Source: Thermoguttaceae bacterium (GTDB taxonomy: Bacteria > Planctomycetota > Planctomycetia > Pirellulales > Thermoguttaceae). Taken from it: a stretch of 64,000 bases of DNA. The position numbers were made by a program, and so were the translations under genes. This document shows, piece after piece, positions 1-64,000 of the stretch (its first letter is position 1; the number at the start of each line of letters is the position of its first letter). The stretch lies in assembly GCA_017436025.1 (NCBI GenBank), contig JAFSDX010000034.1, forward strand, positions 6,210-70,209. Reading direction: 5' to 3'. Under the pieces are notes generated by a model that ran no database searches, was not told the origin of the DNA, and saw nothing but the letters and a program-made list of their open reading frames with translations.

Positions 1-2915
1 GCTTCAACCAACTCGAAGCGACCGTCTGCGCCGCTCTCGACGTCGGCTCCCTCGCCGAAGCGGCTCGCGTCGCGAAAAACGAAAAGCTGCTCAACGAATA
101 TCAAACCCTAAACTTCGACCAACTCGAAGATTGGCGCGACGCTTGCCGAGCCCTCGGTCTGCCCGTCTCGCCGCCGCTCTCCTCCTCCAACGTCGCGCGA
201 ATCGACGATTTTTTAGAGTTTTACGGAAAACACGAAGCGCTTTTCGCCCGTCGCCGCTATCTCGCGCTTATCGGCGCCGACGCCTTGTCGCAGCTTAAAG
301 TCGTTCGCGATTTGCAACTCGTTTTTCCCGACTGTCCCATTTGGGATTCTCAAATTCGCATGCTCGAAGCGCTGAACGAACGGGAAATTCAAGCGTGGTA
401 CAAACGCGAAGACGATAAGTTGCAAAGCCTCTGGTCGCAAGATACGGAGGAAGCCGCGAATCGAAAAAAAGAAACGCTCGGAAAGTTGCAGGAAATCCTC
501 GCGACTCTCGAAAGTCCCGAACGCCTCGAGCCCGCCTCGCCCGAATTCCTCCGCAAGTTGCGCGTTACGTCTCGTAAACTGGAACAACAGATAGCGTTTT
601 ACGAAATGACCGAGGCCTACGCAGAGTGGCGGGAGGCCCTCAAAGTCCAACGCGCCGACCTTCCGGCGTTTGGCGACGCGTTGGCCAAAGCGTATCTTAA
701 ATGCCAACAACTCAAGATTAACGTTCCCTCCCGATACTCGCCCCAAGAGTTTGAAAAAGCCGGGCTGGCGCAAAAATATCATAACGCCCTCGAAAGCTTC
801 AAAGAGAAAGTAACGCGTTTTAGGAATTTGTTGCAAAACAACGACGCGACGCTCGAAGAGCAAACCGCCGCGTATAAAGCCGTCGAACTCGCCTACGAGA
901 TACTACAAACCGCCGCCAACAACGCGGCCGGCGTCGTCCAAAACTACGAAATCCCCAGTATCGACCAAGACCTCGTCGACGACTACGAAGCTCGCGTCGA
1001 CGCGGTCGAACGTCAAAAACTTCGCATACGCGTTTTATGCGTTTCCGCCGCGGTTCTGTTTTGCGCCTTGCTTTCGGTCGCGGTCTTTTTCATCGCTCGC
1101 CAAAAACACTTTAACAACGAAGCGCTCGCGGTCGCCGCCGCGCTCGAGGTTCAGCTCGACTCGTTCGAACGAAAAACGAACTACGCCGCTCTCGCGGAAG
1201 TCGAAAAAACGCTCGAGGAGTATTACGTCGTTAAGTCGCCGATTACGCAACGCTTGGCGTTTATCGAACAAGCGGAGCGTTGCCAAAAACTTCGCGACGC
1301 CGAAGACGAACGCCGCGCGCGGTTCCAGGACGACGTCGAAAAACTCCAAGCGATCCATAAAACCGAAAAAACGCGCCCCGATTTGCTCCAACGCGTCAAG
1401 GACGCCGCGTTCACCGCGCAAGAAAAAAAAGAATACCAAACGCTGAAAAAACGCGAAGACGAAATCCGCAAATCCAATACCGACGCTTATTTGCAACGTC
1501 TCGACAGCCTCGTCGACCAAAAAAACGCCTTGGCCAAGACTCAAATAAGCGACCTCGAAACGCGCCTCGCTAACATCCAAGAACTCCAAGACGAGTTGCA
1601 AAAACTCGACCAAGAGTTCGACGCTTCCGCTATTTCGCCCCGCGCGAAAGAACAAGGCGACAACTTCAAGTCAAGCCTCGCCGATTGGCGCGCGACGACG
1701 GAACTTTCGCTTAAACTACAAGGCGCCGTCGGCGACGCGAAGGAGTTCGAAACGACGCTAACTCGTTACCAAGACAACATTTCGGAAGACGCCTACGCAA
1801 GAGCGCTCGACGCGTTGCAACTCGTTCCCGCGTTCGACGCTTGGAACGATTTCGCGCAAACCGACGCGAAGAGCGGCGCTTGGACGCAAACCGCCGAAAA
1901 TTTCAAGAGCCGTCAAACGTCCCTCGCGCCGGCCCTCAACACGCTCTCCGAATTTTTGCCGGAAATTAACGACGTCAACGCGCGCTTCCAAACGCTGTCG
2001 AAACGTCAAGAGTTGACGCAAGAATTGAAACGCGTTTTCAAGTTTTGCCAACCGGAACTTTATGTTTTCGCCGATTTGAAAAACACCGTCTATTACTACT
2101 TAACGTCGACGCCTACGATCGCGTCGAAAAAATCGTCGGTCGAATACTGCGTTCAAATTGTCGACGGCGTCCCGAAGACCCAAGTTTTCGACACGGACAT
2201 TATCGAATCGAGCCAGTTCGCCTCCATCGAACGCGCGCCGCAATACGTCCTTTATCAAAAAATCCAAAAGTTGCCCGCCGTCCCCGCCGACTCCGATTGG
2301 TTCGATTTCGTCGAAGACGTCGTCGATACGTTAATCGTCAAAGCCGACGAGCAAACGCTCGACCCGGCGGCCCAAGCCGTTTTACTTAAACGTTTAGCGT
2401 CGGTGTTGAGCCAAGACCCCGATCTCGAATTTTTCGAAGAATGGCAAACCGCGTTGGACGACGTCGACGTCGGCGTCAACCTCTACGAATCGACGCAGGC
2501 GCTCCGCAAACTCCGCGAAACCGCGAACGACGTTTTGCCGCAACTCAAGGTCGCCTCCGCGGAAACCGGGTTGCGGAACGCTCGAAAGTCCGCTCAAAAT
2601 CTCGATCGCAGCCTCGCGTCTCTCGCTCCCTGCCGTTGGGTCGGGTTTGTCGACGTCGCCGATTCGACCGCTCGCCTCGCGTCGAACGACGACGCGACGC
2701 TCGAAGACGGAACGCTTTATATCGCCGAAGTTGTCGACAACTCGGTTAAAGCGCGAGTTTTCGGCAAAGTTCAAAACGGCCAAGCGACCGTAACCCCGCG
2801 CGTCGACTTCAAATCGCAACGCTGGAACCTCGTTTTCCTCCGCTCCAACGCCGCGAATTCGTCCCCAAGTCCAAAGGAAGCCTCCCTCGCTTCCGCCGCG
2901 CCTCGTTCGCTTTAA
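1..2915 (+). CDS. Large coiled-coil membrane protein, 5'-partial (N-terminus lies upstream of the window); no family recognised
   Basis: Frame 3 is open from nt 3 (FNQLEATVCAALDVG...) to the TAA at 2913-2915. The ORF track begins at an internal TTG (285), but no stop lies upstream. There is one hydrophobic TM segment (VLCVSAAVLFCALLSVAVFFIA, about nt 1030-1100). It is flanked by long E/K/Q/L/R-rich heptad-like stretches (e.g. LDSLVDQKNALAKTQISDLETRLANIQELQDELQKLDQEF). Same strand as the four genes downstream, with short gaps. Confidence 0.7.
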   Translation, partial: FNQLEATVCAALDVGSLAEAARVAKNEKLLNEYQTLNFDQLEDWRDACRALGLPVSPPLSSSNVARIDDFLEFYGKHEALFARRRYLALIGADALSQLKVVRDLQLVFPDCPIWDSQIRMLEALNEREIQAWYKREDDKLQSLWSQDTEEAANRKKETLGKLQEILATLESPERLEPASPEFLRKLRVTSRKLEQQIAFYEMTEAYAEWREALKVQRADLPAFGDALAKAYLKCQQLKINVPSRYSPQEFEKAGLAQKYHNALESFKEKVTRFRNLLQNNDATLEEQTAAYKAVELAYEILQTAANNAAGVVQNYEIPSIDQDLVDDYEARVDAVERQKLRIRVLCVSAAVLFCALLSVAVFFIARQKHFNNEALAVAAALEVQLDSFERKTNYAALAEVEKTLEEYYVVKSPITQRLAFIEQAERCQKLRDAEDERRARFQDDVEKLQAIHKTEKTRPDLLQRVKDAAFTAQEKKEYQTLKKREDEIRKSNTDAYLQRLDSLVDQKNALAKTQISDLETRLANIQELQDELQKLDQEFDASAISPRAKEQGDNFKSSLADWRATTELSLKLQGAVGDAKEFETTLTRYQDNISEDAYARALDALQLVPAFDAWNDFAQTDAKSGAWTQTAENFKSRQTSLAPALNTLSEFLPEINDVNARFQTLSKRQELTQELKRVFKFCQPELYVFADLKNTVYYYLTSTPTIASKKSSVEYCVQIVDGVPKTQVFDTDIIESSQFASIERAPQYVLYQKIQKLPAVPADSDWFDFVEDVVDTLIVKADEQTLDPAAQAVLLKRLASVLSQDPDLEFFEEWQTALDDVDVGVNLYESTQALRKLRETANDVLPQLKVASAETGLRNARKSAQNLDRSLASLAPCRWVGFVDVADSTARLASNDDATLEDGTLYIAEVVDNSVKARVFGKVQNGQATVTPRVDFKSQRWNLVFLRSNAANSSPSPKEASLASAAPRSL

Positions 2916-3008
2916 ACGACGCCGAACGCCCGCGCGTTTTCCCTTTCGACGTTCGACGCGACGCAGTTTCAACGTCGCTTAACCTTTATTTTTTCAAGCA
3001 GTTGCATT

Positions 3009-4040
3009 ATGAATTATTACCTTCAACTCCGCGGTCGCGCCTACGGTCCCTTCACCGCCGACAAAGTGCGCGTTATGTGTCAAAACGGCTCCGTAAACGC
3101 CGAGTCGCTCATTTCAACCGACAAACGCAACTGGCGCGAAGCCGGCTCGTTCCCCGAATTTTTCGACGCTCCGCAATCCGCCGTCAATACCGTTCCCCAG
3201 CAAACGCCGCCCGCCGTCCCGCCCGCGCCGGCGTTCTCTTCAAAGCCTTGCTGGTTCGTCAGTTACGACGGCAAAGAAGGTTTCGGCCCCTATTCCGCCC
3301 AAGCGATTTCCGACGCGGTCGCCTCGGGCAACGTCAACGCCGAAACGCTCGTTTGGCGTCAAGGCGAAACCGCTCGCCCAATGAGCGACGAACCGGAATT
3401 TTCAAGCCTCTTCGCGAAACCCGCGTCGACGTCGACAAACAACGCCGCGTCGAACCCGAATTTGACCTCGAACCTCGCGGAACAACTTCACCGAAGATAC
3501 CTCGGTTACTGGATTTCCTGGGCCCTCTTTTTCATCGTTCCGACTTTTGGATGGGCGCTCGCGGAACTGACGCCCGCCCTCTTCGAAGAAAGCCTTAGCG
3601 TACAGAATTTTTTAATGAAGTACGTCGTTACGCCGTGTCGATACGGAGCGCCGCTCGTTTGTTACGTCGTGCAAAAGATTTTCTTGCTGATGTTCGTCTA
3701 TTCGTTTTGGCGTTCGCTCCCCGCCGCCAACGCTCCGACGACGCCGGGCCCCGCTTGCGGTCTCCTTTTAGTTCCGTTTTTCTATTGGTATTGGAATTTT
3801 GTCGTGTTTTACCAAGGCACGATTTACGCAAACGCTTCCCTTAAAAAACTTGCGCCGGAAGTCGCGTCGCGAACGCAGGTATCCGAAACGCTCGCGCTCC
3901 TCTACGCAATCCTGGAACTCATTTGCATGCCGATAAGTTTGTGCCTTTCCTTCCCCCTCCTCGCTCAAATGCGAAACGTCGGCGCCGCGCTCGCCAAAGC
4001 GGAAGCGCAAGACTCCGACGACGCGTTTAACGTCGCGTAA
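3009..4040 (+). CDS. Membrane protein with two N-terminal GYF_2 (DUF4339)-like domains and a C-terminal multi-TM domain
   Basis: Two GYF_2-like modules: YYLQLRGRAYGPFTADKVRVMCQNGSVNAESLISTDKRNWREAGSFPEFF and WFVSYDGKEGFGPYSAQAISDAVASGNVNAETLVWRQGETARPMSDEPEF. They are separated by a Pro-rich linker. The C-terminal ~170 aa contain about 4 hydrophobic helices (WISWALFFIVPTFGWALA, LVCYVVQKIFLLMFVYSFW, LLLVPFFYWYWNFVVFY, LALLYAILELICMPISLCLSF). Confidence 0.75.
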   Translation: MNYYLQLRGRAYGPFTADKVRVMCQNGSVNAESLISTDKRNWREAGSFPEFFDAPQSAVNTVPQQTPPAVPPAPAFSSKPCWFVSYDGKEGFGPYSAQAISDAVASGNVNAETLVWRQGETARPMSDEPEFSSLFAKPASTSTNNAASNPNLTSNLAEQLHRRYLGYWISWALFFIVPTFGWALAELTPALFEESLSVQNFLMKYVVTPCRYGAPLVCYVVQKIFLLMFVYSFWRSLPAANAPTTPGPACGLLLVPFFYWYWNFVVFYQGTIYANASLKKLAPEVASRTQVSETLALLYAILELICMPISLCLSFPLLAQMRNVGAALAKAEAQDSDDAFNVA

Positions 4041-4151
4041 TTCCACCGTTTACCGCCGCGTCGGTAAAAACGACGCGTTGCGACGCCTTACGAAACGATC
4101 GACGTCGCGCCGCGTCGCGCTCCCTTGCCTCGCTTACCGTAACCCTTTGCA

Positions 4152-5045
4152 ATGAAACAGAATAGCAAATCGACAAAAATCTCTTGGTTGCGCGACGACT
4201 TCGAACGCCGTCTCGCTTTTCGCGGCGAACGTTACTTAAAAGTCGGAGCGCTCTCGTCCGGTCTTTTAGCGTGTTGCGCGTCGTTACTCTTTTATAGCGC
4301 GGTGTTTATCGCTCCCGCCTGCGCCGCGAAAGCGACTTTCACGGAGCGCGGTTTCATTCCGTACCCTATCGTTTTCCTTGGTTTTTGGACTTTTTTCCTG
4401 CTTTGGATTAAGACGCGAAAAATCAAATTGCAACGCAAACCGTTGCGGCTCGCGATTTTACCGGACGCGCCCAACTTTACGCTGACGGTCGCGACGGTCG
4501 ACGAGGTAACGCGCAAAATTTCGGAAAACGCCGAATCGCCGAAAGATTTTTTACTTTACCGCCGCGTTATGCAAACGCTCGCGCACCTTCGAAATTTAGG
4601 GCAAGTCTCCGAAGCCGACGCGCTTTTCCGTTCGCAAGCCGAGCGAGACGAGAACTTAAGCGACACGAGTTACGCGCTGATCAACGGATTTCTTTGGGCG
4701 ATTCCGATCCTCGGGTTCATCGGCACGGTTCTCGGCCTTTCCTCCGCGATCGCGAGTTTTAGCGACGTCTTAGCGGCTTCCGGCGACGCCGCGGAACTGA
4801 AACCCGCGTTAAAGCAAGTAACGGCGGGACTTTCGACGGCTTTCGAAACGACGTTTCTCGCGTTGGCCGTCGCTCTCGCCCTACAGATTTTTGCGACGTT
4901 CGTTCGCAAGTCGGAAGAAGAATTGCTCGACGATATTTCCGACTTCTGCGCGACGAACGTCGTTCTAAAATTACGCGTCGCCGTCCGCGAATTTCCCGCC
5001 CCGACGAACGCAAACGTCGACGCGACGTCGCCAACGCGAAAATAA
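4152..5045 (+). CDS. MotA/TolQ/ExbB proton-channel family protein
   Basis: Topology and C-terminal signature typical of the family: two N-terminal TM helices, a ~100-aa cytoplasmic loop, then FLWAIPILGFIGTVLGLSSAIASF ... LKQVTAGLSTAFETTFLALAVALALQIFATFV. Confidence 0.8.
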   Translation: MKQNSKSTKISWLRDDFERRLAFRGERYLKVGALSSGLLACCASLLFYSAVFIAPACAAKATFTERGFIPYPIVFLGFWTFFLLWIKTRKIKLQRKPLRLAILPDAPNFTLTVATVDEVTRKISENAESPKDFLLYRRVMQTLAHLRNLGQVSEADALFRSQAERDENLSDTSYALINGFLWAIPILGFIGTVLGLSSAIASFSDVLAASGDAAELKPALKQVTAGLSTAFETTFLALAVALALQIFATFVRKSEEELLDDISDFCATNVVLKLRVAVREFPAPTNANVDATSPTRK

Positions 5046-5090
5046 CGACGGCGTCCGACAGCGCAACACTTTTAACGACAAACGTTTAAA

Positions 5091-5903
5091 ATGCGTCGCA
5101 AGAAAAATCAGATTCCGTTTTCCCTATTCGCCTTCCAAGACGCGATCGCGTCCGTCTGCGGTTTCGTCGTTTTGATCGCCTTAATTTTAGCGCTCGAATT
5201 AACGAACCAAATTGTCGAGGAAGCCGCCCGGCCCGTTCCGTCCCCCGCCGCCCTTACCGACTTAACCAACGAAATCTCAACGCTTAAAAGCGACGTCGCG
5301 ACGCTTAAACAAACGTCGGAACTTTGGGACGAAATGTCGCGTCAAGCGTCGCGATCTCATTTTTCGCCCGAAAACGCCGAAGCCGAACTGCTCCAAGCCG
5401 AGCGTCGATTGGCCGAATCGTTGACGGAAAACGAACGCTTGCAAGCGCTTATCGCCAACGAAAACGAAACGAAAACAAGCCGCGACGAACTCCTTCGCGA
5501 AATGGAAAAACAAAAAGCGGAACTCGCCGACCTTGACGCGCAAATCGCTAACCTGCGACGCGAGCAAAGTTTAACTCGTTCCGCGTCGATTTATTACGCG
5601 TCGACGAACGACGTTCGAGAAACGCCTTGGTTAGTCGACGTCGCCGAACGCCGAATTATCGTTCGTTCGCTAAAGTCGGAGGGCGCCGCGCCCAAACGTC
5701 CCCTCGAATTTTCCGGACGCGCCGCCCCAAGCGGTTTCCTCTCTTGGGCGCGCCAACGAGACAAAAACGCGGAATATTTCGTTCTCGTCGTTCGTCCCTC
5801 CGGCGTCGCGTCTTACGACAACATACGCAACTCCTTAGAAAAAAACGGTTTCAAAATTGGAATCGATCTCGTCGGCGAAACGTCGACCGTCGAAATCGAT
5901 TGA
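5091..5903 (+). CDS. ExbD/TolR-like protein with a long coiled-coil insert between the TM helix and the C-terminal domain
   Basis: The N-terminal TM helix carries an Asp (FSLFAFQDAIASVCGFVVLIALILAL), as in ExbD/TolR/MotB. About 110 aa of heptad-like sequence follow (EISTLKSDVATLKQ...KAELADLDAQIANLRREQ). The C-terminal segment EYFVLVVRPSGVASYDNIRNSLEKNGFKIGIDLVGET resembles the ExbD periplasmic domain end (E. coli ...TVDYETLMKVMDTLHQAGYLKIGLVGEE). Starts 45 nt after the MotA/ExbB gene. Confidence 0.6.
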   Translation: MRRKKNQIPFSLFAFQDAIASVCGFVVLIALILALELTNQIVEEAARPVPSPAALTDLTNEISTLKSDVATLKQTSELWDEMSRQASRSHFSPENAEAELLQAERRLAESLTENERLQALIANENETKTSRDELLREMEKQKAELADLDAQIANLRREQSLTRSASIYYASTNDVRETPWLVDVAERRIIVRSLKSEGAAPKRPLEFSGRAAPSGFLSWARQRDKNAEYFVLVVRPSGVASYDNIRNSLEKNGFKIGIDLVGETSTVEID

Positions 5904-5918
5904 CGTCGGAGAAGACTA

Positions 5919-6836
5919 ATGCGACGTAAACGCCGCCCGCAAGACAGCTTAGAACTTTTCCTCGACGCGCTCTGCAATATGTTCGGCGCGTTCCTGTTTT
6001 TACTGCTTTTTATCGTTGTTCTTTTGCAAACAACTCGGCGCGAACTTAGCGAACAACGTCGCCAACACCCTTCGTATAACGAGTTAGCGTCGCTGACGGC
6101 GGAACGCGACGCTCTGACGACGGAGTGGAACGACTCGCTCGAACAGTCGCGGCGCCTCGCCTCTCTTCAAAACAAGATTCTTTCGCCGGAATTGGCGGCG
6201 ACAATTCAAAAAACGATACAAACCATTCAAAACCAACAAGAAACGGAAAACAAAAACGCGATTTTACAAGCTGAAATCGACGCGCGAAACGCCGCCGTAA
6301 ACGCGACGTTGCAAAACCGAGACCGCCTTCAAGCCGAAATCGAAACCAAACGCTTACAATTCAAGGAGTTAGAAAACCAAATCCAAGCGGAGAAGACCAA
6401 ACAAACGCGCCAAACTTCGCCGCCGCAACTGCGCTTCTCCGACAAAATCGAATTTCAGGTCGTCGTAAAGTACGGTCGGCTTTACTGTTTGAAACGTTTA
6501 AAAGGCGACGGCGCATATCCGGAACATGAATTCAACGACGAGGATTTTTACGTCGTCGCACGAGACGAACACGGCGCGATCGTTTCTCCTAACCCTAGGC
6601 GAGGAATCGACTTAAGCGCCGATCTAAACGAAATCGAAGAGGCGTTGTCGACGCGCTTCGCCGACGTAAAGGCAAGTCGTTATAAAATCGCGTTTATGGT
6701 GTGCGCGGATTCGTTCGCCGAGTTCAACGTCGCTCGCAACTACTTTAAGAACAACGGATACGACGTCCGAATTCTTATCGGAAAAACCGGACAACGCATT
6801 CTTGACCGAGGCGGTCGCAGCAAGGAAGCGCAATAA
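5919..6836 (+). CDS. Second ExbD/TolR-like protein with a coiled-coil insert (paralog-like partner of 5091..5903)
   Basis: The N-terminal TM helix carries an Asp (LELFLDALCNMFGAFLFLLLFIVVLL). About 120 aa of coiled-coil-like sequence follow (LQAEIDARNAAVNATLQNRDRLQAEIETKRLQFKELENQIQAEK). The C-terminal segment YKIAFMVCADSFAEFNVARNYFKNNGYDVRILIG is ExbD-like. Starts 15 nt after the preceding gene. Confidence 0.6.
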   Translation: MRRKRRPQDSLELFLDALCNMFGAFLFLLLFIVVLLQTTRRELSEQRRQHPSYNELASLTAERDALTTEWNDSLEQSRRLASLQNKILSPELAATIQKTIQTIQNQQETENKNAILQAEIDARNAAVNATLQNRDRLQAEIETKRLQFKELENQIQAEKTKQTRQTSPPQLRFSDKIEFQVVVKYGRLYCLKRLKGDGAYPEHEFNDEDFYVVARDEHGAIVSPNPRRGIDLSADLNEIEEALSTRFADVKASRYKIAFMVCADSFAEFNVARNYFKNNGYDVRILIGKTGQRILDRGGRSKEAQ

Positions 6837-6901
6837 ATCGTTCCCAACGCGCCAAACGTTCGCCGAGCGCTCGGCCCGCCTAAACCGTTTAAAAGCAAAC
6901 G

Positions 6902-8020
6902 TTAACGCAACCGACGCCGACGTTCGCCGCGCTCGTAATCGTCGCGACGCTCGGCCCAACCGCGAAAATGCTCGACATACTTCGCCTTGTAGTCCGGAAC
7001 GTAACGCTCCAACAACCGTTTCAACGGCGCGTCCTTTTGCAACCGCGCCGCTTCCGCCGAGGAAATCCCCGCTTGCGCCTCAGGTTGTAGCGAACGCAAA
7101 TAAAGCGCCAACACGCGTTGCGTATCCGGCGAATAATGAATCAAAAAATGCGTCCAAGCCCAAGACTCGCGATATTCGCGAATCCGCATTTGGTCGACCC
7201 GCGTCAATCTCTCAAGACGCGACAACGACGGCGGAGACGCAAAAAACGACGTCGCGTCGCTTTCGACCTTCTCTAAAAACGGATTGCTAAATCCGCGTTC
7301 CCCCGGCGGCGTCTCAAAATACTTCGCCAAACCTTCGTCGATCCAAATCGGAACGTTCCTAAGCGCGGCGTTTAGGTACGCGTGCACCATCTCGTGTCGC
7401 ACGTTCAAAATCATCTTTTCGTCGCGCCGCACCATCAAGACGCCCGGCTTGCCCGGTTCCTTGACGTACAACGCGGGCCGGTCGGTCGGAGCGCCGGGAA
7501 AATATTCGCAAATAAAGGCGATATAAGAGGTTCGGTCGCGAAAAAGGCAAAGCGAAATCTTCTCCGTCGACTCCGGAACGCCAAGATAACCGACCAAATC
7601 GTTCTGCAGTCGAACGATTTCCGCTTGCAAACCCGCCGTTTCTTCGAGCGGAAAATTCGACTCGCAAACAACCTTTCCAAGCGCGACCGAATAAGGCAGA
7701 AACTTTGTAAACGAAGGACTTAAATCAAGAGCGAAGGTCGAAGGAGCCGACGTTGACGCCGCGTCGTTTTCCGCGTCGTAATCGCCCGCTTCGTTCGCCT
7801 CTCCGTTCGGCGGAACATCCTTCTTAAACGCGTCGACGATCGTCGGCAACGGAATCTTGAAGTCGATCGCCCAAACGTCCGCAAATGTTGCCGTTAAAGC
7901 GGTTACGCTCGCCGCCGCGACGCAGAATCGCCGCCAAGCGCCGCATCGTTTCGGCGCGCTTGATTTTGCCGCCGTTTTCTCGCCGCGACCGTTCGCGCCT
8001 CTATCGTCCTTTTCGCTCAT
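6902..8020 (-). CDS. Exported HExxH metallopeptidase-like protein (DUF1570-like)
   Basis: HExxH motif in VRHEMVHAYLNAAL, with a signal/anchor segment (WRRFCVAAASVTALTATFA). I prefer the ATG at 8020 (MSEKDD...). The ORF track start at 8137 is an alternative. Confidence 0.55.
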   Translation of the reverse strand: MSEKDDRGANGRGEKTAAKSSAPKRCGAWRRFCVAAASVTALTATFADVWAIDFKIPLPTIVDAFKKDVPPNGEANEAGDYDAENDAASTSAPSTFALDLSPSFTKFLPYSVALGKVVCESNFPLEETAGLQAEIVRLQNDLVGYLGVPESTEKISLCLFRDRTSYIAFICEYFPGAPTDRPALYVKEPGKPGVLMVRRDEKMILNVRHEMVHAYLNAALRNVPIWIDEGLAKYFETPPGERGFSNPFLEKVESDATSFFASPPSLSRLERLTRVDQMRIREYRESWAWTHFLIHYSPDTQRVLALYLRSLQPEAQAGISSAEAARLQKDAPLKRLLERYVPDYKAKYVEHFRGWAERRDDYERGERRRRLR

Positions 8021-8208
8021 TTTTCTCAATTGTTTTGCAATAAACGCAACTCTTTTCTTTTCGCAACTTAAAAGCGACGCGAACGTTCCAACGTCGCGCC
8101 GCTCCAGTATTATACCTAAAAGGCTCGAAACGCGCAACCCCGTTTCGCGACGACGTTCCTTCGCCGTTACTCCCGTCGTCGCAAGGGTTGCGCCGTTTCC
8201 TTTCGCCG

Positions 8209-10170
8209 TTACTTCGCGACTTTTCTAAAAATCGCGTTCCAGCCGCCGTCGCGCGCCATTTTCAACGTCGCCAAGTCGCCTTTTTTGAACGTTTGCGTCG
8301 TTATCGAAATCGCGTTGGCGTCCGAATCGGTTTCCGACGCGTCGGCGTAAATCGTCGCTTCGTACTCGGCGTCGTCTTCGAGGAAGTCGAGCCGAACGTC
8401 GAGCGAGCGCGCTTTATCGTTCGTAAGCGCCGACAAATAAAAGACTTCGCCGCTTCGTCGAGCAACCGCGACAAACTCGCCGATTTCGCCGTCGAGCGCC
8501 GTCGTATCGTCCCAAACGGTCGGGAGTTCGCGCAAAAATTCGAGCCCCGGTTTCCCGGCGTAAACGCTCGGCAGATCGCAAAGGGTGCGCAGCGGCGAGT
8601 CGTAAATCATACAGAGCGCAAGTTCTCGGGCGCGCGTTCCGACGGTATGACACGTTGAACCGTCCGGCAACGCGTCGACCTTCTTAAAAGTCTCCGGATG
8701 TTCGTTCAGGAAACCGCCGGGCGTGAAGTCGGCCGGGCCGAGCATACAACGCGTAAATGGAAGCGTCGCAAGGTGTTCCGACGTCAGCGCCGACCAGCGG
8801 TTGTACTCGTTGCCGCGGACGCCTTCGCGGGTGATTTGGTTCGGGAACGTCCGCGTCATCCCGGTCGGTTTATACATCCCGTGATAGTTGACAAGAAGTC
8901 GATTTTCAGCCGCGATTCGGCAAGTTTCGGTCAGCCATTGAACCGTTTCTTGCGAGTGCGAGTCCATAAAGTCGATCTTGAGCCCCGCGACGCCCCATTT
9001 CGCGCAACGCTCTAAAGTCCTGCGAACGCCCGCTTTCTTTAACGGATCGACGTGATACCAAAGGAAGAGACGAACGCCCTTCGACTTCCCGTATTCGACG
9101 CAAGCCGGAATATCGACCCCGTCGCGGAAAACTTGCGACAAATCGTCGCTCCATTCGCCCGGTTTGCGTTCCCAACCGGCGTCGAGCGTGAAGTATTCCC
9201 ACCCCATCGACGCCGCGAAGTCGATGAATTCCTTAATCTTAGCGTTCGAAATCTCGCGACCGTTTTTCGGCGCCCACCAGTCCCAAGCGCTGTTCCCCGG
9301 CTCGACCCAGGACGCGTCAAAATTACACGGCGTCGCGACGTTTTCGACGATTCCGGAGTTGTTAATCAAATCGACCGGCTTTTTTCCGAGCAAAACGACG
9401 CGCCAAGGCGACTTAGCTTCCGGACGGCAAACGACGGCGCCGCGTTTGTCGTCGCGCGGCGTCAACCGAAGTTTAATCGTCGTCGGCGTTTGCGGCGACG
9501 AAGCGAACTGCGCGCCCGCCCAGTCGAGCAAATCGGCCTCGGTCAGCGCCGCGATAAAGCCTTCGCCCTTAACGACTAACGGCATACCGACGAACGAATC
9601 CGGCTTAACGTCCGAAAGTTTTTTGCGAAGGAAAAACTCCTCTTGCGACGTATTGTACTTCGGATAGTAAGTCGCCCAACAATCGAGGTTAGCGCCGAAC
9701 GCGAACTCCGTTTCGTCGACGTCGAGCGTCAGTTCGTCGAGCCCGTCTTGTTTCGGAACGACGTAACGAATCGCGACGCCGTCGTCGTAAGCGCGCAACA
9801 CGACGTTCCACTTGCGTTTAGCTTCGGCGACTTCTTGTAACTCGAACGTCGTTTCGACGCAACGGTCGACGTAAACGGAACGCTTCCCAACGGCGCAAGT
9901 CCAAGTTTCGTCGACGTTTCGGCTCGACTCGCCGACAAGTCGCGACGCCCCGAAACCGATTCCCAACCGCGATTCGCCGACGACCTTCGCGCCGTCGAAC
10001 GTCAGTTGGTAACTCGCGTAATCGTCGACCGTTACGTCGACTTTAACAATCTTACTCGGCGACTCGACCGTCCGTGACTCCGCCGCGAAAAGCGTCGACG
10101 CCGACGACGCCGTTCCAAGAGCGACGGCAAACGCGACCGTCAATTTACTTAACTTCAACATTTTCAACAT
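8209..10170 (-). CDS. Glycoside hydrolase family 97-like protein (secreted)
   Basis: Signal peptide MLKMLKLSKLTVAFAVALGTASSASTLFAAE. Motifs resemble the GH97 catalytic domain (IKEFIDFAASMGWEYFTLDAGWE; KWGVAGLKIDFMDSHSQE). GGAGG lies upstream of the start. Confidence 0.65.
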   Translation of the reverse strand: MLKMLKLSKLTVAFAVALGTASSASTLFAAESRTVESPSKIVKVDVTVDDYASYQLTFDGAKVVGESRLGIGFGASRLVGESSRNVDETWTCAVGKRSVYVDRCVETTFELQEVAEAKRKWNVVLRAYDDGVAIRYVVPKQDGLDELTLDVDETEFAFGANLDCWATYYPKYNTSQEEFFLRKKLSDVKPDSFVGMPLVVKGEGFIAALTEADLLDWAGAQFASSPQTPTTIKLRLTPRDDKRGAVVCRPEAKSPWRVVLLGKKPVDLINNSGIVENVATPCNFDASWVEPGNSAWDWWAPKNGREISNAKIKEFIDFAASMGWEYFTLDAGWERKPGEWSDDLSQVFRDGVDIPACVEYGKSKGVRLFLWYHVDPLKKAGVRRTLERCAKWGVAGLKIDFMDSHSQETVQWLTETCRIAAENRLLVNYHGMYKPTGMTRTFPNQITREGVRGNEYNRWSALTSEHLATLPFTRCMLGPADFTPGGFLNEHPETFKKVDALPDGSTCHTVGTRARELALCMIYDSPLRTLCDLPSVYAGKPGLEFLRELPTVWDDTTALDGEIGEFVAVARRSGEVFYLSALTNDKARSLDVRLDFLEDDAEYEATIYADASETDSDANAISITTQTFKKGDLATLKMARDGGWNAIFRKVAK

Positions 10171-10206
10171 ATTAAACCTCCTAATACAAATCTTAAAAAA
10201 TCAATT

Positions 10207-10689
10207 TTAATCCCAAAGGCAAACGCCGCCGTCGTCCTTCATCTTTCCCCCGCATTTCGGACATTTCACCCAAATGGTTTCCAAAGAATCGTTCGAATCC
10301 TCGTTTTCCAACTTTTTCCAATCGGTCGTTTCTTCAAAATCACAACCGCCGCAATGGTCGCATTTAGCGCCATATTTAATCACAAGTCGCGCCCAATCGC
10401 TGAAAGGATAGAAATCCATTGCGTCGTCCTCGTCTTCCGCCTCGCTAGTCGACGGACGCTCGGCCAATTCCTTTTTCTCGCGGCGGAACCATTCGTCCAA
10501 GAGGCCTTCGCCTTCGCCGAACAGATGAAACTCAACGTCTTTTTTTTTGGTCCAAAATTCGATAATTTCGTTGCAACTCGAACAACGGACCTGTCTTACG
10601 ACGCCGTCCATTCCAAAATCTAATCCTCCGGGATATATCGCATGTTCGTAACCGCAATCTTCGCAACGATAAGACGATCTCATTCCCAT
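10207..10689 (-). CDS. Small Cys-rich double zinc-ribbon protein, function unknown
   Basis: Four CxxC pairs (CEDCGYE ... CSSCNE; CDHCGGC ... CPKCGG) separated by an acidic linker. Locally lower GC than the neighbouring genes. Confidence 0.55.
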   Translation of the reverse strand: MGMRSSYRCEDCGYEHAIYPGGLDFGMDGVVRQVRCSSCNEIIEFWTKKKDVEFHLFGEGEGLLDEWFRREKKELAERPSTSEAEDEDDAMDFYPFSDWARLVIKYGAKCDHCGGCDFEETTDWKKLENEDSNDSLETIWVKCPKCGGKMKDDGGVCLWD

Positions 10690-10735
10690 TTTATGTTCTC
10701 CTTTAAATACTATTCGGCGCTAGCCTTAACGCAAC

Positions 10736-12787
10736 TCATTGCGCGGCGAACGTTTGGCGAATCGTCGCTTTCTCGACGTCGCCGTCGACAATCAGGGCCA
10801 AGCGCGTCGGCTTTTTCGGAACGCTCGCGTCGTTTTCGCCGACGATTTTCGTTTCGAAGCGGAGCGGAAGCGCGTTCCCGGCGCCGTCCGTCGCGGCGAC
10901 CGTCAGCGTCGCGGCGCCGACCTTAAACCGAAGCGTCGTCGAAGGTTGCGTCGCATCAAGAGCTTCAATCTTCTCGAACGAAACGACCGCCGTTTCGAAC
11001 GCGCCCTTTTCGTTCGGCTTGAATTCGACCGAGTCGCAAATCTCGACGCCGCCGGAGTTTGCGCCGTTCGCGCGGCGGTATTCGAAAACGCGCTTCGCCG
11101 ACGCGAGCGTTTTCACCGGATAAGCCGACGTCAAGTCGATCTCGTATCGGTCGACCTCGTCGCTAAACGCTTTAACGACTTTGCCTTGCGCGTCGCGTCC
11201 GGTTTTTTGGAGCGTTCCGGCGATTCGCGGAACCGGGTGCCCGAACGAATTAAGGAGTTCGCCCTCGTAACGTCGCGAGCTAAACGTCCGCGCCGTATAG
11301 GTTTCGCCGCCCGGGTCGCGAACGACGAAAACGCTCGTTCCCGGTTTCGCGTCCTTCGAATTGAGAATCAGCGAGTACGACCCGACGTCGTTATGGTTGT
11401 GCAACTCCGCGTTATGACCGGCTTTAAGGCCGAGCGCGAAATATTTTCCCGTCGCGTTCGGATTCGGACGGCAAATCAAGACGCCGGCGTCCGGGAAGTC
11501 GGTTCGAATCGGCAAAGCGTTATCGGCGTTAGCGTTAACGTCGTCGCTTGCGTCTTTTTTCGGGAAGACGACGTCTTTGTCAAAGCCGAACGCCGTCGTT
11601 TGAAGCAAGTCGCCGAGCGCGAAATTCGCGTCGAGCCCGCGTTTCTCCGCCTCGACGTAACCGTATCCCTTCAAACGACTTAAATAACCGACGTAAATCG
11701 GCGACGGACGCGCGGAAAGCGAACAGTCGGCGAAGGCGATAAACTGCCCGTCGGTAATTTCAATCGTCGGCGCGTAATCGAGAATGGCGCGTATCTTCGA
11801 AAATCTAAAGAGATCGAGCTTGCCTCCGGTCGCATTACGAACCGTCGCGCCTAAAAGCAAGTAATTGCCGAAGCCGTAATTCCAATACCCGAGCCCTTCG
11901 GAACAGTAACCGTCGTTCGTAAATCCTTTCATAAACTTCGTTTCCGAGAAGTAATCGGCGGCGGCGACAAAGAAAGCGCGACGTTCTTTCGACTCGACGA
12001 CGTTCAGCGCGGCGGCGACCGTCCCGGCGTGACAGACGGCGCTCCAGTTGTTCTCGGTGCGAATCCACCACATCCGGTTGTAAGGCTTTGTCAACACGGC
12101 GCTTTCGTATGGCGCGAGAAGCCGCTTTTCAATTTCGCTAATCGTTGTCGCAACGGTTTCCGGCTTCAACTTGTCGCGGTGCAAATTGACGGCGATCGCG
12201 GCTTCGGCCCCGGCGAGCGTCGAACCTAAGTCGCTGTAAATCGTTTTGCCGTCGTAAATTTCGGCGTCTCGGTCGTGCGCGGGGAGAACCCAAGAGCGGA
12301 GCGCGCAAAATTCAAGCAACGTCGCGTCGAGCGCCTCGACGAAGCGGCCCTTATTTTCCAGCGCTTCGGCCAACGCAAACGTTGTAATCCGTCGGGTTAA
12401 GCGTCCGTATTCGCGCTGATAATTCGAGCGATTCCCGTTGCGGTAATACTCCTTATAAAGCTCCTCCGGAAGCGCGGGCGACTTTTGCGTCAACGCTTTT
12501 TCGGCGTTCTTAACCGTTTGTTTACCGGAGTTTGTCGACGCCAACAAATCCCAACGTTCGCGGTCGCCGAGGTTTGCGATTCGCGTCGTTCCGTCTTCCA
12601 GAAGCGGCGCGACCGCCTCGGCTCGCTTAAAAATCGCGTCTTTTTCCGTCTCGGCGGCGCTAAGCGACGTCGCGTAAACCGCCGTCGTCGCCAACGTAAA
12701 CGCGACCGCCCAAGCCGTCCGTCGCGAAAAACGCCGAGTCAAACCGCCGTCGCGACCGTTTTTTGCAAAAAATCGAGAAAAATTCAT
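10736..12787 (-). CDS. Heparinase II/III-like (polysaccharide lyase-fold) protein, secreted
   Basis: N-terminal signal (TAWAVAFTLATTAVYATSLSAAE). The motif GLKAGHNAELHNHNDVGSYSLIL resembles the His/Asp signature of the Hepar_II_III domain. Confidence 0.6.
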   Translation of the reverse strand: MNFSRFFAKNGRDGGLTRRFSRRTAWAVAFTLATTAVYATSLSAAETEKDAIFKRAEAVAPLLEDGTTRIANLGDRERWDLLASTNSGKQTVKNAEKALTQKSPALPEELYKEYYRNGNRSNYQREYGRLTRRITTFALAEALENKGRFVEALDATLLEFCALRSWVLPAHDRDAEIYDGKTIYSDLGSTLAGAEAAIAVNLHRDKLKPETVATTISEIEKRLLAPYESAVLTKPYNRMWWIRTENNWSAVCHAGTVAAALNVVESKERRAFFVAAADYFSETKFMKGFTNDGYCSEGLGYWNYGFGNYLLLGATVRNATGGKLDLFRFSKIRAILDYAPTIEITDGQFIAFADCSLSARPSPIYVGYLSRLKGYGYVEAEKRGLDANFALGDLLQTTAFGFDKDVVFPKKDASDDVNANADNALPIRTDFPDAGVLICRPNPNATGKYFALGLKAGHNAELHNHNDVGSYSLILNSKDAKPGTSVFVVRDPGGETYTARTFSSRRYEGELLNSFGHPVPRIAGTLQKTGRDAQGKVVKAFSDEVDRYEIDLTSAYPVKTLASAKRVFEYRRANGANSGGVEICDSVEFKPNEKGAFETAVVSFEKIEALDATQPSTTLRFKVGAATLTVAATDGAGNALPLRFETKIVGENDASVPKKPTRLALIVDGDVEKATIRQTFAAQ

Positions 12788-13015
12788 TGCGTCCCCCTTT
12801 TGGCGTCGCGCGGACGCCGTATAATATCGAGCAAATGGACTCGCCGACGCTCCGACGCCGACGCGCCTCCATTATACCAAATCGCGCCGCCGTTCGCAAA
12901 CGTTTTCGCAAAAAAATTTCGCGACGATCTTTTTTCGCCGAAGCGTTTTTCGACGCGTCGCAACCTATTTTATCGCAACACTAACGTTCGCCGGACTCGA
13001 CGAAAGGAGCCCCCG

Positions 13016-14293
13016 ATGACCCAAATCGGCACGAAATGCGTTCAAGCCGGTTACCGCCCGCAAAACGGCGAGCCGCGCCAAATTCCGATCATTCAAAGCA
13101 CGACCTTCCGGTACGAATCGAGCGCCGCGATGGGCAAACTCTTCGATTTGGAGGCATCCGGCTACTTCTATTCGCGCCTGCAAAACCCGACCGCCGACAC
13201 GGTCGCGGCGAAGATTTGCGAGCTGGAAGGCGGTACGGCGGCGATGCTTACGTCGTCCGGGCAAGCGGCGAACTTCTTCGCGGTCTTCAATATTTGCTCG
13301 GCCGGCGACCACGTCGTCGCGTCGTCGGCGATTTACGGCGGCACCTTCAACCTCTTCGCCGTTACGATGAAGCGGATGGGAATCGAATTCACGTTCGTGA
13401 AGCCGGACTGCTCCGACGAAGAACTCGAAGCGGCCTTCCGCCCGAACACGAAAGCGGTCTTCGGCGAAACGGTCGCGAACCCGGCGCTTGCCGTTCTCGA
13501 CATTGAACGCTTCGCGCAAGTCGCGCATTCGCACGGGGTTCCGCTCATCATCGACAACACGTTCCCGACGCCGGTCAACTGCCGACCGTTCGAATGGGGC
13601 GCCGATATTGTTACGCACTCGACGACGAAGTATATGGACGGGCACGGTTCGCAAGTCGGCGGCGCGATCGTCGACTCCGGCAAGTTCGACTGGACGGCGC
13701 AAAGCGAGAAATTCCCGGGACTTACGACTCCGGACGCGAGCTATCACGGGATCGTTTACACCGAAAAATTCGGTCAAGGCGGCGCGTTTATCACGAAGTG
13801 CGTCGCTCAACTGATGCGCGACTTCGGCGCCTCGCCCGCTCCGATGAACGCGTTTTTGCTGAACTTCGGGCTCGAATCGCTCCACTTGCGGATGAAGCGA
13901 CACTGCGAAAACGCGCAAAAGGTCGCCGAATTTTTGGAATCGCGACAAGAAGTCGCCTGGGTCAATTACGCCGGACTTAAAAGTAGCCCGTATTACGAGT
14001 TAGCGCAAAAATATATGCCGAACGGAACTTGCGGCGTCGTGTCGTTTGGTCTCGTCGGCGGTCGCGACGCGGCGGAAGTTTTTATGTCGAAACTGCAAAT
14101 CGCGCAGATCGCGACGCACGTCGCGGACGCTCGCACTTGCGTTCTTCACCCGGCGAACGCGACGCACCGTCAACTTTCGGAAGCGGAGCTGGAAGCGTGC
14201 GGCGTCGGCGCGGACTTGATTCGCCTCTCCTGCGGTATCGAAGACGCGGACGACTTGATCGCCGACCTCGCGCAAGCGCTGGAAACCAAGTAA
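13016..14293 (+). CDS. metY: O-acetylhomoserine aminocarboxypropyltransferase/sulfhydrylase (PLP-dependent)
   Basis: MTQIGTKCVQAGYRPQNGEPRQIPIIQSTTFRYES..., the PLP-lysine motif HSTTKYMDGHG, and C-terminal IRLSCGIED. AAAGGAG lies 7 nt upstream of the ATG at 13016. The longer track ORF (12485) overlaps the divergent gene and is Arg-rich junk. Confidence 0.85.
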   Translation: MTQIGTKCVQAGYRPQNGEPRQIPIIQSTTFRYESSAAMGKLFDLEASGYFYSRLQNPTADTVAAKICELEGGTAAMLTSSGQAANFFAVFNICSAGDHVVASSAIYGGTFNLFAVTMKRMGIEFTFVKPDCSDEELEAAFRPNTKAVFGETVANPALAVLDIERFAQVAHSHGVPLIIDNTFPTPVNCRPFEWGADIVTHSTTKYMDGHGSQVGGAIVDSGKFDWTAQSEKFPGLTTPDASYHGIVYTEKFGQGGAFITKCVAQLMRDFGASPAPMNAFLLNFGLESLHLRMKRHCENAQKVAEFLESRQEVAWVNYAGLKSSPYYELAQKYMPNGTCGVVSFGLVGGRDAAEVFMSKLQIAQIATHVADARTCVLHPANATHRQLSEAELEACGVGADLIRLSCGIEDADDLIADLAQALETK

Positions 14294-14314
14294 ACGCTTG
14301 ACATTAAGCAACGC

Positions 14315-14363
14315 GAACGACAGGACGTCGCCATTCTAAAACGACGTCCTGTCGTTCATTTTT
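14315..14363 (+). terminator. Rho-independent terminator after metY
   Basis: Perfect 16-bp stem GAACGACAGGACGTCG / CGACGTCCTGTCGTTC with an 11-nt loop, followed by ATTTTTG. Confidence 0.75.
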
Positions 14364-14431
14364 GCGCGTTTTTGCAAAGTCGCCTAAGAGTCAAGCGCGG
14401 CGACGTTTCGTCGACTTGTTTCCTTTCGCTC

Positions 14432-16243
14432 TTACTCGCGTTCGTCGTCCCGGTATCGCGCGTCGCCGTAAGTCCAATCGTAATAATCGATTACGCGCTC
14501 CGTTTCAATTTCGTCGCGTATCGCGTCGAAGTCGTCGAAATAATCGTAAAGGAGCCCGTCGAGGGTTTCCGGTTCCATTTTCGAAAACGGTTCGTAATAC
14601 TCGGCGTCAAAAGGAGTTGCGTTTTTCCGTTTCTTCTCCTTCTTACGTCGCGCGCCGTTTTCTTTCTCATTGCGACTCCTCGCCTTCTCCCCTTGAGTCG
14701 AATTTTCGACGCCTTGTCGTTCCGGTTGTTTTCGCTCCTCTTTTCCGCTTAACCCGTTTAACTTTCCTAGTTCCGCTCTTCCGTCAAACGATTTGTTTTC
14801 GGTCGTCGGCGCGCCTGAAACGTCGTCCCAATCCTCCCAAAAATTCAAACGCAGGTCGTCCGACGTTTCATCGTCTTCGGCGTATTCTTCCGCTTCGCTC
14901 GCCTTCGCTACATCTAGCGAAAGCGCCTCGTCTTTGCCTCCCGCTCCAAAATCTAAACGCAAATCCTCGTCGTCGTATTCTTCAACATCTTGATTTAAAA
15001 ACGTTTGCGACGGTTCCGCATCAACCGCTTCAAAATCAACCGATTCCGAAGCGGCGACCGACGATTCCGAATCAACCGATTCAAAATCAACCGATTCCGA
15101 AGCGGCGACCGACGATTCCGAATCAACCGATTCAAAATCAACCGATTCCGAAGCGGCGACCGACGGTTCCGAATCAACCGATTCAAAATCAACCGCTTCC
15201 GAAGCGGCGACCGACAGTTCCGAATCAACCGATTCAAAATCAACGACTTCCGAAGCGGCGACAGGCGGTTCCGAATCAACCGATTCAAAATCGACCGATT
15301 CCGAAGCGGCGACCGACGGTTCCGAATCAACCGATTCAAAATCGACCGATTCCGAAGCGGCGACCGTCGGTTCCGAATCAACCGATTCAAAATCAACGAC
15401 TTCAGAAGCGGCGACAGGCGGCTCCAAATCAACCTTATCCGACGCAACGCCCAACGTTTCCGCGTCGACTTTCGCAGACGCAACCGATTTTTTATCCTCA
15501 ACTTCGGCGTCCACAAACGCGTTAATTTCAACGTTTACTCCTAACGTTTTGTCAATCCAAACACGGTCGACGAGCGACAACCTGCGCAACGGATAACGAT
15601 AAAGCGTCCCGCGAGCCGAGCGAAAAAAAGCAAATTCCGTCGAGCGCGCGCTTAGCTCAATTTCAAGAGCCGCTCTGACGACAATCTTTCCCTCGTCGTT
15701 TGCCCACTCCCTAATCCCTTGCGAAAATTGAAGTTGCGCGCTATCGTTTAACGTTGCGTCGTCGGTTGAACAAAGCGGCGCGGCGTCTTGCTTCCGCCCG
15801 TCGACCTCGTCGTTATCGACGCTTTCCTCTTCCTCGGCGCCAACGGTATCTTCTTTATCGACAACATCTTGCGCCCCATCCGAAAGCGTCTTTTGAGTAT
15901 TCGTTTCATCGAGCGCGCTTTCCGTCAAAATTTCCGACTTTTTAACGCCGTTAACCCCAATTTCGGCGTCTATCGGCTCCGTTGTTAACTTCTCTTCGTC
16001 GCCGAATCTCCAACCCGTTGTTTTTTCAAAACTTACGCCGTACCTACCCTCGTGTTTCTCAATCTTCTCCGTCGACGCGTCGCCAACAGCGCACAACGAT
16101 TCGGCGCCGCGCGTTCCATCGGCAAGTTCCGCTTTTTCAACAACTTGCGTTCGATTTTTGCGCCAGGAACGCCTACGCGTCAACACCCGGACAACGTTGC
16201 GCCAAACGCGCGTAAAGCTCTTCCACCCGAAAATCCGCTTCAT
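14432..16243 (-). CDS. Highly acidic tandem-repeat protein with an SHD1-like domain
   Basis: About 8 copies of a 17-aa unit (ESVDFESVDSEPSVAAS). The segment IREWANDEGKIVVRAALEIELSARSTEFAFFRSARGTLYRYPLRRLSLVDRVWIDK resembles the SLA1-homology SHD1 domain common in planctomycetal proteins. The N-terminus is basic. Confidence 0.65.
   Translation of the reverse strand: MKRIFGWKSFTRVWRNVVRVLTRRRSWRKNRTQVVEKAELADGTRGAESLCAVGDASTEKIEKHEGRYGVSFEKTTGWRFGDEEKLTTEPIDAEIGVNGVKKSEILTESALDETNTQKTLSDGAQDVVDKEDTVGAEEEESVDNDEVDGRKQDAAPLCSTDDATLNDSAQLQFSQGIREWANDEGKIVVRAALEIELSARSTEFAFFRSARGTLYRYPLRRLSLVDRVWIDKTLGVNVEINAFVDAEVEDKKSVASAKVDAETLGVASDKVDLEPPVAASEVVDFESVDSEPTVAASESVDFESVDSEPSVAASESVDFESVDSEPPVAASEVVDFESVDSELSVAASEAVDFESVDSEPSVAASESVDFESVDSESSVAASESVDFESVDSESSVAASESVDFEAVDAEPSQTFLNQDVEEYDDEDLRLDFGAGGKDEALSLDVAKASEAEEYAEDDETSDDLRLNFWEDWDDVSGAPTTENKSFDGRAELGKLNGLSGKEERKQPERQGVENSTQGEKARSRNEKENGARRKKEKKRKNATPFDAEYYEPFSKMEPETLDGLLYDYFDDFDAIRDEIETERVIDYYDWTYGDARYRDDERE
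15010..15440 (-). repeat. 51-bp in-frame tandem repeat, about 8.5 copies
   Basis: Plus-strand unit ttccgaatcaaccgattcaaaatcaaccgattccgaagcggcgaccgacga, repeated head-to-tail with a few substitutions. It lies entirely inside CDS 14432..16243. Confidence 0.9.
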
Positions 16244-16449
16244 CGTTCTCCCCTCGCGCCTATCGACTCGCTTTAAATTTACGTTTTATTTTGCTTAAAC
16301 GTTACTTTCTTCCTATTCTACATCACTTTTGAGCTTTTTTCAACTCGCTAAAGCGCAACGTCGGACGCCTGACGTCCAAGCTACGTTAATTTTCACCCGA
16401 AACAAACGTTAAAATCCGATTTTTCATTCCGCCTCCCCCCAAGTTCCTC

Positions 16450-16478
16450 TTGCAAATTCTGCAAAAATCCGCTACAAT
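16450..16478 (+). promoter_or_regulatory. Sigma70-like promoter upstream of 16526..17266
   Basis: TTGCAA (16450-16455), a 17-nt spacer, then TACAAT (16473-16478), about 45 nt upstream of the ATG. It sits in an AT-rich 282-nt intergenic region. Confidence 0.55.
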
Positions 16479-16525
16479 CGTATCGATTCCTTCACTTTCC
16501 CTTAAAATCAAAGAAAGGTAGCCCG

Positions 16526-17266
16526 ATGGATAACGTTCTTTGCATGAAATGGGGCACAAAATTTTCCGCCGAGTACGTTAATATTCTTGCGTCGCGTGTG
16601 AAGCGTCATTTGTCGCGCCCGCACCGCTTCGTTTGCTTCACCGACGACCCAACCGGTTTGCGACGCGACGTCGAAGTTCGTCCGCTTCCGGAAATGACGG
16701 GTCTCGACGGTCGCCCCGAACGCGGTTGGCGCAAGTTGACGCTTTTTCAAGAAAAACTCGCCGACGTCGAAGGAACCGCGCTGTTTCTCGACCTCGACGT
16801 GGTGATTCTCGACTCGCTCGACCCGTTTTTCGAAGTTCCCGGCGAGTTCCGCATCGTCGAAGACTGGAATTTGCCCGGCAAAAACATCGGCAATTCCTCG
16901 GTTTTCCGCTTTGAAGTCGGCTCTCACCCGGAAATTCTCGACTATTTTTTGAAGAATCGCGACGCCGTGTACGCCGAACACCGCAACGAACAAGCGTACC
17001 TAAGCTGGGCGGCGCGACGCGGCGGCTTTTTCGATTATTGGGACGCGAATTGGTGTTTGAGCTTTAAAAAGCACTATATGCGCCGCTTTCCGCTCGGTTA
17101 TTTTTGCGAACCTAAGCAAAGACAAGGAGTTAAGATTGTCGTTTTTCACGGCAATCCGCATCCGGACGGCGTCCGAACCGGCTGGCGCGGAAGTTGGGGG
17201 TTGCGCGCCGTCAAAAAGACGCCTTGGCTTGCCGAAAATTGGTCGGAAATCCCGCTTGACGACTAA
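16526..17266 (+). CDS. Hypothetical protein, possibly a glycosyltransferase (weak)
   Basis: The N-terminus CMKWGTKFSAEYVNILASRVKRHLSRPHRFVCFTDD recalls a family of small putative glycosyltransferases. No decisive motif. Confidence 0.4.
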   Translation: MDNVLCMKWGTKFSAEYVNILASRVKRHLSRPHRFVCFTDDPTGLRRDVEVRPLPEMTGLDGRPERGWRKLTLFQEKLADVEGTALFLDLDVVILDSLDPFFEVPGEFRIVEDWNLPGKNIGNSSVFRFEVGSHPEILDYFLKNRDAVYAEHRNEQAYLSWAARRGGFFDYWDANWCLSFKKHYMRRFPLGYFCEPKQRQGVKIVVFHGNPHPDGVRTGWRGSWGLRAVKKTPWLAENWSEIPLDD

Positions 17267-17292
17267 CGCTCTAACAACTTAAACGGCAATAC

Positions 17293-18729
17293 TTAGCGCA
17301 GAAAAAACGGCGTGCGTTCGAAAGGCGTTAGAAGCGCGCAGAGGACGAACGCCGTTTCCGCGTTGGTCGAGACATTCGAGCGCCACAAGCCGTCGTCGCC
17401 GCGTTGCGACAACAAATTCGGATAAGCGCGTTTCGCCCAACGCGCCCAACGCTCTTTCGATGCCGTGTCGCGAGCGCCGCGCCAATACGCCTGGGCCGCG
17501 TAAAATTCCCCGTAAAAGTAATACTCGATTCGCGTCGTCGGCAAACGCGGAATCTCGTTGTCCGCAACGTTTGAAGCGCTTTCCTTGCGCCTCGTATCTC
17601 CTTCCGACAAACGACTTACCCCAACGCTCGACGCAAGAGGAGCCGCTTTTTCCAAATACCGAAACGCCGCCGCGACCGTCTCGGAATCGTCCGCGCCTCC
17701 GGATTGCAACGCCAAAATCGCCGCCGCCGTCCGCGCGATTCCGCTCGGCCCTCCCAACGTCATATAGCGAAAACCGCCGTCCGCGTTTTGACACCTCTCA
17801 ACGTAAGACATTGCTTTCTCGATAGTTGCGCTTGAAACAAAGACGCCGGCGTCGCTAGCGGCGCGCAACGCAGAAAGTTGACAAACTGTAACCGAAAGAT
17901 CGGCGACTTGAACGCGTTTCGGTTCGTAACGCAAACCGCCGTCGGCGTTTTGGGCGCGAACAATCAAATCGACCGCCGCGCGCGTACGTTCGCGAATCTC
18001 CGGGCGATCGCCGCTCGTCCCCGCCCCCAAAGCCGCGGCAAGAAAAAGGGTCGCGAACCCGTGCCCGTACATCGGCTTGCGTCCTTTTTCGCTAAAATTT
18101 GCGATTAATCCGTCGATCTCGTCTTCCGTTAACTCGTTTTCTTTCAAATAATTAAGAGCAGTCGGTTCCAACGCGACGTTTGCCGCTTTTTTTACGTCGA
18201 AAGTTTGCGACAAAATATAGTCGACGATTTTTTCCAATTCGCCGCCGAACCGTCCGCGACCGGGCGCGCTTCCCGAGGCCAAAAACGCCAAACCGCACAA
18301 ACCGGCGACGCCGGGATCGCGCCCAAACAACTCCGAGGCGGAACCCAAGGAACCGTCGGGATTTAAGCGCGTTGCCAACGCAACCAAACTCGCGTCGATC
18401 GCTTCGAGCGCCGACTTAGGAAGCGCGAACGCGTCCGCGTCGAAATTCCAATCTTCGCGAAACCAATCGACAGGCGCGCCCGCCTCTTCAATCTCGCTAA
18501 CCTCTTCTAAATCAACAAGTTGCGACGTTCCATTTTCCGGCGATTTCAGGGTCGCCGTTTGAGCCCCGCTTGGACGCCAAGTCGAAGCGACGCTTCCCAA
18601 AACCGCCAAGGCGCCTAAAACGACGCGTCGTCGCTCAATCGTAACCGTTTGTCGTCGTTTGGTTTCCGTTAATTTCCTTCCGGCGGCGCCTTGCGTCGTC
18701 GTCTCGCGCTCGCATCTCCAAAGTTTCAT
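17293..18729 (-). CDS. Prenyltransferase/squalene-oxidase-repeat (terpenoid cyclase-fold) protein, probably exported
   Basis: Repeated QNADGGLRYEP / QNADGGFRYM motifs and an N-terminal RRRVVLGALAVLGSVAS signal-like segment. The ATG at 18729 overlaps the stop of the upstream gene (ATGA, 18726-18729). Confidence 0.65.
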   Translation of the reverse strand: MKLWRCERETTTQGAAGRKLTETKRRQTVTIERRRVVLGALAVLGSVASTWRPSGAQTATLKSPENGTSQLVDLEEVSEIEEAGAPVDWFREDWNFDADAFALPKSALEAIDASLVALATRLNPDGSLGSASELFGRDPGVAGLCGLAFLASGSAPGRGRFGGELEKIVDYILSQTFDVKKAANVALEPTALNYLKENELTEDEIDGLIANFSEKGRKPMYGHGFATLFLAAALGAGTSGDRPEIRERTRAAVDLIVRAQNADGGLRYEPKRVQVADLSVTVCQLSALRAASDAGVFVSSATIEKAMSYVERCQNADGGFRYMTLGGPSGIARTAAAILALQSGGADDSETVAAAFRYLEKAAPLASSVGVSRLSEGDTRRKESASNVADNEIPRLPTTRIEYYFYGEFYAAQAYWRGARDTASKERWARWAKRAYPNLLSQRGDDGLWRSNVSTNAETAFVLCALLTPFERTPFFLR

Positions 18730-19433
18730 CGTTCGTCTCGACGTAAAAACGGCTCGACCGGAACGCCAATATCCGCGACGTAAAGTTCGCCGACGTAAGG
18801 TTTTGCCGCGTCGTTCAAAAGCCCGGGTTTGGCGACGGCGAGAGTCGTCGTTAACTTGGCGCGAACAGCGTCGGTTGCGACCGAACCGTCGTCGGCGTTC
18901 AATCCGCTCGGAATATCGACCGCGTAAACCGGTTTCCCCGAACGATTTAACGCGGCGACAATCCCGTCGAACGGCGGGCGCAACGCTCCGATCGCTCCGG
19001 TTCCAAGGAGCGCGTCGACCGCCCAATCCGCTTGCGTCAACTCAACTTCAAGCCGTTCAAAGGCTTGCGACGAACCGTCGAAAAAGAAAAGTTTCTCCGG
19101 ATTTGGCGACGTCGCGGCGCGAACGATTTCCAAATTCGTTAACGCGTCCCCTCGATAACTTTCCGGCGTTCCAACCGCGACAATTCGGCAGTCGACGCCA
19201 AGTAGCTCCAAACGCCGAAAAAGGACGAAACCGTCGCCGCCGTTGTTCCCCTTTCCGCAACAAATCAATACGCGGCAAGGACTTGCGCCGCCGTTCAAAC
19301 GCGCCGCGTTCGCAATAAAAACCTCCGCCAATCCGCGCCCGGCGTTTTCCATCAGCAAAAGCGACGGAATCTTCCACTCGGCGACGGCCCGAGCGTCAAT
19401 TTCGCGAGTTTCGCGACAAGAAGCCGTATTCAT
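18726..19433 (-). CDS. nnrE: NAD(P)H-hydrate epimerase (YjeF N-terminal domain only)
   Basis: REIDARAVAEWKIPSLLLMENAGRGLAE ... VLICCGKGNNGGDGFVLFRRLE ... AVDIPSGL. Confidence 0.8.
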   Translation of the reverse strand: MNTASCRETREIDARAVAEWKIPSLLLMENAGRGLAEVFIANAARLNGGASPCRVLICCGKGNNGGDGFVLFRRLELLGVDCRIVAVGTPESYRGDALTNLEIVRAATSPNPEKLFFFDGSSQAFERLEVELTQADWAVDALLGTGAIGALRPPFDGIVAALNRSGKPVYAVDIPSGLNADDGSVATDAVRAKLTTTLAVAKPGLLNDAAKPYVGELYVADIGVPVEPFLRRDER

Positions 19434-19516
19434 ATTTACCTCCGCTTATTTACATTGCGCGACGACCGTTTCTTAAAATCGCAACTCTTGCTTTAAAGTC
19501 GATTACAAACGGTTTA

Positions 19517-20224
19517 TTACATTTTGCGACAAACGTAAACGCGAATAAAAGCCGCGTCGTCGAACGTTTGCTCGACCGTCAATCCGGTTCTCTTAAACGC
19601 TTCCTCGAGAAACCAGTCGAAACAACTATATTCTCGGGCGATATGCGCGTTCGCCTCGCCGCCGGCGCTACTTTCCATCGCGTCGAGAACCGCTTGCGTT
19701 CCCTCGCGCCAAGTCTCGACAGGAAAATGAAATACGACGTCCGAAAGGTAAAAGACGCCCCCCGGTTTGAGCGCGTCGGCGATCCGTTTCAACGCGACGA
19801 CCTTCCAAAAATCGGGCAAGTGATGCAACGCCAACGACGAAACGACCGCGTCGACCGGAGTCGAAAGCGTCGGAAACGTCAAAAAACCGGCCGTAAAAGT
19901 TTCGACGTTCTCAATATTTTGTTCCGCTATCTTTTGTCGCAGAAGCCCAAGCATCGGCGCGGAAACGTCGGCGGCGTAAACCTTTGCGCAATATCGGGAC
20001 GCCGGAATCGCAAACGCGCCCGTTCCGCACCCCAAATCCAGAACGGCGTCGGTTCGCTTTAAATCGGCGCGAACGCGAATTCGCTCGAACTCCGCCTCAA
20101 AGTCGCGAAACTTTAAATGCCGCGACTCATATTTCCTTGCCACTTCAAGATTTGCATAATCGACGCCCGCGTGTTGAAATTCGTCGTAAAGCCAACTTGG
20201 CGTCCCGTCGATCCGTTCGCTCAT
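19517..20224 (-). CDS. Class I SAM-dependent methyltransferase
   Basis: Motif I VLDLGCGTGAFAIP; post-I ADVS; LKPGGVFYLSD. Confidence 0.75.
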   Translation of the reverse strand: MSERIDGTPSWLYDEFQHAGVDYANLEVARKYESRHLKFRDFEAEFERIRVRADLKRTDAVLDLGCGTGAFAIPASRYCAKVYAADVSAPMLGLLRQKIAEQNIENVETFTAGFLTFPTLSTPVDAVVSSLALHHLPDFWKVVALKRIADALKPGGVFYLSDVVFHFPVETWREGTQAVLDAMESSAGGEANAHIAREYSCFDWFLEEAFKRTGLTVEQTFDDAAFIRVYVCRKM

Positions 20225-20368
20225 CGTTCTCGTCGCCTTTCCGTTACTTATTGTCTTAGGTTAAATTTTATTTACTTCAATCTGTCGCGCAACAGACTTA
20301 ATTTCAATCTTGTCGCGCCGAAAAGCCAAAACACAACCGCTTAATTTTCAGCGCTTACAACATTTACG

Positions 20369-20824
20369 CTACATTGATTCGCCATCCTTTCGAGCGTCGA
20401 CGTTCTCTTGCGATCGTTCGCTATATTCGATTACGCGGCGCAACATAAACTTTCCCCAAATCGCGCCCAAAATTGACGATTGCGCGACGAAAGCCGCCGC
20501 CCACGCCAATTCACAACTTCCGATATTCAAAAGACTTAACGCTTTCGTCGTCGGAAATCCGGCAAGGCGCGCCTTCTCCCAAGCGTTCAACGCGGCGCCG
20601 TCGATTTCGTCAAACTTCGGGTTCGTCGACGCCCAAAGAAAAACGCAAATCGCAAGTCCAAGGAACGCGCCGACTTCCGCTCCAAATAAAACTGGTCGGC
20701 GGAGCGGATAATCGGCGCCTAATCGAAGCGCGGCGCGAGCGCAAACCGTTGCGGCAAGAGCGATTCCAAACGCAAAAAACGCAAAAATCTCCCAACTTGG
20801 ACGGCTCCAAATCGAATCGAACAT
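20369..20824 (-). CDS. Small integral membrane protein, unknown function
   Basis: 151-aa ORF with 3-4 hydrophobic helices (WEIFAFFAFGIALAATVCA, AFLGLAICVFLWA, AAAFVAQSSILGAIWG). Confidence 0.5.
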   Translation of the reverse strand: MFDSIWSRPSWEIFAFFAFGIALAATVCARAALRLGADYPLRRPVLFGAEVGAFLGLAICVFLWASTNPKFDEIDGAALNAWEKARLAGFPTTKALSLLNIGSCELAWAAAFVAQSSILGAIWGKFMLRRVIEYSERSQENVDARKDGESM

Positions 20825-20901
20825 TTTTCTCCTTTCGACGTTTGCGCGTCTTCTGCTCGATTAACCGCAAACGCTATCGTTCCTACGTTTACAACTTACG
20901 C

Positions 20902-22098
20902 TCACCCCAACCGATTTTTCGGCGCGTCTAATTTGACGAGTCCCAAACCGGGTCGGTCGTTTAACAACAATTTTCCGTTCGCCGCAAGACCGACGCCGTC
21001 AAACAAGTCGTTACCAATTAAGAAGTTGCCGTCAAGATCGGCCCAGTCGACCGCCGGCGAAAGTTGCGCCGCCGCCGAAATCGCGCACGACGTTTCCGTC
21101 ATACACCCGACCATTACCTTCATATCGAGCGCCCGCGCTAAGTTCAGCATTTTCCAGGCTTCGCGCATTCCGGAACACTTCATCAGCTTGATATTAATGC
21201 CGCTAAAAACGCCTTTCATTCTTGCGACGTCGGTTAACCGTTGCAACGATTCGTCGGCCATAATCGGAAGCGGGCTACGCTCTGTAATCCACGCGATTTC
21301 GTCCCAACGCGTCTTTTTCATCGGTTGCTCGACGAGAACGACGCCCTTTTCGCTCAGCCACTCGACCATTTCCAGCGCGTAAACCTTGTCGTTCCAACCT
21401 TGATTGGCGTCGACGCAAATCGGTTTGTCCGAAACGGCGCGCACCGATTCGATCATTTCGCGGTCGCTCTTTTCGTCGCGACCGAGTTTCACCTTCAAGA
21501 CCGCGAAACGCTCCGCTTCCAACGTCTTTTCTCGCACGACTTCCGGCTTGTCGATTCCAATCGTATACATCGTCGGCGGCGTCTTGTCCTTATCGAGTCC
21601 CCAAATGCGCCACCACGGTTGCCCCATTAGTTTGCCAACCAAGTCGTGCAACGCAATATCGACGGAAGCCTTTGCCGCGCAATTATTTTCGCAAATCCCG
21701 TCGACATACGACAAGATATCGTCCAACTCAAACGGACTCTTAAACTGCGACAAGTCGACGCGCTCCAAAAACGCCAATACGGACGCCGTCGATTCGCTCA
21801 AATAAGGCGGCATTGCCGCTTCGCCGTACCCAACGACGCCGTCGAGTTCGATTTCGACTTGCACCCCTTGCGTCGTTTTGCGAGTCGAACCGGCGACGCC
21901 GAACGCGTGTCGCAGTTCGAGCAAATACGGGCGAAACGAAAGACGCATCTTACCGATTTTATTCGATTTACCGCCGTCCTTCGCCGTTTCTTCCCCCGAC
22001 GCTTTCGCGCCCCAAATCCCGGAAGCGCTACCAAGAGCCGCGCCGGCGACTCCGGTTAAAAATCGTCGTCGAGTCGTCATTTCCATCTCCTTAAACAT
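20902..22098 (-). CDS. Dipeptide (L-Ala-D/L-Glu-type) epimerase, enolase superfamily, with a Tat-type signal peptide
   Basis: MLE-subgroup motifs VLKVKLG, VDANQGW, VEQP, IMADES, NIKLMKCSG. The N-terminus TTRRRFLTGVAGAALGSASGIWGAKA has a twin-arginine motif. Confidence 0.8.
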   Translation of the reverse strand: MFKEMEMTTRRRFLTGVAGAALGSASGIWGAKASGEETAKDGGKSNKIGKMRLSFRPYLLELRHAFGVAGSTRKTTQGVQVEIELDGVVGYGEAAMPPYLSESTASVLAFLERVDLSQFKSPFELDDILSYVDGICENNCAAKASVDIALHDLVGKLMGQPWWRIWGLDKDKTPPTMYTIGIDKPEVVREKTLEAERFAVLKVKLGRDEKSDREMIESVRAVSDKPICVDANQGWNDKVYALEMVEWLSEKGVVLVEQPMKKTRWDEIAWITERSPLPIMADESLQRLTDVARMKGVFSGINIKLMKCSGMREAWKMLNLARALDMKVMVGCMTETSCAISAAAQLSPAVDWADLDGNFLIGNDLFDGVGLAANGKLLLNDRPGLGLVKLDAPKNRLG

Positions 22099-22214
22099 CG
22101 TTAATAAGTATTACAATTAAAGGCGTTAACAAATACTAAGAACGCAAACAAACAATATACGACATTAAGTAAATCGCGCGTTCGTCCAACGTTAAAATCG
22201 CGTCTCGTCCCTTC

Positions 22215-23537
22215 TCATCTCTTGCGATAAAACGGGTTGTCGCCAATCCAACCAAAATATCCGTCCTTCGGCGCCCCGACGTATCGAACCGCTTTAATCA
22301 ACTGCGACGCGTTATAGCGGTCAAAATCGGGCGCGGCGGGGTCGAGGCTGTTAATGCGAACGCTTGTCGCCGAGTGTATGAAACGGTCGTCGCCAAGGTA
22401 AATCGCGACGTGTCGATAATACGTCGAACCGTCGGCTCGTTTTGAACCGAAAATCAGGAGATCGCCGGGCTTTAGCGCGCTTCTTCCTTGCGTCAAATCG
22501 ACCTCGACGCCCTCGCCTTGAAGGAGGCTGACGTCGCGTAAAATATTGAAGCCGTTCAAGTAAAAGGCAAGCGACGTCAACCCGCTGCAGTCGACGCCCT
22601 TCGCGGACGTTCCGCCCCAAACGTAAGGCGTTCCGAGAAAACGCTTTGCGGTCGCAATCAATCGTTCCGCGCTCAACTCTTTATTCGCGTCAAGCCAAGC
22701 GCTCCATTCCGTCGCTCCGCTCTTGCGAATCCAGCCGAGCCGTCCGTCCGGCGTTTCGACGCGGTAAAAGTCGCCGGACGTTTCTTCGTTTTTCCAAACC
22801 GTTACGTTGCCGGCAGTTAAGTCGGAGAGCGGCGCGGAATTTTCGCTCGGTTCAGAGTAAATCGAGCCGAACGCGTCGAGCCAAATCAGCTTTTTCGCGT
22901 CGACCCAGCGGTTGAACTCGTCGCGCGTCGCCGATTTAACGCTTCCGGCGGTCGTGTAACCCAAGTAACCGTCGGCGTTTTGGATTAGGATCCAACCGCC
23001 TTCGCGCTTCAAAATCCGAACCGGCGTTCCCATCCGCGACTGCGTCGTCAGCTCCGCCGAGTAACGCGGCTCTTTGCGAATTTGAATCGTCGAAAAGTTC
23101 GCCCAACCGAAAAACCGCCCGTCGAGTTCGGCGTTTTCCTCCGGCAATAACGTCGTTTCAACGCTCCACTTAGGAAACTCCGACGCGAACTTCTCTCGGA
23201 CGACGTCGCGGGCGCTTTCGAGCGTCGTTTCAAGACGAACAGTCGACGACGTCGCGTCAATTTCCCAAGCGAAAACGTTCAAGCGCAAGTCGTTAATCGT
23301 TTCTTTGCGCAATTCGACAAGGCGTCGCTCTACCGCGTCCGCTTCGTTCTCCGTCGACGCCGCGTCGTTGGCGACCGCGACCGCCGCCGTTCCCCCAAAA
23401 AGCGTTTCGACGCTCTCGACGCCCGCGTTTAACGCCGTTAAAATCGCCGCGACCGTCAAGGTTTGTCGTCCTAACGTCGCAACGCGGCGCCGAAGCGTCG
23501 AAATTTTCTCGATTTTTCCCGTTTGTCTCGCGCGCAT
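22215..23537 (-). CDS. SH3-domain plus NlpC/P60 (C40) cell-wall peptidase, exported
   Basis: GTPYVWGGTSAKGVDCSGLTSLAFYLNG ... HVAIYLGDDRFIHS (Cys/His catalytic motifs). Upstream SH3b-like repeats (GWILIQNADGYLGY, FYRVETPDGRLGWI). An N-terminal signal anchor is present. Confidence 0.8.
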   Translation of the reverse strand: MRARQTGKIEKISTLRRRVATLGRQTLTVAAILTALNAGVESVETLFGGTAAVAVANDAASTENEADAVERRLVELRKETINDLRLNVFAWEIDATSSTVRLETTLESARDVVREKFASEFPKWSVETTLLPEENAELDGRFFGWANFSTIQIRKEPRYSAELTTQSRMGTPVRILKREGGWILIQNADGYLGYTTAGSVKSATRDEFNRWVDAKKLIWLDAFGSIYSEPSENSAPLSDLTAGNVTVWKNEETSGDFYRVETPDGRLGWIRKSGATEWSAWLDANKELSAERLIATAKRFLGTPYVWGGTSAKGVDCSGLTSLAFYLNGFNILRDVSLLQGEGVEVDLTQGRSALKPGDLLIFGSKRADGSTYYRHVAIYLGDDRFIHSATSVRINSLDPAAPDFDRYNASQLIKAVRYVGAPKDGYFGWIGDNPFYRKR

Positions 23538-23704
23538 CTTCTTACGTCGCCTTTCGTTAAGTCGGTTTTATTCGCAAATCGGCGCAAAATTCGCGTTTTT
23601 TCCGCAAAAACGCTTGCGAACGCGCCGCAAATCGGTTATACTTGGGACGTTGGAGCGCGACGGTCGCCGCTCCCGATTCCTCCCTTGCAACGAAAGGACG
23701 CCCG

Positions 23705-25156
23705 ATGAAAACGACGCTTCGCCGCGCCGCGTTCGCCCTCGGAACGCTCGCCCTCGTCTCCCTTATTGTACCCCCAAAATCGACTTTTGCCCAGCAGGAC
23801 TGGGAAAAAAAGGCCGTCGAATCTATCGAAAATAGCGATTTTTCCGCCGCCGTCGCCGAACTTTCCGCCCTCGAAGGGCTCTCCGACGCCGAAAAAGTCC
23901 GCCGCGACTGGCTGATCGAGCTGACGCGCCGCATCCGGATTGAATTTCCGCACAACGAAACGGAAATCAAAGAGCAGCTGAAGGACGCCGGGCTCGACTC
24001 GAGCGACGAACAAATGCGCGCTTGGGAGGCGTCGAAAGCGCTCGAAATGCGCCCGATCGACGGCGAACGCCGCTATTTCAAGCACGCCGTTTCGAATTTG
24101 CGCCGTATCGACCGCGAACTCGCGAAAACTCGCCCGGTTAGCGGCGGCGACCGTCAGCGGTTCGCGTCGCGTATCGCCAACGTTCGCTCGATTATCGACG
24201 CGTCGGACGGCGCCGGCAAACTGACGCATAAAGTACGCAACCGCTTCACTTGCGTCGCGACGATTCCGGCGAACGCCGTTCCGGCGGGGGAAACGATTCG
24301 CTACTGGGCGCCGTTTCCGCGCGAGTCTTGCGGACGTCAACAGGACGTCAAGCTGATTTCGACCGATCCGTCCGACGGGCGCGTCGCTCCGACGGGCGAC
24401 TTGCAGCGCTGCGTTTACCTCGAAAAGACCGCCGTCAAAGACGAACCAACCGTCTTCACAATCGTTTTTGAAACAACGACTTACGCGCAATATTTCTCGC
24501 AAGATTACCTCAAGAAAAAGGCGAAACCCTACCTCGACGACGAGTTCTACCGCTTCTATACCGAGGAACGCCTGCCGCATATGGTAAAGTCCGATAGAAT
24601 CAGGACTTGGGCGCGCGAAATTGTCGGCGACGCCACCTGCCCGGTCGAGAAGCTCGTCCGTCTCTTCAACGCGATCGACGAACGGTACCCTTGGGCGTCG
24701 TCGAACGAATACGGCACGATGCTCTGCATTCCGGAATACGTTCTGCGCGAAGGGCACGGCGACTGCGGCATGTTGTCGCTTCTGCTAATTTCGGCCCTCC
24801 GAAGCGAAGGAATTCCGGCGAAATGGCAAAGCGGTTGGGTCGCGAACGCTAGCGGCGTCTGCGGAATGCACGACTGGGCCGAGGTTTACTTCGAAGGCGT
24901 CGGTTGGGTTCCGGTCGATATGTCTTACGGGCTGATGAACGACGATAACCTCAACGTTCGCGAGTTTTACGCCACCGGCCTCGACCAAACGCGACTTGTT
25001 GTCAACGACGATATCGGGCGCGACTTCACCCCGTCGAAAGCGCATTTCCGCAGCGAACCGGTCGACTTCCAACGCGGCGAAGTCGAGTGGAGCGGCGGCA
25101 ACCTTTACTTCCCGGAATGGTCGTTCAAAATGACGGTCGAGTTCCCGGAAGAATAA
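23705..25156 (+). CDS. Secreted transglutaminase-like (cysteine protease fold) protein
   Basis: Signal peptide MKTTLRRAAFALGTLALVSLIVPPKSTFAQ. Core motifs GHGDCGMLSLLLISALRSEGIPAKWQSGW ... GMHDWAEVYFEGVGWVPVD (Cys-His-Asp). The ATG at 23705 is preferred over the track start at 23642. Confidence 0.7.
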   Translation: MKTTLRRAAFALGTLALVSLIVPPKSTFAQQDWEKKAVESIENSDFSAAVAELSALEGLSDAEKVRRDWLIELTRRIRIEFPHNETEIKEQLKDAGLDSSDEQMRAWEASKALEMRPIDGERRYFKHAVSNLRRIDRELAKTRPVSGGDRQRFASRIANVRSIIDASDGAGKLTHKVRNRFTCVATIPANAVPAGETIRYWAPFPRESCGRQQDVKLISTDPSDGRVAPTGDLQRCVYLEKTAVKDEPTVFTIVFETTTYAQYFSQDYLKKKAKPYLDDEFYRFYTEERLPHMVKSDRIRTWAREIVGDATCPVEKLVRLFNAIDERYPWASSNEYGTMLCIPEYVLREGHGDCGMLSLLLISALRSEGIPAKWQSGWVANASGVCGMHDWAEVYFEGVGWVPVDMSYGLMNDDNLNVREFYATGLDQTRLVVNDDIGRDFTPSKAHFRSEPVDFQRGEVEWSGGNLYFPEWSFKMTVEFPEE

Positions 25157-25182
25157 CGCAACCTGTTTAAAACACGTCGTTT

Positions 25183-25230
25183 GCGTCGAACGATCTTACT
25201 TCCGTTCGACGCGACGTCGTCTCTTTTTTG
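25183..25230 (+). terminator. Putative terminator after 23705..25156
   Basis: 10-bp stem GCGTCGAACG / CGTTCGACGC (25183-25192 / 25203-25212). A TTTTTT run follows, but only 11 nt further on. Confidence 0.4.
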
Positions 25231-25337
25231 TCGGGCGTTCTTTCGCCTTTCCTCGTTTTTGTTTGTCGGGCGGTTCCGAAAATTTTCCGTTTTTCAGAGC
25301 CGCCCGACTTCCGCTAACCCCAATATCGGCAATCGTT

Positions 25338-27047
25338 ATGACAATGTTAAAACAACATTCCCGCAAACGCGGCGCTTTGTCGCGATTCTTCGTTTTATCC
25401 GCCTCTTTAACCGCCGCCGCTTTTTTGACGCAGCCGACTTTCTCGCAAGAAGCGTCGACGCAAGCTCCGTCCTCCGTTCGCTTTACGGTTGACGCGACAA
25501 AGCGAAGCGACGCGGTTATCGGCAACAAAGTCGCCGTCGTCAACGTTTGGTCGCCGAACTCGCTGACCGTCCCCGCCAAGGACGAAGGCGGCGACCTAAG
25601 TTCTTTCGTTGAAACGGTTCAGCTGATGCAAGCGACCGGCGGCTCGGCGGAGCGCGACCTTTTCGTCGACCCGGCGAACCTCGACGTTCTCGACGATTAC
25701 CGCTTCGACCCGTTGGTCGACGCTTGCCGCCGCGCGCTGCAACTCCGTGTCAAACCTTGGATTAAGTTGAGCGTCCCGGCGAAATTTTCCCGCGAATCGC
25801 AAATCGGCGTCTTCGGCGTCGACGTCCTGCCGCCGGACGATTACGACGTTTATTACCGGTACGTCCGCGCGCTCGCTCGGGCTCTCGCCGACGAGTTCGG
25901 GCTCGACGAAGTTCGCTCTTGGCGCTTCGGCGTCTTGACGGAATTCGAGAACGGAGACTGGTTTAAGGCCGCCGACGGGACTCCGGAGTCGAGCCGCGAA
26001 GCGTTTTTTAAGCTGTACGATTATTCGGTCGCGGCGCTCGACGACGAACTCGGCGGCGAAGTTTGCGTTACGGCGCACGCAATGGCTTGCACCGAAGGAC
26101 TTTGGGACGAACGCGATTTTTTCGAACACTGCGCCCGGGGAACGAACGCGAAGACCGGCAAAGTCGGAACCCGCCTAAACGTTTTCGCCGTCTCGTTTTA
26201 CGACGACGCGCCCGGCAAACCGCACCCGCTCGACCTCCCGGGAACCGTCGAGCGCGTTCGCACTAAAGCCCGCGAATGCGGACTTAACGACGTCGTTTTC
26301 GGCGTCGACGAGGGTCGGATTCTCGCGTCGAAAAAGGGCGCGAAAGCGGGCGACCTCACTTGGCGCATCGTCGGGCAAACGTATCAGGCGGCTTACGACG
26401 CGCGCCTCTTCAAGATTATGCTCGATAACGACGTAAACTATTTCTCCGCTTGGAGTTATTCGAGCGGTTCCGCTTGGAACGGATACCCGCTCGTCGCTCA
26501 ACGCGTCGCGGAAAACGTCGCTAAGTTCAAAGATTCGAAGCGGTTGGAAACGACGGCGGAAAAAACGCTCGGCGAAGGCGTCGAGAGCGACGCGGTCGCG
26601 GCGTTCGACGAAGCGACGCAAACCCTTCGTTTAACGTCGTTTAACTTCAAGGACGATCTCGAATACGCCGACTCGCTCGCCGTCGAGTTCGCCGTTTCGG
26701 CGCCGTTTTGGGCCGGACGCGAAGTGCAAATCGTTGAAAAAACGGTCGACGACCGAATCAATTTCTTCCCGCAATGGCTGCGCGACCAAGCGGAACTCGG
26801 GATTTCCGACGACGTCTTCCCTTGGTCGCCGGACTCCGGGTGCCTCGACTCCGCGATTTACGACGCCGCGGCGCGCCAACTTTATTTCGAGAAGTTGCGT
26901 CCGAAATACGTCGAAATCGCGAACCGCCCCTACTCGACCGAGCGAACCGCTAAAGTCGGCGACGACGGACGTTTAACGCTCCAAACGACGCTTGCGCGGC
27001 ACGGCGTCGTCTTTTACGAAATTTCGCCGACCAACGCAAAAAAATGA
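25338..27047 (+). CDS. Secreted protein, possibly a clan GH-A-like glycoside hydrolase (weak)
   Basis: Signal peptide (LSRFFVLSASLTAAAFLTQPTFSQEA). The segment WRFGVLTEFENGDWF loosely recalls the acid/base-strand NEP motif of (beta/alpha)8 glycosidases. No firm family call. Confidence 0.45.
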   Translation: MTMLKQHSRKRGALSRFFVLSASLTAAAFLTQPTFSQEASTQAPSSVRFTVDATKRSDAVIGNKVAVVNVWSPNSLTVPAKDEGGDLSSFVETVQLMQATGGSAERDLFVDPANLDVLDDYRFDPLVDACRRALQLRVKPWIKLSVPAKFSRESQIGVFGVDVLPPDDYDVYYRYVRALARALADEFGLDEVRSWRFGVLTEFENGDWFKAADGTPESSREAFFKLYDYSVAALDDELGGEVCVTAHAMACTEGLWDERDFFEHCARGTNAKTGKVGTRLNVFAVSFYDDAPGKPHPLDLPGTVERVRTKARECGLNDVVFGVDEGRILASKKGAKAGDLTWRIVGQTYQAAYDARLFKIMLDNDVNYFSAWSYSSGSAWNGYPLVAQRVAENVAKFKDSKRLETTAEKTLGEGVESDAVAAFDEATQTLRLTSFNFKDDLEYADSLAVEFAVSAPFWAGREVQIVEKTVDDRINFFPQWLRDQAELGISDDVFPWSPDSGCLDSAIYDAAARQLYFEKLRPKYVEIANRPYSTERTAKVGDDGRLTLQTTLARHGVVFYEISPTNAKK

Positions 27048-27257
27048 CGCGGCGTCGACGTCGAAAATAAAAAAACGACGCGACGAAACCGAACGTTTTT
27101 TTGTCGCGCCGTCGACGCCTCCCGGCAAACCGCGACGCCTTGCGACAAGCTCGGCGTCGCGTTCCCCCGACGCTTTAACACCTTTAACGGTCGCGGTTAA
27201 CCGTTCATTAGCGACGTCGTGCAACAAATGTTTGGAACAACATAGAGCAAATCAAAT

Positions 27258-27752
27258 ATGACGGATATTACAACGTTTCACGACGACAATACCCGCGCCT
27301 TTCCTTTGTTCGGGCAAGCGTTTACGGCGGCGGTCGACGCGCTCGAATACGGGAAATCGCGCGTTAATCGCGTCGAAAATATCGAAACCGTTCTCGGCGC
27401 CCAAACGCAAAATTTTCGGTACGACGCAACTTCTTTAACCGTCGAATTTGCAAACGGTCGCTTTCTTCGGCTCCGCGTCGCCGACGGTCGACTTCAAGGC
27501 GAAGTTTTCGCAAGCCGACCCGCGAGGCAAGCGCCGAACGTCGAGGCGCTTCGCGTCGTTTACGACGACGGCGCGGTCGACTGGACAAGCGACTTCTTCG
27601 ACAAGTACGTCGGTAAAACCTTTAAGCGCGTCCACTTAGAACGCGGCGTCGTTTGGCTTTACTTCGAAAACGCCGAAACGCTGTTAACCGGCGTCGCAAT
27701 GCACGTCGCGGAACGAAAAACGCCGATTTTAAAATTAAGCGACGAAGATTGA
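27258..27752 (+). CDS. Hypothetical protein (164 aa)
   Basis: ATG-initiated ORF in a gap with no competing ORF. Normal amino-acid composition. No motif recognised. Confidence 0.5.
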   Translation: MTDITTFHDDNTRAFPLFGQAFTAAVDALEYGKSRVNRVENIETVLGAQTQNFRYDATSLTVEFANGRFLRLRVADGRLQGEVFASRPARQAPNVEALRVVYDDGAVDWTSDFFDKYVGKTFKRVHLERGVVWLYFENAETLLTGVAMHVAERKTPILKLSDED

Positions 27753-27825
27753 AACCTTTACGACGCCGGTCGGTTCGTTTTCCGACGTCGCGTCAACGCA
27801 ACGACGCAACGTCAAACGTTGGGGC

Positions 27826-27870
27826 AAAATAAAACCGCCGCGCTCGGCGTTCCGGAGCGCGGCGGTTTCG
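27826..27870. terminator. Bidirectional rho-independent terminator between convergent genes
   Basis: 12-bp perfect stem ACCGCCGCGCTC / GAGCGCGGCGGT (27834-27845 / 27855-27866). It is flanked by AAAATAAAA upstream and TTTCGGTT downstream. Confidence 0.7.
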
Positions 27871-27904
27871 GTTAATCAAGCGCAAACCGAATCAACGCAA
27901 GCGG

Positions 27905-29767
27905 TTACGCGTTCTTTTTCGCCAATTTCTCGACCGCGTAAGCCGCCGGGGAAATCGTCTTTTTGCGGTCGAGCGGCCAGCTCTCCATTTCGTCGAGCGC
28001 TTCGAAGATCGCGACGCAAGCCGTTCGATAATCGACTTTAGCGATTTCGGAAACGAGACGGACGCTGCGGTCGATCAGCTTTTTGTTCGTCGCGTCGACG
28101 TGCGCCATCCAGTTCCCGTTCAGGCGGCCGAACTTGCCCATCGTCGCGCTCGAAATATTGTTCAGCGCTAACTTTAACGCAATGTGCGCGAACACGTCGA
28201 GCGGCGTCGCAACCATCGGCGCTTTAAATTTGAAAACGCGGGCGCCGTCGACCGCTTTGCGTTTCTCGGAGTCGCAACCGCAATCCGTTTCTCCGCAAGC
28301 GTTTACACCGAGCGTATTTTCGACCAAAAACGCGATTTTTTGTTCGAAGGGCGCGGCGCCCTTTTCGAACGCGGCGAACCACTCGTCGGCGGAGTCGCCC
28401 CAAATTTGCGTCTCCGCGTCGGCCAAGACCGCGACGGCGGCGTTCGGCGAAACCTCCGTTCGCGACGGGTCGGCTTCGTTCCCAATCGGGAAGCGGTACA
28501 CGGCGGCGCGCCCAATCTTCGGCGGGTCAAGGATTTGCGCCGACGTCCCGCCCATCGCGCGGTAATCGTCCGGCGTCCATTCGAGACAGCGCGGCTCGAC
28601 CCCGCCGAGAAGCCAAATCCACGCGTCCTTCGCCGAGCGCATCGGGTCTTTCACAAACGCCCAAGGCGCGGGCGCTTCCGTCTCGTCGAGCGAACGGAAC
28701 GGCGGGATTTTGAAGGTCGGCGAACGCTCCGTCGTGTCGGTGAAGACGTCAAGTTCGTAATCTCGCGCAAAATAGGTAATCCGCCCGCCGCGCCGGTAAA
28801 CGTCCGTCTCGAACTCAACGTAAGAGGCCGCCGTTTCGACGTTTGCGTCCGAACGAATCGCTTCCAAAAACGCGTCGAACGCCTCCGCTTTTTCGGTCGG
28901 CGACTTCTCTTCAAAGCCGAGCGCGGCGAACTCGTCGGCGGTTAACGTTTCTTTAAGTCGTTTAGTAACGGCGGTTTCGAACGCAAATCCGGCGACGAGA
29001 AGCTCGATCGTCGTCGCTTGCATTCGCGTCGACCCGGCGATCGCCATCGGGCCGGTCGTCAGGTTGACGACGGTAACTCGTTCGTCTTCAATCACTTGAC
29101 GCGAACGTTCGACCCGCGACGCCATCAGGTCGCTCGGGTTGTTGAAGAGGAAAAACGCGGGAATTCCGGCGTCGACGGCGGCGAAAATCGTTCCGATGAC
29201 CGACGACGTTTCGCCCCCTTCGCTGATCGCGACAAGGACGTCGTTCGGGCCGATTCCCGCTTGTTCGAACTGCTTGCGGCCAAAGGAGATAAAGTCTTCA
29301 AAACTTTCGACGGAGCGAATCAGCGCAAAGTCGCCGCCGGTCATCACGGCGTTCGTTTGCGCGGCGAGCGTTCGGAAAAAGTCGGCGCGGCTCGGCAACT
29401 TCTCGGCGCTCGTTCGGCAGAACTTTTTGTTCGCGGCGTCGAGGAGAATCGAGAGGCGCCCGGTCGCGCCGCACCCGCTGAACGAAACGCGGCCTCCGGC
29501 GCTTAACGCCTTATAAATCGCGGTTTCGAGCGCGGCGAACTCCGGCGACGCGATCGTCTTTTTGAGAACCGGCGGAATGTCGTCGTCGACCGAAAAGAGT
29601 TGGCGCATCCCGGCCGCGACGTCGGTTTCGAGCGTCTGCGAGAGCGTCCGCGTCTTCGGGTGCGACTGCTCCGTCGTCAACGCGCCCAAGTGAAACTGCG
29701 TCTCGTTTTGAATAAAATCCTCGGCCTTTTCCAACGGCGTCGCCGCGCGTTCGAACGAAGTTTCCAT
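27905..29767 (-). CDS. Double-length SIS-domain protein of the MurQ (MurNAc-6-P etherase) / glucokinase-regulatory-protein family
   Basis: N-terminal LGALTTEQSHPKTRTLSQ and SFSGCGATGRLSILLDA are MurQ/GKRP-type SIS signatures, together with ISEGGETSSVI. At 620 aa it is about twice the length of MurQ. Confidence 0.65.
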   Translation of the reverse strand: METSFERAATPLEKAEDFIQNETQFHLGALTTEQSHPKTRTLSQTLETDVAAGMRQLFSVDDDIPPVLKKTIASPEFAALETAIYKALSAGGRVSFSGCGATGRLSILLDAANKKFCRTSAEKLPSRADFFRTLAAQTNAVMTGGDFALIRSVESFEDFISFGRKQFEQAGIGPNDVLVAISEGGETSSVIGTIFAAVDAGIPAFFLFNNPSDLMASRVERSRQVIEDERVTVVNLTTGPMAIAGSTRMQATTIELLVAGFAFETAVTKRLKETLTADEFAALGFEEKSPTEKAEAFDAFLEAIRSDANVETAASYVEFETDVYRRGGRITYFARDYELDVFTDTTERSPTFKIPPFRSLDETEAPAPWAFVKDPMRSAKDAWIWLLGGVEPRCLEWTPDDYRAMGGTSAQILDPPKIGRAAVYRFPIGNEADPSRTEVSPNAAVAVLADAETQIWGDSADEWFAAFEKGAAPFEQKIAFLVENTLGVNACGETDCGCDSEKRKAVDGARVFKFKAPMVATPLDVFAHIALKLALNNISSATMGKFGRLNGNWMAHVDATNKKLIDRSVRLVSEIAKVDYRTACVAIFEALDEMESWPLDRKKTISPAAYAVEKLAKKNA

Positions 29768-29834
29768 CGCTTTTCCTTTCGTTTATCGTCAATAAAGACA
29801 AGAGATACCGTTTTCAATTTTAACCGACGAGTCG

Positions 29835-31241
29835 TCAAGCGGCGGTTTCAGCGGACGTCGCGTTCGCGGCGGCCTCCGCGTCGATTCGCTTTTGACGGTC
29901 GCGAGCGAACGTGCCGAACGCGGCGAAACCGACGCAGATCGCGCCGATCAGCCAAGCGCAAGACAAGGCGGTAAAAGCGGTTCGGTAACCGTCGACGTAC
30001 CCTTGCGCCCGGCCCGCTTCTTCGCCCAGCTCCGCGACCGACGCCGCGACCGCCGAGTCGACGCAAGCGCCGACCATCTGCGCCGACCAAGAACCGATCA
30101 AAAACGCGAACATAATCATAAAGCCGACCGTCGTCGAACGATACTTCGCCGGCACCGTCTCGAACACCGCCGCGTGCGTGTTGCACTCGTAAAAACCGCG
30201 GCAAACGCCCATCAAGAAGAAGAGACCGAAAGGCGCCTCCGGAGAACCGGCCCGCCCCATCGCCGCGACGACCGGAACGCCGAGCGCCATCGCCAAGCAT
30301 TGCAATTTCGGGCGGAACGTCGGCCAACGGCGCGAAACTCGGTCGCTCAACGACGCGCCGACGAAGATGAAAATCAGCGCCGCGATATGGTGCCAAAACA
30401 TCCCGTGAAAGCCCGCGCTCGTCGGCGTCAACGCGAAACGGTCTTGAAGGAATTTCGGAACGACGTTCAAATAAGCGTTGTTGACGAAAACGATCGCGGT
30501 GAAACCGACCGTCAAGCACAACGCCGACGGGTTGCGGAAGATCATCGCCAAAAATTCGCCGACCGAAACCTTGTCGCCGCTCGACTTCGGCGCTTCTCCG
30601 CCGCTTGCGTTCCCTTCCGACGCCGGGTCGCGGAGCCGACAAATTAGGAGGCAACCGATCGCGACGCTAATACCGCCGAACGTCCAAAACGCCGCGCGCC
30701 AACTCAACCGTTCGCTCAACCAACCGCCGACCAAGCCGCAGAAGATAACGCTCAAATAAACCGCCGTCTGGTGAATCGACAACGCAAACGACCGCGTTTC
30801 CTTGTGATACGACGCGATCAAACTCGTCGACGCCGGGCCGTAAAACGCCTCCGCGACGACCAAACCGACGCTGTTGAAAAGAATCAACGCCAAAACGCTC
30901 CAAGACGCGCCCGTCAAGAGCGTCGCCGCGCTCCAACAGAAAAGGCAGCCGATCAAGAGCTTGCGTTTGTTCGCTTTGTCGCCGACGAAACCGGCCAGCG
31001 GAACGACCAACGCCATCAGCGCGAACATAATCGTTCGCGTCATATAGAGCGTTTGGTCGCTTAAGTGGAACTCCGACTTAATCGACGTCGCGACGACGCC
31101 GTAAATCGCGCGGTCGGACTGATGGAAGAAGTACGCCAAAAAGAGGAGCGCAAGCAACTCCCAACGGTAAAACGACGAAATCGGTTTCGCCGGACGCGGA
31201 ACGTCCGGAACGCGCTTTTCGCTCGACGACGAACGCGACAT
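29835..31241 (-). CDS. MFS transporter
   Basis: About 12 hydrophobic helices and an FHQSDRAIYG motif after TM1. The ATG at 31241 is preceded by GGAGAG. The track start at 31322 is less likely. Confidence 0.8.
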   Translation of the reverse strand: MSRSSSSEKRVPDVPRPAKPISSFYRWELLALLFLAYFFHQSDRAIYGVVATSIKSEFHLSDQTLYMTRTIMFALMALVVPLAGFVGDKANKRKLLIGCLFCWSAATLLTGASWSVLALILFNSVGLVVAEAFYGPASTSLIASYHKETRSFALSIHQTAVYLSVIFCGLVGGWLSERLSWRAAFWTFGGISVAIGCLLICRLRDPASEGNASGGEAPKSSGDKVSVGEFLAMIFRNPSALCLTVGFTAIVFVNNAYLNVVPKFLQDRFALTPTSAGFHGMFWHHIAALIFIFVGASLSDRVSRRWPTFRPKLQCLAMALGVPVVAAMGRAGSPEAPFGLFFLMGVCRGFYECNTHAAVFETVPAKYRSTTVGFMIMFAFLIGSWSAQMVGACVDSAVAASVAELGEEAGRAQGYVDGYRTAFTALSCAWLIGAICVGFAAFGTFARDRQKRIDAEAAANATSAETAA

Positions 31242-31367
31242 TTTTCTCTCCTTCAACGAGTTAAATTCGATAAGTTTGGTCGAGAAAACGTCGCGCGTCG
31301 GGCGGCGTCGCTCGAATTGCAAACGCCGCCTCCGAAACGCTTCGAAGCCGTTAAAGGCGGGCGGACG

Positions 31368-32588
31368 TTAAATTTCGGGGTCGTTCCAAACGGCGCGCAA
31401 CCGTTCGGCGGCGGTCTCCGGCGAAATCGGGTTGACGTCGACGCCGCTCCCCTGCTCGTACCCGGCTTTCTTTGCCAAACTCGGCAAAATCAACCAACGC
31501 GGTCGGAAAAGCCCGGCGCCCTCGGCGAGCGAACCGTCGAGGCGGCTCGGCGCGTTGCGGAAAACGACGTTGTGCGCCAATTCCGACGTCGCGTCCGCGT
31601 CGAAACGGCGGCGAGCGCGTTCGAGAGCCGCGACCAAATCGCGGGAAAGTCGGGCCAGCTCCGAAACGGCGGCGTCGGCGGCGTCTTCGAAGAAACCGTC
31701 GAACTTTTGCCAAATCGCGACTTCCATCGGAAAACGGCTCGCGAACGGGCAAAGCGCGACAAAACGCTCCGTCTCGGCGACGATTCGCGAACCGTCGGCC
31801 AATTCGGCGTTTAGGAGCGCGTCCCAAAAACCGAGTTCGTCGCCGCGCGCCTTGCGTCCCCGTTCGTATCGGATTAAACGCTCGACCTCGACGCGGACGT
31901 CCGGCGGCAGGAAGTTCGTCGCCGTCAGTTGGCAGTGCGAGTGCCCTTGCGACGCGCCGGCGTCGGAACCGACGTTCTTGAAAATAAAGGAGTAAGCGTA
32001 TTTGCCGGAGTCGCGCAACGCTCGCAGGCGCCAACGGAACGCCAAAAACGCCGACTCGATTTCCGCGTCGGAAAAGTCGCTCCAACCGCGAGCGTGCCGG
32101 TCGCAGTCGACGATCACCTCGTGTTTGCCGAGCCCGGTCGCCGTTTGGAAAAGCGCGCCCGCTTCGAGCGCCGCCGCGCCGTCGTCCTCGAACGCCGCCG
32201 ACGGTTGTTCGTCCGCCGCGCTCCCGACGACGTCCGCCGGGCGAAACATCGGGTACTTGTTTTCGAAAACGCGAACGTTCCAGCGCAACCCGTCGACTTC
32301 GGCGTCCGACTCGGCCTCGCGGAAGAGCGTTTTTCCGGTAGTCAACCGCGCTCCAATGAGACAGACGCGCGGCGTCATCGACTCCGAACCGGGGCAAAAA
32401 GGACAAAAAGAGTCGGGGCCGTCGACCGTCGCGTTCGCGACTTTGTCGCCGCTCGGCTCCAAATTCGTCGGACGAGAACCGCGTCCTTCGGCGATCAGGG
32501 CCCAGCGCCCGGTCGCGGGATCGAGTCGAAATTCGGAGCCGGTCGCGTCGACCGCGGCGCCCCTTCCGCCGTTCAAAACGTTCTCCAT
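31368..32588 (-). CDS. Galactose-1-phosphate uridylyltransferase-like (GalT-branch HIT) nucleotidyltransferase
   Basis: EFRLDPATGRWALIAEGRGSRP, the Zn-site-like motif CPFCPGSE, and the His motif SQGHSHCQL (HxHxQ). The start is uncertain (32588 ATG or 32708). Confidence 0.65.
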   Translation of the reverse strand: MENVLNGGRGAAVDATGSEFRLDPATGRWALIAEGRGSRPTNLEPSGDKVANATVDGPDSFCPFCPGSESMTPRVCLIGARLTTGKTLFREAESDAEVDGLRWNVRVFENKYPMFRPADVVGSAADEQPSAAFEDDGAAALEAGALFQTATGLGKHEVIVDCDRHARGWSDFSDAEIESAFLAFRWRLRALRDSGKYAYSFIFKNVGSDAGASQGHSHCQLTATNFLPPDVRVEVERLIRYERGRKARGDELGFWDALLNAELADGSRIVAETERFVALCPFASRFPMEVAIWQKFDGFFEDAADAAVSELARLSRDLVAALERARRRFDADATSELAHNVVFRNAPSRLDGSLAEGAGLFRPRWLILPSLAKKAGYEQGSGVDVNPISPETAAERLRAVWNDPEI

Positions 32589-32829
32589 CGTTGTCGTCGC
32601 AAGCGTTCCGTCGAACGCCGCCCAACCTTTCTCGTTAAAAATCGTCGTAAACTTAATGGAACAAAGCGCGCCGACGCCCGTTTCCAAGCGCCGACGCGGC
32701 GTCGTCAAACGTCGCGAAGCGGCAAAACGCCCCCGGCGTCGCGAACGAACGCTTTAACGTTTTAACGCTAAACCGTTTCGTTCGCGAACGTTCGGAACGA
32801 CCGTTTTTCCCGCCTTACGTTAAAGACGA

Positions 32830-34140
32830 CTAGCGGGTAACGGTGTGGTAAACTTGACCGATACCCGGGACTTGAATCTTGTAACGGCCTTGTTCGTCTT
32901 GGACGTTCCACGGGGTTCCGTCCCAAGCGTAGGACGACGGCGCGTAAGATTTTTCGCTCTTCATCGCGTCTTCCCAGGTGATCTTGGCGCCGGTGTAGCA
33001 GGCTTCGCGGGCCATAATCCCCATCATCGTCGACTTGGCCATATATTCGCCGTTGTTGATCGTGTCGATCTTGCCGCGGATCGATTTGTACATTTCGATG
33101 TGTTCGAGCGTGTACATATCGGACGCGACTTTCTTTTGTTGGTAAATAACCTTGCCGTCGAGGTCGGTGATGCGCGCGCCGCCGAGGACGGTCGCGAAGC
33201 CCTTCGTCCCGGCGAAGTGCGCGTTGTTTTCGCCCCAGCAACCGTTTTGTTGACGGCAGAGGGAGTAGAACGTCGTTCCGTTGCCGTATTCGAAGACGGC
33301 GGCCATCGAGTCGTAAATGTCGCCGTTGGCCGGTTGTTCGACGCGTTGCATGCGAGCGCCGAGACCGTAGCAGGAGACCGGCGCGGCGTCGTTCATCGCC
33401 CAAAGCGCTTTGTCGAGCGTGTGGACGTGTTGTTCGACGTTGAAGTCGCCGGAGAGCCAAGCGTAGTTGTACCAGTTGCGGACTTGGTACATCATTTCGG
33501 TGTCGCCTTCTTGACGCGGGCGCTTCCAGAGTTGCGACGTCAGGTAGGTCAAGCGACCGGAGGTAACGTCGCCGATGGCGCCGTCGAGGATGCGTTCCAT
33601 CATGTCTTTGACGTTAAGGTCGTAACGCCAGCAGAGACCGGAAACGAGGGTGAGGCCCTTTTTCTTGGCGATTTCGGTCGATTCGAGGACGGAGCGAATG
33701 CCCGGGGCGTCGGTCGCGACCGGTTTTTCGGCGAAGGCGTGTTTGTCGTTTTCGACGGCGTAACGGAGCGAACGAGCGCGGAAGGCCGGGGTTTCGCAGA
33801 GGAGCGCGACGTCGGCTTTGTCGATCGCTTGTTTGTAAGCGTCGAGGCCCCAGAAGACGCCGTCTTTCAGGTCGACGCGGTCTTCGAATTGCGCTTGGAG
33901 ACCTTCGGCGGCGCCTTTGGCGTTCGCTTCGAACGCGTCGGCGATGGCGACGATTTTAACGTTCGGGTCGGCGTTGAGGGTGTTGACCGCCGCGCCGCGA
34001 CCGCGACCGCCGCAACCGACCAAAGCGACCTTCAAAACGCCGTCGGTTTCCGCCGCGTGAACTTTCGGAAGACCGGCCGCCAAGACCGCGCCGCCGAGGG
34101 CGCTCGTTTTCAGGAAATTACGTCGAGAAAAATTGCTCAT
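32830..34140 (-). CDS. Gfo/Idh/MocA-family oxidoreductase with a canonical Tat signal
   Basis: MSNFSRRNFLKTSALGGAVLAAGLPKVHA (SRRxFLK), then the Rossmann motif VALVGCGGRGRGAA. AAGGAG lies upstream. Confidence 0.8.
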   Translation of the reverse strand: MSNFSRRNFLKTSALGGAVLAAGLPKVHAAETDGVLKVALVGCGGRGRGAAVNTLNADPNVKIVAIADAFEANAKGAAEGLQAQFEDRVDLKDGVFWGLDAYKQAIDKADVALLCETPAFRARSLRYAVENDKHAFAEKPVATDAPGIRSVLESTEIAKKKGLTLVSGLCWRYDLNVKDMMERILDGAIGDVTSGRLTYLTSQLWKRPRQEGDTEMMYQVRNWYNYAWLSGDFNVEQHVHTLDKALWAMNDAAPVSCYGLGARMQRVEQPANGDIYDSMAAVFEYGNGTTFYSLCRQQNGCWGENNAHFAGTKGFATVLGGARITDLDGKVIYQQKKVASDMYTLEHIEMYKSIRGKIDTINNGEYMAKSTMMGIMAREACYTGAKITWEDAMKSEKSYAPSSYAWDGTPWNVQDEQGRYKIQVPGIGQVYHTVTR

Positions 34141-34320
34141 CTGATTCTCCTTAAAATATTTCGGATAACGCGGCGCCTTGCGACGCGCGCAAAACCTAAG
34201 CGGGCCGACTCGTGAAAACCGAGACCGCTAAAATATCGTTAACAACGTTAAATTCGGCAAACGCCCGACGTCGCCGACGCGGCGCCGAACGCTTCGTTTG
34301 TTCCCTTAAATCGAGCGCGA

Positions 34321-35634
34321 TTAGCGTTTGACCGAGTGATAAACCAACCCGGCGCCCGGAACCGCGACCTTGTAACGACCGTTCGCGTCCGGCGTGTTGC
34401 GCGGCGTTCCGTCCCAAGTATATTCGCTCGGGCCGAACGTTTCGTCGCTATTCCAAACTTCGTCCCAACCGACGCGCTTCCCGGTGTAGCAGGCGGTTCG
34501 GGCCATAATCCCCATCGCGGTCGCTTTGGCCATATAGTCGCCGTTGTTGATCGTGTCGATCTCGCCGCGCACCGACTTAAAGAGTTCGCGGTGTTCGAGT
34601 TCGTACATATCGGACTCGACCTTTTCCTGTTGGTAGATCACCTTGCCGTCGAGGTCGGTGATGCGAGCGTTGCGCAGAACCGCGGCGTGTCCCTTCGTTC
34701 CGGTGAAGTACGCTTCGTTTTCGCTCCAGCAGTTGTCTTGTTGACGGCAGAACGTGTTGAGCGTCGTTCCGTTCGGGTACTCGAAGACCATCGCGGCGGC
34801 GTCGTAAATGTCGCCGTATTCCGGTTGTTCGACGCGTTGCATGCGACCGCCGAGCGCGAAGCAGGAGGCCGGCGGAACGTCGCGCATCGCCCAGAGGCCC
34901 TTGTCGAGCGTGTGAACGTGTTGGCTGAGCATAAAGTCGCCGGAGCAGCCCGCGAAGTTGTACCAGTTGCGGACTTGGTACATCAGTTCCGTGTCCCCCT
35001 CTTGGCGCGGACGCGTCCAAAGTTTCCCGGCGAGGTAATTCAAGCGCGCCGACGTAATCTCGCCGATGGCGCCGTCCAGGATGCGCTTCATCATATCTTG
35101 GACGTTCAAGTCGTAACGCCAGCAGAGCCCGGAAACGAGCGTTAAGCCCTTTTCTTTGGCGATTTGCGCCGACTCGACGACCGAACGAACGCCGGGCGCG
35201 TCGATCGCGTTCGGTTTTTCGGCGAAGACGTGTTTCCCTTGCTCGACGGCGTAACGCATCGAGCGCGGACGGAACGCCGCGACTTCGCAGAGCAAGACGA
35301 CGTCGACGCGATCGACGACTTCTTTATAAGCGTCGAGGCCCCAGAAGACGCCGTCTTTCAGGTCGACGCGGTCTTCGAATTGCGTTTGGAGCCCTTCGGC
35401 GGCGGCTTTGGCGTTCGCTTCGAACGCGTCGGCCAGCGCGACGACCTTCGTGTTCGGGTCGGCGTTCAGCGCGTTGACGATCGCCCCGCGACCGCGCCCG
35501 CCGCACCCGACGAGGCCGATTTTCAGCTCGTTGCGCTCCGCCGCGTGAACGGCGCCCCACGTCAAGCCGGTGAAAACCGTTCCGGCGATCGTTCGAGAAT
35601 TCAAAATCACGTTGCGAGTAAGTTTCGAGGCCAT
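34321..35634 (-). CDS. Gfo/Idh/MocA-family oxidoreductase, tandem paralog lacking the twin-arginine motif
   Basis: Collinear with 32830..34140 over the full length, with long identical runs such as FEDRVDLKDGVFWGLDAY, GLTLVSGLCWRYDLNV and ARITDLDGKVIYQQ. The N-terminus is MASKLTRNVILNSRTIAGTVFTGLTWGAVHA, with no RR. Confidence 0.8.
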   Translation of the reverse strand: MASKLTRNVILNSRTIAGTVFTGLTWGAVHAAERNELKIGLVGCGGRGRGAIVNALNADPNTKVVALADAFEANAKAAAEGLQTQFEDRVDLKDGVFWGLDAYKEVVDRVDVVLLCEVAAFRPRSMRYAVEQGKHVFAEKPNAIDAPGVRSVVESAQIAKEKGLTLVSGLCWRYDLNVQDMMKRILDGAIGEITSARLNYLAGKLWTRPRQEGDTELMYQVRNWYNFAGCSGDFMLSQHVHTLDKGLWAMRDVPPASCFALGGRMQRVEQPEYGDIYDAAAMVFEYPNGTTLNTFCRQQDNCWSENEAYFTGTKGHAAVLRNARITDLDGKVIYQQEKVESDMYELEHRELFKSVRGEIDTINNGDYMAKATAMGIMARTACYTGKRVGWDEVWNSDETFGPSEYTWDGTPRNTPDANGRYKVAVPGAGLVYHSVKR

Positions 35635-36295
35635 CGTCGTCGTTCCGCGTTGTTTAAGGGTGAGACGGTTTCATTCGCTATTTTCAACAAAACCGCTAAA
35701 ATTGTCAAAGTCGCCGTTTCGCCACAGAAACCGGGACTCGCCGACTACCGTTATACCAGCGACCGCCCGCCCTTTCAAGTATCGGCGCGGAATTTTTTTC
35801 GTTTTTTTCCCGACTTTCGCGATTTTCAAGAAAAAATTCGGCGACTTTCGCAAAGCGTTCTCGCGACAAAAACGTATTTTCACCGTTCTTTTTCATCGGC
35901 GTCTTTTCAACTCGGCGCGTTCCGACGTCGGCAAAGCCCTTCTTTTGGCGCGACAAAAAGTCGCGTTTGCGGAACGTTTCCAAATTTCCCGTCTAACCCG
36001 CGCGACCGTCAAAATCGGCGCAACCATTCGCGCAAAAAAGAAAAAATTTGAGAAAAAAAGAAAAAAAACGCTAAAAGTCGGGAACGTCCCCGCTTGACAA
36101 AACGTCTAAAACGAGTAAAAAACTTCAAACGTTCTTTTGTTTTCCGTCCTCGCGCCTCGCCCCCTTTTGCCTTCGTTCTTCGTTTGACGACGAACGTCGC
36201 GTTATTGTGAATCCCGTTTGCTTGCGGTCGACGGCTCGAACGAGAAAACACGTTAAGAACGACGCGTTTCCTTAAAATTTCTTGCGGAGAAAACA

Positions 36296-37429
36296 ATGAC
36301 CTCTCAACAACGCGCCTTCAAAGGCTTCACCCTCGTCGAACTGTTGGTCGTTATCGCGATCATCGGTATCCTTATCGGTTTGCTTCTTCCGGCCGTCCAA
36401 GCCGCTCGCGAAGCCGCCCGCCGTATGCAATGCACGAACAACCTGAAACAACTCGGGTTGGCCGTCCAAAACTACCACGACGCGAACAACGCCCTCCCGG
36501 CCGCTCGCTCGAAGGTCGGCGCCTGCGAACTTTGGAGCGCCGAAACCAAAAACGGCACCCTCGCCGCCGGTTCGTTCGGCGCGGCCGTTCACCTCCTGCC
36601 TTACGTCGAACAAAGCGCCGTCTACGAAGCCGTTAAATCGTATTGCGACGCTTCCAAGAGCCCGCGTCTCCAATACGCTTGGGGCGGCAACGGTCTCGAC
36701 GCGAACTTCAAAAACTCCTGCCCGGCGATGTGCGCGGTCATCGACGCGTTCATCTGCCCGTCCGACGGCAACGCGACGCAACTCTCGACCGACGGGCACA
36801 ACACCGGTCGTCTTAACTATATGACGAGCCGCGGCGACTCCCTTTGGAACAACAACCGCCACGTTAACGACGAAAGTTCCGCCGCCGCGAAAACCGCTCA
36901 CCGCGGCGTCTTCCACGTCGGCGCGTTCCCGAATATGTCCGCCGTTACCGACGGCACCTCGAACACGATCGCTTGGTCCGAAACCGTTACCTACTCCGGT
37001 CAATCCGGTCTCCAAATCAAAGGGAACGTCGTTTCCCAACTCAAATCGATGTACAACGGCAACTCGAACGCCGGTCAATGCCTTGCGAAGAAAAACGGCA
37101 CGGAATTGGTCGCCGGCACCTCGACCGTCGGTTGGCGCGGTCAACGTTGGGCCGACGGTCGCGTGATGCCGTCCGGTTTCGTTACCGTTCTCCCGCCGAA
37201 CTCCCCGAGCTGCTCCTACGCCAACGACGACGGTTGGGGCGCCGCTTCCGCGCAATCGAACCACAGCGGCGGCGTCAACGCGGCGATGCTCGACGGTTCC
37301 GTCCGTTTCATTAGCGAAACGATCGACGCCGGCAACGCGTCCAACAACTGCGTCAGCAGCGGCAAATCCCCGTACGGCGTTTGGGGCGCGATGGGCTCCA
37401 TCAACGGCGGCGAAACCGTTACCCAATGA
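36296..37429 (+). CDS. DUF1559-type protein with a prepilin-type N-terminal cleavage/methylation domain
   Basis: [54 protein letters not shown], and C-terminal [22 protein letters not shown]. This is the classic planctomycetal DUF1559 architecture. Confidence 0.85.
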
Positions 37430-37549
37430 GTTTAGCGTTCGCGCTTAACTAAATTATACGGAAACGCGGTCTTTTCGGGCCGCGTTTTCTTCAATTTTAC
37501 CCCTTCCGCGTCCTTTTTCGCGACGCTTAAATATTAAAAGGAACAAAAA

Positions 37550-38038
37550 ATGAAAACGAAACAATTCTTCGCTCTCGCGCTCGCTTGCGTTTGCGCCGTC
37601 GCCGTCGGTTGCTCGAAGGGCCCGAAAAAACCGGCCGACCTCCCGGCTCTCAATCCGACGACCGTTACGGTCGTTTACGACGACGGAACGCCGGTCGACG
37701 GCGCGACCGTCATTCTGCTTCCGGCGGACGGCGGAAACTCGAAATGGAACCTCGCGGGCGTTACCGACGCGCAAGGGAAACTCGTTCTGAAAACGAACGG
37801 CAACTGGGACGGCGCGCCGGCCGGTTCCTACAAAGCGTCCGTTACCAAAGAAGTCGTCGTCGAAGCCGCCGAAGCCAACGCGGACGGTTCGCGCGACGTC
37901 GAAAGTTACACGCGTTACGTCGACCAAAAATTCAACTCGACCGAAACCTCCGGTTTGACCGCCGAAATTAAAGACGGCGGCAACCAAATTGAGTTGAAGG
38001 TCGGCGAAAAAACCAACGAAGCCCTCGAGTCCCTTTAA
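37550..38038 (+). CDS. Small lipoprotein (carboxypeptidase-regulatory-like beta-sandwich type that commonly follows DUF1559 genes)
   Basis: Lipobox LACVCAVAVGC. VTVVYDDGTPVDGATVILLP is typical of CarboxypepD_reg-like folds. Confidence 0.6.
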   Translation: MKTKQFFALALACVCAVAVGCSKGPKKPADLPALNPTTVTVVYDDGTPVDGATVILLPADGGNSKWNLAGVTDAQGKLVLKTNGNWDGAPAGSYKASVTKEVVVEAAEANADGSRDVESYTRYVDQKFNSTETSGLTAEIKDGGNQIELKVGEKTNEALESL

Positions 38039-38080
38039 TTGCGCGACGCGAAGCGGTTTCCGCGCCGTTAATCGACGCTA

Positions 38081-38128
38081 AAAGGAAAAAGTGCGAAACG
38101 CCGTTCGACGTTCCGCGCTTTTTCCTTT
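38081..38128. terminator. Hairpin terminator candidate between convergent genes
   Basis: 15-bp stem AAAGGAAAAAGTGCG / CGCGCTTTTTCCTTT with one G-U pair and an 18-nt loop. A T-rich sequence follows. Confidence 0.45.
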
Positions 38129-38407
38129 TCTTGTCGCCAGTTCTTCACCGATAAAAACGTCAAAATCGCGTCGACCGTCAAAACTAGCCTCGACGCCCCA
38201 AAAAAGGGCCGACGCTCTTTCGCTCCCGCCTTTCCGGCGTTTCTTCTCGCGGAGTCGACAAAAAAAAGCGCCGACGCAACCGCCGACGCTCTTTTCACTC
38301 CTTAACCTTCGGGCCTCTTCTCGTTTCGCCGACAAAAAAGCGCCGACCGTTCGCCGACGCTCTTCCGTTTTAGCGTTTTACTCGCTTTCGCGAAACCGCC
38401 GCCGAAA

Positions 38408-39211
38408 TTAATGCGGCTCTTTCGTTTTCGGGTAGCGACGCAAAATCTCGACGACGGCGTCCTTCAACTTGGCGTTCGTCGCGACGCCTTCGCGGCCGCG
38501 AATCGTCGCGTTCCCTTGCCAATCGCCGAAAAATCCGCCCGCTTCCTCCAAAATCGTCTTGAGCGGCGCGGCGTCCCAAATTTCGAAATAAGGGTCGATC
38601 ATAATCTGCGCTTTTCCGGTCGCGACGAGGTAATACCCGTACGCGTCGCCCCAAGTGCGGGTCAGCCAAACCTTGCCTTCGATCTCGTCGTAAGCGCCGT
38701 CGCGACCGACTTTATCGAAATCGAATGCGTCCGACGTCAAAAAGAGCGCGTCTTCGAGTCGGTCGACCGTTTCGTCGACGCGAGCGGGCGTCGGTTCGGA
38801 AACGTCGCCGAAACGCCAAGCGCCCTTTCCTTTTTCCGCCCAAATTCCGCGGCCGAGCGCCGGGAGCCAAAGGACGCCGACGACCGGCTCTCCGTCTTTT
38901 TCGATTCCGATCAGCGTCGAGTAAAGCGGAACGCCGGTAATGAACGACTTCGTTCCGTCGATCGGGTCGACGATCCAGCGATACCCGCTCGTCCCTTCCT
39001 TATCGTCGAACTCTTCGCCGAGAATCGCGTCTTCCGGGTAAAGCTCCGCGACGCGCCGTCGAACCAGCTCCTCCGCGCCGCGGTCGGCCAACGTTACCGG
39101 CGAACCGTCGCTTTTGCGCTCGACGCCCAAATCGTCCCGATTAAAATAACGCAACGTTAATTCGCCCGCTTCTTGCGCGAGCTTGACCGCGAATTCGCAA
39201 CGCTTTTCCAT
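38408..39211 (-). CDS. Inositol monophosphatase family protein (IMPase / histidinol-phosphatase-like)
   Basis: LGEEF ... WIVDPIDGTKSFITGVPLYSTLIG ... WDAAPL motifs. Confidence 0.8.
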   Translation of the reverse strand: MEKRCEFAVKLAQEAGELTLRYFNRDDLGVERKSDGSPVTLADRGAEELVRRRVAELYPEDAILGEEFDDKEGTSGYRWIVDPIDGTKSFITGVPLYSTLIGIEKDGEPVVGVLWLPALGRGIWAEKGKGAWRFGDVSEPTPARVDETVDRLEDALFLTSDAFDFDKVGRDGAYDEIEGKVWLTRTWGDAYGYYLVATGKAQIMIDPYFEIWDAAPLKTILEEAGGFFGDWQGNATIRGREGVATNAKLKDAVVEILRRYPKTKEPH

Positions 39212-39327
39212 TGCGGCGCGTCCCCTTTCGTTAATTTCGCTAAAATCGTTAAATCTTCGTTAATTCCCAAAGAAAAGAAACGGCGGAGCGTTTTCCCCTC
39301 CGCCGCTTCGGCGTCGACGCGTCGACG

Positions 39328-40269
39328 TTACTTTTGCCGCTTTTGGTATTCGCGGCTCGCTCGGCGGAGCGTTTCGCGTTCCACCTCGGTCAAACTCTCT
39401 TCGCCGGACTCGCTAATCTTCAAAAGGAGCCGGTCGACTTCCGCTTCCAACTTCTCAAACGCGATATCCTCGGCGGCTTTCTTCGCGGCGTCGCGGTTGA
39501 ACGGAACGGTCGCGGGCCCGGACGCGGCGTCTTTTCTCGCCCGTTCGCGCTTTTCGAGCCAACGTCGCAACGACTTGCGATCGCGCCCCTTCCCGACGGC
39601 CAACTCCGAAAAGTTGACGCCCGCCAAGTAGTAAACGAGCGCGAACGCGGCGCCCGCCAAGTGAACGTCGTGCGCGATGTTCCCGGCGCCGCTCCGAGCG
39701 CCGAGCGCGTCGTAAACGACGAAAAGCGCCCCCGCCAACCAAGCCGGAGTCGGTATAATCCCGAAAATCAGAATCTGCGCGCGCGGATAATAGAACGCAA
39801 AAAGCAAGACGACCGCCGAAATCGCGCCGGACGCCCCCAAGCAAACCGCGTTCGCGCCGACGTTTCCGACGCTCCAAACGACGCCGCCGACCAAAAGCGC
39901 CGCGAAGTAAAAGAACGCAAACTCGCCGCGTCCGAGCCGACGCTCGATCGGCGGCCCGAAAAAGAAGAGCGCGAGCATATTAAAGAGCAAGTGCGTCAGC
40001 CCGTTCGGGTCGTGCGCGAAGCCGTACGTCAGGCAGCGGTACCATTGCGCCGGTTGGTCGGCGACGACGCCGAAAAGCGCCATTTTGTTGAAAAGCGCGC
40101 CCCCCGCCGCCGAGTTCGCGAAGAAAAGCAGAACGTTCGCGGCGATCAATATCGCGCTCGCCGACCAACCCGCCGGAATCAACCCGCCGGAACCGTTCGA
40201 GCGTTTGCGACGCGGGCGGCGTCCGTCGTTATCGTCGTCGCGAAAATAATCGCGGTCGTAAATTCCCAT
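39328..40269 (-). CDS. Rhomboid-family intramembrane serine protease with a C-terminal cytoplasmic extension
   Basis: HLLFNMLALFFFG (HxxxN), GASGAISAVV (GxSG), and AHLAGAAFAL (catalytic His). I prefer the ATG at 40269 (MGIYDRDYF). The upstream part of the track ORF is Arg/Lys-rich junk. Confidence 0.8.
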   Translation of the reverse strand: MGIYDRDYFRDDDNDGRRPRRKRSNGSGGLIPAGWSASAILIAANVLLFFANSAAGGALFNKMALFGVVADQPAQWYRCLTYGFAHDPNGLTHLLFNMLALFFFGPPIERRLGRGEFAFFYFAALLVGGVVWSVGNVGANAVCLGASGAISAVVLLFAFYYPRAQILIFGIIPTPAWLAGALFVVYDALGARSGAGNIAHDVHLAGAAFALVYYLAGVNFSELAVGKGRDRKSLRRWLEKRERARKDAASGPATVPFNRDAAKKAAEDIAFEKLEAEVDRLLLKISESGEESLTEVERETLRRASREYQKRQK

Positions 40270-40599
40270 TTCAACCCCTATTTCTATCGCGCAACTCAAA
40301 ACGCTTTTCGCGCGAATTTCTTTCAAGCGTCTCCGCGACGCAATATTGTTCGACCAATCGTTTTTTCTTTTTCGCTTTAAGGCGGCGCTGGTCGCGTTCT
40401 CCGCTCTTTTCAAACGCCGCGTTTCATCGGCGCCGGTCGCGTTCTCCGCTTTTTTCGGACGCCACGTTCCTTTATTATATCGGAAAATTGAAAAAAATGA
40501 AGAGCCGCCCCCGCTTTCCCGACGCGCAGCGTTAAACGCGACTTTTTTTCCGCGTCGCCCGGTCGCCGTCCGCCCTTTTCCCGCCGCGTCGTTTTGTTC

Positions 40600-40634
40600 G
40601 TTAAATTCGACGCGACCGTCAAAACCGGCGCCGC
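40600..40634 (+). repeat. Intergenic repeat GTTAAAnTCGACGCGACCGTCAAAACCGGCGCCGC (copy 1)
   Basis: Near-identical to 44148-44191, which carries a 9-nt internal duplication. Core GACCGTCAAAAYCG-type partial copies (some degenerate) occur at 36003-36021, 38172-38185 and 48288-48297. Confidence 0.7.
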
Positions 40635-40712
40635 TCGCCGCCAAACGTTCGCTTTTTCGGCGTTTCGACGGCAAGAAATATCGACGTTTTCAAAAAAAGC
40701 GGAAAAAAGCGC

Positions 40713-40741
40713 TTGCAAATTGCGCTCGCTTCGGTCATAAT
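40713..40741 (+). promoter_or_regulatory. Sigma70-like promoter upstream of coaE
   Basis: TTGCAA (40713-40718), a 17-nt spacer, then CATAAT (40736-40741). It shares the 10-mer CTTGCAAATT with the promoter candidate at 16449. Confidence 0.5.
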
Positions 40742-40841
40742 GAAACGCGTTGAGAGAAAGTCGCGCCGCCGTTTCCGTCCGCCCGCTTTTCGCCGCCCGT
40801 CCGTTCGCCCCGCCGTCCCGCTTTTCCCCTTTATATTAATA

Positions 40842-41621
40842 ATGACAAAAGACCGCGCGCTCCTTTTCGCCGTCGTCGGAGGAATCGGCTCCGGCAAGAG
40901 TTTCGCGACCGCGGCGCTCCGAGCGTTCGGCTTCCCTTGTTTCGACGCGGACGTCGAAGCCCGCCGCCTTTTCGACGACCCGGCGATTCTCGACGCCCTC
41001 CGCGACCGTTGGGGCGCTTCGGTCGTTTCGCCGGACGGAACCGTCGACCGCCGCCGTTTGGCCGAAATCGTCTTCGCGCCGACCGACGAAGCGCGGGCCG
41101 AACTCGACTTTTTGAACCGAACGACGCGGCCGCCCCTTTTCGACCGCTTTCGCCGTTGGCTCGACGCCGTTCGCGCCTCCGACGCCGAGTTCGCCGTTCT
41201 CGACGCGCCGCTTTTGTTCGAAGTCGGTTGGGAGCGCGAAGTCGATTTCGTTATTTTCGTCGAAGCGTCCCGAGCGACCCGTTTGCGCCGCGTCGCCGAA
41301 CGCGGTTGGTCGCCGGAGGAACTCGACCGTCGGGAAGCGAACCAACTCCCGCTCGCCGTCAAACGGGAACGCGCCGATTTCGTTCTCGTCAACGACGACG
41401 CGCCCGCCGAAAACGCCGAAAACGCCGAAAACGCCGAAAACGCCGCCGAAAACGCCGCCCTAAACGTTAAAAACGCAGAAGTCGGCCCAAACGGCGAAAC
41501 CGGCAAAAACCGCCAAAGCGAACGCGCCGCCGCGACCGCCCCGTTTTCCGCCGCCGACGCGACGGCGCAAATCGCCCGCATCGTCGACGAAGCGCATCGA
41601 CGCCGCGACGCCCGACCTTAA
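40842..41621 (+). CDS. coaE: Dephospho-CoA kinase with a low-complexity C-terminal tail
   Basis: FAVVGGIGSGKSFATAALRAFGFPCFDADVEAR (P-loop plus DAD). The tail contains an AENAENAENAAENAA repeat. Confidence 0.8.
   Translation: MTKDRALLFAVVGGIGSGKSFATAALRAFGFPCFDADVEARRLFDDPAILDALRDRWGASVVSPDGTVDRRRLAEIVFAPTDEARAELDFLNRTTRPPLFDRFRRWLDAVRASDAEFAVLDAPLLFEVGWEREVDFVIFVEASRATRLRRVAERGWSPEELDRREANQLPLAVKRERADFVLVNDDAPAENAENAENAENAAENAALNVKNAEVGPNGETGKNRQSERAAATAPFSAADATAQIARIVDEAHRRRDARP
41406..41453 (+). repeat. 9-bp in-frame microsatellite (gccgaaaac) x4 plus one 12-bp variant
   Basis: gccgaaaac repeated at 41406, 41415, 41424 and 41433, then gccgccgaaaac. It encodes (AEN)n in the coaE tail. Confidence 0.85.
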
Positions 41622-41745
41622 ACCGGCCTCCTTTTCCAAAAATCCCGCCTATTTTAACGTTAACGTTTGTTTCGCGACGACGGCTCCGCGCCGAACCCGC
41701 CTTTTTATCCCGCCTCAACCGCCTTTTTTACCTATTTTAACAATA

Positions 41746-44136
41746 ATGAACCGCAACGACGACGCCTCTTCTCGCCCCCGCCCCCGCAAAACGGTCGACG
41801 AATTCCTCGACGAAATGGACGCTTGGGACAAAATCGCCGCCGGAATCGACGACGCCGAGTCCTTCGACTTCGACTCGAACGCCGAGTTCCCTTGGAGCGG
41901 TCGCGCGAAAAAATCGAACGAAAATCCCGACGACGCGCCCGCCCCCGCCGCTCCGCCGCAAAAACCGAGTCGCCCCGGCGCTTATCTCGTCGATTACGAC
42001 GACGCCGACAAGATCGACGAAGATTACGAGACCCGCGCTAAACGCCGAGAAAGAAGCGTTTGGAGCCGCGACGGAATCCGGCGCGACGACCGACGCTTCG
42101 GCGCCGACTCCGCCCCCGACGGCGGCGCTTACCGCGACGGATATTACCGCGACCGCGACCGTTATCGCGCTCCGTCGGAAAACGACGACGAACGCGACGG
42201 CGCCCGCTCCCGTTATTATCGGCAAGACGAACGCGGCCCCCGCGACGGCGCCGAACGTTTCGACCGCCGCGACGGGCGCCGTCCGCGCCAAGATTATCGC
42301 GACTACCGCCGAAACAACTATCGCGAAAACGGTTATCGCAACGAAAACCGCGACGATTACTCCGACGTCGGTTATCGCGGCGGAAACGATAAAGAACGCT
42401 ATTCCGCCGACGGTCGCCGCCCTTATTATCGCGACGGCAATCGTCAAAACGGAAATTATCGCGACGGCGGTTATCGCGAAAACGGTTATCGCGACGGAAA
42501 TTACCAAAACGGCGGCTATCGTCGCCAACCGCGACGCGATTATCGGAATCCGAACGGCGATTATCGGCAAGACTACCGCCCGAATTACCGCGACAATTAT
42601 CGACGCTTCGACGACGCCGGGCCCGGCTCCGACGGCGATTATTACTCGCCGCGCGGGCCTCGCCGCCGACGCGACTATTACGAGAACCTCGAACCGACCG
42701 TCGGCGCGCTCGGGAAGCGGGGCGAACCCCTTTCGTTGGCCGAAGAACTCGCGGCGCGACGCGGCAAACCGCGTTACGGAAACGGTTCCAACGTCGACGA
42801 AACGCCGAACGCCGATCTCGCTCGGGACGACGAACTCGAAAACGCGACCGAAGAGGAACGTCAAGAAATCGTCGAACTCGAACAAATGGACGCCCGCGAA
42901 CTCGTCGCCGAAGCGCGCCGTCAAAACTTGGAAACGATCGACGGCGAACGCCGCCGCGACCTCGTCGTCCGCGTCCTCCGCGCCCGCCTCCAAAAGAACG
43001 GCCTTATGTACGGCGAAGGAACGCTCGAAATCCTCCCGGACGAGTTCGGCTTCCTCCGGAGCGCAAGTTCGCGTTACCTTTCTTGCCCGGACGACATTTA
43101 TATTTCGCCGAGCCAAATTCGCCGGTTCGGTTTGCGCGACGGCTTGTCGATTTTCGGTCAAATTCGGCCCCCGAAGGAGCGCGAACGTTACTTCGCCCTG
43201 TTGCGCGTCGAAACGATCAACGACGAAGACCCGAACGCGCTCGCGTCGAAACCGCGTTTCGACGAGTTGACGCCCGCCCTTCCGACCGAACGCGTCGCCG
43301 CCGACGCGCCCGGCGCCGACCTCGACTCGCGCCTCTTCAACCTCCTCGCGCCCCTCGGATTCGGAAGCCGCGGTCTCCTCGTTAGCCCGCCGCGCGCCGG
43401 AAAAACGACCTTTATTCAAAAAACGGCGGAAGCGGTTCTCGCCGAGCGTCCGGACGCTTGCGTCTTCGTCGTTTTGATCGACGAACGCCCGGAAGAGCTG
43501 ATCGATATGGAACGTCGGCTCCGCGGCCCGCGTTGCGAAGTCGTCGGAACCACCTTCGACGAAACGGCGGCGCGACACGTTCAAGTCGCCGAAATCGCGT
43601 TGGAAAAGGCGAAGCGGATGGTCGAATACGGGCGCGACGTCGTCTTCTTCCTCGACTCGCTGACTCGGCTGACTCGCGCTTGGAACGTCGAAACCGCCGC
43701 CGCGGCCCTTACGCCTCCGACGCCGGGCGTCCTCGACCCGTCCGTCCTCCTTCGCGCGAAAAAATATTTCGGGTCGGCTCGCAACGTCGACGGCGAAGGT
43801 TCGCTGACGATTCTCGCGACGGCGCGCCTCGACGAAAACGGCGACTCCGACGCTCAACTCCTCGAAGAGTTTAAAGGCGCCGGAAATTGGGAAGTTTGGC
43901 TCGACCGTTCCCTCGCCGAAAAGCGCGTTTGGCCGGCGATCGACGTCGTCAAAAGCGGCGCGACTTGGGAAAATTCGGACGACGGCGACGCCGAAAAAGC
44001 GGAAAAAATCGCCGCGCTCCGCCGCCGTTTGACCGCGATGGAGCCGGGCGAAGCGATTCCATTTTTGCGCGACAAGTTGGCCGAAACGGCGACGAACGCC
44101 GAATTTCTCGCTTCGATCGACCCGCAAACGTTTTAA
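41746..44136 (+). CDS. rho: Transcription termination factor Rho with a ~375-aa low-complexity N-terminal extension
   Basis: Canonical core: EILPDEFGFLRS...YISPSQIRRFGLRDGLSIFGQIRPPKERERYFALLRVETIN; Walker A LVSPPRAGKTTFIQ; VVLIDERPEE; FLDSLTRLTRAWN. It is preceded by an R/D/Y/N/G-rich region. Confidence 0.9.
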   Translation: MNRNDDASSRPRPRKTVDEFLDEMDAWDKIAAGIDDAESFDFDSNAEFPWSGRAKKSNENPDDAPAPAAPPQKPSRPGAYLVDYDDADKIDEDYETRAKRRERSVWSRDGIRRDDRRFGADSAPDGGAYRDGYYRDRDRYRAPSENDDERDGARSRYYRQDERGPRDGAERFDRRDGRRPRQDYRDYRRNNYRENGYRNENRDDYSDVGYRGGNDKERYSADGRRPYYRDGNRQNGNYRDGGYRENGYRDGNYQNGGYRRQPRRDYRNPNGDYRQDYRPNYRDNYRRFDDAGPGSDGDYYSPRGPRRRRDYYENLEPTVGALGKRGEPLSLAEELAARRGKPRYGNGSNVDETPNADLARDDELENATEEERQEIVELEQMDARELVAEARRQNLETIDGERRRDLVVRVLRARLQKNGLMYGEGTLEILPDEFGFLRSASSRYLSCPDDIYISPSQIRRFGLRDGLSIFGQIRPPKERERYFALLRVETINDEDPNALASKPRFDELTPALPTERVAADAPGADLDSRLFNLLAPLGFGSRGLLVSPPRAGKTTFIQKTAEAVLAERPDACVFVVLIDERPEELIDMERRLRGPRCEVVGTTFDETAARHVQVAEIALEKAKRMVEYGRDVVFFLDSLTRLTRAWNVETAAAALTPPTPGVLDPSVLLRAKKYFGSARNVDGEGSLTILATARLDENGDSDAQLLEEFKGAGNWEVWLDRSLAEKRVWPAIDVVKSGATWENSDDGDAEKAEKIAALRRRLTAMEPGEAIPFLRDKLAETATNAEFLASIDPQTF

Positions 44137-44147
44137 CGACGCGACGC

Positions 44148-44191
44148 GTTAAAGTCGACGCGACCGGCGCGACCGTCAAAACCGGCGCCGC
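44148..44191 (+). repeat. Intergenic repeat GTTAAAGTCGACGCGACCGgcgcgaccgTCAAAACCGGCGCCGC (copy 2)
   Basis: Lies 12 nt after the rho stop codon. See copy 1. Confidence 0.7.
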
Positions 44192-44484
44192 GTCGTTCCG
44201 CGTCGACCAAATTTCGGCGACATAATCGATAAAATCGCTTCAAACGACGGCGCGTTCCCTTAGCGTCGGTCGTCGGGGCCCCTTGTCGCCCGCTCCGTTT
44301 CGGCTAAAATAAAGGAGACGGCGTTTCGACGGCGAACGCTTCCCCGTCGACGCGTCTCTCGTCCGGCTCGTCTCGCTTCGTTAACCGGTTCGAACCGAAC
44401 GACGCGTTCTCGCCCCGTCAAACTCCGCCGCGTTTCCCCTTTCCTCCCCCCTCAAAAACAGCTCGAAAAGAACGAAGAACCGAA

Positions 44485-45354
44485 ATGACCGAATACGAAG
44501 GATACGTCTGCGCGCCCGGCGACGCCGGTAAAATCGCGATCATCGTCGCCCGTTTCAATCAAACGATCACCGAAAAGCTCCTCGAAGGCGCGCTCGCGAA
44601 ACTCCGCGAACATATGGTCGCGGAAGACCAAATCTCGGTCGTTCGCGTCCCGGGTTGTTTTGAAATCCCGACGATCGCCGAGCGTTTCGCGAGCGACGAA
44701 GATTATATCGCCGTTATCTGCTTAGGTTGCGTCATTAAGGGCGAAACGTCGCACGACGAACACATCAACCGCGCCGTCAGCTCTCAGCTCGCTCGCATCG
44801 GCGCCGAATACGGGATTCCGGTCATTTTCGGCGTCCTCACCTGCAACACCGTCGAGCAAGCGTTGGCCCGCAGCGGTCAGCTCGAAGTTTCGAAAGATAA
44901 AGCGGTCGACGTTCAACCCGGCAACAAAGGCTCCGAAGCCGCCGAAGCCGCGCTCGAAATGATCGACCTCCTCGGCAAGCTCCCGGAACTCAAATACGAA
45001 GACGAAGACGACGATTTCGCCGCCGATTCGATCGAGCGCAACGCGGCCCGATACGCTCGCGGCGACTTCGAACCGGTCGACGTCAATCCGGACGACTTGA
45101 TCGAAATCGACGACGAAGACGAGGAGGACGGCGGCGATTGGTTCTTCCGCGGCGGCGACTTCGCCCGCAAGTCGGACGGCCCGTCCGGCAAGCGCGACGG
45201 CGGCGAACGTCGCGGCGGTTCCGGCGGCGGCAAACCGGCGAAAAAAGGCGGTTTCGGCGGCGGCAAACCGGCGAAAAAGGGCGGTTTCGGCGGCTCCAAA
45301 TCGGGCGGCAAAGACGGCGGCAAAAAGTTCGGCGGCAAGAAATTCGGCAAATAA
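44485..45354 (+). CDS. ribH: 6,7-dimethyl-8-ribityllumazine synthase with a ~120-aa acidic-then-basic C-terminal tail
   Basis: IAIIVARFNQTITEKLLEGA ... VVRVPGCFEIP ... VICLGCVIKGETSHDEHI ... GIPVIFGVLT ... GNKGSEAAEAALEM. Then ELKYEDEDDDF...IEIDDEDEEDGGDW, followed by GGKPAKKGGFGGGKPAKKGGFGGSKSGGKDGGKKFGGKKFGK. Confidence 0.85.
   Translation: MTEYEGYVCAPGDAGKIAIIVARFNQTITEKLLEGALAKLREHMVAEDQISVVRVPGCFEIPTIAERFASDEDYIAVICLGCVIKGETSHDEHINRAVSSQLARIGAEYGIPVIFGVLTCNTVEQALARSGQLEVSKDKAVDVQPGNKGSEAAEAALEMIDLLGKLPELKYEDEDDDFAADSIERNAARYARGDFEPVDVNPDDLIEIDDEDEEDGGDWFFRGGDFARKSDGPSGKRDGGERRGGSGGGKPAKKGGFGGGKPAKKGGFGGSKSGGKDGGKKFGGKKFGK
45226..45291 (+). repeat. 33-bp in-frame tandem duplication in the ribH tail
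   Basis: ggcggcaaaccggcgaaaaaaggcggtttcggc at 45226-45258 is repeated at 45259-45291 with one substitution. It encodes GGKPAKKGGFG twice. Confidence 0.85.
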
Positions 45355-45488
45355 TCGACGCCGAATTAAAACCGCTCCCCTTCCCGCCTCGACCGACGCC
45401 CGGCGCGCTCGACGTTTCGCCTCGACAATTCGCAAACGTCTCGCAAAACGGGCGCCGCGTCGCGTTTTCAAAGAAACGACAAAAAACA

Positions 45489-45956
45489 ATGACCGACGAC
45501 AAAAAACTTAGCGTTTACAAACTCCGCTCCTTCGGACGCCTCGTCGCGTTCCAAGCGGCTTATCAGGAAGAACTTAACCCCGGTTCGACGGAGCGCAATT
45601 GGGCCGACAACGATCCGTTCGCCGAAACGCTCGACGCGTTTTGCTCCGAAACGGGAACGCGTTTGACCGGCGCCGAACGCGCCGAAACGCTCGACTTCGC
45701 CCGACGCCTCTTCGAAGGTTACCGCGACCGCCGCGTCGAAATCGACTCGGCCCTCGACGCCGCGTTGACGAACCGAACGCTCGCTCGCGTCGACGTCGTC
45801 GCCCGTTGCATCTTGCGCGTCGCCGCTTATGAAATTCGTTTCATTAAGACGCCGAAAGCGGTCGTCATTTCGCAAGCGCTCGAACTCGGCAAAAAATTCG
45901 GCGAAAAGGAAACGACGCGCTTCCTCAACGGCGTCCTCGACCAAATCGACGCTTAA
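45489..45956 (+). CDS. nusB: Transcription antitermination factor NusB
   Basis: It follows ribH, the conserved ribH-nusB order. RLVAFQAAYQ ... RCILRVAAYEIRF ... PKAVVISQALELGKKFG ... FLNGVLD. The ATG is at 45489. Confidence 0.8.
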   Translation: MTDDKKLSVYKLRSFGRLVAFQAAYQEELNPGSTERNWADNDPFAETLDAFCSETGTRLTGAERAETLDFARRLFEGYRDRRVEIDSALDAALTNRTLARVDVVARCILRVAAYEIRFIKTPKAVVISQALELGKKFGEKETTRFLNGVLDQIDA

Positions 45957-46028
45957 AACGCCGCGCCGCTCGTCGACGCGCCGTTCGAAAGCGTTTTTCG
46001 AAATTCCCGCGAGATAAGGAGAACGACG

Positions 46029-48284
46029 ATGTCTCAAACGACGAATCGACTCGGCGGCGTTTCGCGCCGTTTCCCCCTCAAACGACTCGGCGCGTTCGCG
46101 ACGGCGGCGTTTTGGGGCGCGTCCCTTCTTTGCGCTTGCGCGGTCGCCGCGACGGCGCAAGAGTCGACGGCGATTTCGGCGGCTTCCGCTTCCCCTCAAC
46201 CGGCGCAAGAGTCGGCGGCGATTTCGGCGGCTTCCGCTTCCCCTCAATCGGCGTCAAACGCGGCGGCGCGAGACGGCGTTTCGCGTTTCGAACCGTTCGA
46301 ACGCGCCTATATTTCGTTCCGAATTTCCGGCGGCGTTTGGGAAGACGAAAAACGTTTCGCCGATCTCCTCGACCTTTTCGACAAACACCCCGGCGCGACC
46401 GACGAAATCACCTTCTTCACCGAGCAAACGCACGCGCCGCCGACCGTCGAAGCGTTTGAAAAGCGGCTCGAAATTCTCAAAATTCGGATGGCGGAGGCGA
46501 AACGGCGCGGCTACCGAACCGGGCTGAACATCCTCTGCACGATCGGGCACCATCCGGAGTCGATGAAAACGGCGATCGGGCCGGAGTATCCGCGCTGTAT
46601 GACGCTCGACGGCAGAACCGCCGAAGCGACGCTCTGCATGAACCAACCGATCTTCCGCGAACGCGTCCGCCGGATTTACGCCGAAATGGCCCGCTCCGGC
46701 GCCGATTACATTTGGATCGACGACGACGTTCGCGCCGGACATTGGCTCGACTCCGCCGGAAACGCCGGAAACGTCTGCTTTTGCGACCGCTGTATGGAGG
46801 GAATCTCCGCCAAACTCGGCGCGCCGACGACTCGCGAAGAACTCGCGCCGCGAATGGGCGAACGCGCCGTTCGGGCGAAGGTTCGCGAATTCAACGCCGA
46901 CTCGATTAATAATCTCTTCGCGCTGATCGAAGAGACGGTTCACGCGGAGAAACCGGGCCTTCCGCTCGGCTTTATGACCGGCGAACGTTACGCCGAGGGA
47001 TACGACTTCGCGCGTTGGGCGAAAACGCTCGCCGGGCCGGAAAACGCGCCGGTTTATTGGCGCCCCGGCGGCGGTTTTTACTCGCAAGACCCGATCGGCG
47101 CGATGACGGCGAAATCGGACGAAATCGCCCGTCAAGTTTCGACGCTTCCGGCGGAGGTTCGCGTTATCGAGTCGGAAATCGAAAATTTCCCTTACGCGCC
47201 GCTGCAAAAGTCGCGCCGAATCACCGCTTTAGAAGCGACTTGCCATCTCGCCGCCGGTTGCGCCGGCGCGGCGTTCAACGTCGTTACGATGAACCGCGAG
47301 CCGGTCGCCGATTACGAGCCGCTGATCGCGGAGCTGGCGCGCCGCCGTCCGTTCTTCGACGCGGTCGTTCGCGCGTTCGGTCGCAAGCCGCTTATCGGCG
47401 CCTTTCCGACTTGGAACCCGACCGACTTCGACCTTCCGAACGGCAACCCGACGCCGCAAACGGTCGCCGCGCTCGCGGAAGTCGGGATTCCGTTGACGTT
47501 CGAGCAAACCGACGCGCCCCTTGCGTTCTCGACGGCGGCCTACCTCGAAACGCTTTCCCGCGACGAAGCGCTCGACCTCCTTTCGCGGGGGCTTTACCTC
47601 GACGTTTGGGGCGTTTGCCGCCTCAACAATCCGGAGACGGTCGACCTAATCCGTTACACCGGAATCGAATGGGAGGGCGAACGCGCCGTCGACTCGATCG
47701 AGGTTTACTCGGACGACCCGATCAACGGCGAGTTCGCCGGAATCGAGCGCGACCAACGCCAATCGTTTTGGCGCGACCGCGCTTATTCGCTCCGCTTGAC
47801 CGATCCGGCGGCCCGTTCGCTCGCGCGACTCGTCGATTACACCGGCGAAACGACGGCGGCGGCGAGCGCGGCGATCTTCGAAAACGAACTTGGCGGACGC
47901 GTTTCGGTCTCCGGCTATCACCCTTGGAACTACTTCCATTCGCGACCTAAAGCAACGCAAATCAAACGGTTGGCGCGTTGGCTTTCGAACGACCGTCTTT
48001 GCGGTTGGGTCGACTCGTTCGACCGCGCTCGTCTTTGGGTTCGCGCCGACGAAACGGGCGCCCCCGCCGCCGCGCTCTTCCTGAACGCGACATACGACGC
48101 CGCCGAACGCCCGGTTCTCGCCCTCCGAACCGACGCCGAGAGCGCGACCGTTCTCGACCGCAACGGCAAAAAAACGGTCGTTCGCGCGTCGGAGCCGGAC
48201 GGCCCTTACCGCCGCTTCGAACTTCCCGAAGTCGAGCCTTGGGACGCGGTTCTCGTCGTTCTCGACCAACCGAGCGACCGTTAA
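46029..48284 (+). CDS. Secreted hypothetical protein (751 aa) with a Cys cluster (CFCDRC)
   Basis: AAGGAG lies 8 nt upstream. Signal peptide LGAFATAAFWGASLLCACAVAATAQ. No family recognised with confidence. Confidence 0.6.
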   Translation: MSQTTNRLGGVSRRFPLKRLGAFATAAFWGASLLCACAVAATAQESTAISAASASPQPAQESAAISAASASPQSASNAAARDGVSRFEPFERAYISFRISGGVWEDEKRFADLLDLFDKHPGATDEITFFTEQTHAPPTVEAFEKRLEILKIRMAEAKRRGYRTGLNILCTIGHHPESMKTAIGPEYPRCMTLDGRTAEATLCMNQPIFRERVRRIYAEMARSGADYIWIDDDVRAGHWLDSAGNAGNVCFCDRCMEGISAKLGAPTTREELAPRMGERAVRAKVREFNADSINNLFALIEETVHAEKPGLPLGFMTGERYAEGYDFARWAKTLAGPENAPVYWRPGGGFYSQDPIGAMTAKSDEIARQVSTLPAEVRVIESEIENFPYAPLQKSRRITALEATCHLAAGCAGAAFNVVTMNREPVADYEPLIAELARRRPFFDAVVRAFGRKPLIGAFPTWNPTDFDLPNGNPTPQTVAALAEVGIPLTFEQTDAPLAFSTAAYLETLSRDEALDLLSRGLYLDVWGVCRLNNPETVDLIRYTGIEWEGERAVDSIEVYSDDPINGEFAGIERDQRQSFWRDRAYSLRLTDPAARSLARLVDYTGETTAAASAAIFENELGGRVSVSGYHPWNYFHSRPKATQIKRLARWLSNDRLCGWVDSFDRARLWVRADETGAPAAALFLNATYDAAERPVLALRTDAESATVLDRNGKKTVVRASEPDGPYRRFELPEVEPWDAVLVVLDQPSDR
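46158..46253 (+). repeat. 48-bp in-frame tandem duplication
   Basis: caagagtcgacggcgatttcggcggcttccgcttcccctcaaccggcg is repeated at 46206 with 2 substitutions. It encodes QES(T/A)AISAASASPQ(P/S)A twice. Confidence 0.85.
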
Positions 48285-48409
48285 AACCGTCAAAATCGCT
48301 CCAACCGTCTCCGTTTAAGCGACGGAAACGTTAATATCGTTAAAAAAATCGCGGCGTTCGTTCTCGGAAACGAGCGCCGTTTAACGCCAAATGAAAAACG
48401 GACAACTAA

Positions 48410-49321
48410 ATGGGTTTTTTCGATAAAATCAAAAAAGGGCTTGGGCGCACTGTCCAAGTCTTGCAAACGGACGTTCGCGACCTCTTCAAGCAAGACGGTC
48501 GGCTCGTCGACGCGGAGTTTTTGGACGAACTTTTCGAAACGCTCGTCAAAACCGATATGGGCGTCGACGCGGCCCGCGAAGCGACCGACGAAATTAAGGA
48601 ACAATTCCGCGGTCGCGTTGTTAAAAAGGAAGAGCTTGTCGACGCCGTCAAGGCGAAGCTCAAAGCGCTGATGGCGCAAGACGCGCCGCCGATTCGGTTC
48701 GCGCAGTCCGGCCCGACGGTCGTTCTTTTCTGCGGCGTCAACGGGAGCGGCAAGACGACGAGCATCGCGAAACTGACGAAAGCGATGAGCGACGCCGGGA
48801 ACAAAATCGTTCTCGGAGCGGCGGACACTTTCCGCGCGGCGGCGGTCGACCAACTGAAAATTTGGGCGGGTCGTCTCGGCGTCGAAATCGTTTGCGGGCC
48901 GCCGCAAAGCGACCCGGCGAGCGTCGCGCACAAAGCGGTCGCCCGCGCGCTCGAAGTCGGCGCCGACCTTTGCGTTATCGACACCGCCGGGCGTCTGCAA
49001 ACGCAAACGAACTTGATGAACGAACTCGAAAAGATCAAACGGGTCGTCGCGAAGCAAATTCCGGACGCGCCGCACGAAGTTTTCCTCGTTCTCGACGCGA
49101 CGACCGGCCAAAACGGCCTTAGTCAAGCGCGCAAGTTCACCGACTCGGTCGCCTGCACCGGGATTTTCCTTTCGAAACTCGACGGAACCGCGAAGGGCGG
49201 CGCCGCGGTCGCGATTCGTCAAAAGGTCGGGCTTCCGGTCAAATACGTCGGGCTCGGCGAGTCGGAAACCGATTTCGCCGTTTTCGACCCGGACGCGTTC
49301 GTCGACGCGATGTTCGAATAA
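48410..49321 (+). CDS. ftsY: Signal recognition particle receptor FtsY (short form, NG domain only)
   Basis: GVNGSGKTTSIAKL, DTAGRLQT, VLDATTGQN, and TGIFLSKLDGTAKGG. Confidence 0.9.
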   Translation: MGFFDKIKKGLGRTVQVLQTDVRDLFKQDGRLVDAEFLDELFETLVKTDMGVDAAREATDEIKEQFRGRVVKKEELVDAVKAKLKALMAQDAPPIRFAQSGPTVVLFCGVNGSGKTTSIAKLTKAMSDAGNKIVLGAADTFRAAAVDQLKIWAGRLGVEIVCGPPQSDPASVAHKAVARALEVGADLCVIDTAGRLQTQTNLMNELEKIKRVVAKQIPDAPHEVFLVLDATTGQNGLSQARKFTDSVACTGIFLSKLDGTAKGGAAVAIRQKVGLPVKYVGLGESETDFAVFDPDAFVDAMFE

Positions 49322-49457
49322 ACCGCCGTTTTAAAGCGTTCCCCCAACGAACGGCAAACGGCGAAAGGAGCGGCGGGCGCGAACGTTCCCGAAAAGTCGG
49401 GCGGCGCGTTCCGTCGTCTCGACGAAATTTCGTTAACGCAACGAAAAGGAGTTTCCG

Positions 49458-52400
49458 ATGAATTTCGCTATTTCGTCCGTTCTCGCCGTCGCGGCGATTC
49501 TCGCGTCCTTTATGCTCCAGCTCGGCGGCGAGGACGCGAGCGGCGCGTTCGTCGCCGCGTTTTCGTTCTTCGGAATTCTCGGCGCTCTTTACTTCGTCGA
49601 CTTTAAACGATTTTTCGCGATTCCGAAGGGCTGGACAAACGTTTTGATCGTCGCGGTCGTTTTGGCGCACCTCGGCCCGTTGGCGCGGTCGCGGCAAGAG
49701 TTTTTAGCGTTTTCGATCGCCAACATTTTAGCGGTCGTTCAAACGTTCCTCTTTTTTCAAAAAAAGACGCGCCGGATTCATTATCAAATTTTGACGATTT
49801 CCTTCGTCGAGGTCGCGGTCGGCTGCGTTTTTCAGCGGAGCGGACTTTTCGCGATTTTAACGCCCCTTTACGCGCTTTCGGTCTTTTGCGCCGTTTCGCT
49901 CTTGACGCTCGAAGGAGAGCGCGCCTTTTACGCCGCCAACGCGACGCTTCGTCCCCGTTTCATCGGCCCCCGCGCTCCGAAACAAACGACTCGCGACGAA
50001 GAAACCGCGCTCGTTCTTTCGACCGTTTCCGCGTCGACTTTCGCTCGACTCGAAGCGGCGGCGCTCTCCGAATCGGCGCGTTCGACGCCCGACGCTCCGC
50101 TCCGATTTTACCGTCGCGGCGGCGTCAAGTCGGCGGAAGTCGACGCGGAGTTTTTCCGCCGTTTCGTCTTTTCGTCGAGTTGGGCGTTCGCGGCGGCGCT
50201 CGTTTTCTTTTGCCTCTTCCCGCGTTTTCACCGGCTGGAAGTCGGCGACGTCCAATTCGGTCGCGAAAACTGGAACGCGGGCGGCTCGGCGGTTCGCTCG
50301 ACGGTCGGTTTCTCGGAGAAAATCGAACTCGGCGAACTCGGCCCGAGCGGCGACAACCGCCAACCGACGCTGACCGTCCGCTTTTTCGACGTTCTCGACC
50401 CCGACAAAAAACGCCCGGTCGACCCAACTTCCCCAATTTATCTGCGCGGAATCCCGACGGCGCTTTACTCCGACCGCGTTTGGTCGCAAGTCGATTGGGA
50501 ATCGGCGCGTCTCGACCTTCAATCGCTAAACGCCGCGATTCGCCAAACGTCGCCGACCGACCCGACCGCGCTTTTGGCCCCGTTGCAAGCGGAGCTAAAA
50601 GAAATCGACCGCGAACGTCGAGAGCGCGAACGCCGCGAACGCCGGTTTAACGACGAACGCAACCGTTCGAGATTTTCGCCGCCGTCGCAAGCGCCGGCCA
50701 ACTTAAACGATTGGCGGTCGCGTCCGACGTCCGGCGGAACGTTGGCCGACGTCGCGTCGACGCCTCTTTACCGTCCGAAGGGCGATTGGCTCCCGTATTT
50801 CGACCAAGCGACGGCGCTCGGCGAACTCAAAAGTCCGACGTTCTTATACGAACGCCTCTTCCTCCCAACGGCGCGTCCGTTCGAACAACTCGACAAATTC
50901 GACGACCTGCGAACGATTTTGCCCCCGCCCGGCCTTTCCGACTCCGGCGCCGTTCGTCGACGCGTTCCGAACGCCCGCCTTTTCGACGGTCGAACGCGCC
51001 TCCTCGGTCTCGAAGTCGAAATGGAGCCGCTCGATACCGGCGTCGTTTTCGCGTCTTGGCCCTTTTATTTTTTGCGACAAGATTTTTATTTCGCCGGAAA
51101 CGTTCCGCGACGAACCGGACGCGCCGCCGCTCGCGAACAACGGTTCCAATTCGCGACGAACGCCTTTTTCGCCGACGGTCGCCAAACGGAACTGACGCCG
51201 AACCAAGAAGCGGTTTGGCCCTTCCTCGACCAATATCTCGCGCTCGACGCCGAGCGGTTCCCGGAATTAATCGCGACCGCGCGACGTTGGGACGCCGAAT
51301 CGGGACTCCCCAAGGAAGATTTCGCCGGGCGCGCCCTTTACTTAACGTCGCGACTTCGGGATACCGGCGAATATCGATACGACCGAAGCGGCGTCGCGCG
51401 GACGCCGGGGCTCGACCCGCTCGAAGACTTCGTTTCGGTCAATAAAAGCGGGCATTGCGAGTATTTCGCGGGCGCGCTCGCGCTGATGTTGCGGGCCGTC
51501 GGGATACCGTCGCGAACGGTCGTCGGGTTCCTCGTCTTCCCGAACGAAAACGGCGGCGAAACGGTCGTTCGGCAGTCGAACGCGCACGCTTGGACGGAGG
51601 CGTTCATTCCGCCGCAAAATCTCCCGACGTCGGACTCCCCCGCCGCTCGCCTTCTCGACGGCGCGTTCGACGAAACGCCGAACAATTTCCCGGTCGATTC
51701 GAGTTGGACGGCGGACGGCGGTTGGCTCCGACTCGACGCGACCCCGGCGTCGTCGTTGGAAGCGGAAACGAACTCCCTCATCCTCAGCGCGGCGCTTTGG
51801 AGCGAATTTTTCGCGTCGGTTTGGCGCGATTACGTCCTCGACTTCAACGGCGCGCGCCAAACGGAAGCGTTTTATCGCCCGTTGGCCGAAGGAGCGAAAA
51901 ACGCGTTCGCCGCCCTTCGCTCGTTCGGCGACGGCGGATTCCGACCCTTCGCGTCGACTTTCGAACGCCTAAAAGACGCGGTCGACCGGGCGAGTTCCGG
52001 CGACTGGAGCCCGGAGGCGGTCGGTCGCCTCTTAACCTTGGCGGCGCGGTCGGCGCTCGCGGCGTTTATCGCTTGGCGACTTATCCTCTTCTGCCGCCGA
52101 CGTTTCGGGTTCCGGCGACGCTCCGGAATCGGAAACGGCGGCGACGACGCGGCGCGGACGCGACGGCGAACGCGGCGCCAACGTCGCGAGTTCGCGTTTT
52201 ATTATCGGCTTGAACAGGCGCTTTCCAAACGACTTTCAACGGAGCGTCGCGCCGACGAAACGCCGCTCGAATTCCTCGAACGCTGTTTCGCGTTGGAAGA
52301 CGAAGCCGCCGCGACCTCCCAAACCGCCCAAACTCCCCAAGCGCCCCAAACAACCGCGTCGGTTTCGCCGACGTCGACGCTTTCGTCCGACGCGACGCCG

Positions 52401-52628
52401 ACTGAAACGCCGCGCCCCGCCCCGAAAAAAGCGACAAAGTCGTTAAAACCGACAAAATCGCCGCGTTCCGCTCCCGTCGCGCCGTTCGAACCGACGCCGG
52501 ACGCGACGCGCCGCCTCTTCCGCGAACTTGTCGAGCGGTATTATCGGGCCCGGTTCGCCGATTCGCAACCGACCGCCGCCGAAAAAGCGCGTTGGGCCGC
52601 CGCGCTCCGCGACGCGAAAATCGCCTAA
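49458..52628 (+). CDS. Large transglutaminase-domain membrane protein (TgpA/DUF3488-like with a DUF4129-like C-terminus)
   Basis: N-terminal multi-TM region. Core motifs SGHCEYFAGALALMLRAVGIPSRTVVGF ... NAHAWTEAF ... WLRLDATP. A late TM helix is followed by a Pro/Thr-rich tail. Confidence 0.75.
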   Translation: MNFAISSVLAVAAILASFMLQLGGEDASGAFVAAFSFFGILGALYFVDFKRFFAIPKGWTNVLIVAVVLAHLGPLARSRQEFLAFSIANILAVVQTFLFFQKKTRRIHYQILTISFVEVAVGCVFQRSGLFAILTPLYALSVFCAVSLLTLEGERAFYAANATLRPRFIGPRAPKQTTRDEETALVLSTVSASTFARLEAAALSESARSTPDAPLRFYRRGGVKSAEVDAEFFRRFVFSSSWAFAAALVFFCLFPRFHRLEVGDVQFGRENWNAGGSAVRSTVGFSEKIELGELGPSGDNRQPTLTVRFFDVLDPDKKRPVDPTSPIYLRGIPTALYSDRVWSQVDWESARLDLQSLNAAIRQTSPTDPTALLAPLQAELKEIDRERRERERRERRFNDERNRSRFSPPSQAPANLNDWRSRPTSGGTLADVASTPLYRPKGDWLPYFDQATALGELKSPTFLYERLFLPTARPFEQLDKFDDLRTILPPPGLSDSGAVRRRVPNARLFDGRTRLLGLEVEMEPLDTGVVFASWPFYFLRQDFYFAGNVPRRTGRAAAREQRFQFATNAFFADGRQTELTPNQEAVWPFLDQYLALDAERFPELIATARRWDAESGLPKEDFAGRALYLTSRLRDTGEYRYDRSGVARTPGLDPLEDFVSVNKSGHCEYFAGALALMLRAVGIPSRTVVGFLVFPNENGGETVVRQSNAHAWTEAFIPPQNLPTSDSPAARLLDGAFDETPNNFPVDSSWTADGGWLRLDATPASSLEAETNSLILSAALWSEFFASVWRDYVLDFNGARQTEAFYRPLAEGAKNAFAALRSFGDGGFRPFASTFERLKDAVDRASSGDWSPEAVGRLLTLAARSALAAFIAWRLILFCRRRFGFRRRSGIGNGGDDAARTRRRTRRQRREFAFYYRLEQALSKRLSTERRADETPLEFLERCFALEDEAAATSQTAQTPQAPQTTASVSPTSTLSSDATPTETPRPAPKKATKSLKPTKSPRSAPVAPFEPTPDATRRLFRELVERYYRARFADSQPTAAEKARWAAALRDAKIA

Positions 52629-52796
52629 TCGCGCCCCGCGCCGGCAAGCGTCGACAAACGCTCCGTTGACCAACGCCGTCGCGGCGCCCCCCCAAGTCGC
52701 CTTGTCGCGACGCGCCGAACGTTAAATTCGCCAGAACCGTTAAACATTAACGTCGATTTCTCGCCGAGCGCGCCCGCTTTCGCCGCAAGAACGCCA

Positions 52797-52832
52797 AAAA
52801 CGACGGAACGTCTTTCGACGCGCCGTCGTTTT
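52797..52832. terminator. Bidirectional terminator between convergent genes (TgpA-like / dxs)
   Basis: 10-bp stem AAAACGACGG / CCGTCGTTTT (52797-52806 / 52823-52832). The A- and T-tracts form part of the stem, and the 16-nt loop has internal CGTC/GACG pairing. Confidence 0.55.
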
Positions 52833-52903
52833 CGCGTTTTCCCTTTCTTTTCATTTTCGCGTTTCGGTCGCCCGTTCGCGCCGCTCGACGCTAAAAAAAC
52901 CGC

Positions 52904-55144
52904 TCAACGCGCTCCAACTTTATCGATTTTAACGATAACGCCGCCGTTCTCCGCTTCTTGCGTCCCCGGCGCGACGCTCCCCGTCCCGGTCAAGCGCGCG
53001 ACGCGGCCCCGAATCTCGTCGAACGCCGCCGACAATCCGGCGCGGTCGAGCCCGGCGTCGGCAAGTTGTTCGCTCCGAGAACCGCAAGGAATAAACGCGT
53101 CCGGGACGCCTTTTCGCAACAAAAATCGCGCGTCGAGCCCTTCGTCGTTCGCCGCCTCCAACACCGCCGACGTAAACCCGCCCGCCAACGCGTTTTCCTC
53201 GACGACGACGGTCGGAATCCCCGCCCGCAACGGCGCCAAAACGCGGTCGCGGTCGAGCGGTTTAACGAACCGCGCGTTGACGACGCCGACGTCGAGAGCC
53301 GGTCGTCCCGGAACGGCGCCGCGCGCGAAATCCTCCGCCAAATCGAGCGCCGTTTTCAAAATTCCGCCGCCGCAAACGACGAACGCGCCGTCGGCGCCGT
53401 CGCGCAAAACCTCCGCTCGCCCGAGTTCGAACGGCGCGACCTCGCGGCGAATCCGCGCCGCGTTCGTTTTCGGATAACGAATCGCCGTCGGGCCGTCGAG
53501 CGTCAACGCGAACTCGAACGCCCGCGCCATATCGCAAGCGTCGCCCGGCGCAATCGTCGTTATATTCGGAAAAGGCCGCAAATAACTCAAATCGAAAACG
53601 CCGTGATGCGTCGGGCCGTCCGCTCCGACCAAGCCGGCGCGGTCGATCGCGAAGATAATCGGCAAGTTTTGCAGCGACGCCTCTTGGAACAAATGGTCGT
53701 AAGCGCGCTGCAGAAAACCGCTGTAAATGTCGACGATAGGCCGCATTCCGGCCTTGGCCAACCCGGCGGCGAAGTTGACCGCGTGCGCCTCGCAGATGCC
53801 GACGTCGAAAAAGCGATCCGGAAATTCCGCCCGCGCCGCTTCGAGCATATTCCCCTGCGTCATCGCGGCGACGACGACGCAAACGCGCGGATTCCGCATC
53901 ATTTCCCGATAAATCGCGCGCCGCGCCCAATCGGTAAAAGAGCGTTCCTCGCCGTTTCCGTCCGCGTCGATCAGTTCGACAACCTTCGCGGCGCTCGACG
54001 CGTTGGCAATCTCGATCTCCAGTTCCGAAGCGCGTTTCGCCCTCGCGGCTTGGCGGCGACTTCGCGACGTTTTCAACTCGTCGTCCGCCCATTGGTCGAG
54101 CAAAACGACGCTTTCGGCGTTGAGCGCCTGCTCCGGATTCGTCGCGTGAAAGCTCGCCGGGTCGATTTCGGCCGGTCGGTATCCGCGCCCCTTCTCCGTC
54201 AAGACGTGCAACAACACCGGCTCGTCGATCGTCTTGATGCGTTCGAGGTATTTGCGCAACGTCGCGAGGTCGTGTCCGTCGATCGGCCCGACGTATCGGA
54301 ACCCGAAATCTTCGAAGAGCATTCCGCCGACGAGCCCGGCTTTCGCCGCGTCGCGAAGGCGCGTCAGGAAGCGGTAAGCGCCCGGTTTCTCCTTCAAGAA
54401 ACGCCGAAACGCCGTCCGCGCGCCAAGATACGTCGGCGCCGTCCGCATTTTGTCGAGCGAACGCCCAAGTCCGCCGACCCGTTGGCAAATCGACATTTTG
54501 TTGTCGTTCAAAACGACGAGCATTTTTTGACGCAAACCGCCCGCGTGATTCAGCGCCTCGAAGATCGGCCCGCCGGCCAACGCGCCGTCGCCGACGACCG
54601 CGACCGAGTAACGCGGCGCGTCCGTTTTTTCCGATTCCTCCGATTTTTCCGTCCCCGATTCCGCTTCGCCGCCGTTCAAGCGCGCCGCCAACTCGTCGCC
54701 GCGAGCGAGTCCGAGCGCCGTTCCGACGCTGCAACCCGCGTGTCCGGTTCGGAAAAGGTCGTATTCGCTTTCGTCCGGGTCGGGATAGCCGGAAAGCCCG
54801 CCGCGCGTTCGGATTCCGCTAAATTCGGCGAAGCGCCCGGTCAGGAGCTTGTGCGGGTAACACTGGTGTCCGACGTCCCAAATAAGCCGGTCGCGCCGGA
54901 AGTCGAACGTCGAGTGAAGCGCGATCGCCAACTCGACGACGCCCAAATTCGACGCGAAGTGAACGCCGCGACGCTCCGCCATATCGCAAATCGTCGAGCG
55001 TATTTCCGTCGCCAGCCGCTTCAAGTCTTTGAGCGACATTGACTTGAGCGGTTCCGCCGAGCGCAGCTCGCGCAAAAGGATCGGTTCGACTTTCGGGCGC
55101 GGTTCGAACGCCGCCTTTTTTTCGTTCTCTTTTTCGTTCGTCAT
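52904..55144 (-). CDS. dxs: 1-deoxy-D-xylulose-5-phosphate synthase (with lineage-specific insertions)
   Basis: HFASNLGVVELAIALHSTFDFRRDRLIWDVGHQCYPHKLLTGR; VVGDGALAGGPIFEALNHAG; FFDVGICEAHAVNFAAGLA; IDRAGLVGADGPTHHG. The ATG at 55144 overlaps the ispA stop (ATGA, 55141-55144). Confidence 0.9.
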   Translation of the reverse strand: MTNEKENEKKAAFEPRPKVEPILLRELRSAEPLKSMSLKDLKRLATEIRSTICDMAERRGVHFASNLGVVELAIALHSTFDFRRDRLIWDVGHQCYPHKLLTGRFAEFSGIRTRGGLSGYPDPDESEYDLFRTGHAGCSVGTALGLARGDELAARLNGGEAESGTEKSEESEKTDAPRYSVAVVGDGALAGGPIFEALNHAGGLRQKMLVVLNDNKMSICQRVGGLGRSLDKMRTAPTYLGARTAFRRFLKEKPGAYRFLTRLRDAAKAGLVGGMLFEDFGFRYVGPIDGHDLATLRKYLERIKTIDEPVLLHVLTEKGRGYRPAEIDPASFHATNPEQALNAESVVLLDQWADDELKTSRSRRQAARAKRASELEIEIANASSAAKVVELIDADGNGEERSFTDWARRAIYREMMRNPRVCVVVAAMTQGNMLEAARAEFPDRFFDVGICEAHAVNFAAGLAKAGMRPIVDIYSGFLQRAYDHLFQEASLQNLPIIFAIDRAGLVGADGPTHHGVFDLSYLRPFPNITTIAPGDACDMARAFEFALTLDGPTAIRYPKTNAARIRREVAPFELGRAEVLRDGADGAFVVCGGGILKTALDLAEDFARGAVPGRPALDVGVVNARFVKPLDRDRVLAPLRAGIPTVVVEENALAGGFTSAVLEAANDEGLDARFLLRKGVPDAFIPCGSRSEQLADAGLDRAGLSAAFDEIRGRVARLTGTGSVAPGTQEAENGGVIVKIDKVGAR

Positions 55145-56328
55145 CGGTCTCGCCCCGCGACGTAATCGGCGAGATAATTCAGCGCGTCCCAAGCCGCCGA
55201 GTCGACCGAGAACGTCGGCCCGGTCGACTCGGACGCTCCGTCGGCGCCGATTCCGCCGCCGATTCCGCCGTCAAATTCCGCGACAAATTCCGGTTTCAGC
55301 GCCAATTTCGCTTTCTCGACGCATTCGGCGAGGAGCCGCCGCGTCCCGTCGACGCCAAATAAGGAAATATACGTCAACTTTCCGGCTTCGGCGTCCTTTT
55401 GAGCGCGTTTCCCGAGCTTCGCTTCGTCGCCGACCGCGTCGAGGAGGTCGTCCGAAATTTGGAACGCTTGCCCCCAATACCGCCCGAAGAGGTCGAGCCG
55501 ATTCAGCGTCGCGTCCGACGCTCCGGCGAGAAGCGCGCCCAAACGGAGCGAAACGCGAATCATCGCCCCGGTCTTGCGTCGATGAATTTTGCGCAAAAAC
55601 GCCGCCGTCGCGTCGCGAACGGAATCGTCGAGCGCCGTTTTTTCGACGCTTTCGTCATTACCGTCGTCGCCGCAATTTCCGTTATTTTCACCGTTTCCGT
55701 TATTTTCGTCGTTTTCTCCGCTTTTCGCGCCGTCGAGCGCGTCGCCGCCGTCGGAAAACGCCGTCTTCAGAACGGACGCGACCAAGTCGAAAGCGCCCGG
55801 CGACGCCGCCGAAACCGCCGACCAAAGAACGTCGTCCGCCTGCCCGCCGACCATTCCGGACGCTCCCGCCGCCCGCGCCAACTCGGCGACGCAACGAACG
55901 ACGCGGCTCGGCTCGACCGGGCTCTTCGCCAACGCTTCGAACGCGAACGCTTGGAGCGCGTCGCCGGCCAAAATCGCGGTCGCTTCGTCGAAACGCCGAT
56001 GACAAGTCGGGCGTCCGCGGCGCAGATCGTCGTCGTCCATCGCCGGCAAGTCGTCGTGTATCAACGAGTAAGAGTGAATCGCTTCGACCGCGACCGCCGC
56101 CGGAACCGCCGCTTCCCGACTCCCGCCGCAAAGCTCCGCCGCGATCAGCGTCAACGCCGGACGCAACCGCTTCCCGGGCGCGAGGAGCGAATAACGCGCC
56201 GCGTCGGTCAACCGCTTCGGCGAATCGTCGTCGAAACGCGAAAACGCGTCGAGCGCCGCGTCGATTTCCCGCCGCAATTCCGCCAAATATTCCGTCGGCG
56301 TCGATTTTTCTCGTCGTTCGGTCGTCAT
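55141..56328 (-). CDS. ispA: (2E,6E)-farnesyl/geranylgeranyl diphosphate synthase (IspA-type) with an N/G/D-rich insertion
   Basis: FARM LIHDDLPAMDDDDLRRGRPTCH; KTGAMIRVSL; SARM FQISDDLLD. About 78 extra residues lie between GGQADD and LRKIHRRKTGA. Confidence 0.85.
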   Translation of the reverse strand: MTTERREKSTPTEYLAELRREIDAALDAFSRFDDDSPKRLTDAARYSLLAPGKRLRPALTLIAAELCGGSREAAVPAAVAVEAIHSYSLIHDDLPAMDDDDLRRGRPTCHRRFDEATAILAGDALQAFAFEALAKSPVEPSRVVRCVAELARAAGASGMVGGQADDVLWSAVSAASPGAFDLVASVLKTAFSDGGDALDGAKSGENDENNGNGENNGNCGDDGNDESVEKTALDDSVRDATAAFLRKIHRRKTGAMIRVSLRLGALLAGASDATLNRLDLFGRYWGQAFQISDDLLDAVGDEAKLGKRAQKDAEAGKLTYISLFGVDGTRRLLAECVEKAKLALKPEFVAEFDGGIGGGIGADGASESTGPTFSVDSAAWDALNYLADYVAGRDR

Positions 56329-56420
56329 TTTTGCCTCTCGTTCGTCGTCGATTCGCGAGTCGTCCCGTCGCGGTCGTTTTTAGTTATCAAGCAAGCCTTA
56401 GTTTGCCGATTCTGCCGATT

Positions 56421-57068
56421 TTACCGCCTCGACATTGCATTTTTTGCCGTTTTAAACTTTTTTGACGGTTTTAAAGGTCGCTCAAAACGGCGGCGCGTCG
56501 TCAAAAAGCTCCGACCGCGCGGCGGTTCCGGTCGTTTCGGCGGTTCTTGCGTCGGAGCGGAAGTTCGCCGAGTCGTCGTTCGGGTTCGCGCCGGACTCGC
56601 CGCCGGTTCGGACGCCGTCGGTTCCGCCGGAGCCGGAGTCGCCGTTCGTCGCGCCGTCGACGTTCGAGTCGGTCGCGACGCCGGTTCTTGCGCCGACGCG
56701 TCGGGAACGTTCCCGTTTCCGAGGGCCGTCAAGTTTGCGGGTCGCGCCGGATTTTCCGGTTTTACCGCCGTCCGAACGCCCGACTTCGCCGCCGTCGCGG
56801 GAGGCGTTTGGCGTCCGGCGACGTCCGTTTGCGACCGGAGCGCGTTTTCGTCCGCTTGTTCGAGAATCGGCGCGCCGTTTTCGTCGACGCCCTTCAAAAT
56901 TTCGACGCGGCGCTCCGCTCCGTCGAGAATTTGACGGCAACGGCGCAACAGCCGAATCCCCTCTTCGTATTGAGCGAGCGACTCTTCCAACTCGCCGCGC
57001 CCGCTTTCGAGCGTCGAAACGATCGTTTCCAAGCGCCGAAACGCTTCTTCAAAGGAGATTTCGTTCAT
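56421..57068 (-). CDS. xseB: Exodeoxyribonuclease VII small subunit with a ~140-aa disordered C-terminal tail
   Basis: MNEISFEEAFRRLETIVSTLESGRGELEESLAQYEEGIRLLRRCRQILDGAERRVEIL is a typical XseB. It occupies the conserved xseB-ispA-dxs position. Confidence 0.75.
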   Translation of the reverse strand: MNEISFEEAFRRLETIVSTLESGRGELEESLAQYEEGIRLLRRCRQILDGAERRVEILKGVDENGAPILEQADENALRSQTDVAGRQTPPATAAKSGVRTAVKPENPARPANLTALGNGNVPDASAQEPASRPTRTSTARRTATPAPAEPTASEPAASPARTRTTTRRTSAPTQEPPKRPEPPRGRSFLTTRRRFERPLKPSKKFKTAKNAMSRR

Positions 57069-57280
57069 CGCGTCCTTTCGTTTTTCCCTAAATCGCCGAG
57101 TCGACCGACTCTCGCCGACCGTCCCCGCTTCCCTATTTTACCGTCGTTCCGTCAAACGCCGACGCCGCGCCGCCTGCGTTTTTTCTTTATTTTACGCAAA
57201 CGACGCGGTTTCGTCGCTAAATTTTACGCGTTTTACCCAATTTTCGGCAAACCGCGTTTTTTGTCGCCTGTTTTTCAGGT

Positions 57281-57718
57281 TCAGTCGACAATCTCGACCT
57301 TAACGGAGGTCATTTTGTCGCCTTGTTGGATCGTATCGACGACGTTTTGCCCTTCGAGAACTTTGCCGAAAACGGAGTGTTTGCCGTCGAGCCAAGGGCA
57401 AGGAACGTGCGTAATGAAGAATTGCGAACCGTTCGTGTTCGGGCCGGCGTTCGCCATCGAGAGGACGCCCGGGCCGTCGTGTCGGAGGTCGGGATGGAAT
57501 TCGTCGTCGAATTGATAACCGGGGCCGCCGCAACCGACGCCGGTCGGGTCGCCGCCTTGAATCATAAAGTCGGCGATGACGCGGTGAAAGATCAGGCCGT
57601 TGTAAAAGCCGTCGTTCGCCAAATTTTCAAAGTTGGCGACGGTGCGCGGGGCCTTGTCGGCGAAGAGTTCAATTTTGATCGTTCCGCGTTCCGTTTCGAT
57701 CGTCGCGATTTTTTTCAT
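57281..57718 (-). CDS. Cyclophilin-type peptidyl-prolyl cis-trans isomerase
   Basis: [17 protein letters not shown] ... [18 protein letters not shown] ... [12 protein letters not shown]. Confidence 0.9.
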
Positions 57719-57854
57719 TGCTGCGTTCCTCTTTTTATCAAAGTTTCAGACAAAATTCATTTTTCGACGCAAACCGTTTTTCTCGTTTGAAAAGCGACGG
57801 TTCGCGGAGCCGGGCCCGGCCGACGTTTCCGACCGTCGCGGCGCGTTACCGTTA

Positions 57855-57882
57855 ATTATAACTTTTTCGCGAAAAAACTCAA
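57855..57882 (-). promoter_or_regulatory. Sigma70-like promoter for the cyclophilin gene
   Basis: The minus strand reads TTGAGT (57882-57877), a 16-nt spacer containing the palindrome TTTTCGCGAAAA, then TATAAT (57860-57855). Confidence 0.45.
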
Positions 57883-58014
57883 GACGCAAGCGCATTTTCC
57901 CGTTTTTTCCGTTTGCGTCGACTTTGCCGGCGTCCGTCGTTCCCAACGCGTTTCGCCGCCGTCGCTCCGACCCTCCGCAAACGTCGCTTTTTCGCCAATT
58001 TTTCGCCGTTTTTC

Positions 58015-58041
58015 CCCTTATATATTAATAAGGGCGTTTTT
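58015..58041 (+). terminator. AT-rich hairpin plus T-tract in plus orientation, with no plus-strand gene upstream
   Basis: CCCTTAT (58015-58021), loop ATATTA, ATAAGGG (58028-58034), then CGTTTTTGGGCGTTTT. On the minus strand the flanks are A-rich, so it is a poor terminator for the hydrolase gene. Confidence 0.3.
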
Positions 58042-58060
58042 GGGCGTTTTCGCCGAACGC

Positions 58061-58966
58061 TCAACGGCAAAAGTCGGCGACGGCGGCGACGAACTCGTCG
58101 GAGCGTTTCGCCGGGAAGACGTGCGACGCGTCGGGGAGCGCGATTCGCCGAGCGCCGGGAATTTGCGCCGCGATGTATTCGCCGGTCTCGACGCGGTAAA
58201 GCGAACCCGGGTCGGCGTGCAGGACGAGGGTCGGAACGTCGATTTTGCCGAGCGAAGCGCGGAAGTCGGCGGTCGTCATCGACTCCCAATAACGGCGGTC
58301 GACGGCGGCGCGCTCCGGCGGAATCGGCGCGAAAAAGACGCGTTTCGCAAGGGATTCGCGGAGCCCGGTAACTTCGATCGCCTTCGCGAGCCAAGCGTCG
58401 CGGTCGAGCGGTTCCGGCCAACTTGGCGGGTCGGCGGGATTCGACGGAATTTCGCAACGGGCGAAGAAAGTCGTTTTAAAAAGAGGCGGATCGTCGCGCA
58501 AAATTTGCATATCGCGCTCGTAATCGTCGGCGAAGTAGCGCCCTTGGCAATATCCGAGCCGCCAAGCGTCGTCGTTGAGGAGCTTGGGGCACGTGTCGAC
58601 GAAAACGGCCTTCGCGACGCGGTCGGTTCCGAACTGTTCGAAGTAAGAAAAGAGGACGGAGCCGCCCATCGAGTACCCGACGAGCGCGACGTCGCGAGCG
58701 TCGAGGCGTTCGATCAGCGCGCGCAGGTCGGCGGCGGAGCGTTCGACGCCAAAATCGGGCGAAAAGGGCGACTTGCCGTACCCGCGCTGGTCGAAGGCGA
58801 CCGTCCGGAACGCGCCGCAACCGTTAAAGCGTTCGATAATTCCGTTCGCCGTCGCGACGGAGCCTCCGAACCCGTCGATATAAAAGAGAAACCGCCCTTC
58901 CCCGACGTCGACGTAAGCGATTTCCGCGCCGTCGTCGACCGTCGCCGTTCGATATTCGAGCTTCAT
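58061..58966 (-). CDS. Alpha/beta-fold hydrolase
   Basis: Nucleophile elbow VGYSMGGSV; an HG-like FLFYIDGFGGS near the N-terminus; C-terminal DASHVF (catalytic His). Confidence 0.75.
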   Translation of the reverse strand: MKLEYRTATVDDGAEIAYVDVGEGRFLFYIDGFGGSVATANGIIERFNGCGAFRTVAFDQRGYGKSPFSPDFGVERSAADLRALIERLDARDVALVGYSMGGSVLFSYFEQFGTDRVAKAVFVDTCPKLLNDDAWRLGYCQGRYFADDYERDMQILRDDPPLFKTTFFARCEIPSNPADPPSWPEPLDRDAWLAKAIEVTGLRESLAKRVFFAPIPPERAAVDRRYWESMTTADFRASLGKIDVPTLVLHADPGSLYRVETGEYIAAQIPGARRIALPDASHVFPAKRSDEFVAAVADFCR

Positions 58967-59152
58967 TTAATTTTCGCGACGCGTTTCGAGCCGCCGCGCT
59001 CCTTTTCGCGCTGTTTCGCCGTTTCGGGTAAAATTTCGACTCTCGAAACGAAGCGACCGCCGAACGCGCCCGACGCTCGCCGCGTTGAACTTTACCGAAT
59101 TTAACGAAAAAACGCAAGAGCGAAGCGGGAAAAACGCCGCGTCGCGCTCGGG

Positions 59153-61276
59153 TCAATCGCCGAAAAGACCGCGCCGCGCAACCGCTTCCGCCGCTTTTAT
59201 CCGCGCGACCGCTTTATTCCCTCCCGTCCCCCCGTTTTCCCCGTCGAGCCAGTTTTCGCCGCCCAAACGCGCCGTCAAACGAGCGGTTTTATACGCCATA
59301 TCGAGCGTGTAAACGGTGTGCCCTTGGTAAACGCCGGTTTCCGGAAGCCGCTCGACGACGAGCGCGACGTCGGCGCGTTCCGGCGCCTCGCGTCGAACGG
59401 TTAAAGTCAACGGCAGAAGATAGCAAACGTTGCGTTTTCTTGGGTTAAAAGAAGGAACCGCCGTTCGAAAGTTCGCCGCGACGCGCTTTTTCACCAGCTC
59501 GACCGCCGCGTCGAACCGAAGTTTCATCTCGAACAACTCGCTCGACCCGGGCAGTTTCTTCTCCAACGCTTTAAAATATTGGCGGCGCGCCGGGTCTTTC
59601 TCCGGCTTGTCGACGACGGCGTCGAGCGTTCGCGTTTCGCCGTCGATTTCCAAGGTCAGAAACTCCGGCGAACAGTACCGCCGCAAGAAAACGCTCGGCA
59701 GTCGAGCGACGTTTTCGACGAGGCAATGCTCCGCGTCGCAAAGAATCGCCGCGTCGCCGTCGAAAACCAGGTCTTCGCGACGCTCGAAAAAACGCGCTCG
59801 CTCCGGAAACGGGTCAAACCGCGCGACCAACTCTTTCCCGTCGGCGTTCTCCGCGGCGACGGCGAACGACGAAAGGCGCCAAGGTTGCGGCCCCGCCCCG
59901 ACGTTTTTGCGGAAAAACGCGAAAATCGGGTCGAATTTGCGGTCGAAAAGACCGGTATTGAACGCGGCGACGTCCTCGGCGAGCGCGATTTTCACCTTCC
60001 CTTCGAACGCGAGTTGGCGGAACGTATATTTCAAATACGACTCCAAAATCGGATAACGCGACTCTCCGGGCGCCGGTTTCGCGCCGTCGAACCGCCATTT
60101 TTCCGGAAGCGCGAGGGCGGCCAACTCGTCGAACCGCTCCGGCGCGACGACCGCCCAATCGGCGAGTTCCGCGTCGTTTTGGTTCGGCGCCAACGTCGGA
60201 CGAACCCGCCAAGCGGTCGCCTCGCTCTTGTCGAATTGCAACGCTTCCGGAAAACGCGACTCCAACAGCTTCGCATAACTCGCGCACCCCAACGACTTGC
60301 AATCGACGTCGTTCGCTTTCAAGCGCGGGCCGAGGACGGTGAAATCGACCCAAGCGCTCGGGTCGCGGCGTCCGGAATCGTCCTTTTGCAACGCGCGCAA
60401 CGCCGCCAAAACGCGCTTTTCCAGCTCCGCGTCGGAGAGTTTGGGCGACGTTTGCGGCGTCGAGACTCTCGCGACCGGAACGACCGCCGTCGTTTCCTTT
60501 TTCGGAACGGTCAAAGCGTTCGCCGCAACCGGCGTTTTTTCCGCGACGGTCGCGACGGTCGACGCCGTCGTCGGCGTTTGCGCAACCGGAACGACCGCCG
60601 TCGACGCCGTTTTCGGTCGCGTTCGTCGAGCGTTTGGATCGCCGTCAAATTCCAATTTATCGGCGAAACGCGCCTCCACAAATTTCGCGAACGTTGAAAA
60701 ACCGGCGGTTTTGCCGTCGACGCCCTTTTCTTTAAGCCGAGCGCCGAGCCGGGTATAAGGAACCCAATCGCTCGCGTCGCGGACGCCGTTTTCGTTCGTT
60801 TGCAGTTCGCGAATCGCCGCCAAGACGCGCTTTTCGACCTCCGCGTCGGAAAGTTTGGACGGCGCGTTCGCGGGAACGCTTGGCGACGCGGACGTCGGCG
60901 CCGGAATCGCCGTTTCGACCGCGACCGTCGACTTTTTCTCAGGAACGCTCGACGACGCGACGGCTTTTTCCGGCGGCGCTTGCGTCAAACGAACGCGGCT
61001 GTTCGGGCGCGCGCCCGATTTGTTTAAGCGAAATTCGATTTCGCCGCGCTCCGCTTCGTCGCGAAACGCCGCCTCCATAAACGCGGTAAAATTCGAGCCG
61101 AGTTCGCAAGTCTTCCAAGCGACGCCCGCTTTCGTCAACCGCGAGCCGAGCGCGCCGAAGTCGACCCATTTTGCCGAGTCGAAAACGCCGTCCGCCGCCG
61201 TCTGCAACGCGACGATTTCCGCTAAAATCGCTCTTTTCATCAACGCCGGAACCGCCGCGCTCGTTTGATTCTCCAT
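59153..61276 (-). CDS. Protein with three OST-HTH/LOTUS-like domains and a DUF3825-like C-terminal domain
   Basis: Three ~70-aa modules. Examples: LSDAEVEKRVLAAIRELQTNENGVRDASDWVPYTRLGARLKEKGVDGKTAGFSTFAKFVEARFADKLEF and LSDAELEKRVLAALRALQKDDSGRRDPSAWVDFTVLGPRLKANDVDCKSLGCASYAKLLESRFPEALQF. They are separated by Pro/Thr/Ala linkers. The C-terminal region contains RYPILESYLKYTFRQLAFEGKV. I prefer the ATG at 61276. Confidence 0.6.
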   Translation of the reverse strand: MENQTSAAVPALMKRAILAEIVALQTAADGVFDSAKWVDFGALGSRLTKAGVAWKTCELGSNFTAFMEAAFRDEAERGEIEFRLNKSGARPNSRVRLTQAPPEKAVASSSVPEKKSTVAVETAIPAPTSASPSVPANAPSKLSDAEVEKRVLAAIRELQTNENGVRDASDWVPYTRLGARLKEKGVDGKTAGFSTFAKFVEARFADKLEFDGDPNARRTRPKTASTAVVPVAQTPTTASTVATVAEKTPVAANALTVPKKETTAVVPVARVSTPQTSPKLSDAELEKRVLAALRALQKDDSGRRDPSAWVDFTVLGPRLKANDVDCKSLGCASYAKLLESRFPEALQFDKSEATAWRVRPTLAPNQNDAELADWAVVAPERFDELAALALPEKWRFDGAKPAPGESRYPILESYLKYTFRQLAFEGKVKIALAEDVAAFNTGLFDRKFDPIFAFFRKNVGAGPQPWRLSSFAVAAENADGKELVARFDPFPERARFFERREDLVFDGDAAILCDAEHCLVENVARLPSVFLRRYCSPEFLTLEIDGETRTLDAVVDKPEKDPARRQYFKALEKKLPGSSELFEMKLRFDAAVELVKKRVAANFRTAVPSFNPRKRNVCYLLPLTLTVRREAPERADVALVVERLPETGVYQGHTVYTLDMAYKTARLTARLGGENWLDGENGGTGGNKAVARIKAAEAVARRGLFGD

Positions 61277-61563
61277 CGCCGTCTTTCGCCGCCTTCGTTT
61301 TAATATTTCGCCGCCCGCAATTAACCGCAACTTTTTTTCAATCGCATTAATCGCCGAAAGACGCGCCGACCTCGCAAGCCGACGCGCCGTACTTCGCTCG
61401 AACCGCCAACCGTCCGAACGCTAAATACCTCGTTCCCGAAGCAAAACAACGCTAACCGGACGCCAGTCCGCCGCCGTAAAGTCTTGCGTCGCGACGCAAC
61501 GGACGACGACCGCCTTCTCGCAAGCGCTCTCGCCGTTCTTCGCGCCGACGCGTCCGTCGAACG

Positions 61564-64000
61564 TTAGAATCTGCTCCCTAAAACAAGACGGAAACCGGAG
61601 TCGCCGCTGCGATTCGACGGAACCAAACCGTCCCGATGAGCCGACCGACAGCAACGCGCCAAACTGCACCAACCTCCGCCGCGCAAAACGCGGAACGTTC
61701 CCTTATTCGGGCCCTTCGGATCGGTCGCCGACGTCGCGTCGCAAGGCGCCATCCAATCCCAGCACCATTCCAAGACGTTCCCGTGCATATCGCTCACCCC
61801 CCAAGGGTTCGCGGCTTTCGTCTTCACGGCGCGCGTTCGGGAACCGGAATTGTTAAAATACCAGCCTAAATCGTCCAATCGCAAACCGGCGTAAGGGCCG
61901 TCGGTTCCGGCTCGACAAGCGGCTTCCCACTCGGCCTCGGTCGGAAGACGCAACGCCAAACCGTCGCTCAAATTGACCGTCGCGTTCAACTTATTGATAA
62001 AATCCAGACAATCGAACCAACTTACGTTCTCGACGGGAAATTTCAACGCGTTCGAACCGCTCGCCGGAAACTCGCTCGGATTCTTTCCCATTATCGACGT
62101 CCACATCGCTTGCGTTACCGGGGTTTCCAAAATCCAAAAACCGCGCGTCAACGTTACCTTGCGCAACGTTTCGTCGTCGGCGCGCCCCTCTTCGTTCGCC
62201 GGACTTCCCATCCAAAACGTTTGCGCCGGGCAGTAACGGAGCGCGTATTCGATCCCCGCCGCGCTCAGCGTTTTGCGCGTTCCCGCCTCGTAAACCGCGC
62301 CCCAACCGAACGCCGCCGAAGTCGACCGGTCGCGGGACGGCGTTTTCGTCTTTCGCGCCGCTTCCGCCGCGTCGCGCGCCGCGGACGTTTCCGCCGCCTT
62401 TAACGACTCCTCGCACTTTCGACGCGCCGTCGCGTAATCCCCGACGTCGCCGGCTTTAAACGCCTCGTCGCACAACCTCTTCGCTTGCGCTTCCCTCGCG
62501 GCCGCGTCCGCTTTTTCCGCGTCGTCGATCTCGCGCCGCAACTCGCGCGTCGCGGACATTTCGAACGCGTTCAAGGACTCTTCGCACTTACGACGCGCCG
62601 TCGCATAATCGCGTTCCCTATACGCTTTGAACGCCTCGTCGTACAACGCGTTCGCGGTCGCCTTCGCGATCGTTTCGAGGCCTCGCGACAATTCGCGCGC
62701 TTCGTTCGCTTTCTTCCGCAACTCGTCGGTATTCAGCTTTTCCGCTTCTTTCAAGGCTTCTTCGCACTTGACGCGCGCCGTCTTGTAATCGCGTTTGTCG
62801 CGCGCTCGCCGCGCTTCGTCGAGCGCCTTGTTCGCGCGCTTCAAGATCGTCGCCGCTTCCGCCTCTTGCACGCGTCGCGCCGCTTTGAGCATCTTCAAGA
62901 GTTCGCGCGCGCCGACCGTTTCCGCTTCTTCCAAAGACGCTTCGCACTTCCGTTGCGCCGTCGGGTAATCCTTGGAATCATACGCTCTCAACGCTTCGTC
63001 GAACAACGTCTTCGCTCGCTTCGCCGCGTCCTCGTCGAGCGTCTTCTTCAAGTCGAACGCGTCGGACGTTTCCGCTTCCTTCAAGGACGCTTCGCACTTC
63101 CGTCGCGCCGTCTTGTAGTCCCCGGAATCGTACGCGCTCAACGCTTCGTCGTATAACGCCTTCGCTTTTTCCAACGCCGCCGCTTTCGCGCGCTCCGCTT
63201 CCTTGATCTTCTCCAAGAGTATGCGCGCTTCGGACGTTTCCACCTCCGCCAAGGAGGCTTCGCATCGGTCGCGCGCCGTCTTGTAATCTCCTTGTCCGAA
63301 CGCTTTACGCGCTTCGTCGAGCGCCTCTTTCGCGCGCGCCGCCTTCGCTTCTTCCTCAAGTAACGCCGACTCGATCTTCGGTTGCAACGCGAGCGCTTCG
63401 GGCGTTTCTTTCGCGGCCAACGACGCTTGACACTTGACGTTCGCCGTCGCGTAATTCTCGGCGACGTAAAATCTTAACGCTTCTTCGAACAACTCGTTCG
63501 CGCGTTTCGTCGCCGCCGTCTCGATCTCCGGCCGCAACTTGAGCGCCTCGGGCGTTTGCTTCGCCTTCAAGGACTCTTCGCACTTGGCGCGCGCCGTCGC
63601 GTAATCCTCGGCGTTATACGCTTTCAACGCTTCGCCGTAAAGCGTTTCCGCCTGCGTCGCCAACTTCGCCTCTTGCACTTTGTTCAAAAGCAGAACGTCG
63701 TCGATCTTCCGCAAGAATGCGCGCGCCTCGGACGTTTCCCACGCGTCCAAAGACGCTTGGCAATCGCGACTCGCCGTCTCGTAATCCTTTTCTTTGAACG
63801 CTTTCGACGCTTTTTCAAACCACTCTTGCGCGGTTTTACGTTTCCTCGCTTCTTCGGCGCTCAACTTTTCTTCGATTTCCGACGCCAATTTTAGCGCCGC
63901 GGTCGTTTCCCACGCCGCCAAAGACTTTTGGCACTTGTCGCGCGCCGACGCGTAATCCTTGGCGTTATAAAGCGTTAAGGCGTCGACAAACAACTTCTTC
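61564..64000 (-). CDS. Formylglycine-generating-enzyme (FGE/SUMF1)-domain protein with at least 10 N-terminal Cys-containing helical repeats; 5'-partial
   Basis: C-terminal FGE-type motifs: FWMGSPANEEGRADDE, RGFWILETPVTQAMW, NPWGVSDMHGNVLEWCWDW, RVLRGGGW, SGFRLV. The reading frame remains open to nt 64000 (KKLFVDAL...), so the N-terminus lies outside the window. Confidence 0.8.
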   Translation of the reverse strand, partial: KKLFVDALTLYNAKDYASARDKCQKSLAAWETTAALKLASEIEEKLSAEEARKRKTAQEWFEKASKAFKEKDYETASRDCQASLDAWETSEARAFLRKIDDVLLLNKVQEAKLATQAETLYGEALKAYNAEDYATARAKCEESLKAKQTPEALKLRPEIETAATKRANELFEEALRFYVAENYATANVKCQASLAAKETPEALALQPKIESALLEEEAKAARAKEALDEARKAFGQGDYKTARDRCEASLAEVETSEARILLEKIKEAERAKAAALEKAKALYDEALSAYDSGDYKTARRKCEASLKEAETSDAFDLKKTLDEDAAKRAKTLFDEALRAYDSKDYPTAQRKCEASLEEAETVGARELLKMLKAARRVQEAEAATILKRANKALDEARRARDKRDYKTARVKCEEALKEAEKLNTDELRKKANEARELSRGLETIAKATANALYDEAFKAYRERDYATARRKCEESLNAFEMSATRELRREIDDAEKADAAAREAQAKRLCDEAFKAGDVGDYATARRKCEESLKAAETSAARDAAEAARKTKTPSRDRSTSAAFGWGAVYEAGTRKTLSAAGIEYALRYCPAQTFWMGSPANEEGRADDETLRKVTLTRGFWILETPVTQAMWTSIMGKNPSEFPASGSNALKFPVENVSWFDCLDFINKLNATVNLSDGLALRLPTEAEWEAACRAGTDGPYAGLRLDDLGWYFNNSGSRTRAVKTKAANPWGVSDMHGNVLEWCWDWMAPCDATSATDPKGPNKGTFRVLRGGGWCSLARCCRSAHRDGLVPSNRSGDSGFRLVLGSRF
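62390..63990 (-). repeat. Divergent in-frame coding repeats (about 135-180 bp period), at least 10 copies
   Basis: Each repeat encodes A(L/F)xAYxxxDYxTA(R)xKCExSLxxxETxEAxxL followed by a charged helix. Nucleotide-level similarity is visible, e.g. cttcgcacttNcgNcgcgccgtc recurring at 62410, 62580, 62765, 62940, 63090 and 63580. Confidence 0.75.

Follow-up and report, generated by a model that had tools for sequence, protein, structure and literature searches.

A planctomycete operon that appears to join a MotA/ExbB-type motor to a predicted GAP1-N2 GTPase switch

Studies have described several systems that resemble parts of the locus reported here. Kaur, Burroughs, Iyer and Aravind defined the GAP1-N2 GTPase-centric systems in 2020, by computational prediction only, and read them as conflict systems (eLife 9:e52696, PMC7159879). 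They had already noted a membrane protein with paired GYF domains as a GAP1-N2 partner in planctomycetes, and they reported trypsin-bearing GYF accessory proteins. The Myxococcus xanthus Agl-Glt gliding machinery is a TolQ/TolR-type machine with the AglR/AglQ/AglS motor, the GltJ ZnR-GYF switch and the MglA GTPase; in GltJ, a Pro-rich sequence is bound by the GYF domain and MglA-GTP by the linker (PMC11135422). In the PVC group, a cluster with genes for a TPR protein and a TolQ-like protein, a heterologous pair of TolR-like genes and vWA "force transducers" has been reported (Mol Biol Evol 2025, msaf138).

In this study, we analysed a 64,000-nt stretch from a Thermoguttaceae bacterium (the window, whose numbering is used for all coordinates and codon positions). 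The initial annotation had proposed that five genes at its start, A to E, form an undescribed system. The five ORFs are indeed consecutive on the plus strand, spanning positions 1-6836 with gaps of 93, 111, 45 and 15 nt (A/B, B/C, C/D and D/E; Table 1). As had been stated, no convincing terminator separates them: a consensus scan found no terminator-like site in the four gaps, the number of such sites being 20 against 23.6 ± 5.1 in shuffles, and promoter-like sites were no more numerous than expected by chance. However, the count of five genes was wrong. On contigs identical to the window, two further same-strand genes lie directly 5' of A, a DO-GTPase (446 aa) and then a GAP1 protein (approximately 1157 aa), with gaps of 35 and 121 nt. 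Genes A-E make up the distal end of an operon of seven genes, in the order ZnR-DO-GTPase, GAP1-N2, A, B, C, D and E. The contigs with this extension encode C identically to the window and have the same gene order, and A was read and matched in L001. The DO-GTPase and GAP1 genes stand upstream where a Tol, Ton or Zorya locus could have been, and the proposal of a non-standard machine is therefore not contradicted from this side. The usual output modules were also absent from the operon, as claimed: no TonB, TolA/TolB/Pal, OmpA-like PG-binding, ZorC/D, flagellar or Gld gene was found, and we do not read the locus as a Tol, TonB, flagellar or Zorya system.

Table 1. Features of the operon within the window
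Feature	Position	Strand	Evidence
Gene A	1..2915 (frame from base 3; ORF 3..2915, open at window start)	+	C-terminal 970 of 1009 codons, by translation
Single TM helix of A (VLCVSAAVLFCALLSVAVF)	1032..1088	+	hydropathy scan, mean Kyte-Doolittle 2.76
Gene B, 343 aa	3009..4040	+	Pfam GYF_2 E = 2.1e-18, two stretches; TM helices by hydropathy scan
Gene C, 297 aa	4152..5045	+	Pfam MotA_ExbB, E = 2.6e-10
Gene D, 270 aa, motif SLFAFQD	5091..5903	+	alignment, AF2 model, Foldseek; zero profile matches
Asp17 codon GAC of D, cytoplasmic end of TM helix	5139..5141	+	alignment, hydropathy, motif survey
TM helix of D	5145-5201	+	hydropathy scan
C-terminal alpha/beta domain of D, residues ~163-270	5577-5900	+	AF2 model
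Gene E, 305 aa, motif SLELFLD	5919..6836	+	paralogue of D; AF2 model, fold search
Asp16 codon GAC of E	5964..5966	+	alignment, hydropathy, motif survey
TM helix of E	5970-6026	+	hydropathy scan
C-terminal alpha/beta domain of E, residues ~171-305, larger than D's	6429-6833	+	AF2 model

A MotA-specific scan of a one-genome-per-species collection returned at least 591 matching stretches, and the best 80 were resolved into distinct loci. Among these best 80 of at least 591, which are species-level loci, the order GTPase-GAP1-A-B-C-D-E is conserved across Planctomycetia, Phycisphaerae, Brocadiae and Verrucomicrobia; 66 of 68 loci have the D+E pair after C, 41 of 47 have A directly upstream and 52 of 65 have B there, and the GTPase and GAP1 are present in 32 of 34 loci from two phyla. 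The genes behave as one unit, and the synteny of A and B with the motor genes, on which the initial annotation depended, held strongly. Because the DO-GTPase and GAP1 lie upstream and the order is conserved across loci, the locus is a planctomycete form of the predicted GAP1-N2 GTPase-centric systems. The word "undescribed" therefore applies to part of it: the GAP1-N2 portion was predicted in 2020, whereas neither the text of Kaur et al. nor one supplement (PMC7159879) mentions MotA, ExbB or TolQ, and the link of a MotA/ExbB-type motor to a GAP1-N2 GTPase switch appears to be undescribed.

In the orthologue alignment, the GTPase shows a zinc ribbon with invariant CPxCW...CPxC, together with the P-loop motif GxxxxGKS and the motifs YDNAGE and KxD, and Pfam DO-GTPase2 matched 15 of 18 orthologues (best E = 8e-8). 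The GAP1 protein is membrane-anchored, with GAP1-N2 (1.6e-26) and GAP1-M (4.8e-10) domains. The linker before its TM helix (64-129 aa, mostly Pro-rich) is kept in orthologues, and its extracytoplasmic part varies. The initial reading of gene A, a giant single-TM coiled-coil protein whose N-terminus falls outside the window, agreed with translation and hydropathy. The full-length protein, read from contigs identical to the window, has 1009 aa, with a helical N-terminal part of approximately 370 aa, the TM helix, a coiled coil and a mixed alpha/beta C-terminal part. It is conserved over its whole length in 20 orthologues (alignment A6), and an almost invariant Arg just ahead of the TM helix suggests that the N-terminus is cytoplasmic. 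Searches of Pfam, NCBIfam and PADLOC gave no significant match to A; a marginal PHROGs match (E 8e-4) was taken as chance. B carries the two GYF_2 domains (about residues 3-50 and 82-121, with a Pro-rich linker between them) and the TM helices attributed to it, the latter in a TM-rich C-terminal half, and NCBIfam gave a weak match to the GltJ GYF region. Other loci encode variable accessory GYF proteins, GYF-vWA or GYF-toroid (cyclase-like), and in some a GYF-vWA protein lies between C and D.

The assignment of C to the MotA/TolQ/ExbB channels was upheld by Pfam MotA_ExbB, which scored 40.6 bits against a gathering cut-off of 22.9 bits over residues 135-260 (window 4554-4931). Four TM helices were predicted by the hydropathy scan, and the protein has the invariant motifs WAIPxLGFxGTVxGLS and GLxxAFxTT (alignment A1) and a conserved N-terminal cytoplasmic motif. 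Its best specific HMMs were ZorA models, weak (1e-4) and over the TM3-TM4 core, and the TolQ and ExbB matches were also weak. Compared with solved motors, C is very remote, the best match being a marginal one to TolQ (E = 0.73).

What defines the B subunits functionally is an invariant acidic residue, placed at the cytoplasmic end of their single TM helix (D25 in ExbD, D23 in TolR and D32 in MotB). D and E had been described as single-pass proteins with such an Asp, and this was confirmed: each has one N-terminal TM helix with the Asp immediately before it, and this Asp is the only invariant column among 31 D/E orthologues across the PVC group. Strict motif patterns around the Asp fit 147 of 152 full-length D/E ORFs (81 loci); among the other five, four have the Asp in a variant motif, and the fifth is over-extended, its printed N-terminus falling short of the motif. 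The two genes are paralogous, as searches with either profile end in one shared set of 166 ORFs, with two in each locus. Their lengths co-vary (r = 0.48), the stop codon of D and the start codon of E share 4 nt in 41 of 74 pairs, and the E family comprises 1038 clusters (50% identity) at E <= 1e-30. A helical region, approximately 115 aa in D, lies between the TM helix and the C-terminal domain in both AF2 models (pLDDT 81.8 for D and 85.8 for E).

The label "ExbD-like" is a different matter. D and E share with ExbD/TolR/MotB-type partners the hallmark Asp, the topology and the place of the gene, but the profile check was negative throughout: no ExbD, TolR or MotB profile matched in Pfam (31 members), a PDB profile search with the C-terminal domain found none of the three, and hhalign gave E = 0.44 against E. 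coli ExbD and E = 0.12 against TolR, both reference sequences being possibly inexact. The structure check was divided. The C-terminal domain of E has the order beta-beta-beta-alpha-beta-alpha-beta, and its top PDB fold match was the ExbD periplasmic domain 8pek, a weak match (E = 0.026, TM-score 0.47 on target), with TolR 5by4 at rank 8. In contrast, D matched uS11 and RNase H-like folds, and ExbD was absent from its top 50 Foldseek matches.

We believe, with a probability of about 0.55, that the locus encodes a GTPase-gated, PMF-driven envelope machine of the 5:2 type. C would form the ion-conducting ring of a MotA/ExbB/TolQ-class inner-membrane motor, with D and E in its centre, probably as a heterodimer. 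Each would contribute a protonatable TM Asp and extend into the periplasm as a long helical stalk with an ExbD-like head. The motor may be coupled to its cytoplasmic switch, the DO-GTPase and GAP1, by A, which has a cytoplasmic helical domain, one TM helix and a long coiled coil in the periplasm, and by GYF adaptors, namely B and the extra GYF-vWA or GYF-toroid proteins of other genomes. For the GYF domains, the Pro-rich linker on the cytoplasmic side of GAP1 is a plausible ligand. The nucleotide state would set when or where the motor engages periplasmic or outer-membrane targets and so transduces force. In the cell, the machine could serve housekeeping of the envelope or surface, or it could serve defence; the Tol-like division or envelope machine and the Zorya-like defence motor suggested in the initial annotation are speculative.

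The closest system in logic is Agl-Glt. In both, a TolQ-like channel is paired with two TolR-like proteins that differ from each other, assembly is gated by a GTPase (putatively so here), and zinc-ribbon and GYF domains are found at the cytoplasmic face of a membrane protein; in Agl-Glt the GYF domain has as its ligand a Pro-rich segment within a large coiled-coil partner (PMC11135422), and B gave the weak NCBIfam match to the GltJ GYF region. However, the GTPase here is a DO-GTPase of approximately 450 aa and not a Ras-like MglA, the zinc ribbon is on the GTPase and the GYF domains on a separate 4-TM protein, MglB, AglZ and the Glt outer-membrane components are absent from the operon, and the organisms that carry it have no known gliding phenotype. 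Long coiled coils like those of D and E are not known from AglQ or AglS. ExbB-ExbD-TonB and TolQ-TolR-TolA/Pal share the MotA_ExbB-family A subunit, the small bitopic TM-Asp partners encoded just downstream and the fold order of the C-terminal domain; they differ in the ExbD Pfam match, in having no helical insert of the D/E kind between TM helix and head, and in the four TM helices and N-terminal motif of C, and our operon lacks TonB, TolA, TolB, Pal and CpoB. Zorya ZorAB, an anti-phage 5:2 motor, is likewise a non-flagellar MotA-family channel with unusual partners, but a long cytoplasmic tail is absent from C and a PG-binding domain from D and E, ZorC, ZorD and ZorE are missing, and it is the B-type subunits, not the A subunit, that carry the long coiled coil, which is periplasmic.

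The GAP1-N2 systems (PMC7159879) share the zinc-ribbon DO-GTPase with a Walker-B Glu, a GAP1 encoded downstream that combines the N2 and M domains with a TM helix at its C-terminus, and the membrane-proximal setting. Unlike them, our locus has no FNIII-repeat protein, tubulin, HSP70 or kinase module, and its partner set is conserved rather than variable. No member of that set, which consists of the MotA/ExbB channel, the Asp-bearing single-pass pair and the coiled-coil protein of 1000 aa, appears in the text of that paper or one supplement. The PVC vWA cluster (msaf138) also has two different TolR-like genes following one that is TolQ-like, with membrane-tethered vWA proteins nearby, as in our loci with GYF-vWA. 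It appears to be a separate system: its TolR-like proteins are recognisable as such, it includes a TPR gene and vWA transducers with the SHLS motif, and no GTPase, GAP1, GYF or A protein is reported for it.

Because the GAP1-N2/DO-GTPase core defines a predicted conflict-system family (PMC7159879), the locus might instead be an anti-phage system in which the extracytoplasmic part of GAP1 senses an invader, the DO-GTPase is a threshold switch, and C with D/E is the effector, acting by membrane depolarisation in abortive infection or as a Zorya-like envelope sensor-motor. We regard this as possible but rather unlikely. The ZorA matches of C agree with it, as do the varying accessory GYF proteins (vWA, cyclase-like toroid and the reported trypsin), the GAP1 extracytoplasmic region and linker repeats, which differ even between samples of one organism, and the several paralogous clades, including one Kuenenia MAG with two loci, together with tandem duplications. 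These paralogous clades and variable GAP1/GYF parts fit an arms-race system as well as housekeeping. Against it, gene order, length and architecture are stable in the seven-gene core across classes and in two phyla, unlike the effector turnover described by Kaur et al. (PMC7159879), and the core has no nuclease, protease or pore-forming effector, nor ZorB-type PG-binding domains or ZorC/D. PADLOC gave nothing beyond noise for the GTPase, GAP1, A, B, D and E, no relative of C was found in 2.9 M viral contigs, and the annotated neighbours, taken from the six window-matching contigs, were metabolic (GH97, PLP enzyme) or of unknown function, with no defence genes.

The motor itself could be questioned. 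The negative ExbD, TolR and MotB profile tests, the fold matches of D and weak FtsL-type matches among noise in the D/E profile searches would also suit unrelated bitopic coiled-coil proteins, such as a scaffold or FtsB/FtsL-like proteins, with C having other partners or forming a homomeric channel. We consider this improbable, since the only invariant column is the B-subunit Asp, the genes lie immediately 3' of the A-subunit gene with often overlapping stop and start codons, heterologous TolR-like pairs are already known (AglQ/AglS, PMC11135422; the PVC vWA cluster, msaf138), and the top PDB match of E is ExbD. That the GTPase-GAP1(-A) module and a B-C-D-E transport energiser are mere neighbours without functional coupling seems to us very doubtful. 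The Neorhodopirellula clade (L061) does have B-C-D-E with no GTPase, GAP1 or A within 10 kb, and some gut Thermoguttaceae have the permuted order C-D-E-GTPase-GAP1-A. However, the modules are adjacent in the 32 of 34 loci, from the best 80 of at least 591, in two phyla and even where the order is permuted, and GYF domains tie the two halves together: B, a noted GAP1-N2 partner (PMC7159879), carries them, and the N-terminal extension of verrucomicrobial GTPase orthologues, FHA-like by Pfam in one orthologue, is possibly GYF-like, by eye only.

Five genes, A to E, stand one after another on the plus strand at the start of the window, with intergenic gaps of 93, 111, 45 and 15 nt in the ORF list, as the initial annotation had reported. 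It had also seen no convincing terminator between them, and this agrees with the consensus scan, in which the A–E gaps contained no terminator-like or promoter-like site and such sites were not above the shuffle expectation. The long ORFs in other frames and on the opposite strand are ordinary shadows of 55% G+C sequence. The exact-protein look-up of C led to six metagenome contigs (L001–L006), in which C is identical and the gene order is the same, and which reach further upstream; the match of A in these contigs was read in L001. Directly before A, on the same strand, the six contigs encode a 446-aa P-loop protein and a GAP1 protein of approximately 1157 aa. The cluster described as five genes therefore kept its five members but is a predicted operon of seven. 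No Tol-Pal, TonB or Zorya locus lies upstream, in line with the earlier view; GTPase and GAP1 genes were found there instead.

Coordinates of the operon genes, flanking genes and related features
Sequence	Feature	Position	Strand	Remark
Window	gene A	3..2915, open at window start	+	970 codons in window; 1009 aa full
Window	gene B	3009-4040	+	343 aa
Window	gene C	4152-5045	+	297 aa
Window	gene D	5091-5903	+	270 aa
Window	gene E	5919-6836	+	305 aa
Window	DUF1570/peptidase-MA-like protein	6902-8137	-	downstream, converging on operon
Window	GH97 glycoside hydrolase	8209-10170	-	downstream, converging on operon
Window	160-aa Cys-rich (zinc-ribbon-like) protein	10207-10689	-	downstream, converging on operon
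L001	small TM protein	161-691		before GTPase gene, same strand
L001	GAP1	2140-5613
L082	verrucomicrobial GTPase	2054-3877
L085	verrucomicrobial GTPase	638-2464
L023	extra GYF_2 protein	10786-12168
L037	extra GYF_2 protein	12615-13883	-
L063	extra GYF_2 protein	4867-6711
L052	extra GYF_2 protein	12648-14474

In the 18 GTPase orthologues, the CPxCW...CPxC zinc ribbon, the GxxxxGKS P-loop, the YDNAGE motif (a Walker B with a conserved Glu) and KxD are all invariant. Pfam DO-GTPase2 was matched by 15 of the 18 (best E = 8e-8), and the window organism's own protein stayed under the threshold (17 bits vs 27). On these motifs, the 446-aa protein is a GTPase of the TRAFAC class and the DO-GTPase family. 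The GAP1 gene lies 35 nt downstream of it, and its product matched GAP1-N2 (PF20013, E = 1.6e-26) and GAP1-M (PF20014, E = 4.8e-10) in Pfam. The GAP1 orthologues share a common layout of N2 and M domains, a linker of 64–129 aa that is Pro-rich in most of them, one TM helix and, beyond it, an extracytoplasmic part that is long and variable. Among the samples of one organism (L001–L006), GAP1 ranged from 1157 to 1187 aa, its cytoplasmic Pro-rich linker held differing numbers of TPTAPxS repeats, and in L004 the gene was broken into two ORFs. This variation could come from low-complexity slippage or from diversifying selection. Verrucomicrobial GTPases, as in L082 and L085, carry an N-terminal extension of roughly 150–170 aa, with an FHA-like (Yop-YscD_cpl) Pfam match in one orthologue and a GYF-like segment, WYIYD..GPF, judged by eye only; in both loci B is either short or missing as a protein of its own. 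The small TM protein before the GTPase gene of L001 has repeats that are acidic and Pro/Thr/Gln-rich (EKTPQTQVDEA...), and its gene could be the eighth of the operon. In some other Thermoguttaceae loci, a short ORF preceding the GTPase gene matched the GAP1 profile; it is probably a low-complexity protein similar to that of L001.

One genome per species was scanned with motifs specific to the MotA subfamily of C, and at least 591 stretches encoding a C relative were obtained. The best 80 of these were taken as distinct loci, and the ORFs called in them were compared with iterated profiles for each of the seven operon proteins. These 80 loci came from Thermoguttaceae, Pirellulales, Planctomycetaceae, Gimesia, Fuerstiella and Isosphaeraceae, and also from Phycisphaerae, Tepidisphaerales, Candidatus Kuenenia and Verrucomicrobia including Prosthecobacter. 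Among the loci with enough sequence, the D and E pair followed C in 66 of 68, the GTPase and GAP1 were both present in 32 of 34, B was upstream of C in 52 of 65, and A was directly upstream of C in 41 of 47, so the proposed synteny of A and B with the MotA-type gene was confirmed. Six loci lacked A upstream, and five of these had the permuted order C-D-E-GTPase-GAP1-A. Tandem pairs of systems or this permuted order were found in gut Thermoguttaceae (L009, L010, L021 and L015) and also in L008, L011, L014 and L017. The second set in the tandem loci consists of a signal-peptide protein, D', E', GTPase', GAP1' and A', and a second MotA gene is absent; one channel gene may therefore serve two partner sets. 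L062, titled 'uncultured Chitinophaga sp.', matches the Planctomycetota locus L075 in organisation and in GAP1 length (955 aa), and in the tree the C of L075 has that of L062 as its nearest neighbour; the L062 contig is probably mis-binned.

The domain descriptions of the initial annotation were reproduced: B has two GYF_2 stretches (Pfam, E = 2.1e-18), C is of the MotA_ExbB family, and A, D and E have one TM helix each, with an Asp in those of D and E. C matched Pfam MotA_ExbB (PF01618) at 40.6 bits, above the cut-off of 22.9 bits (E = 2.6e-10), membership being judged by a curated-threshold profile match over the last two TM helices, and PF01618 was present in all 120 C homologues listed. 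Hydropathy predicts four TM helices in C, which keeps the family motifs WAIPxLGFxGTVxGL and GLxxAFxTT; Pro185 and Thr233/234 are invariant residues of C. All solved motors are remote from C, with TolQ as the nearest (E = 0.73). In A, hydropathy gave one strong TM helix, and conservation extends along the entire protein, which measures about 960–1030 aa.

D and E have the ExbD/TolR-type layout, that is, a single N-terminal TM helix, a conserved Asp (Asp17 in D and Asp16 in E) at the cytoplasmic end of the helix, and a gene position immediately behind that of the channel. In the joint alignment of 31 D/E orthologues, no column but that of the TM Asp is invariant, and this Asp is present in essentially all 152 orthologues. 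The D and E profiles converge on one set of 166 ORFs, two per locus, which indicates that D and E are paralogues. Each locus has one D-type and one E-type copy (motif matches in 75 and 72 of 152 ORFs), 41 of 74 pairs have a 4-nt overlap of the D stop with the E start, and the lengths of D and E co-vary (r = 0.48, n = 69, the loci not being phylogenetically independent). The HMMER search with the E profile returned 1038 clusters at 50% identity with E <= 1e-30, and nearly all E clusters among the matches listed were 292–324 aa and matched end to end. None of the D/E homologues had a Pfam domain or an informative name. These are large and uniform families, E alone counting approximately 1000 clusters, yet they have no Pfam model.

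The prediction that D and E would match the ExbD profile failed: none of the 31 orthologues hit Pfam ExbD even at E <= 1, and ExbD, TolR, MotB and OmpA profiles matched none of them. When the window D and E were searched against Pfam, NCBIfam, PADLOC and PHROGs, only coiled-coil noise came up in place of ExbD/TolR/MotB, and the OmpA-like peptidoglycan-binding domain of the MotB/ZorB/PomB type was absent from D/E in Pfam and from the window D/E in PADLOC. The only trace of a MotB type was a weak NCBIfam match of the N-terminal TM and coiled-coil part of E to PRK09039. The PDB profile search was swamped by coiled-coil proteins with the full-length D/E alignment, and gave no ExbD or TolR with the C-terminal domain alone. 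Against E. coli ExbD/TolR, hhalign gave E = 0.44 and 0.12 and aligned the expected beta4-alpha2-beta5 segment without significance; this is a lead and not a test. With the same two sequences as bait, no canonical ExbD gene was found in 86 loci and the window. The AF2 models (pLDDT 85.8 for E and 81.8 for D) have a TM helix, two long helices at roughly residues 53–84 and 90–164, and a C-terminal domain of the order beta-beta-beta-(beta)-alpha-beta-alpha-beta-beta. The suggested structural match to ExbD appeared, weakly, in one of the two proteins. For E, the best of 350,542 PDB chains was the ExbD periplasmic domain 8pek, a weak match (E = 0.026, probability 0.95, TM-score 0.47 on target), with TolR 5by4 at rank 8, whereas D matched uS11 and proteins of the RNase H-like or ASKHA kind best (E about 7e-4), and its top 50 did not include ExbD. 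Considering the negative profiles together with the invariant Asp, the gene position and the fold of E, we treated D and E as analogues and not as demonstrated members; they are probably functional analogues and very remote relatives of ExbD/TolR.

GYF domains are the putative common thread that runs from the motor half to the GTPase half. In many loci of Planctomycetaceae, Gimesia and Fuerstiella, an additional GYF protein is encoded either between C and D or following E, with a vWA domain in some and a squalene-hopene-cyclase-like toroid in others; these form a variable set of GYF-anchored periplasmic modules. In Myxococcus, the coiled-coil protein AglZ has a Pro-rich sequence to which the GYF domain of GltJ binds, and the adjacent GltJ linker binds MglA-GTP (PMC11135422). 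GltJ thereby connects a GTPase with AglRQS, a motor of the TolQ/TolR type that itself has two different TolR-like subunits (PMC11135422). By analogy with GltJ, the Pro-rich cytoplasmic linker of GAP1 would be a plausible GYF-domain ligand. The likeness to the Agl-Glt gliding machinery is one of design and not of membership, which we rejected after a search for MglA/MglB, AglZ, GltJ/GltG (ZnR-GYF-TM-TonB_C-like) and the Glt outer-membrane proteins. B matched the GltJ GYF segment weakly (19.9 bits vs a 450-bit NCBIfam cut-off), and no other Glt/Mgl family match was found in the operon proteins.

Other known systems were also compared. Zorya was rejected: C has no long tail, D/E have no peptidoglycan-binding domain and ZorC/D are missing; PADLOC gave weak ZorA matches over the C core only (1e-4), and among the neighbours it detected none of ZorB, ZorC and ZorD. 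Tol-Pal/TonB was rejected: TolA, TonB, TolB, Pal and CpoB are absent from the operon, and Pfam and NCBIfam found no Tol-Pal/TonB component in the seven operon proteins and their neighbours. A flagellar stator was rejected for the lack of an OmpA-like domain in D/E, and the PVC TPR/TolQ/2xTolR/vWA cluster (MBE 2025) has different components. The profile scans therefore bear out that the usual output modules are missing, as regards Tol-Pal/TonB, the OmpA-like domain, ZorC/D and the Glt/Mgl families.

The closest precedent is the "GTPase-centric systems" of Kaur, Burroughs, Iyer and Aravind (eLife 2020, PMC7159879), which consist of a DO-GTPase and GAP1; the GAP1-N2 type is membrane-proximal, common in planctomycetes and verrucomicrobia, and such systems were read as conflict systems. 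The operon has the DO-GTPase of this type, with a Walker B Glu and an N-terminal zinc ribbon, and the GAP1 with N2 and M downstream of it. The rapidly evolving FNIII-repeat partner is absent, and no fn3-type match was found in any of the seven proteins; in its place stands gene B, the planctomycete GYF-pair/TM-rich partner named in the same paper. The available text of that paper and one supplement contain no mention of MotA, ExbB or TolQ, and we found no literature linking a MotA/ExbB channel to GAP1/DO-GTPase, or to GYF in planctomycetes. The system is thus not wholly undescribed: the GTPase/GAP1/paired-GYF part had been catalogued, but the link to MotA/ExbB was found in no paper. The GTPase/GAP1 and MotA/ExbB building blocks are of known kinds, and part of the system has been catalogued computationally before; the coupling of the motor to GTPase/GAP1, the D/E families and protein A appear undescribed.

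We believe, with a probability of roughly 0.55, that the operon encodes a GTPase-gated, PMF-driven envelope machine of the 5:2 type, with five channel subunits around two Asp-bearing single-pass subunits. Such an assembly would have indirect support in the adjacency of the genes, the 4-nt overlaps and the invariant Asp. What this machine does may be housekeeping or structural work in the envelope. The operon keeps a rigid composition, gene order and set of protein lengths in two phyla, the core has no enzymatic effector, the search of viral contigs found no relative of C, and the neighbours in the contigs matching the window are metabolic or of unknown function and not defence genes. A conflict or defence system would be the other function, and we consider it less likely. 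It is favoured by the GAP1/DO-GTPase core, which belongs to a family predicted as conflict systems (PMC7159879), by the GAP1 exterior and linker repeats, which vary even between samples of one organism, by the variable accessory GYF proteins, and by the existence of paralogous clades and tandem duplications. The NJ tree of C agrees only partly with taxonomy and contains paralogous clades; it does not decide between vertical housekeeping descent and mobile defence.

Planctomycetes have no FtsZ, their Tol-Pal is reduced (PMC8871954), and their division mechanism is unknown (PMC5147048). It is conceivable, though we hold it improbable, that the operon is a PVC-wide, previously unrecognised trans-envelope machine in which GTPase/GAP1 positions or gates a proton-driven 5:2 motor, replacing Tol-Pal/FtsZ-divisome work that is reduced or missing in Planctomycetes. 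Its envelope-coupling work would then be outer-membrane tethering or constriction, budding or division, or surface-structure dynamics.

Ion-driven 5:2 motors power flagella, TonB uptake, Tol-Pal, gliding/T9SS and Zorya defence, and each new partner set has revealed another use of the same engine. Under the GTPase-gated reading, this engine would be tied to a dedicated GTPase/GAP1 switch, GYF adaptors and a 1000-residue coiled-coil protein, in the sampled Planctomycetota classes and Verrucomicrobia. A computationally predicted GAP1-N2 "conflict system" would gain a concrete, testable output module, and the cell biology of planctomycetes would gain a candidate machine that is conserved and unannotated. 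This large system can be tested directly, in a phylum with unresolved division and envelope mechanics; for Planctopirus limnophila, genetic tools and TraDIS data exist. In the available part of one study of this species (PMC10632474), Plim_1832-1836 are listed as hypothetical, hypothetical, MotA/TolQ/ExbB, hypothetical and hypothetical, all non-essential in TraDIS, and might be a related B-C-D-E-like cluster; Plim_0746 and Plim_1696 are other ExbB genes.

None of the three convergent genes downstream looks like a system component, and of the three L007 has the DUF1570 gene alone. Flank conservation was uninformative, because in the flank comparison the DUF1570 gene was common only to the closest relative, L007. 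The GC skew was negative throughout window positions 1-14000 (about -0.02 to -0.19), so the plus strand is C-rich over the whole region.

Follow-up and report, generated by a model that had tools for sequence, protein, structure and literature searches.

Several ion-driven motors of the 5:2 type are known, among them MotAB, ExbBD, TolQR, GldLM, ZorAB and AglRQS, and each turns proton flow into work in a different way. ExbD and TolR (PF02472) are the dimeric axles of the ExbB5D2 and TolQ5R2 motors, with a short linker between their transmembrane (TM) helix and their periplasmic domain; in Ton operons, tandem ExbD paralogs and a position after the ExbB gene are typical. Long reach usually comes from a separate protein, TonB or TolA, or in Zorya from the tail of the A subunit. 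In GldL5M2 the axle subunit GldM itself reaches far over the periplasm, by means of four globular domains and no coiled coil, and in the AglR-AglQ-AglS motor of Myxococcus the axle subunits AglQ and AglS are two different TolR-like proteins, both of them short ExbD/TolR homologs.

Beyond the ExbD family, the TPH-vWA proteins are bitopic and carry an Asp-bearing transpore helix that is predicted to act as an axle; their genes have TolQ-like partners, mostly in heterologous pairs (PMC12204202, Mol Biol Evol 2025). The planctomycete GAP1-N2 "DO-GTPase" systems, described by Kaur, Burroughs, Iyer and Aravind in 2020, have been proposed as biological-conflict systems (PMC7159879). Our literature searches found no experimental characterisation of GAP1-N2/DO-GTPase systems, and nothing relevant on a characterised planctomycete MotA/GTPase system or on essentiality.

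Here we describe a locus in a 64,000-nucleotide stretch of DNA (the window) from a Thermoguttaceae bacterium, in which a MotA/ExbB-family gene (C) is followed by two tandem genes, D and E (Table 1). With moderate confidence, we hypothesize that D and E most likely form the axle at the centre of a MotA/ExbB-type motor driven by protons, and that this axle is heterodimeric and of the 5:2 type.

Table 1. Genes and protein domains at the left end of the window; positions are those of the window, and residue ranges are those of the encoded protein
Feature	Position	Strand	Description
Gene A, 3' part	1..2915	+	Gene continues past the left edge of the window; frame 3 open from base 3
Gene B	3009..4040	+	Two GYF_2 domains, then a TM-rich C-terminal region
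Gene C	4152..5045	+	MotA/TolQ/ExbB-family channel subunit, 297 aa, 4 predicted TM segments
Gene D	5091..5903	+	270 aa: basic N-terminus, TM helix with Q16-D17, coiled coil, alpha/beta head
D TM helix	5127..5228	+	Residues 13-46 (AF2 helix); Asp17 codon 5139-5141
D coiled-coil stalk	5244..5576	+	Residues 52-162; AF2 helices 52-88 and 93-162; break about 89-92
D C-terminal alpha/beta domain	5586..5900	+	Residues 166-270 (AF2)
Gene E	5919..6836	+	305 aa; paralog of D with an architecture like that of D
E TM helix	5946..6062	+	Residues 10-48 (AF2 helix); Asp16 codon 5964-5966
E coiled-coil stalk	6075..6410	+	Residues 53-164; AF2 helices 53-87 and 90-164; break at conserved S-P-E near 90
E C-terminal beta-rich and alpha/beta domain	6432..6830	+	Residues 172-304

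The full-length gene A (1009 aa) was found on contigs with an identical D. Its product is bitopic, with a cytoplasmic helical N-terminal half, one predicted TM segment and about 600 periplasmic residues; it is homologous to a 964-aa cluster protein of another locus, L003 (E=4e-28), and has no match in a Pfam scan. The gene B product matches Pfam GYF_2 over two stretches (E=2.1e-18), with TM segments downstream in the protein, and planctomycete GAP1-N2 systems are described as including a GYF-GYF protein with a fused TM-rich part (PMC7159879). The gene C product is identified as a bona fide MotA/ExbB-family protein by its match to PF01618 (E=2.6e-10, over the curated cutoff); the motifs of its channel helices TM3 and TM4, WAIPILGFIGTV.GLS.AI and GL..AFETT, are kept in 68 orthologs. 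Gene E starts 16 nt past the D stop.

These genes are part of a larger cluster, whose usual order is a Zn-ribbon DO-type GTPase, a GAP1-N2/M protein with a TM segment, the 1009-aa A, a GYF-GYF-TM protein, the MotA/ExbB-like C, D and E; the D-E pair stands at the end of the cluster, and the first genes of the cluster lie to the left of the window. The first-pass annotation of this DNA had considered D and E outside this cluster context. GAP1 domains were detected in L003 (PF20013, E=1.6e-20; PF20014, E=3.2e-11), and precomputed GAP1-N2/GAP1-M matches exist for 1158- and 1187-aa proteins on contigs with an identical D; in most loci the GTPase gene is upstream of GAP1. The cluster GTPase has a Walker A motif (GAPGSGKS), a DNAGE motif with the Walker-B Glu, a TKCD motif and N-terminal CxxC pairs, features that fit the description of DO-GTPases as TRAFAC GTPases with a Walker-B Glu and N-terminal Zn ribbons (PMC7159879); its match to the Pfam DO-GTPase2 family is under the cutoff (E=0.048). 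We identify the cluster as the GAP1-N2 "DO-GTPase" system of planctomycetes (Kaur et al., PMC7159879). MotA, ExbB, TolQ and ExbD are mentioned neither in the text nor in one supplement file of that paper, so that the C-D-E motor module adds to the published description. The cluster is spread across Planctomycetota, and several of its proteins have large periplasmic parts.

Both D and E begin with a basic stretch (MRRKK in D and MRRKRR in E) and then have a single, strongly hydrophobic TM segment. An Asp sits near the cytoplasmic end of this segment, with 15-20 hydrophobic residues between it and the periplasmic end, a placement like that of D25 in ExbD, D23 in TolR and D32 in MotB. Among the 150 best matches listed from an exhaustive, motif-independent profile search for the D family, D17 is present in 149 and F15 in all 150; D16 of E does not vary among 37 sequences and is kept in 99% of 84 orthologs, and N20 is likewise kept in 99% of the 84. 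Besides the Asp, the TM helix of each protein has a conserved polar residue: Gln in D and Asn in E.

Between the TM helix and the C-terminal head lies a helical stalk of 111 (D) or 112 (E) residues (pLDDT mostly 80-96), of which E, Q, K, R, L and A make up 62% and which has zero Gly. Family-averaged hydrophobicity along the stalk has a period of 3.45-3.55, with a power above that of 99.4-100% of shuffles. The length of the stalk is conserved: in D the median distance between L37 and P179 is 138 residues (5-95%: 135-148) despite poor sequence conservation, and in E the span from the Asp to PQL has a median of 152 residues (5-95%: 148-156). Large shifts in stalk length are joint in the two partners (130/115 in L030, 178/170 in L069 and 168/159 in L025); beyond these few outliers the covariation is weak (Spearman 0.25, p=0.025), and four loci have a D extended by about 10 residues next to an unaltered E. 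The stalk would measure about 16 nm if fully extended; given the break at about residue 90 in the models, it could instead be a folded-back helical bundle. The strings quoted in the first-pass annotation all occur in the translations of D and E. It had noted an Asp-containing TM helix after a basic stretch and a long heptad-like region rich in E, Q, L, K and R, and both observations are borne out: the Asp is near-invariant in relatives of both proteins rather than lost from orthologs, and the region has significant heptad periodicity and is modelled by AF2 as helices.

D and E are distant paralogs of one architecture, as profile comparison indicates (hhalign, 98.5%, E=2.4e-15), and their heads, both modelled with confidence, are homologous when compared by themselves (88.7%, E=2.6e-6). 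The pairing is strict: in each of the 79 species loci examined, the gene right after D is E. The MotA/ExbB-family gene C adjoins D-E in nearly all of these loci; in some lineages (L020, L021, L085), additional genes spanning 1-3 kb separate C from D, or C lies on the other strand. The D family comprises at least 665 clusters at 50% identity (E<=1e-30) and occurs in at least 207 species genomes; it has no Pfam match, and its best 150 listed members are all 257-297 aa long. Cluster-member names in the family are all blank. A search for RNA evidence returned matching runs of gut-metagenome DNA only.

The same annotation had read D and E as ExbD/TolR-like proteins with a coiled-coil insert and C-terminal strings resembling the ExbD terminus. 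It is unlikely that they are true ExbD/TolR (PF02472) homologs, whose TM helix and ExbD-type periplasmic domain would have been separated by a coiled-coil insertion. Neither D, E, 15 D-family members nor the isolated C-terminal domains match PF02472, a profile that recovers the positive controls, E. coli ExbD (4.6e-30) and TolR (8.1e-22). Alignment with hhalign of full-length, N-terminal and C-terminal parts to an ExbD/TolR alignment of 76 sequences, built from a metagenome scan, is the comparison that would place such an insert, and it was non-significant throughout (P 0.09-0.28; about 0.27 for the N-terminal parts against ExbD); with A4 as the query, hhalign to one ExbD sequence found no match. 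When D, E, members of the family and isolated C-terminal domains were scanned with Pfam, NCBIfam and PADLOC, coiled-coil noise was all that came back; searching PDB sequences with phmmer or by profile (hmmsearch) yielded only coiled coils, and a scan of viral contigs for ExbD relatives gave one fragment. Some observations do point towards ExbD. The D head, which is modelled mostly with a pLDDT of 90-98 (in 10-residue blocks; lower near residues 161-170 and 191-200), has the AF2 strand-helix order b-b-b-a-b-a-b-b, and its element order b-b-[b]-a-b-a-b is collinear with that described for the ExbD periplasmic domain (PDB 2PFU), a five-stranded sheet with two helices on one face. In D and E independently, hhalign picks the same helix and G-aromatic element and aligns it to ExbD helix 2, although at P = 0.09-0.18 and a probability <1%, so that the resemblance of the terminal strings is not above chance. 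In Foldseek searches, run with full-length uncropped models and hence with uninformative TM(query) values, E has no significant match, and two ExbD chains turn up for it, 8vgd_B at rank 31 (TM(target) 0.60) and 8vgc_A at rank 44, with TM(target) of 0.54-0.60 and E~1; for D the best matches are uS11/YqgF/Ppx-like two-layer alpha/beta folds (E 6e-4 to 1e-2), with no ExbD among the first 50. Tandem paralogs behind a MotA/ExbB gene would also suit ExbD proteins. With no significant profile or fold match between their C-terminal domains and ExbD/TolR, membership of D and E in that family is not supported. For MotB/OmpA, D and E likewise have no Pfam or NCBIfam match, and PADLOC gave no ZorB match; the N-terminal TM and coiled-coil part of E weakly resembles NF006544 (E=0.002, far under the cutoff).

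Other readings concern the role of the pair and of the cluster. D and E might act as a heterodimeric scaffold like PilN/PilO, GspL/GspM or FtsB/FtsL, which would organise the periplasmic parts of a GAP1/A complex outside the MotA/ExbB pentamer. Such proteins have the same layout, in which each of two tandem paralogs combines a TM helix with a coiled coil and an alpha/beta head, and sub-threshold matches at the coiled-coil level exist to DivIC (E=0.059) and FtsL (0.095); but Pfam finds no PilN/PilO match and none of DivIC, FtsL, PilO and GspM is among the Foldseek top 50, the near-invariant charged Asp and the Gln/Asn inside the TM helix would go unexplained, and the MotA/ExbB protein would be left without an axle subunit in the cluster. 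We regard a scaffold as quite improbable. The second reading is compatible with an axle role and concerns the whole cluster, which would be a biological-conflict (anti-phage) system with C-D-E as a Zorya ZorAB-like sensor of envelope perturbation or a membrane-depolarising effector. The GAP1-N2/DO-GTPase/GYF-TM context fits the systems for which conflict was proposed (PMC7159879); some lineages have insertions of variable bitopic proteins (such as TM + vWA or TM + SQHop-cyclase-like domain), the whole system is tandemly duplicated in some Thermoguttaceae, and C weakly matches ZorA (PADLOC E=1e-4; NCBIfam 0.0055). Yet different orders of Planctomycetia share the core gene order and the protein lengths, which is unusual for defence islands, neither a nuclease nor another toxic effector can be recognised in the cluster, no PADLOC system is matched, and no phage or mobile-element context lies beside the cluster within the window; we consider a conflict role somewhat doubtful.

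No canonical ExbD, TolR or MotB was found in the cluster, the window or the loci (by Pfam, and by phmmer for ExbD/TolR), which leaves D and E as the sole axle candidates. The first-pass annotation had proposed a heterodimeric axle: the strict pairing of the paralogs, the adjacent MotA/ExbB gene, the conserved Asp and the length-conserved heptad stalk make the stator-axle and heterodimer ideas reasonable, whereas the ExbD/TolR identity attached to them is not supported. The TPH-vWA proteins set a precedent for pairing a TolQ-like partner with an Asp-bearing transpore helix from outside the ExbD family (PMC12204202). Against an axle role, D and E have no significant sequence, profile or fold match to ExbD, TolR or MotB. 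As we picture it, D and E are paralogous bitopic inner-membrane proteins, N-in and C-out, that would heterodimerise; one D and one E would insert their Asp-bearing TM helices into a pentamer of the adjacent C, as gene context suggests, and proton coupling would run through the Asp residues. Beyond the membrane, both chains continue into the periplasm as the heptad-periodic stalk bearing the paired, related alpha/beta heads; this stalk might, as the first-pass annotation suggested, span an enlarged periplasm. The motor would be one module of the conserved Planctomycetota cluster, its periplasmic heads perhaps coupled, mechanically or by signalling, to the cytoplasmic GTPase/GAP1 module.

Like ExbD and TolR, D and E have a single N-in TM helix with the Asp near its cytoplasmic end, a small alpha/beta C-terminal head of similar strand and helix order, and a gene position directly after a MotA/TolQ/ExbB-family gene. 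They differ in length (270-305 aa against about 140 aa), in the heptad-periodic stalk of about 110 residues that replaces the short linker, in being an obligate pair of D plus E whose TM helix also has the conserved Gln or Asn, and in their GTPase/GAP1-N2 context, which has no TonB, TolA or Pal. The charge pair of GldM is arranged otherwise than in D and E. With Zorya ZorAB the locus would share a MotA/MotB-type 5:2 unit in a multi-gene system outside motility and transport, with a long coiled coil as a defining element; in Zorya, however, the coiled coil is the cytoplasmic tail of the A subunit ZorA, whereas here the B-type subunits carry it in the periplasm. A peptidoglycan-binding domain is part of ZorB, whereas D and E have no OmpA-like match. 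As with the TPH-vWA proteins, no tolR or exbD gene lies nearby (PMC12204202). In the periplasm the TPH-vWA proteins have a vWA domain, where D and E have a coiled coil with a small alpha/beta head, and they occur mainly in Proteobacteria and Verrucomicrobia, with no GTPase/GAP1 link described (PMC12204202).

More tentatively, the locus may represent an undescribed class of proton-driven 5:2-type motor, with an obligate paralog-heterodimer axle and a length-calibrated periplasmic drive shaft of ~16 nm, hard-wired to a GTPase/GAP1-N2 switch in an envelope-spanning machine of the Planctomycetota; such a machine would link ion-motive force to GTPase signalling, for Zorya-like sensing of invasion or for a planctomycete-specific envelope process. 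If true, building the long reach into a heterodimeric coiled-coil axle would be another solution among these motors. D, E and C would then provide a candidate energy-coupling or effector module attached to the GAP1-N2/DO-GTPase systems, making these systems testable via their motor. The analysis also defines a large, Pfam-unmatched protein family (at least 665 clusters, spread over at least 207 species genomes) from a phylum whose envelope biology is unusual.

D and E, the adjacent paralogous ORFs that each combine a transmembrane (TM) helix, a coiled-coil stalk and a small C-terminal head, follow the MotA/ExbB-family gene C after 46 nt and are themselves separated by 16 nt (D stop to E start). 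Both ORFs are as the first-pass annotation gave them, and every peptide it quoted is present in their translations. C matches PF01618 above the curated cutoff (E=2.6e-10) and has four hydrophobic segments; its last two TM helices keep the motifs WAIPILGFIGTV.GLS.AI and GL..AFETT across 68 orthologs, and C is an A-type subunit whose channel motifs are intact. Gene A, whose reading frame is open at its left, therefore extends past the window's left end. Convergent with E lies a gene for a DUF1570 protein (6902-8137, minus strand; Pfam E=4e-5). The protein contains the motif HEMVH, which resembles HExxH, matches Peptidase_MA_2 weakly and could be a secreted zinc peptidase; this neighbour recurs in contigs of the same organism and elsewhere falls outside the conserved cluster. 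G+C content is ~0.53-0.58 in window positions 1-24000 versus ~0.57-0.64 in 28000-64000, a shift that a genomic island could explain, as could a join in the assembly or simply ordinary variation. The window sequence has matches in gut-metagenome DNA runs and none in RNA runs.

Genes of the window at the D-E locus
Feature	Coordinates	Strand	Remarks
Gene A	1-2915		frame open from base 3; previously listed as 285-2915
Gene B	3009-4040		two GYF_2 domains, then TM segments (Pfam; hydrophobicity)
C	4152-5045	+	297 aa; Pfam MotA/TolQ/ExbB match
D	5091-5903	+	270 aa
E	5919-6836	+	305 aa

AlphaFold2 models built from family alignments (mean pLDDT 89 for D and 81 for E) place helices at residues 13-46 (TM), 52-88 and 93-162 of D, followed by a b-b-b-a-b-a-b-b domain (166-270), and at 10-48, 53-87 and 90-164 of E, followed by a beta-rich plus alpha/beta domain (172-304). 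In each protein 4-5 basic residues stand ahead of the one strongly hydrophobic segment, which argues for an N-in, C-out orientation. The helical stalk regions (111-112 residues, 62% E/Q/K/R/L/A, devoid of Gly) share a conserved break at about residue 90, and their family-averaged hydrophobicity has a dominant period of 3.45-3.55 residues, with power at period 3.5 exceeding 99.4-100% of column shuffles in each segment tested; this heptad-range periodicity, together with the composition, confirms the coiled coil that the first-pass annotation had proposed.

The same annotation had also called both proteins ExbD/TolR-like, a label that the evidence did not bear out. Searches of Pfam, NCBIfam and PADLOC with D, E, 15 family members and isolated C-domains returned only coiled-coil noise, and the full set of PDB sequences, queried by phmmer and by profile hmmsearch, likewise gave coiled coils and nothing else; as positive controls, E. 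coli ExbD and TolR match PF02472 at 4.6e-30 and 8.1e-22, and ExbD matches PDB 6tyi over residues 1-141 (E=4e-89). Against a 76-sequence ExbD alignment, built from 80 metagenomic relatives, the D and E families, at full length and as N- and C-terminal parts, scored P=0.09-0.28 with probabilities below 1% (hhalign). The best local piece, in D and E alike, pairs the last helix and G-aromatic residue with ExbD helix 2 (YETLMKVMDTLHQAGY); it is the C-terminal likeness already noted on first reading, and as a sequence hint it is not above chance. In Foldseek searches, the top PDB folds for D were ribosomal uS11, YqgF, Ppx/GppA and the IS110-type transposase core (E 6e-4 to 1e-2; TM(target) ~0.4-0.5), with no ExbD or TolR chain among the top 50, while E had no significant PDB match, the ExbD chains 8vgd_B and 8vgc_A appearing at ranks 31 and 44 (E~1; TM(target) 0.60 and 0.54). 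The head is therefore best regarded as a generic two-layer alpha/beta sandwich: the modelled element order is compatible with ExbD, and assignment to that family cannot be made. A significant link came from no sequence, profile or fold method; the HMM or structural similarity of the C-domains on which the first-pass annotation staked its claim is essentially absent, and ExbD/TolR membership is unsupported.

From a word-indexed search, no more than 15 relatives of D and seven of E emerged, the named ones being Thermoguttaceae MAGs; a profile search raised the E relatives to 46. An exhaustive HMMER search with the D profile over 1.84 billion representatives yielded 4024 matches with E<=1e-3, of which 2013 reach E<=1e-10 and 665 reach E<=1e-30. 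All of the top 150 are 257-297 aa long and align end to end; among them F15 is invariant, and Q16 and the TM Asp D17 are each kept in 149. In E, the corresponding D16 is invariant in 37 sequences and present, like N20, in 99% of 84 orthologs gathered without use of any E motif, so that the TM Asp singled out by the first-pass annotation is conserved on both sides. Profile alignments (hhalign) of D with E gave a probability of 98.5% at full length (E=2.4e-15), 88.7% for the C-domains alone (E=2.6e-6) and E=3e-4 for the N-termini alone; on this sequence comparison, D and E are distant paralogs.

With GTDB sampled at one genome per species, a scan located the D motif in at least 207 genomes, a lower bound because only 126 of the 150 best family members carry the motif. 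Of the loci, 79 were retained, and these carry Planctomycetota labels (including Thermoguttaceae, Pirellulales, Lacipirellulaceae, Planctomycetaceae, Schlesneria, Blastopirellula and Ca. Kuenenia MAGs), bar one gut bin labelled Paratractidigestivibacter (Actinomycetota). That contig (L063, CAVGEG010000059.1) carries a full Thermoguttaceae-type cluster and is probably a mis-binned contig of a gut planctomycete. When six-frame ORFs of all loci were searched with profiles made in this analysis, E directly followed D in every locus, and C lay just upstream of D in nearly all; some loci have 1-3 kb of additional genes between C and D, and in three C is on the opposite strand. The inserted genes, found in other lineages (for example L029 6842-9905 and L041 9032-9949), encode bitopic proteins that combine a TM segment and a low-complexity linker with a periplasmic domain of variable type: vWA (E=3e-8), squalene-hopene-cyclase-like (sub-threshold), or an unassigned domain without a Pfam match. 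The commonest order, shared by the window's organism, is GTPase, GAP1, A, GYF, C, D, E; several Thermoguttaceae have a rotated order and an extra small protein. Five Thermoguttaceae loci (L012, L014, L019, L022 and L027) hold two systems in tandem, complete or nearly so. Ahead of the second D-E pair in these loci stands not a MotA-like gene of its own but one for a relative of the small 183-aa component, a protein with a TM segment and low-complexity sequence.

Stalk length is kept far better than stalk sequence. The spacing from L37 to P179 in D has a median of 138 residues (5-95%, 135-148), and the mean top-residue frequency is 0.31 in the D stalk region versus 0.72 in the N-terminal 40 residues, which makes the stalk ruler-like; at 0.148 nm per residue, its 111 residues would reach ~16 nm if fully extended, unless the break at about residue 90 makes it double back. 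Large outliers shift in both partners (130/115 in L030, 178/170 in L069, 168/159 in L025, 165/159 in L071). The Pearson correlation of D and E spans is 0.72, with a Spearman coefficient of only 0.25 (p=0.025), and in four loci D is ~10 residues longer with E unchanged; as support for a heterodimer, this co-variation is suggestive only.

The genes around C, D and E place them in a larger system. On contigs encoding an identical D, gene A encodes 1009 aa; ahead of it comes a gene for a protein of 1158 or 1187 aa that has GAP1-N2 and GAP1-M domains, and ahead of that one for a 446-aa protein. The 435-aa counterpart of the latter in the related locus L003 has N-terminal CxxC pairs, a Walker A GAPGSGKS, DNAGE and TKCD, with a Pfam DO-GTPase2 match of only E=0.048; the L003 GAP1 protein matches PF20013 at 1.6e-20 and PF20014 at 3.2e-11. 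With this putative DO-GTPase, the cluster corresponds to the GAP1-N2-type 'DO-GTPase' systems that Kaur et al. 2020 (PMC7159879) describe, including a planctomycete variant in which, as in gene B, a GYF-GYF protein is joined to a TM-rich region. In the text and one supplement file of that paper MotA, ExbB, TolQ and ExbD do not occur. The cluster's GTPase and GAP1-N2 genes lie farther left, beyond the window edge. In the window's organism (L005, L006, L007, ~1100-4674) the GAP1-N2 protein varies from sample to sample: it has 1158 aa in one and 1187 aa in another, while a third has it split into ORFs of 236 and 449 aa. The periplasmic region of this protein is long, repetitive and of low complexity, rich in Ser/Thr/Glu/Lys and with near-identical repeats. 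Between E and the GTPase, Thermoguttaceae relatives encode a further component of ~180 aa (L003 9044-9595 and homologs) that the window's cluster lacks; it has a TM segment, a linker rich in Pro and a C-terminal helix that is conserved, and we speculate that its Pro-rich segments, and those beside the GAP1 TM, could be GYF-domain ligands.

Two roles for the whole cluster can be weighed. A biological-conflict system, after Kaur et al. (PMC7159879), fits the variable inserted components and the tandem duplications and may find an analogy in Zorya; against it, core gene order and protein lengths are conserved across orders, and there is neither a recognisable toxic effector nor a PADLOC system match. 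These same features speak for a lineage-specific envelope machine, which fits at least as well. No experimental work on the system was found in the literature searched.

As to the motor itself, only D and E within the cluster carry a single TM helix with a conserved acidic residue, at the same depth as ExbD D25, TolR D23 and MotB D32, and neither Pfam nor phmmer searches for ExbD/TolR found a canonical B subunit in the window and loci. With C an A-type subunit, we infer from this that the axle consists of D and E. Because they co-occur strictly 1:1, are paralogous and share a parallel architecture, the two would form a heterodimeric axle of a 5:2-type motor with C, as the first-pass annotation had suggested. 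There is precedent in TolQ-like genes that lack tolR or exbD nearby and are paired with heterologous vWA protein pairs, whose 'transpore helix', which carries an Asp, is predicted to enter the pentamer (PMC12204202). The best-supported reading, which we hold with moderate confidence, is that D and E are a stator axle, probably heterodimeric, with its reach built in; the pair is best described as novel B-type subunits of a MotA/ExbB-family motor inside a planctomycete GAP1-N2 GTPase system.
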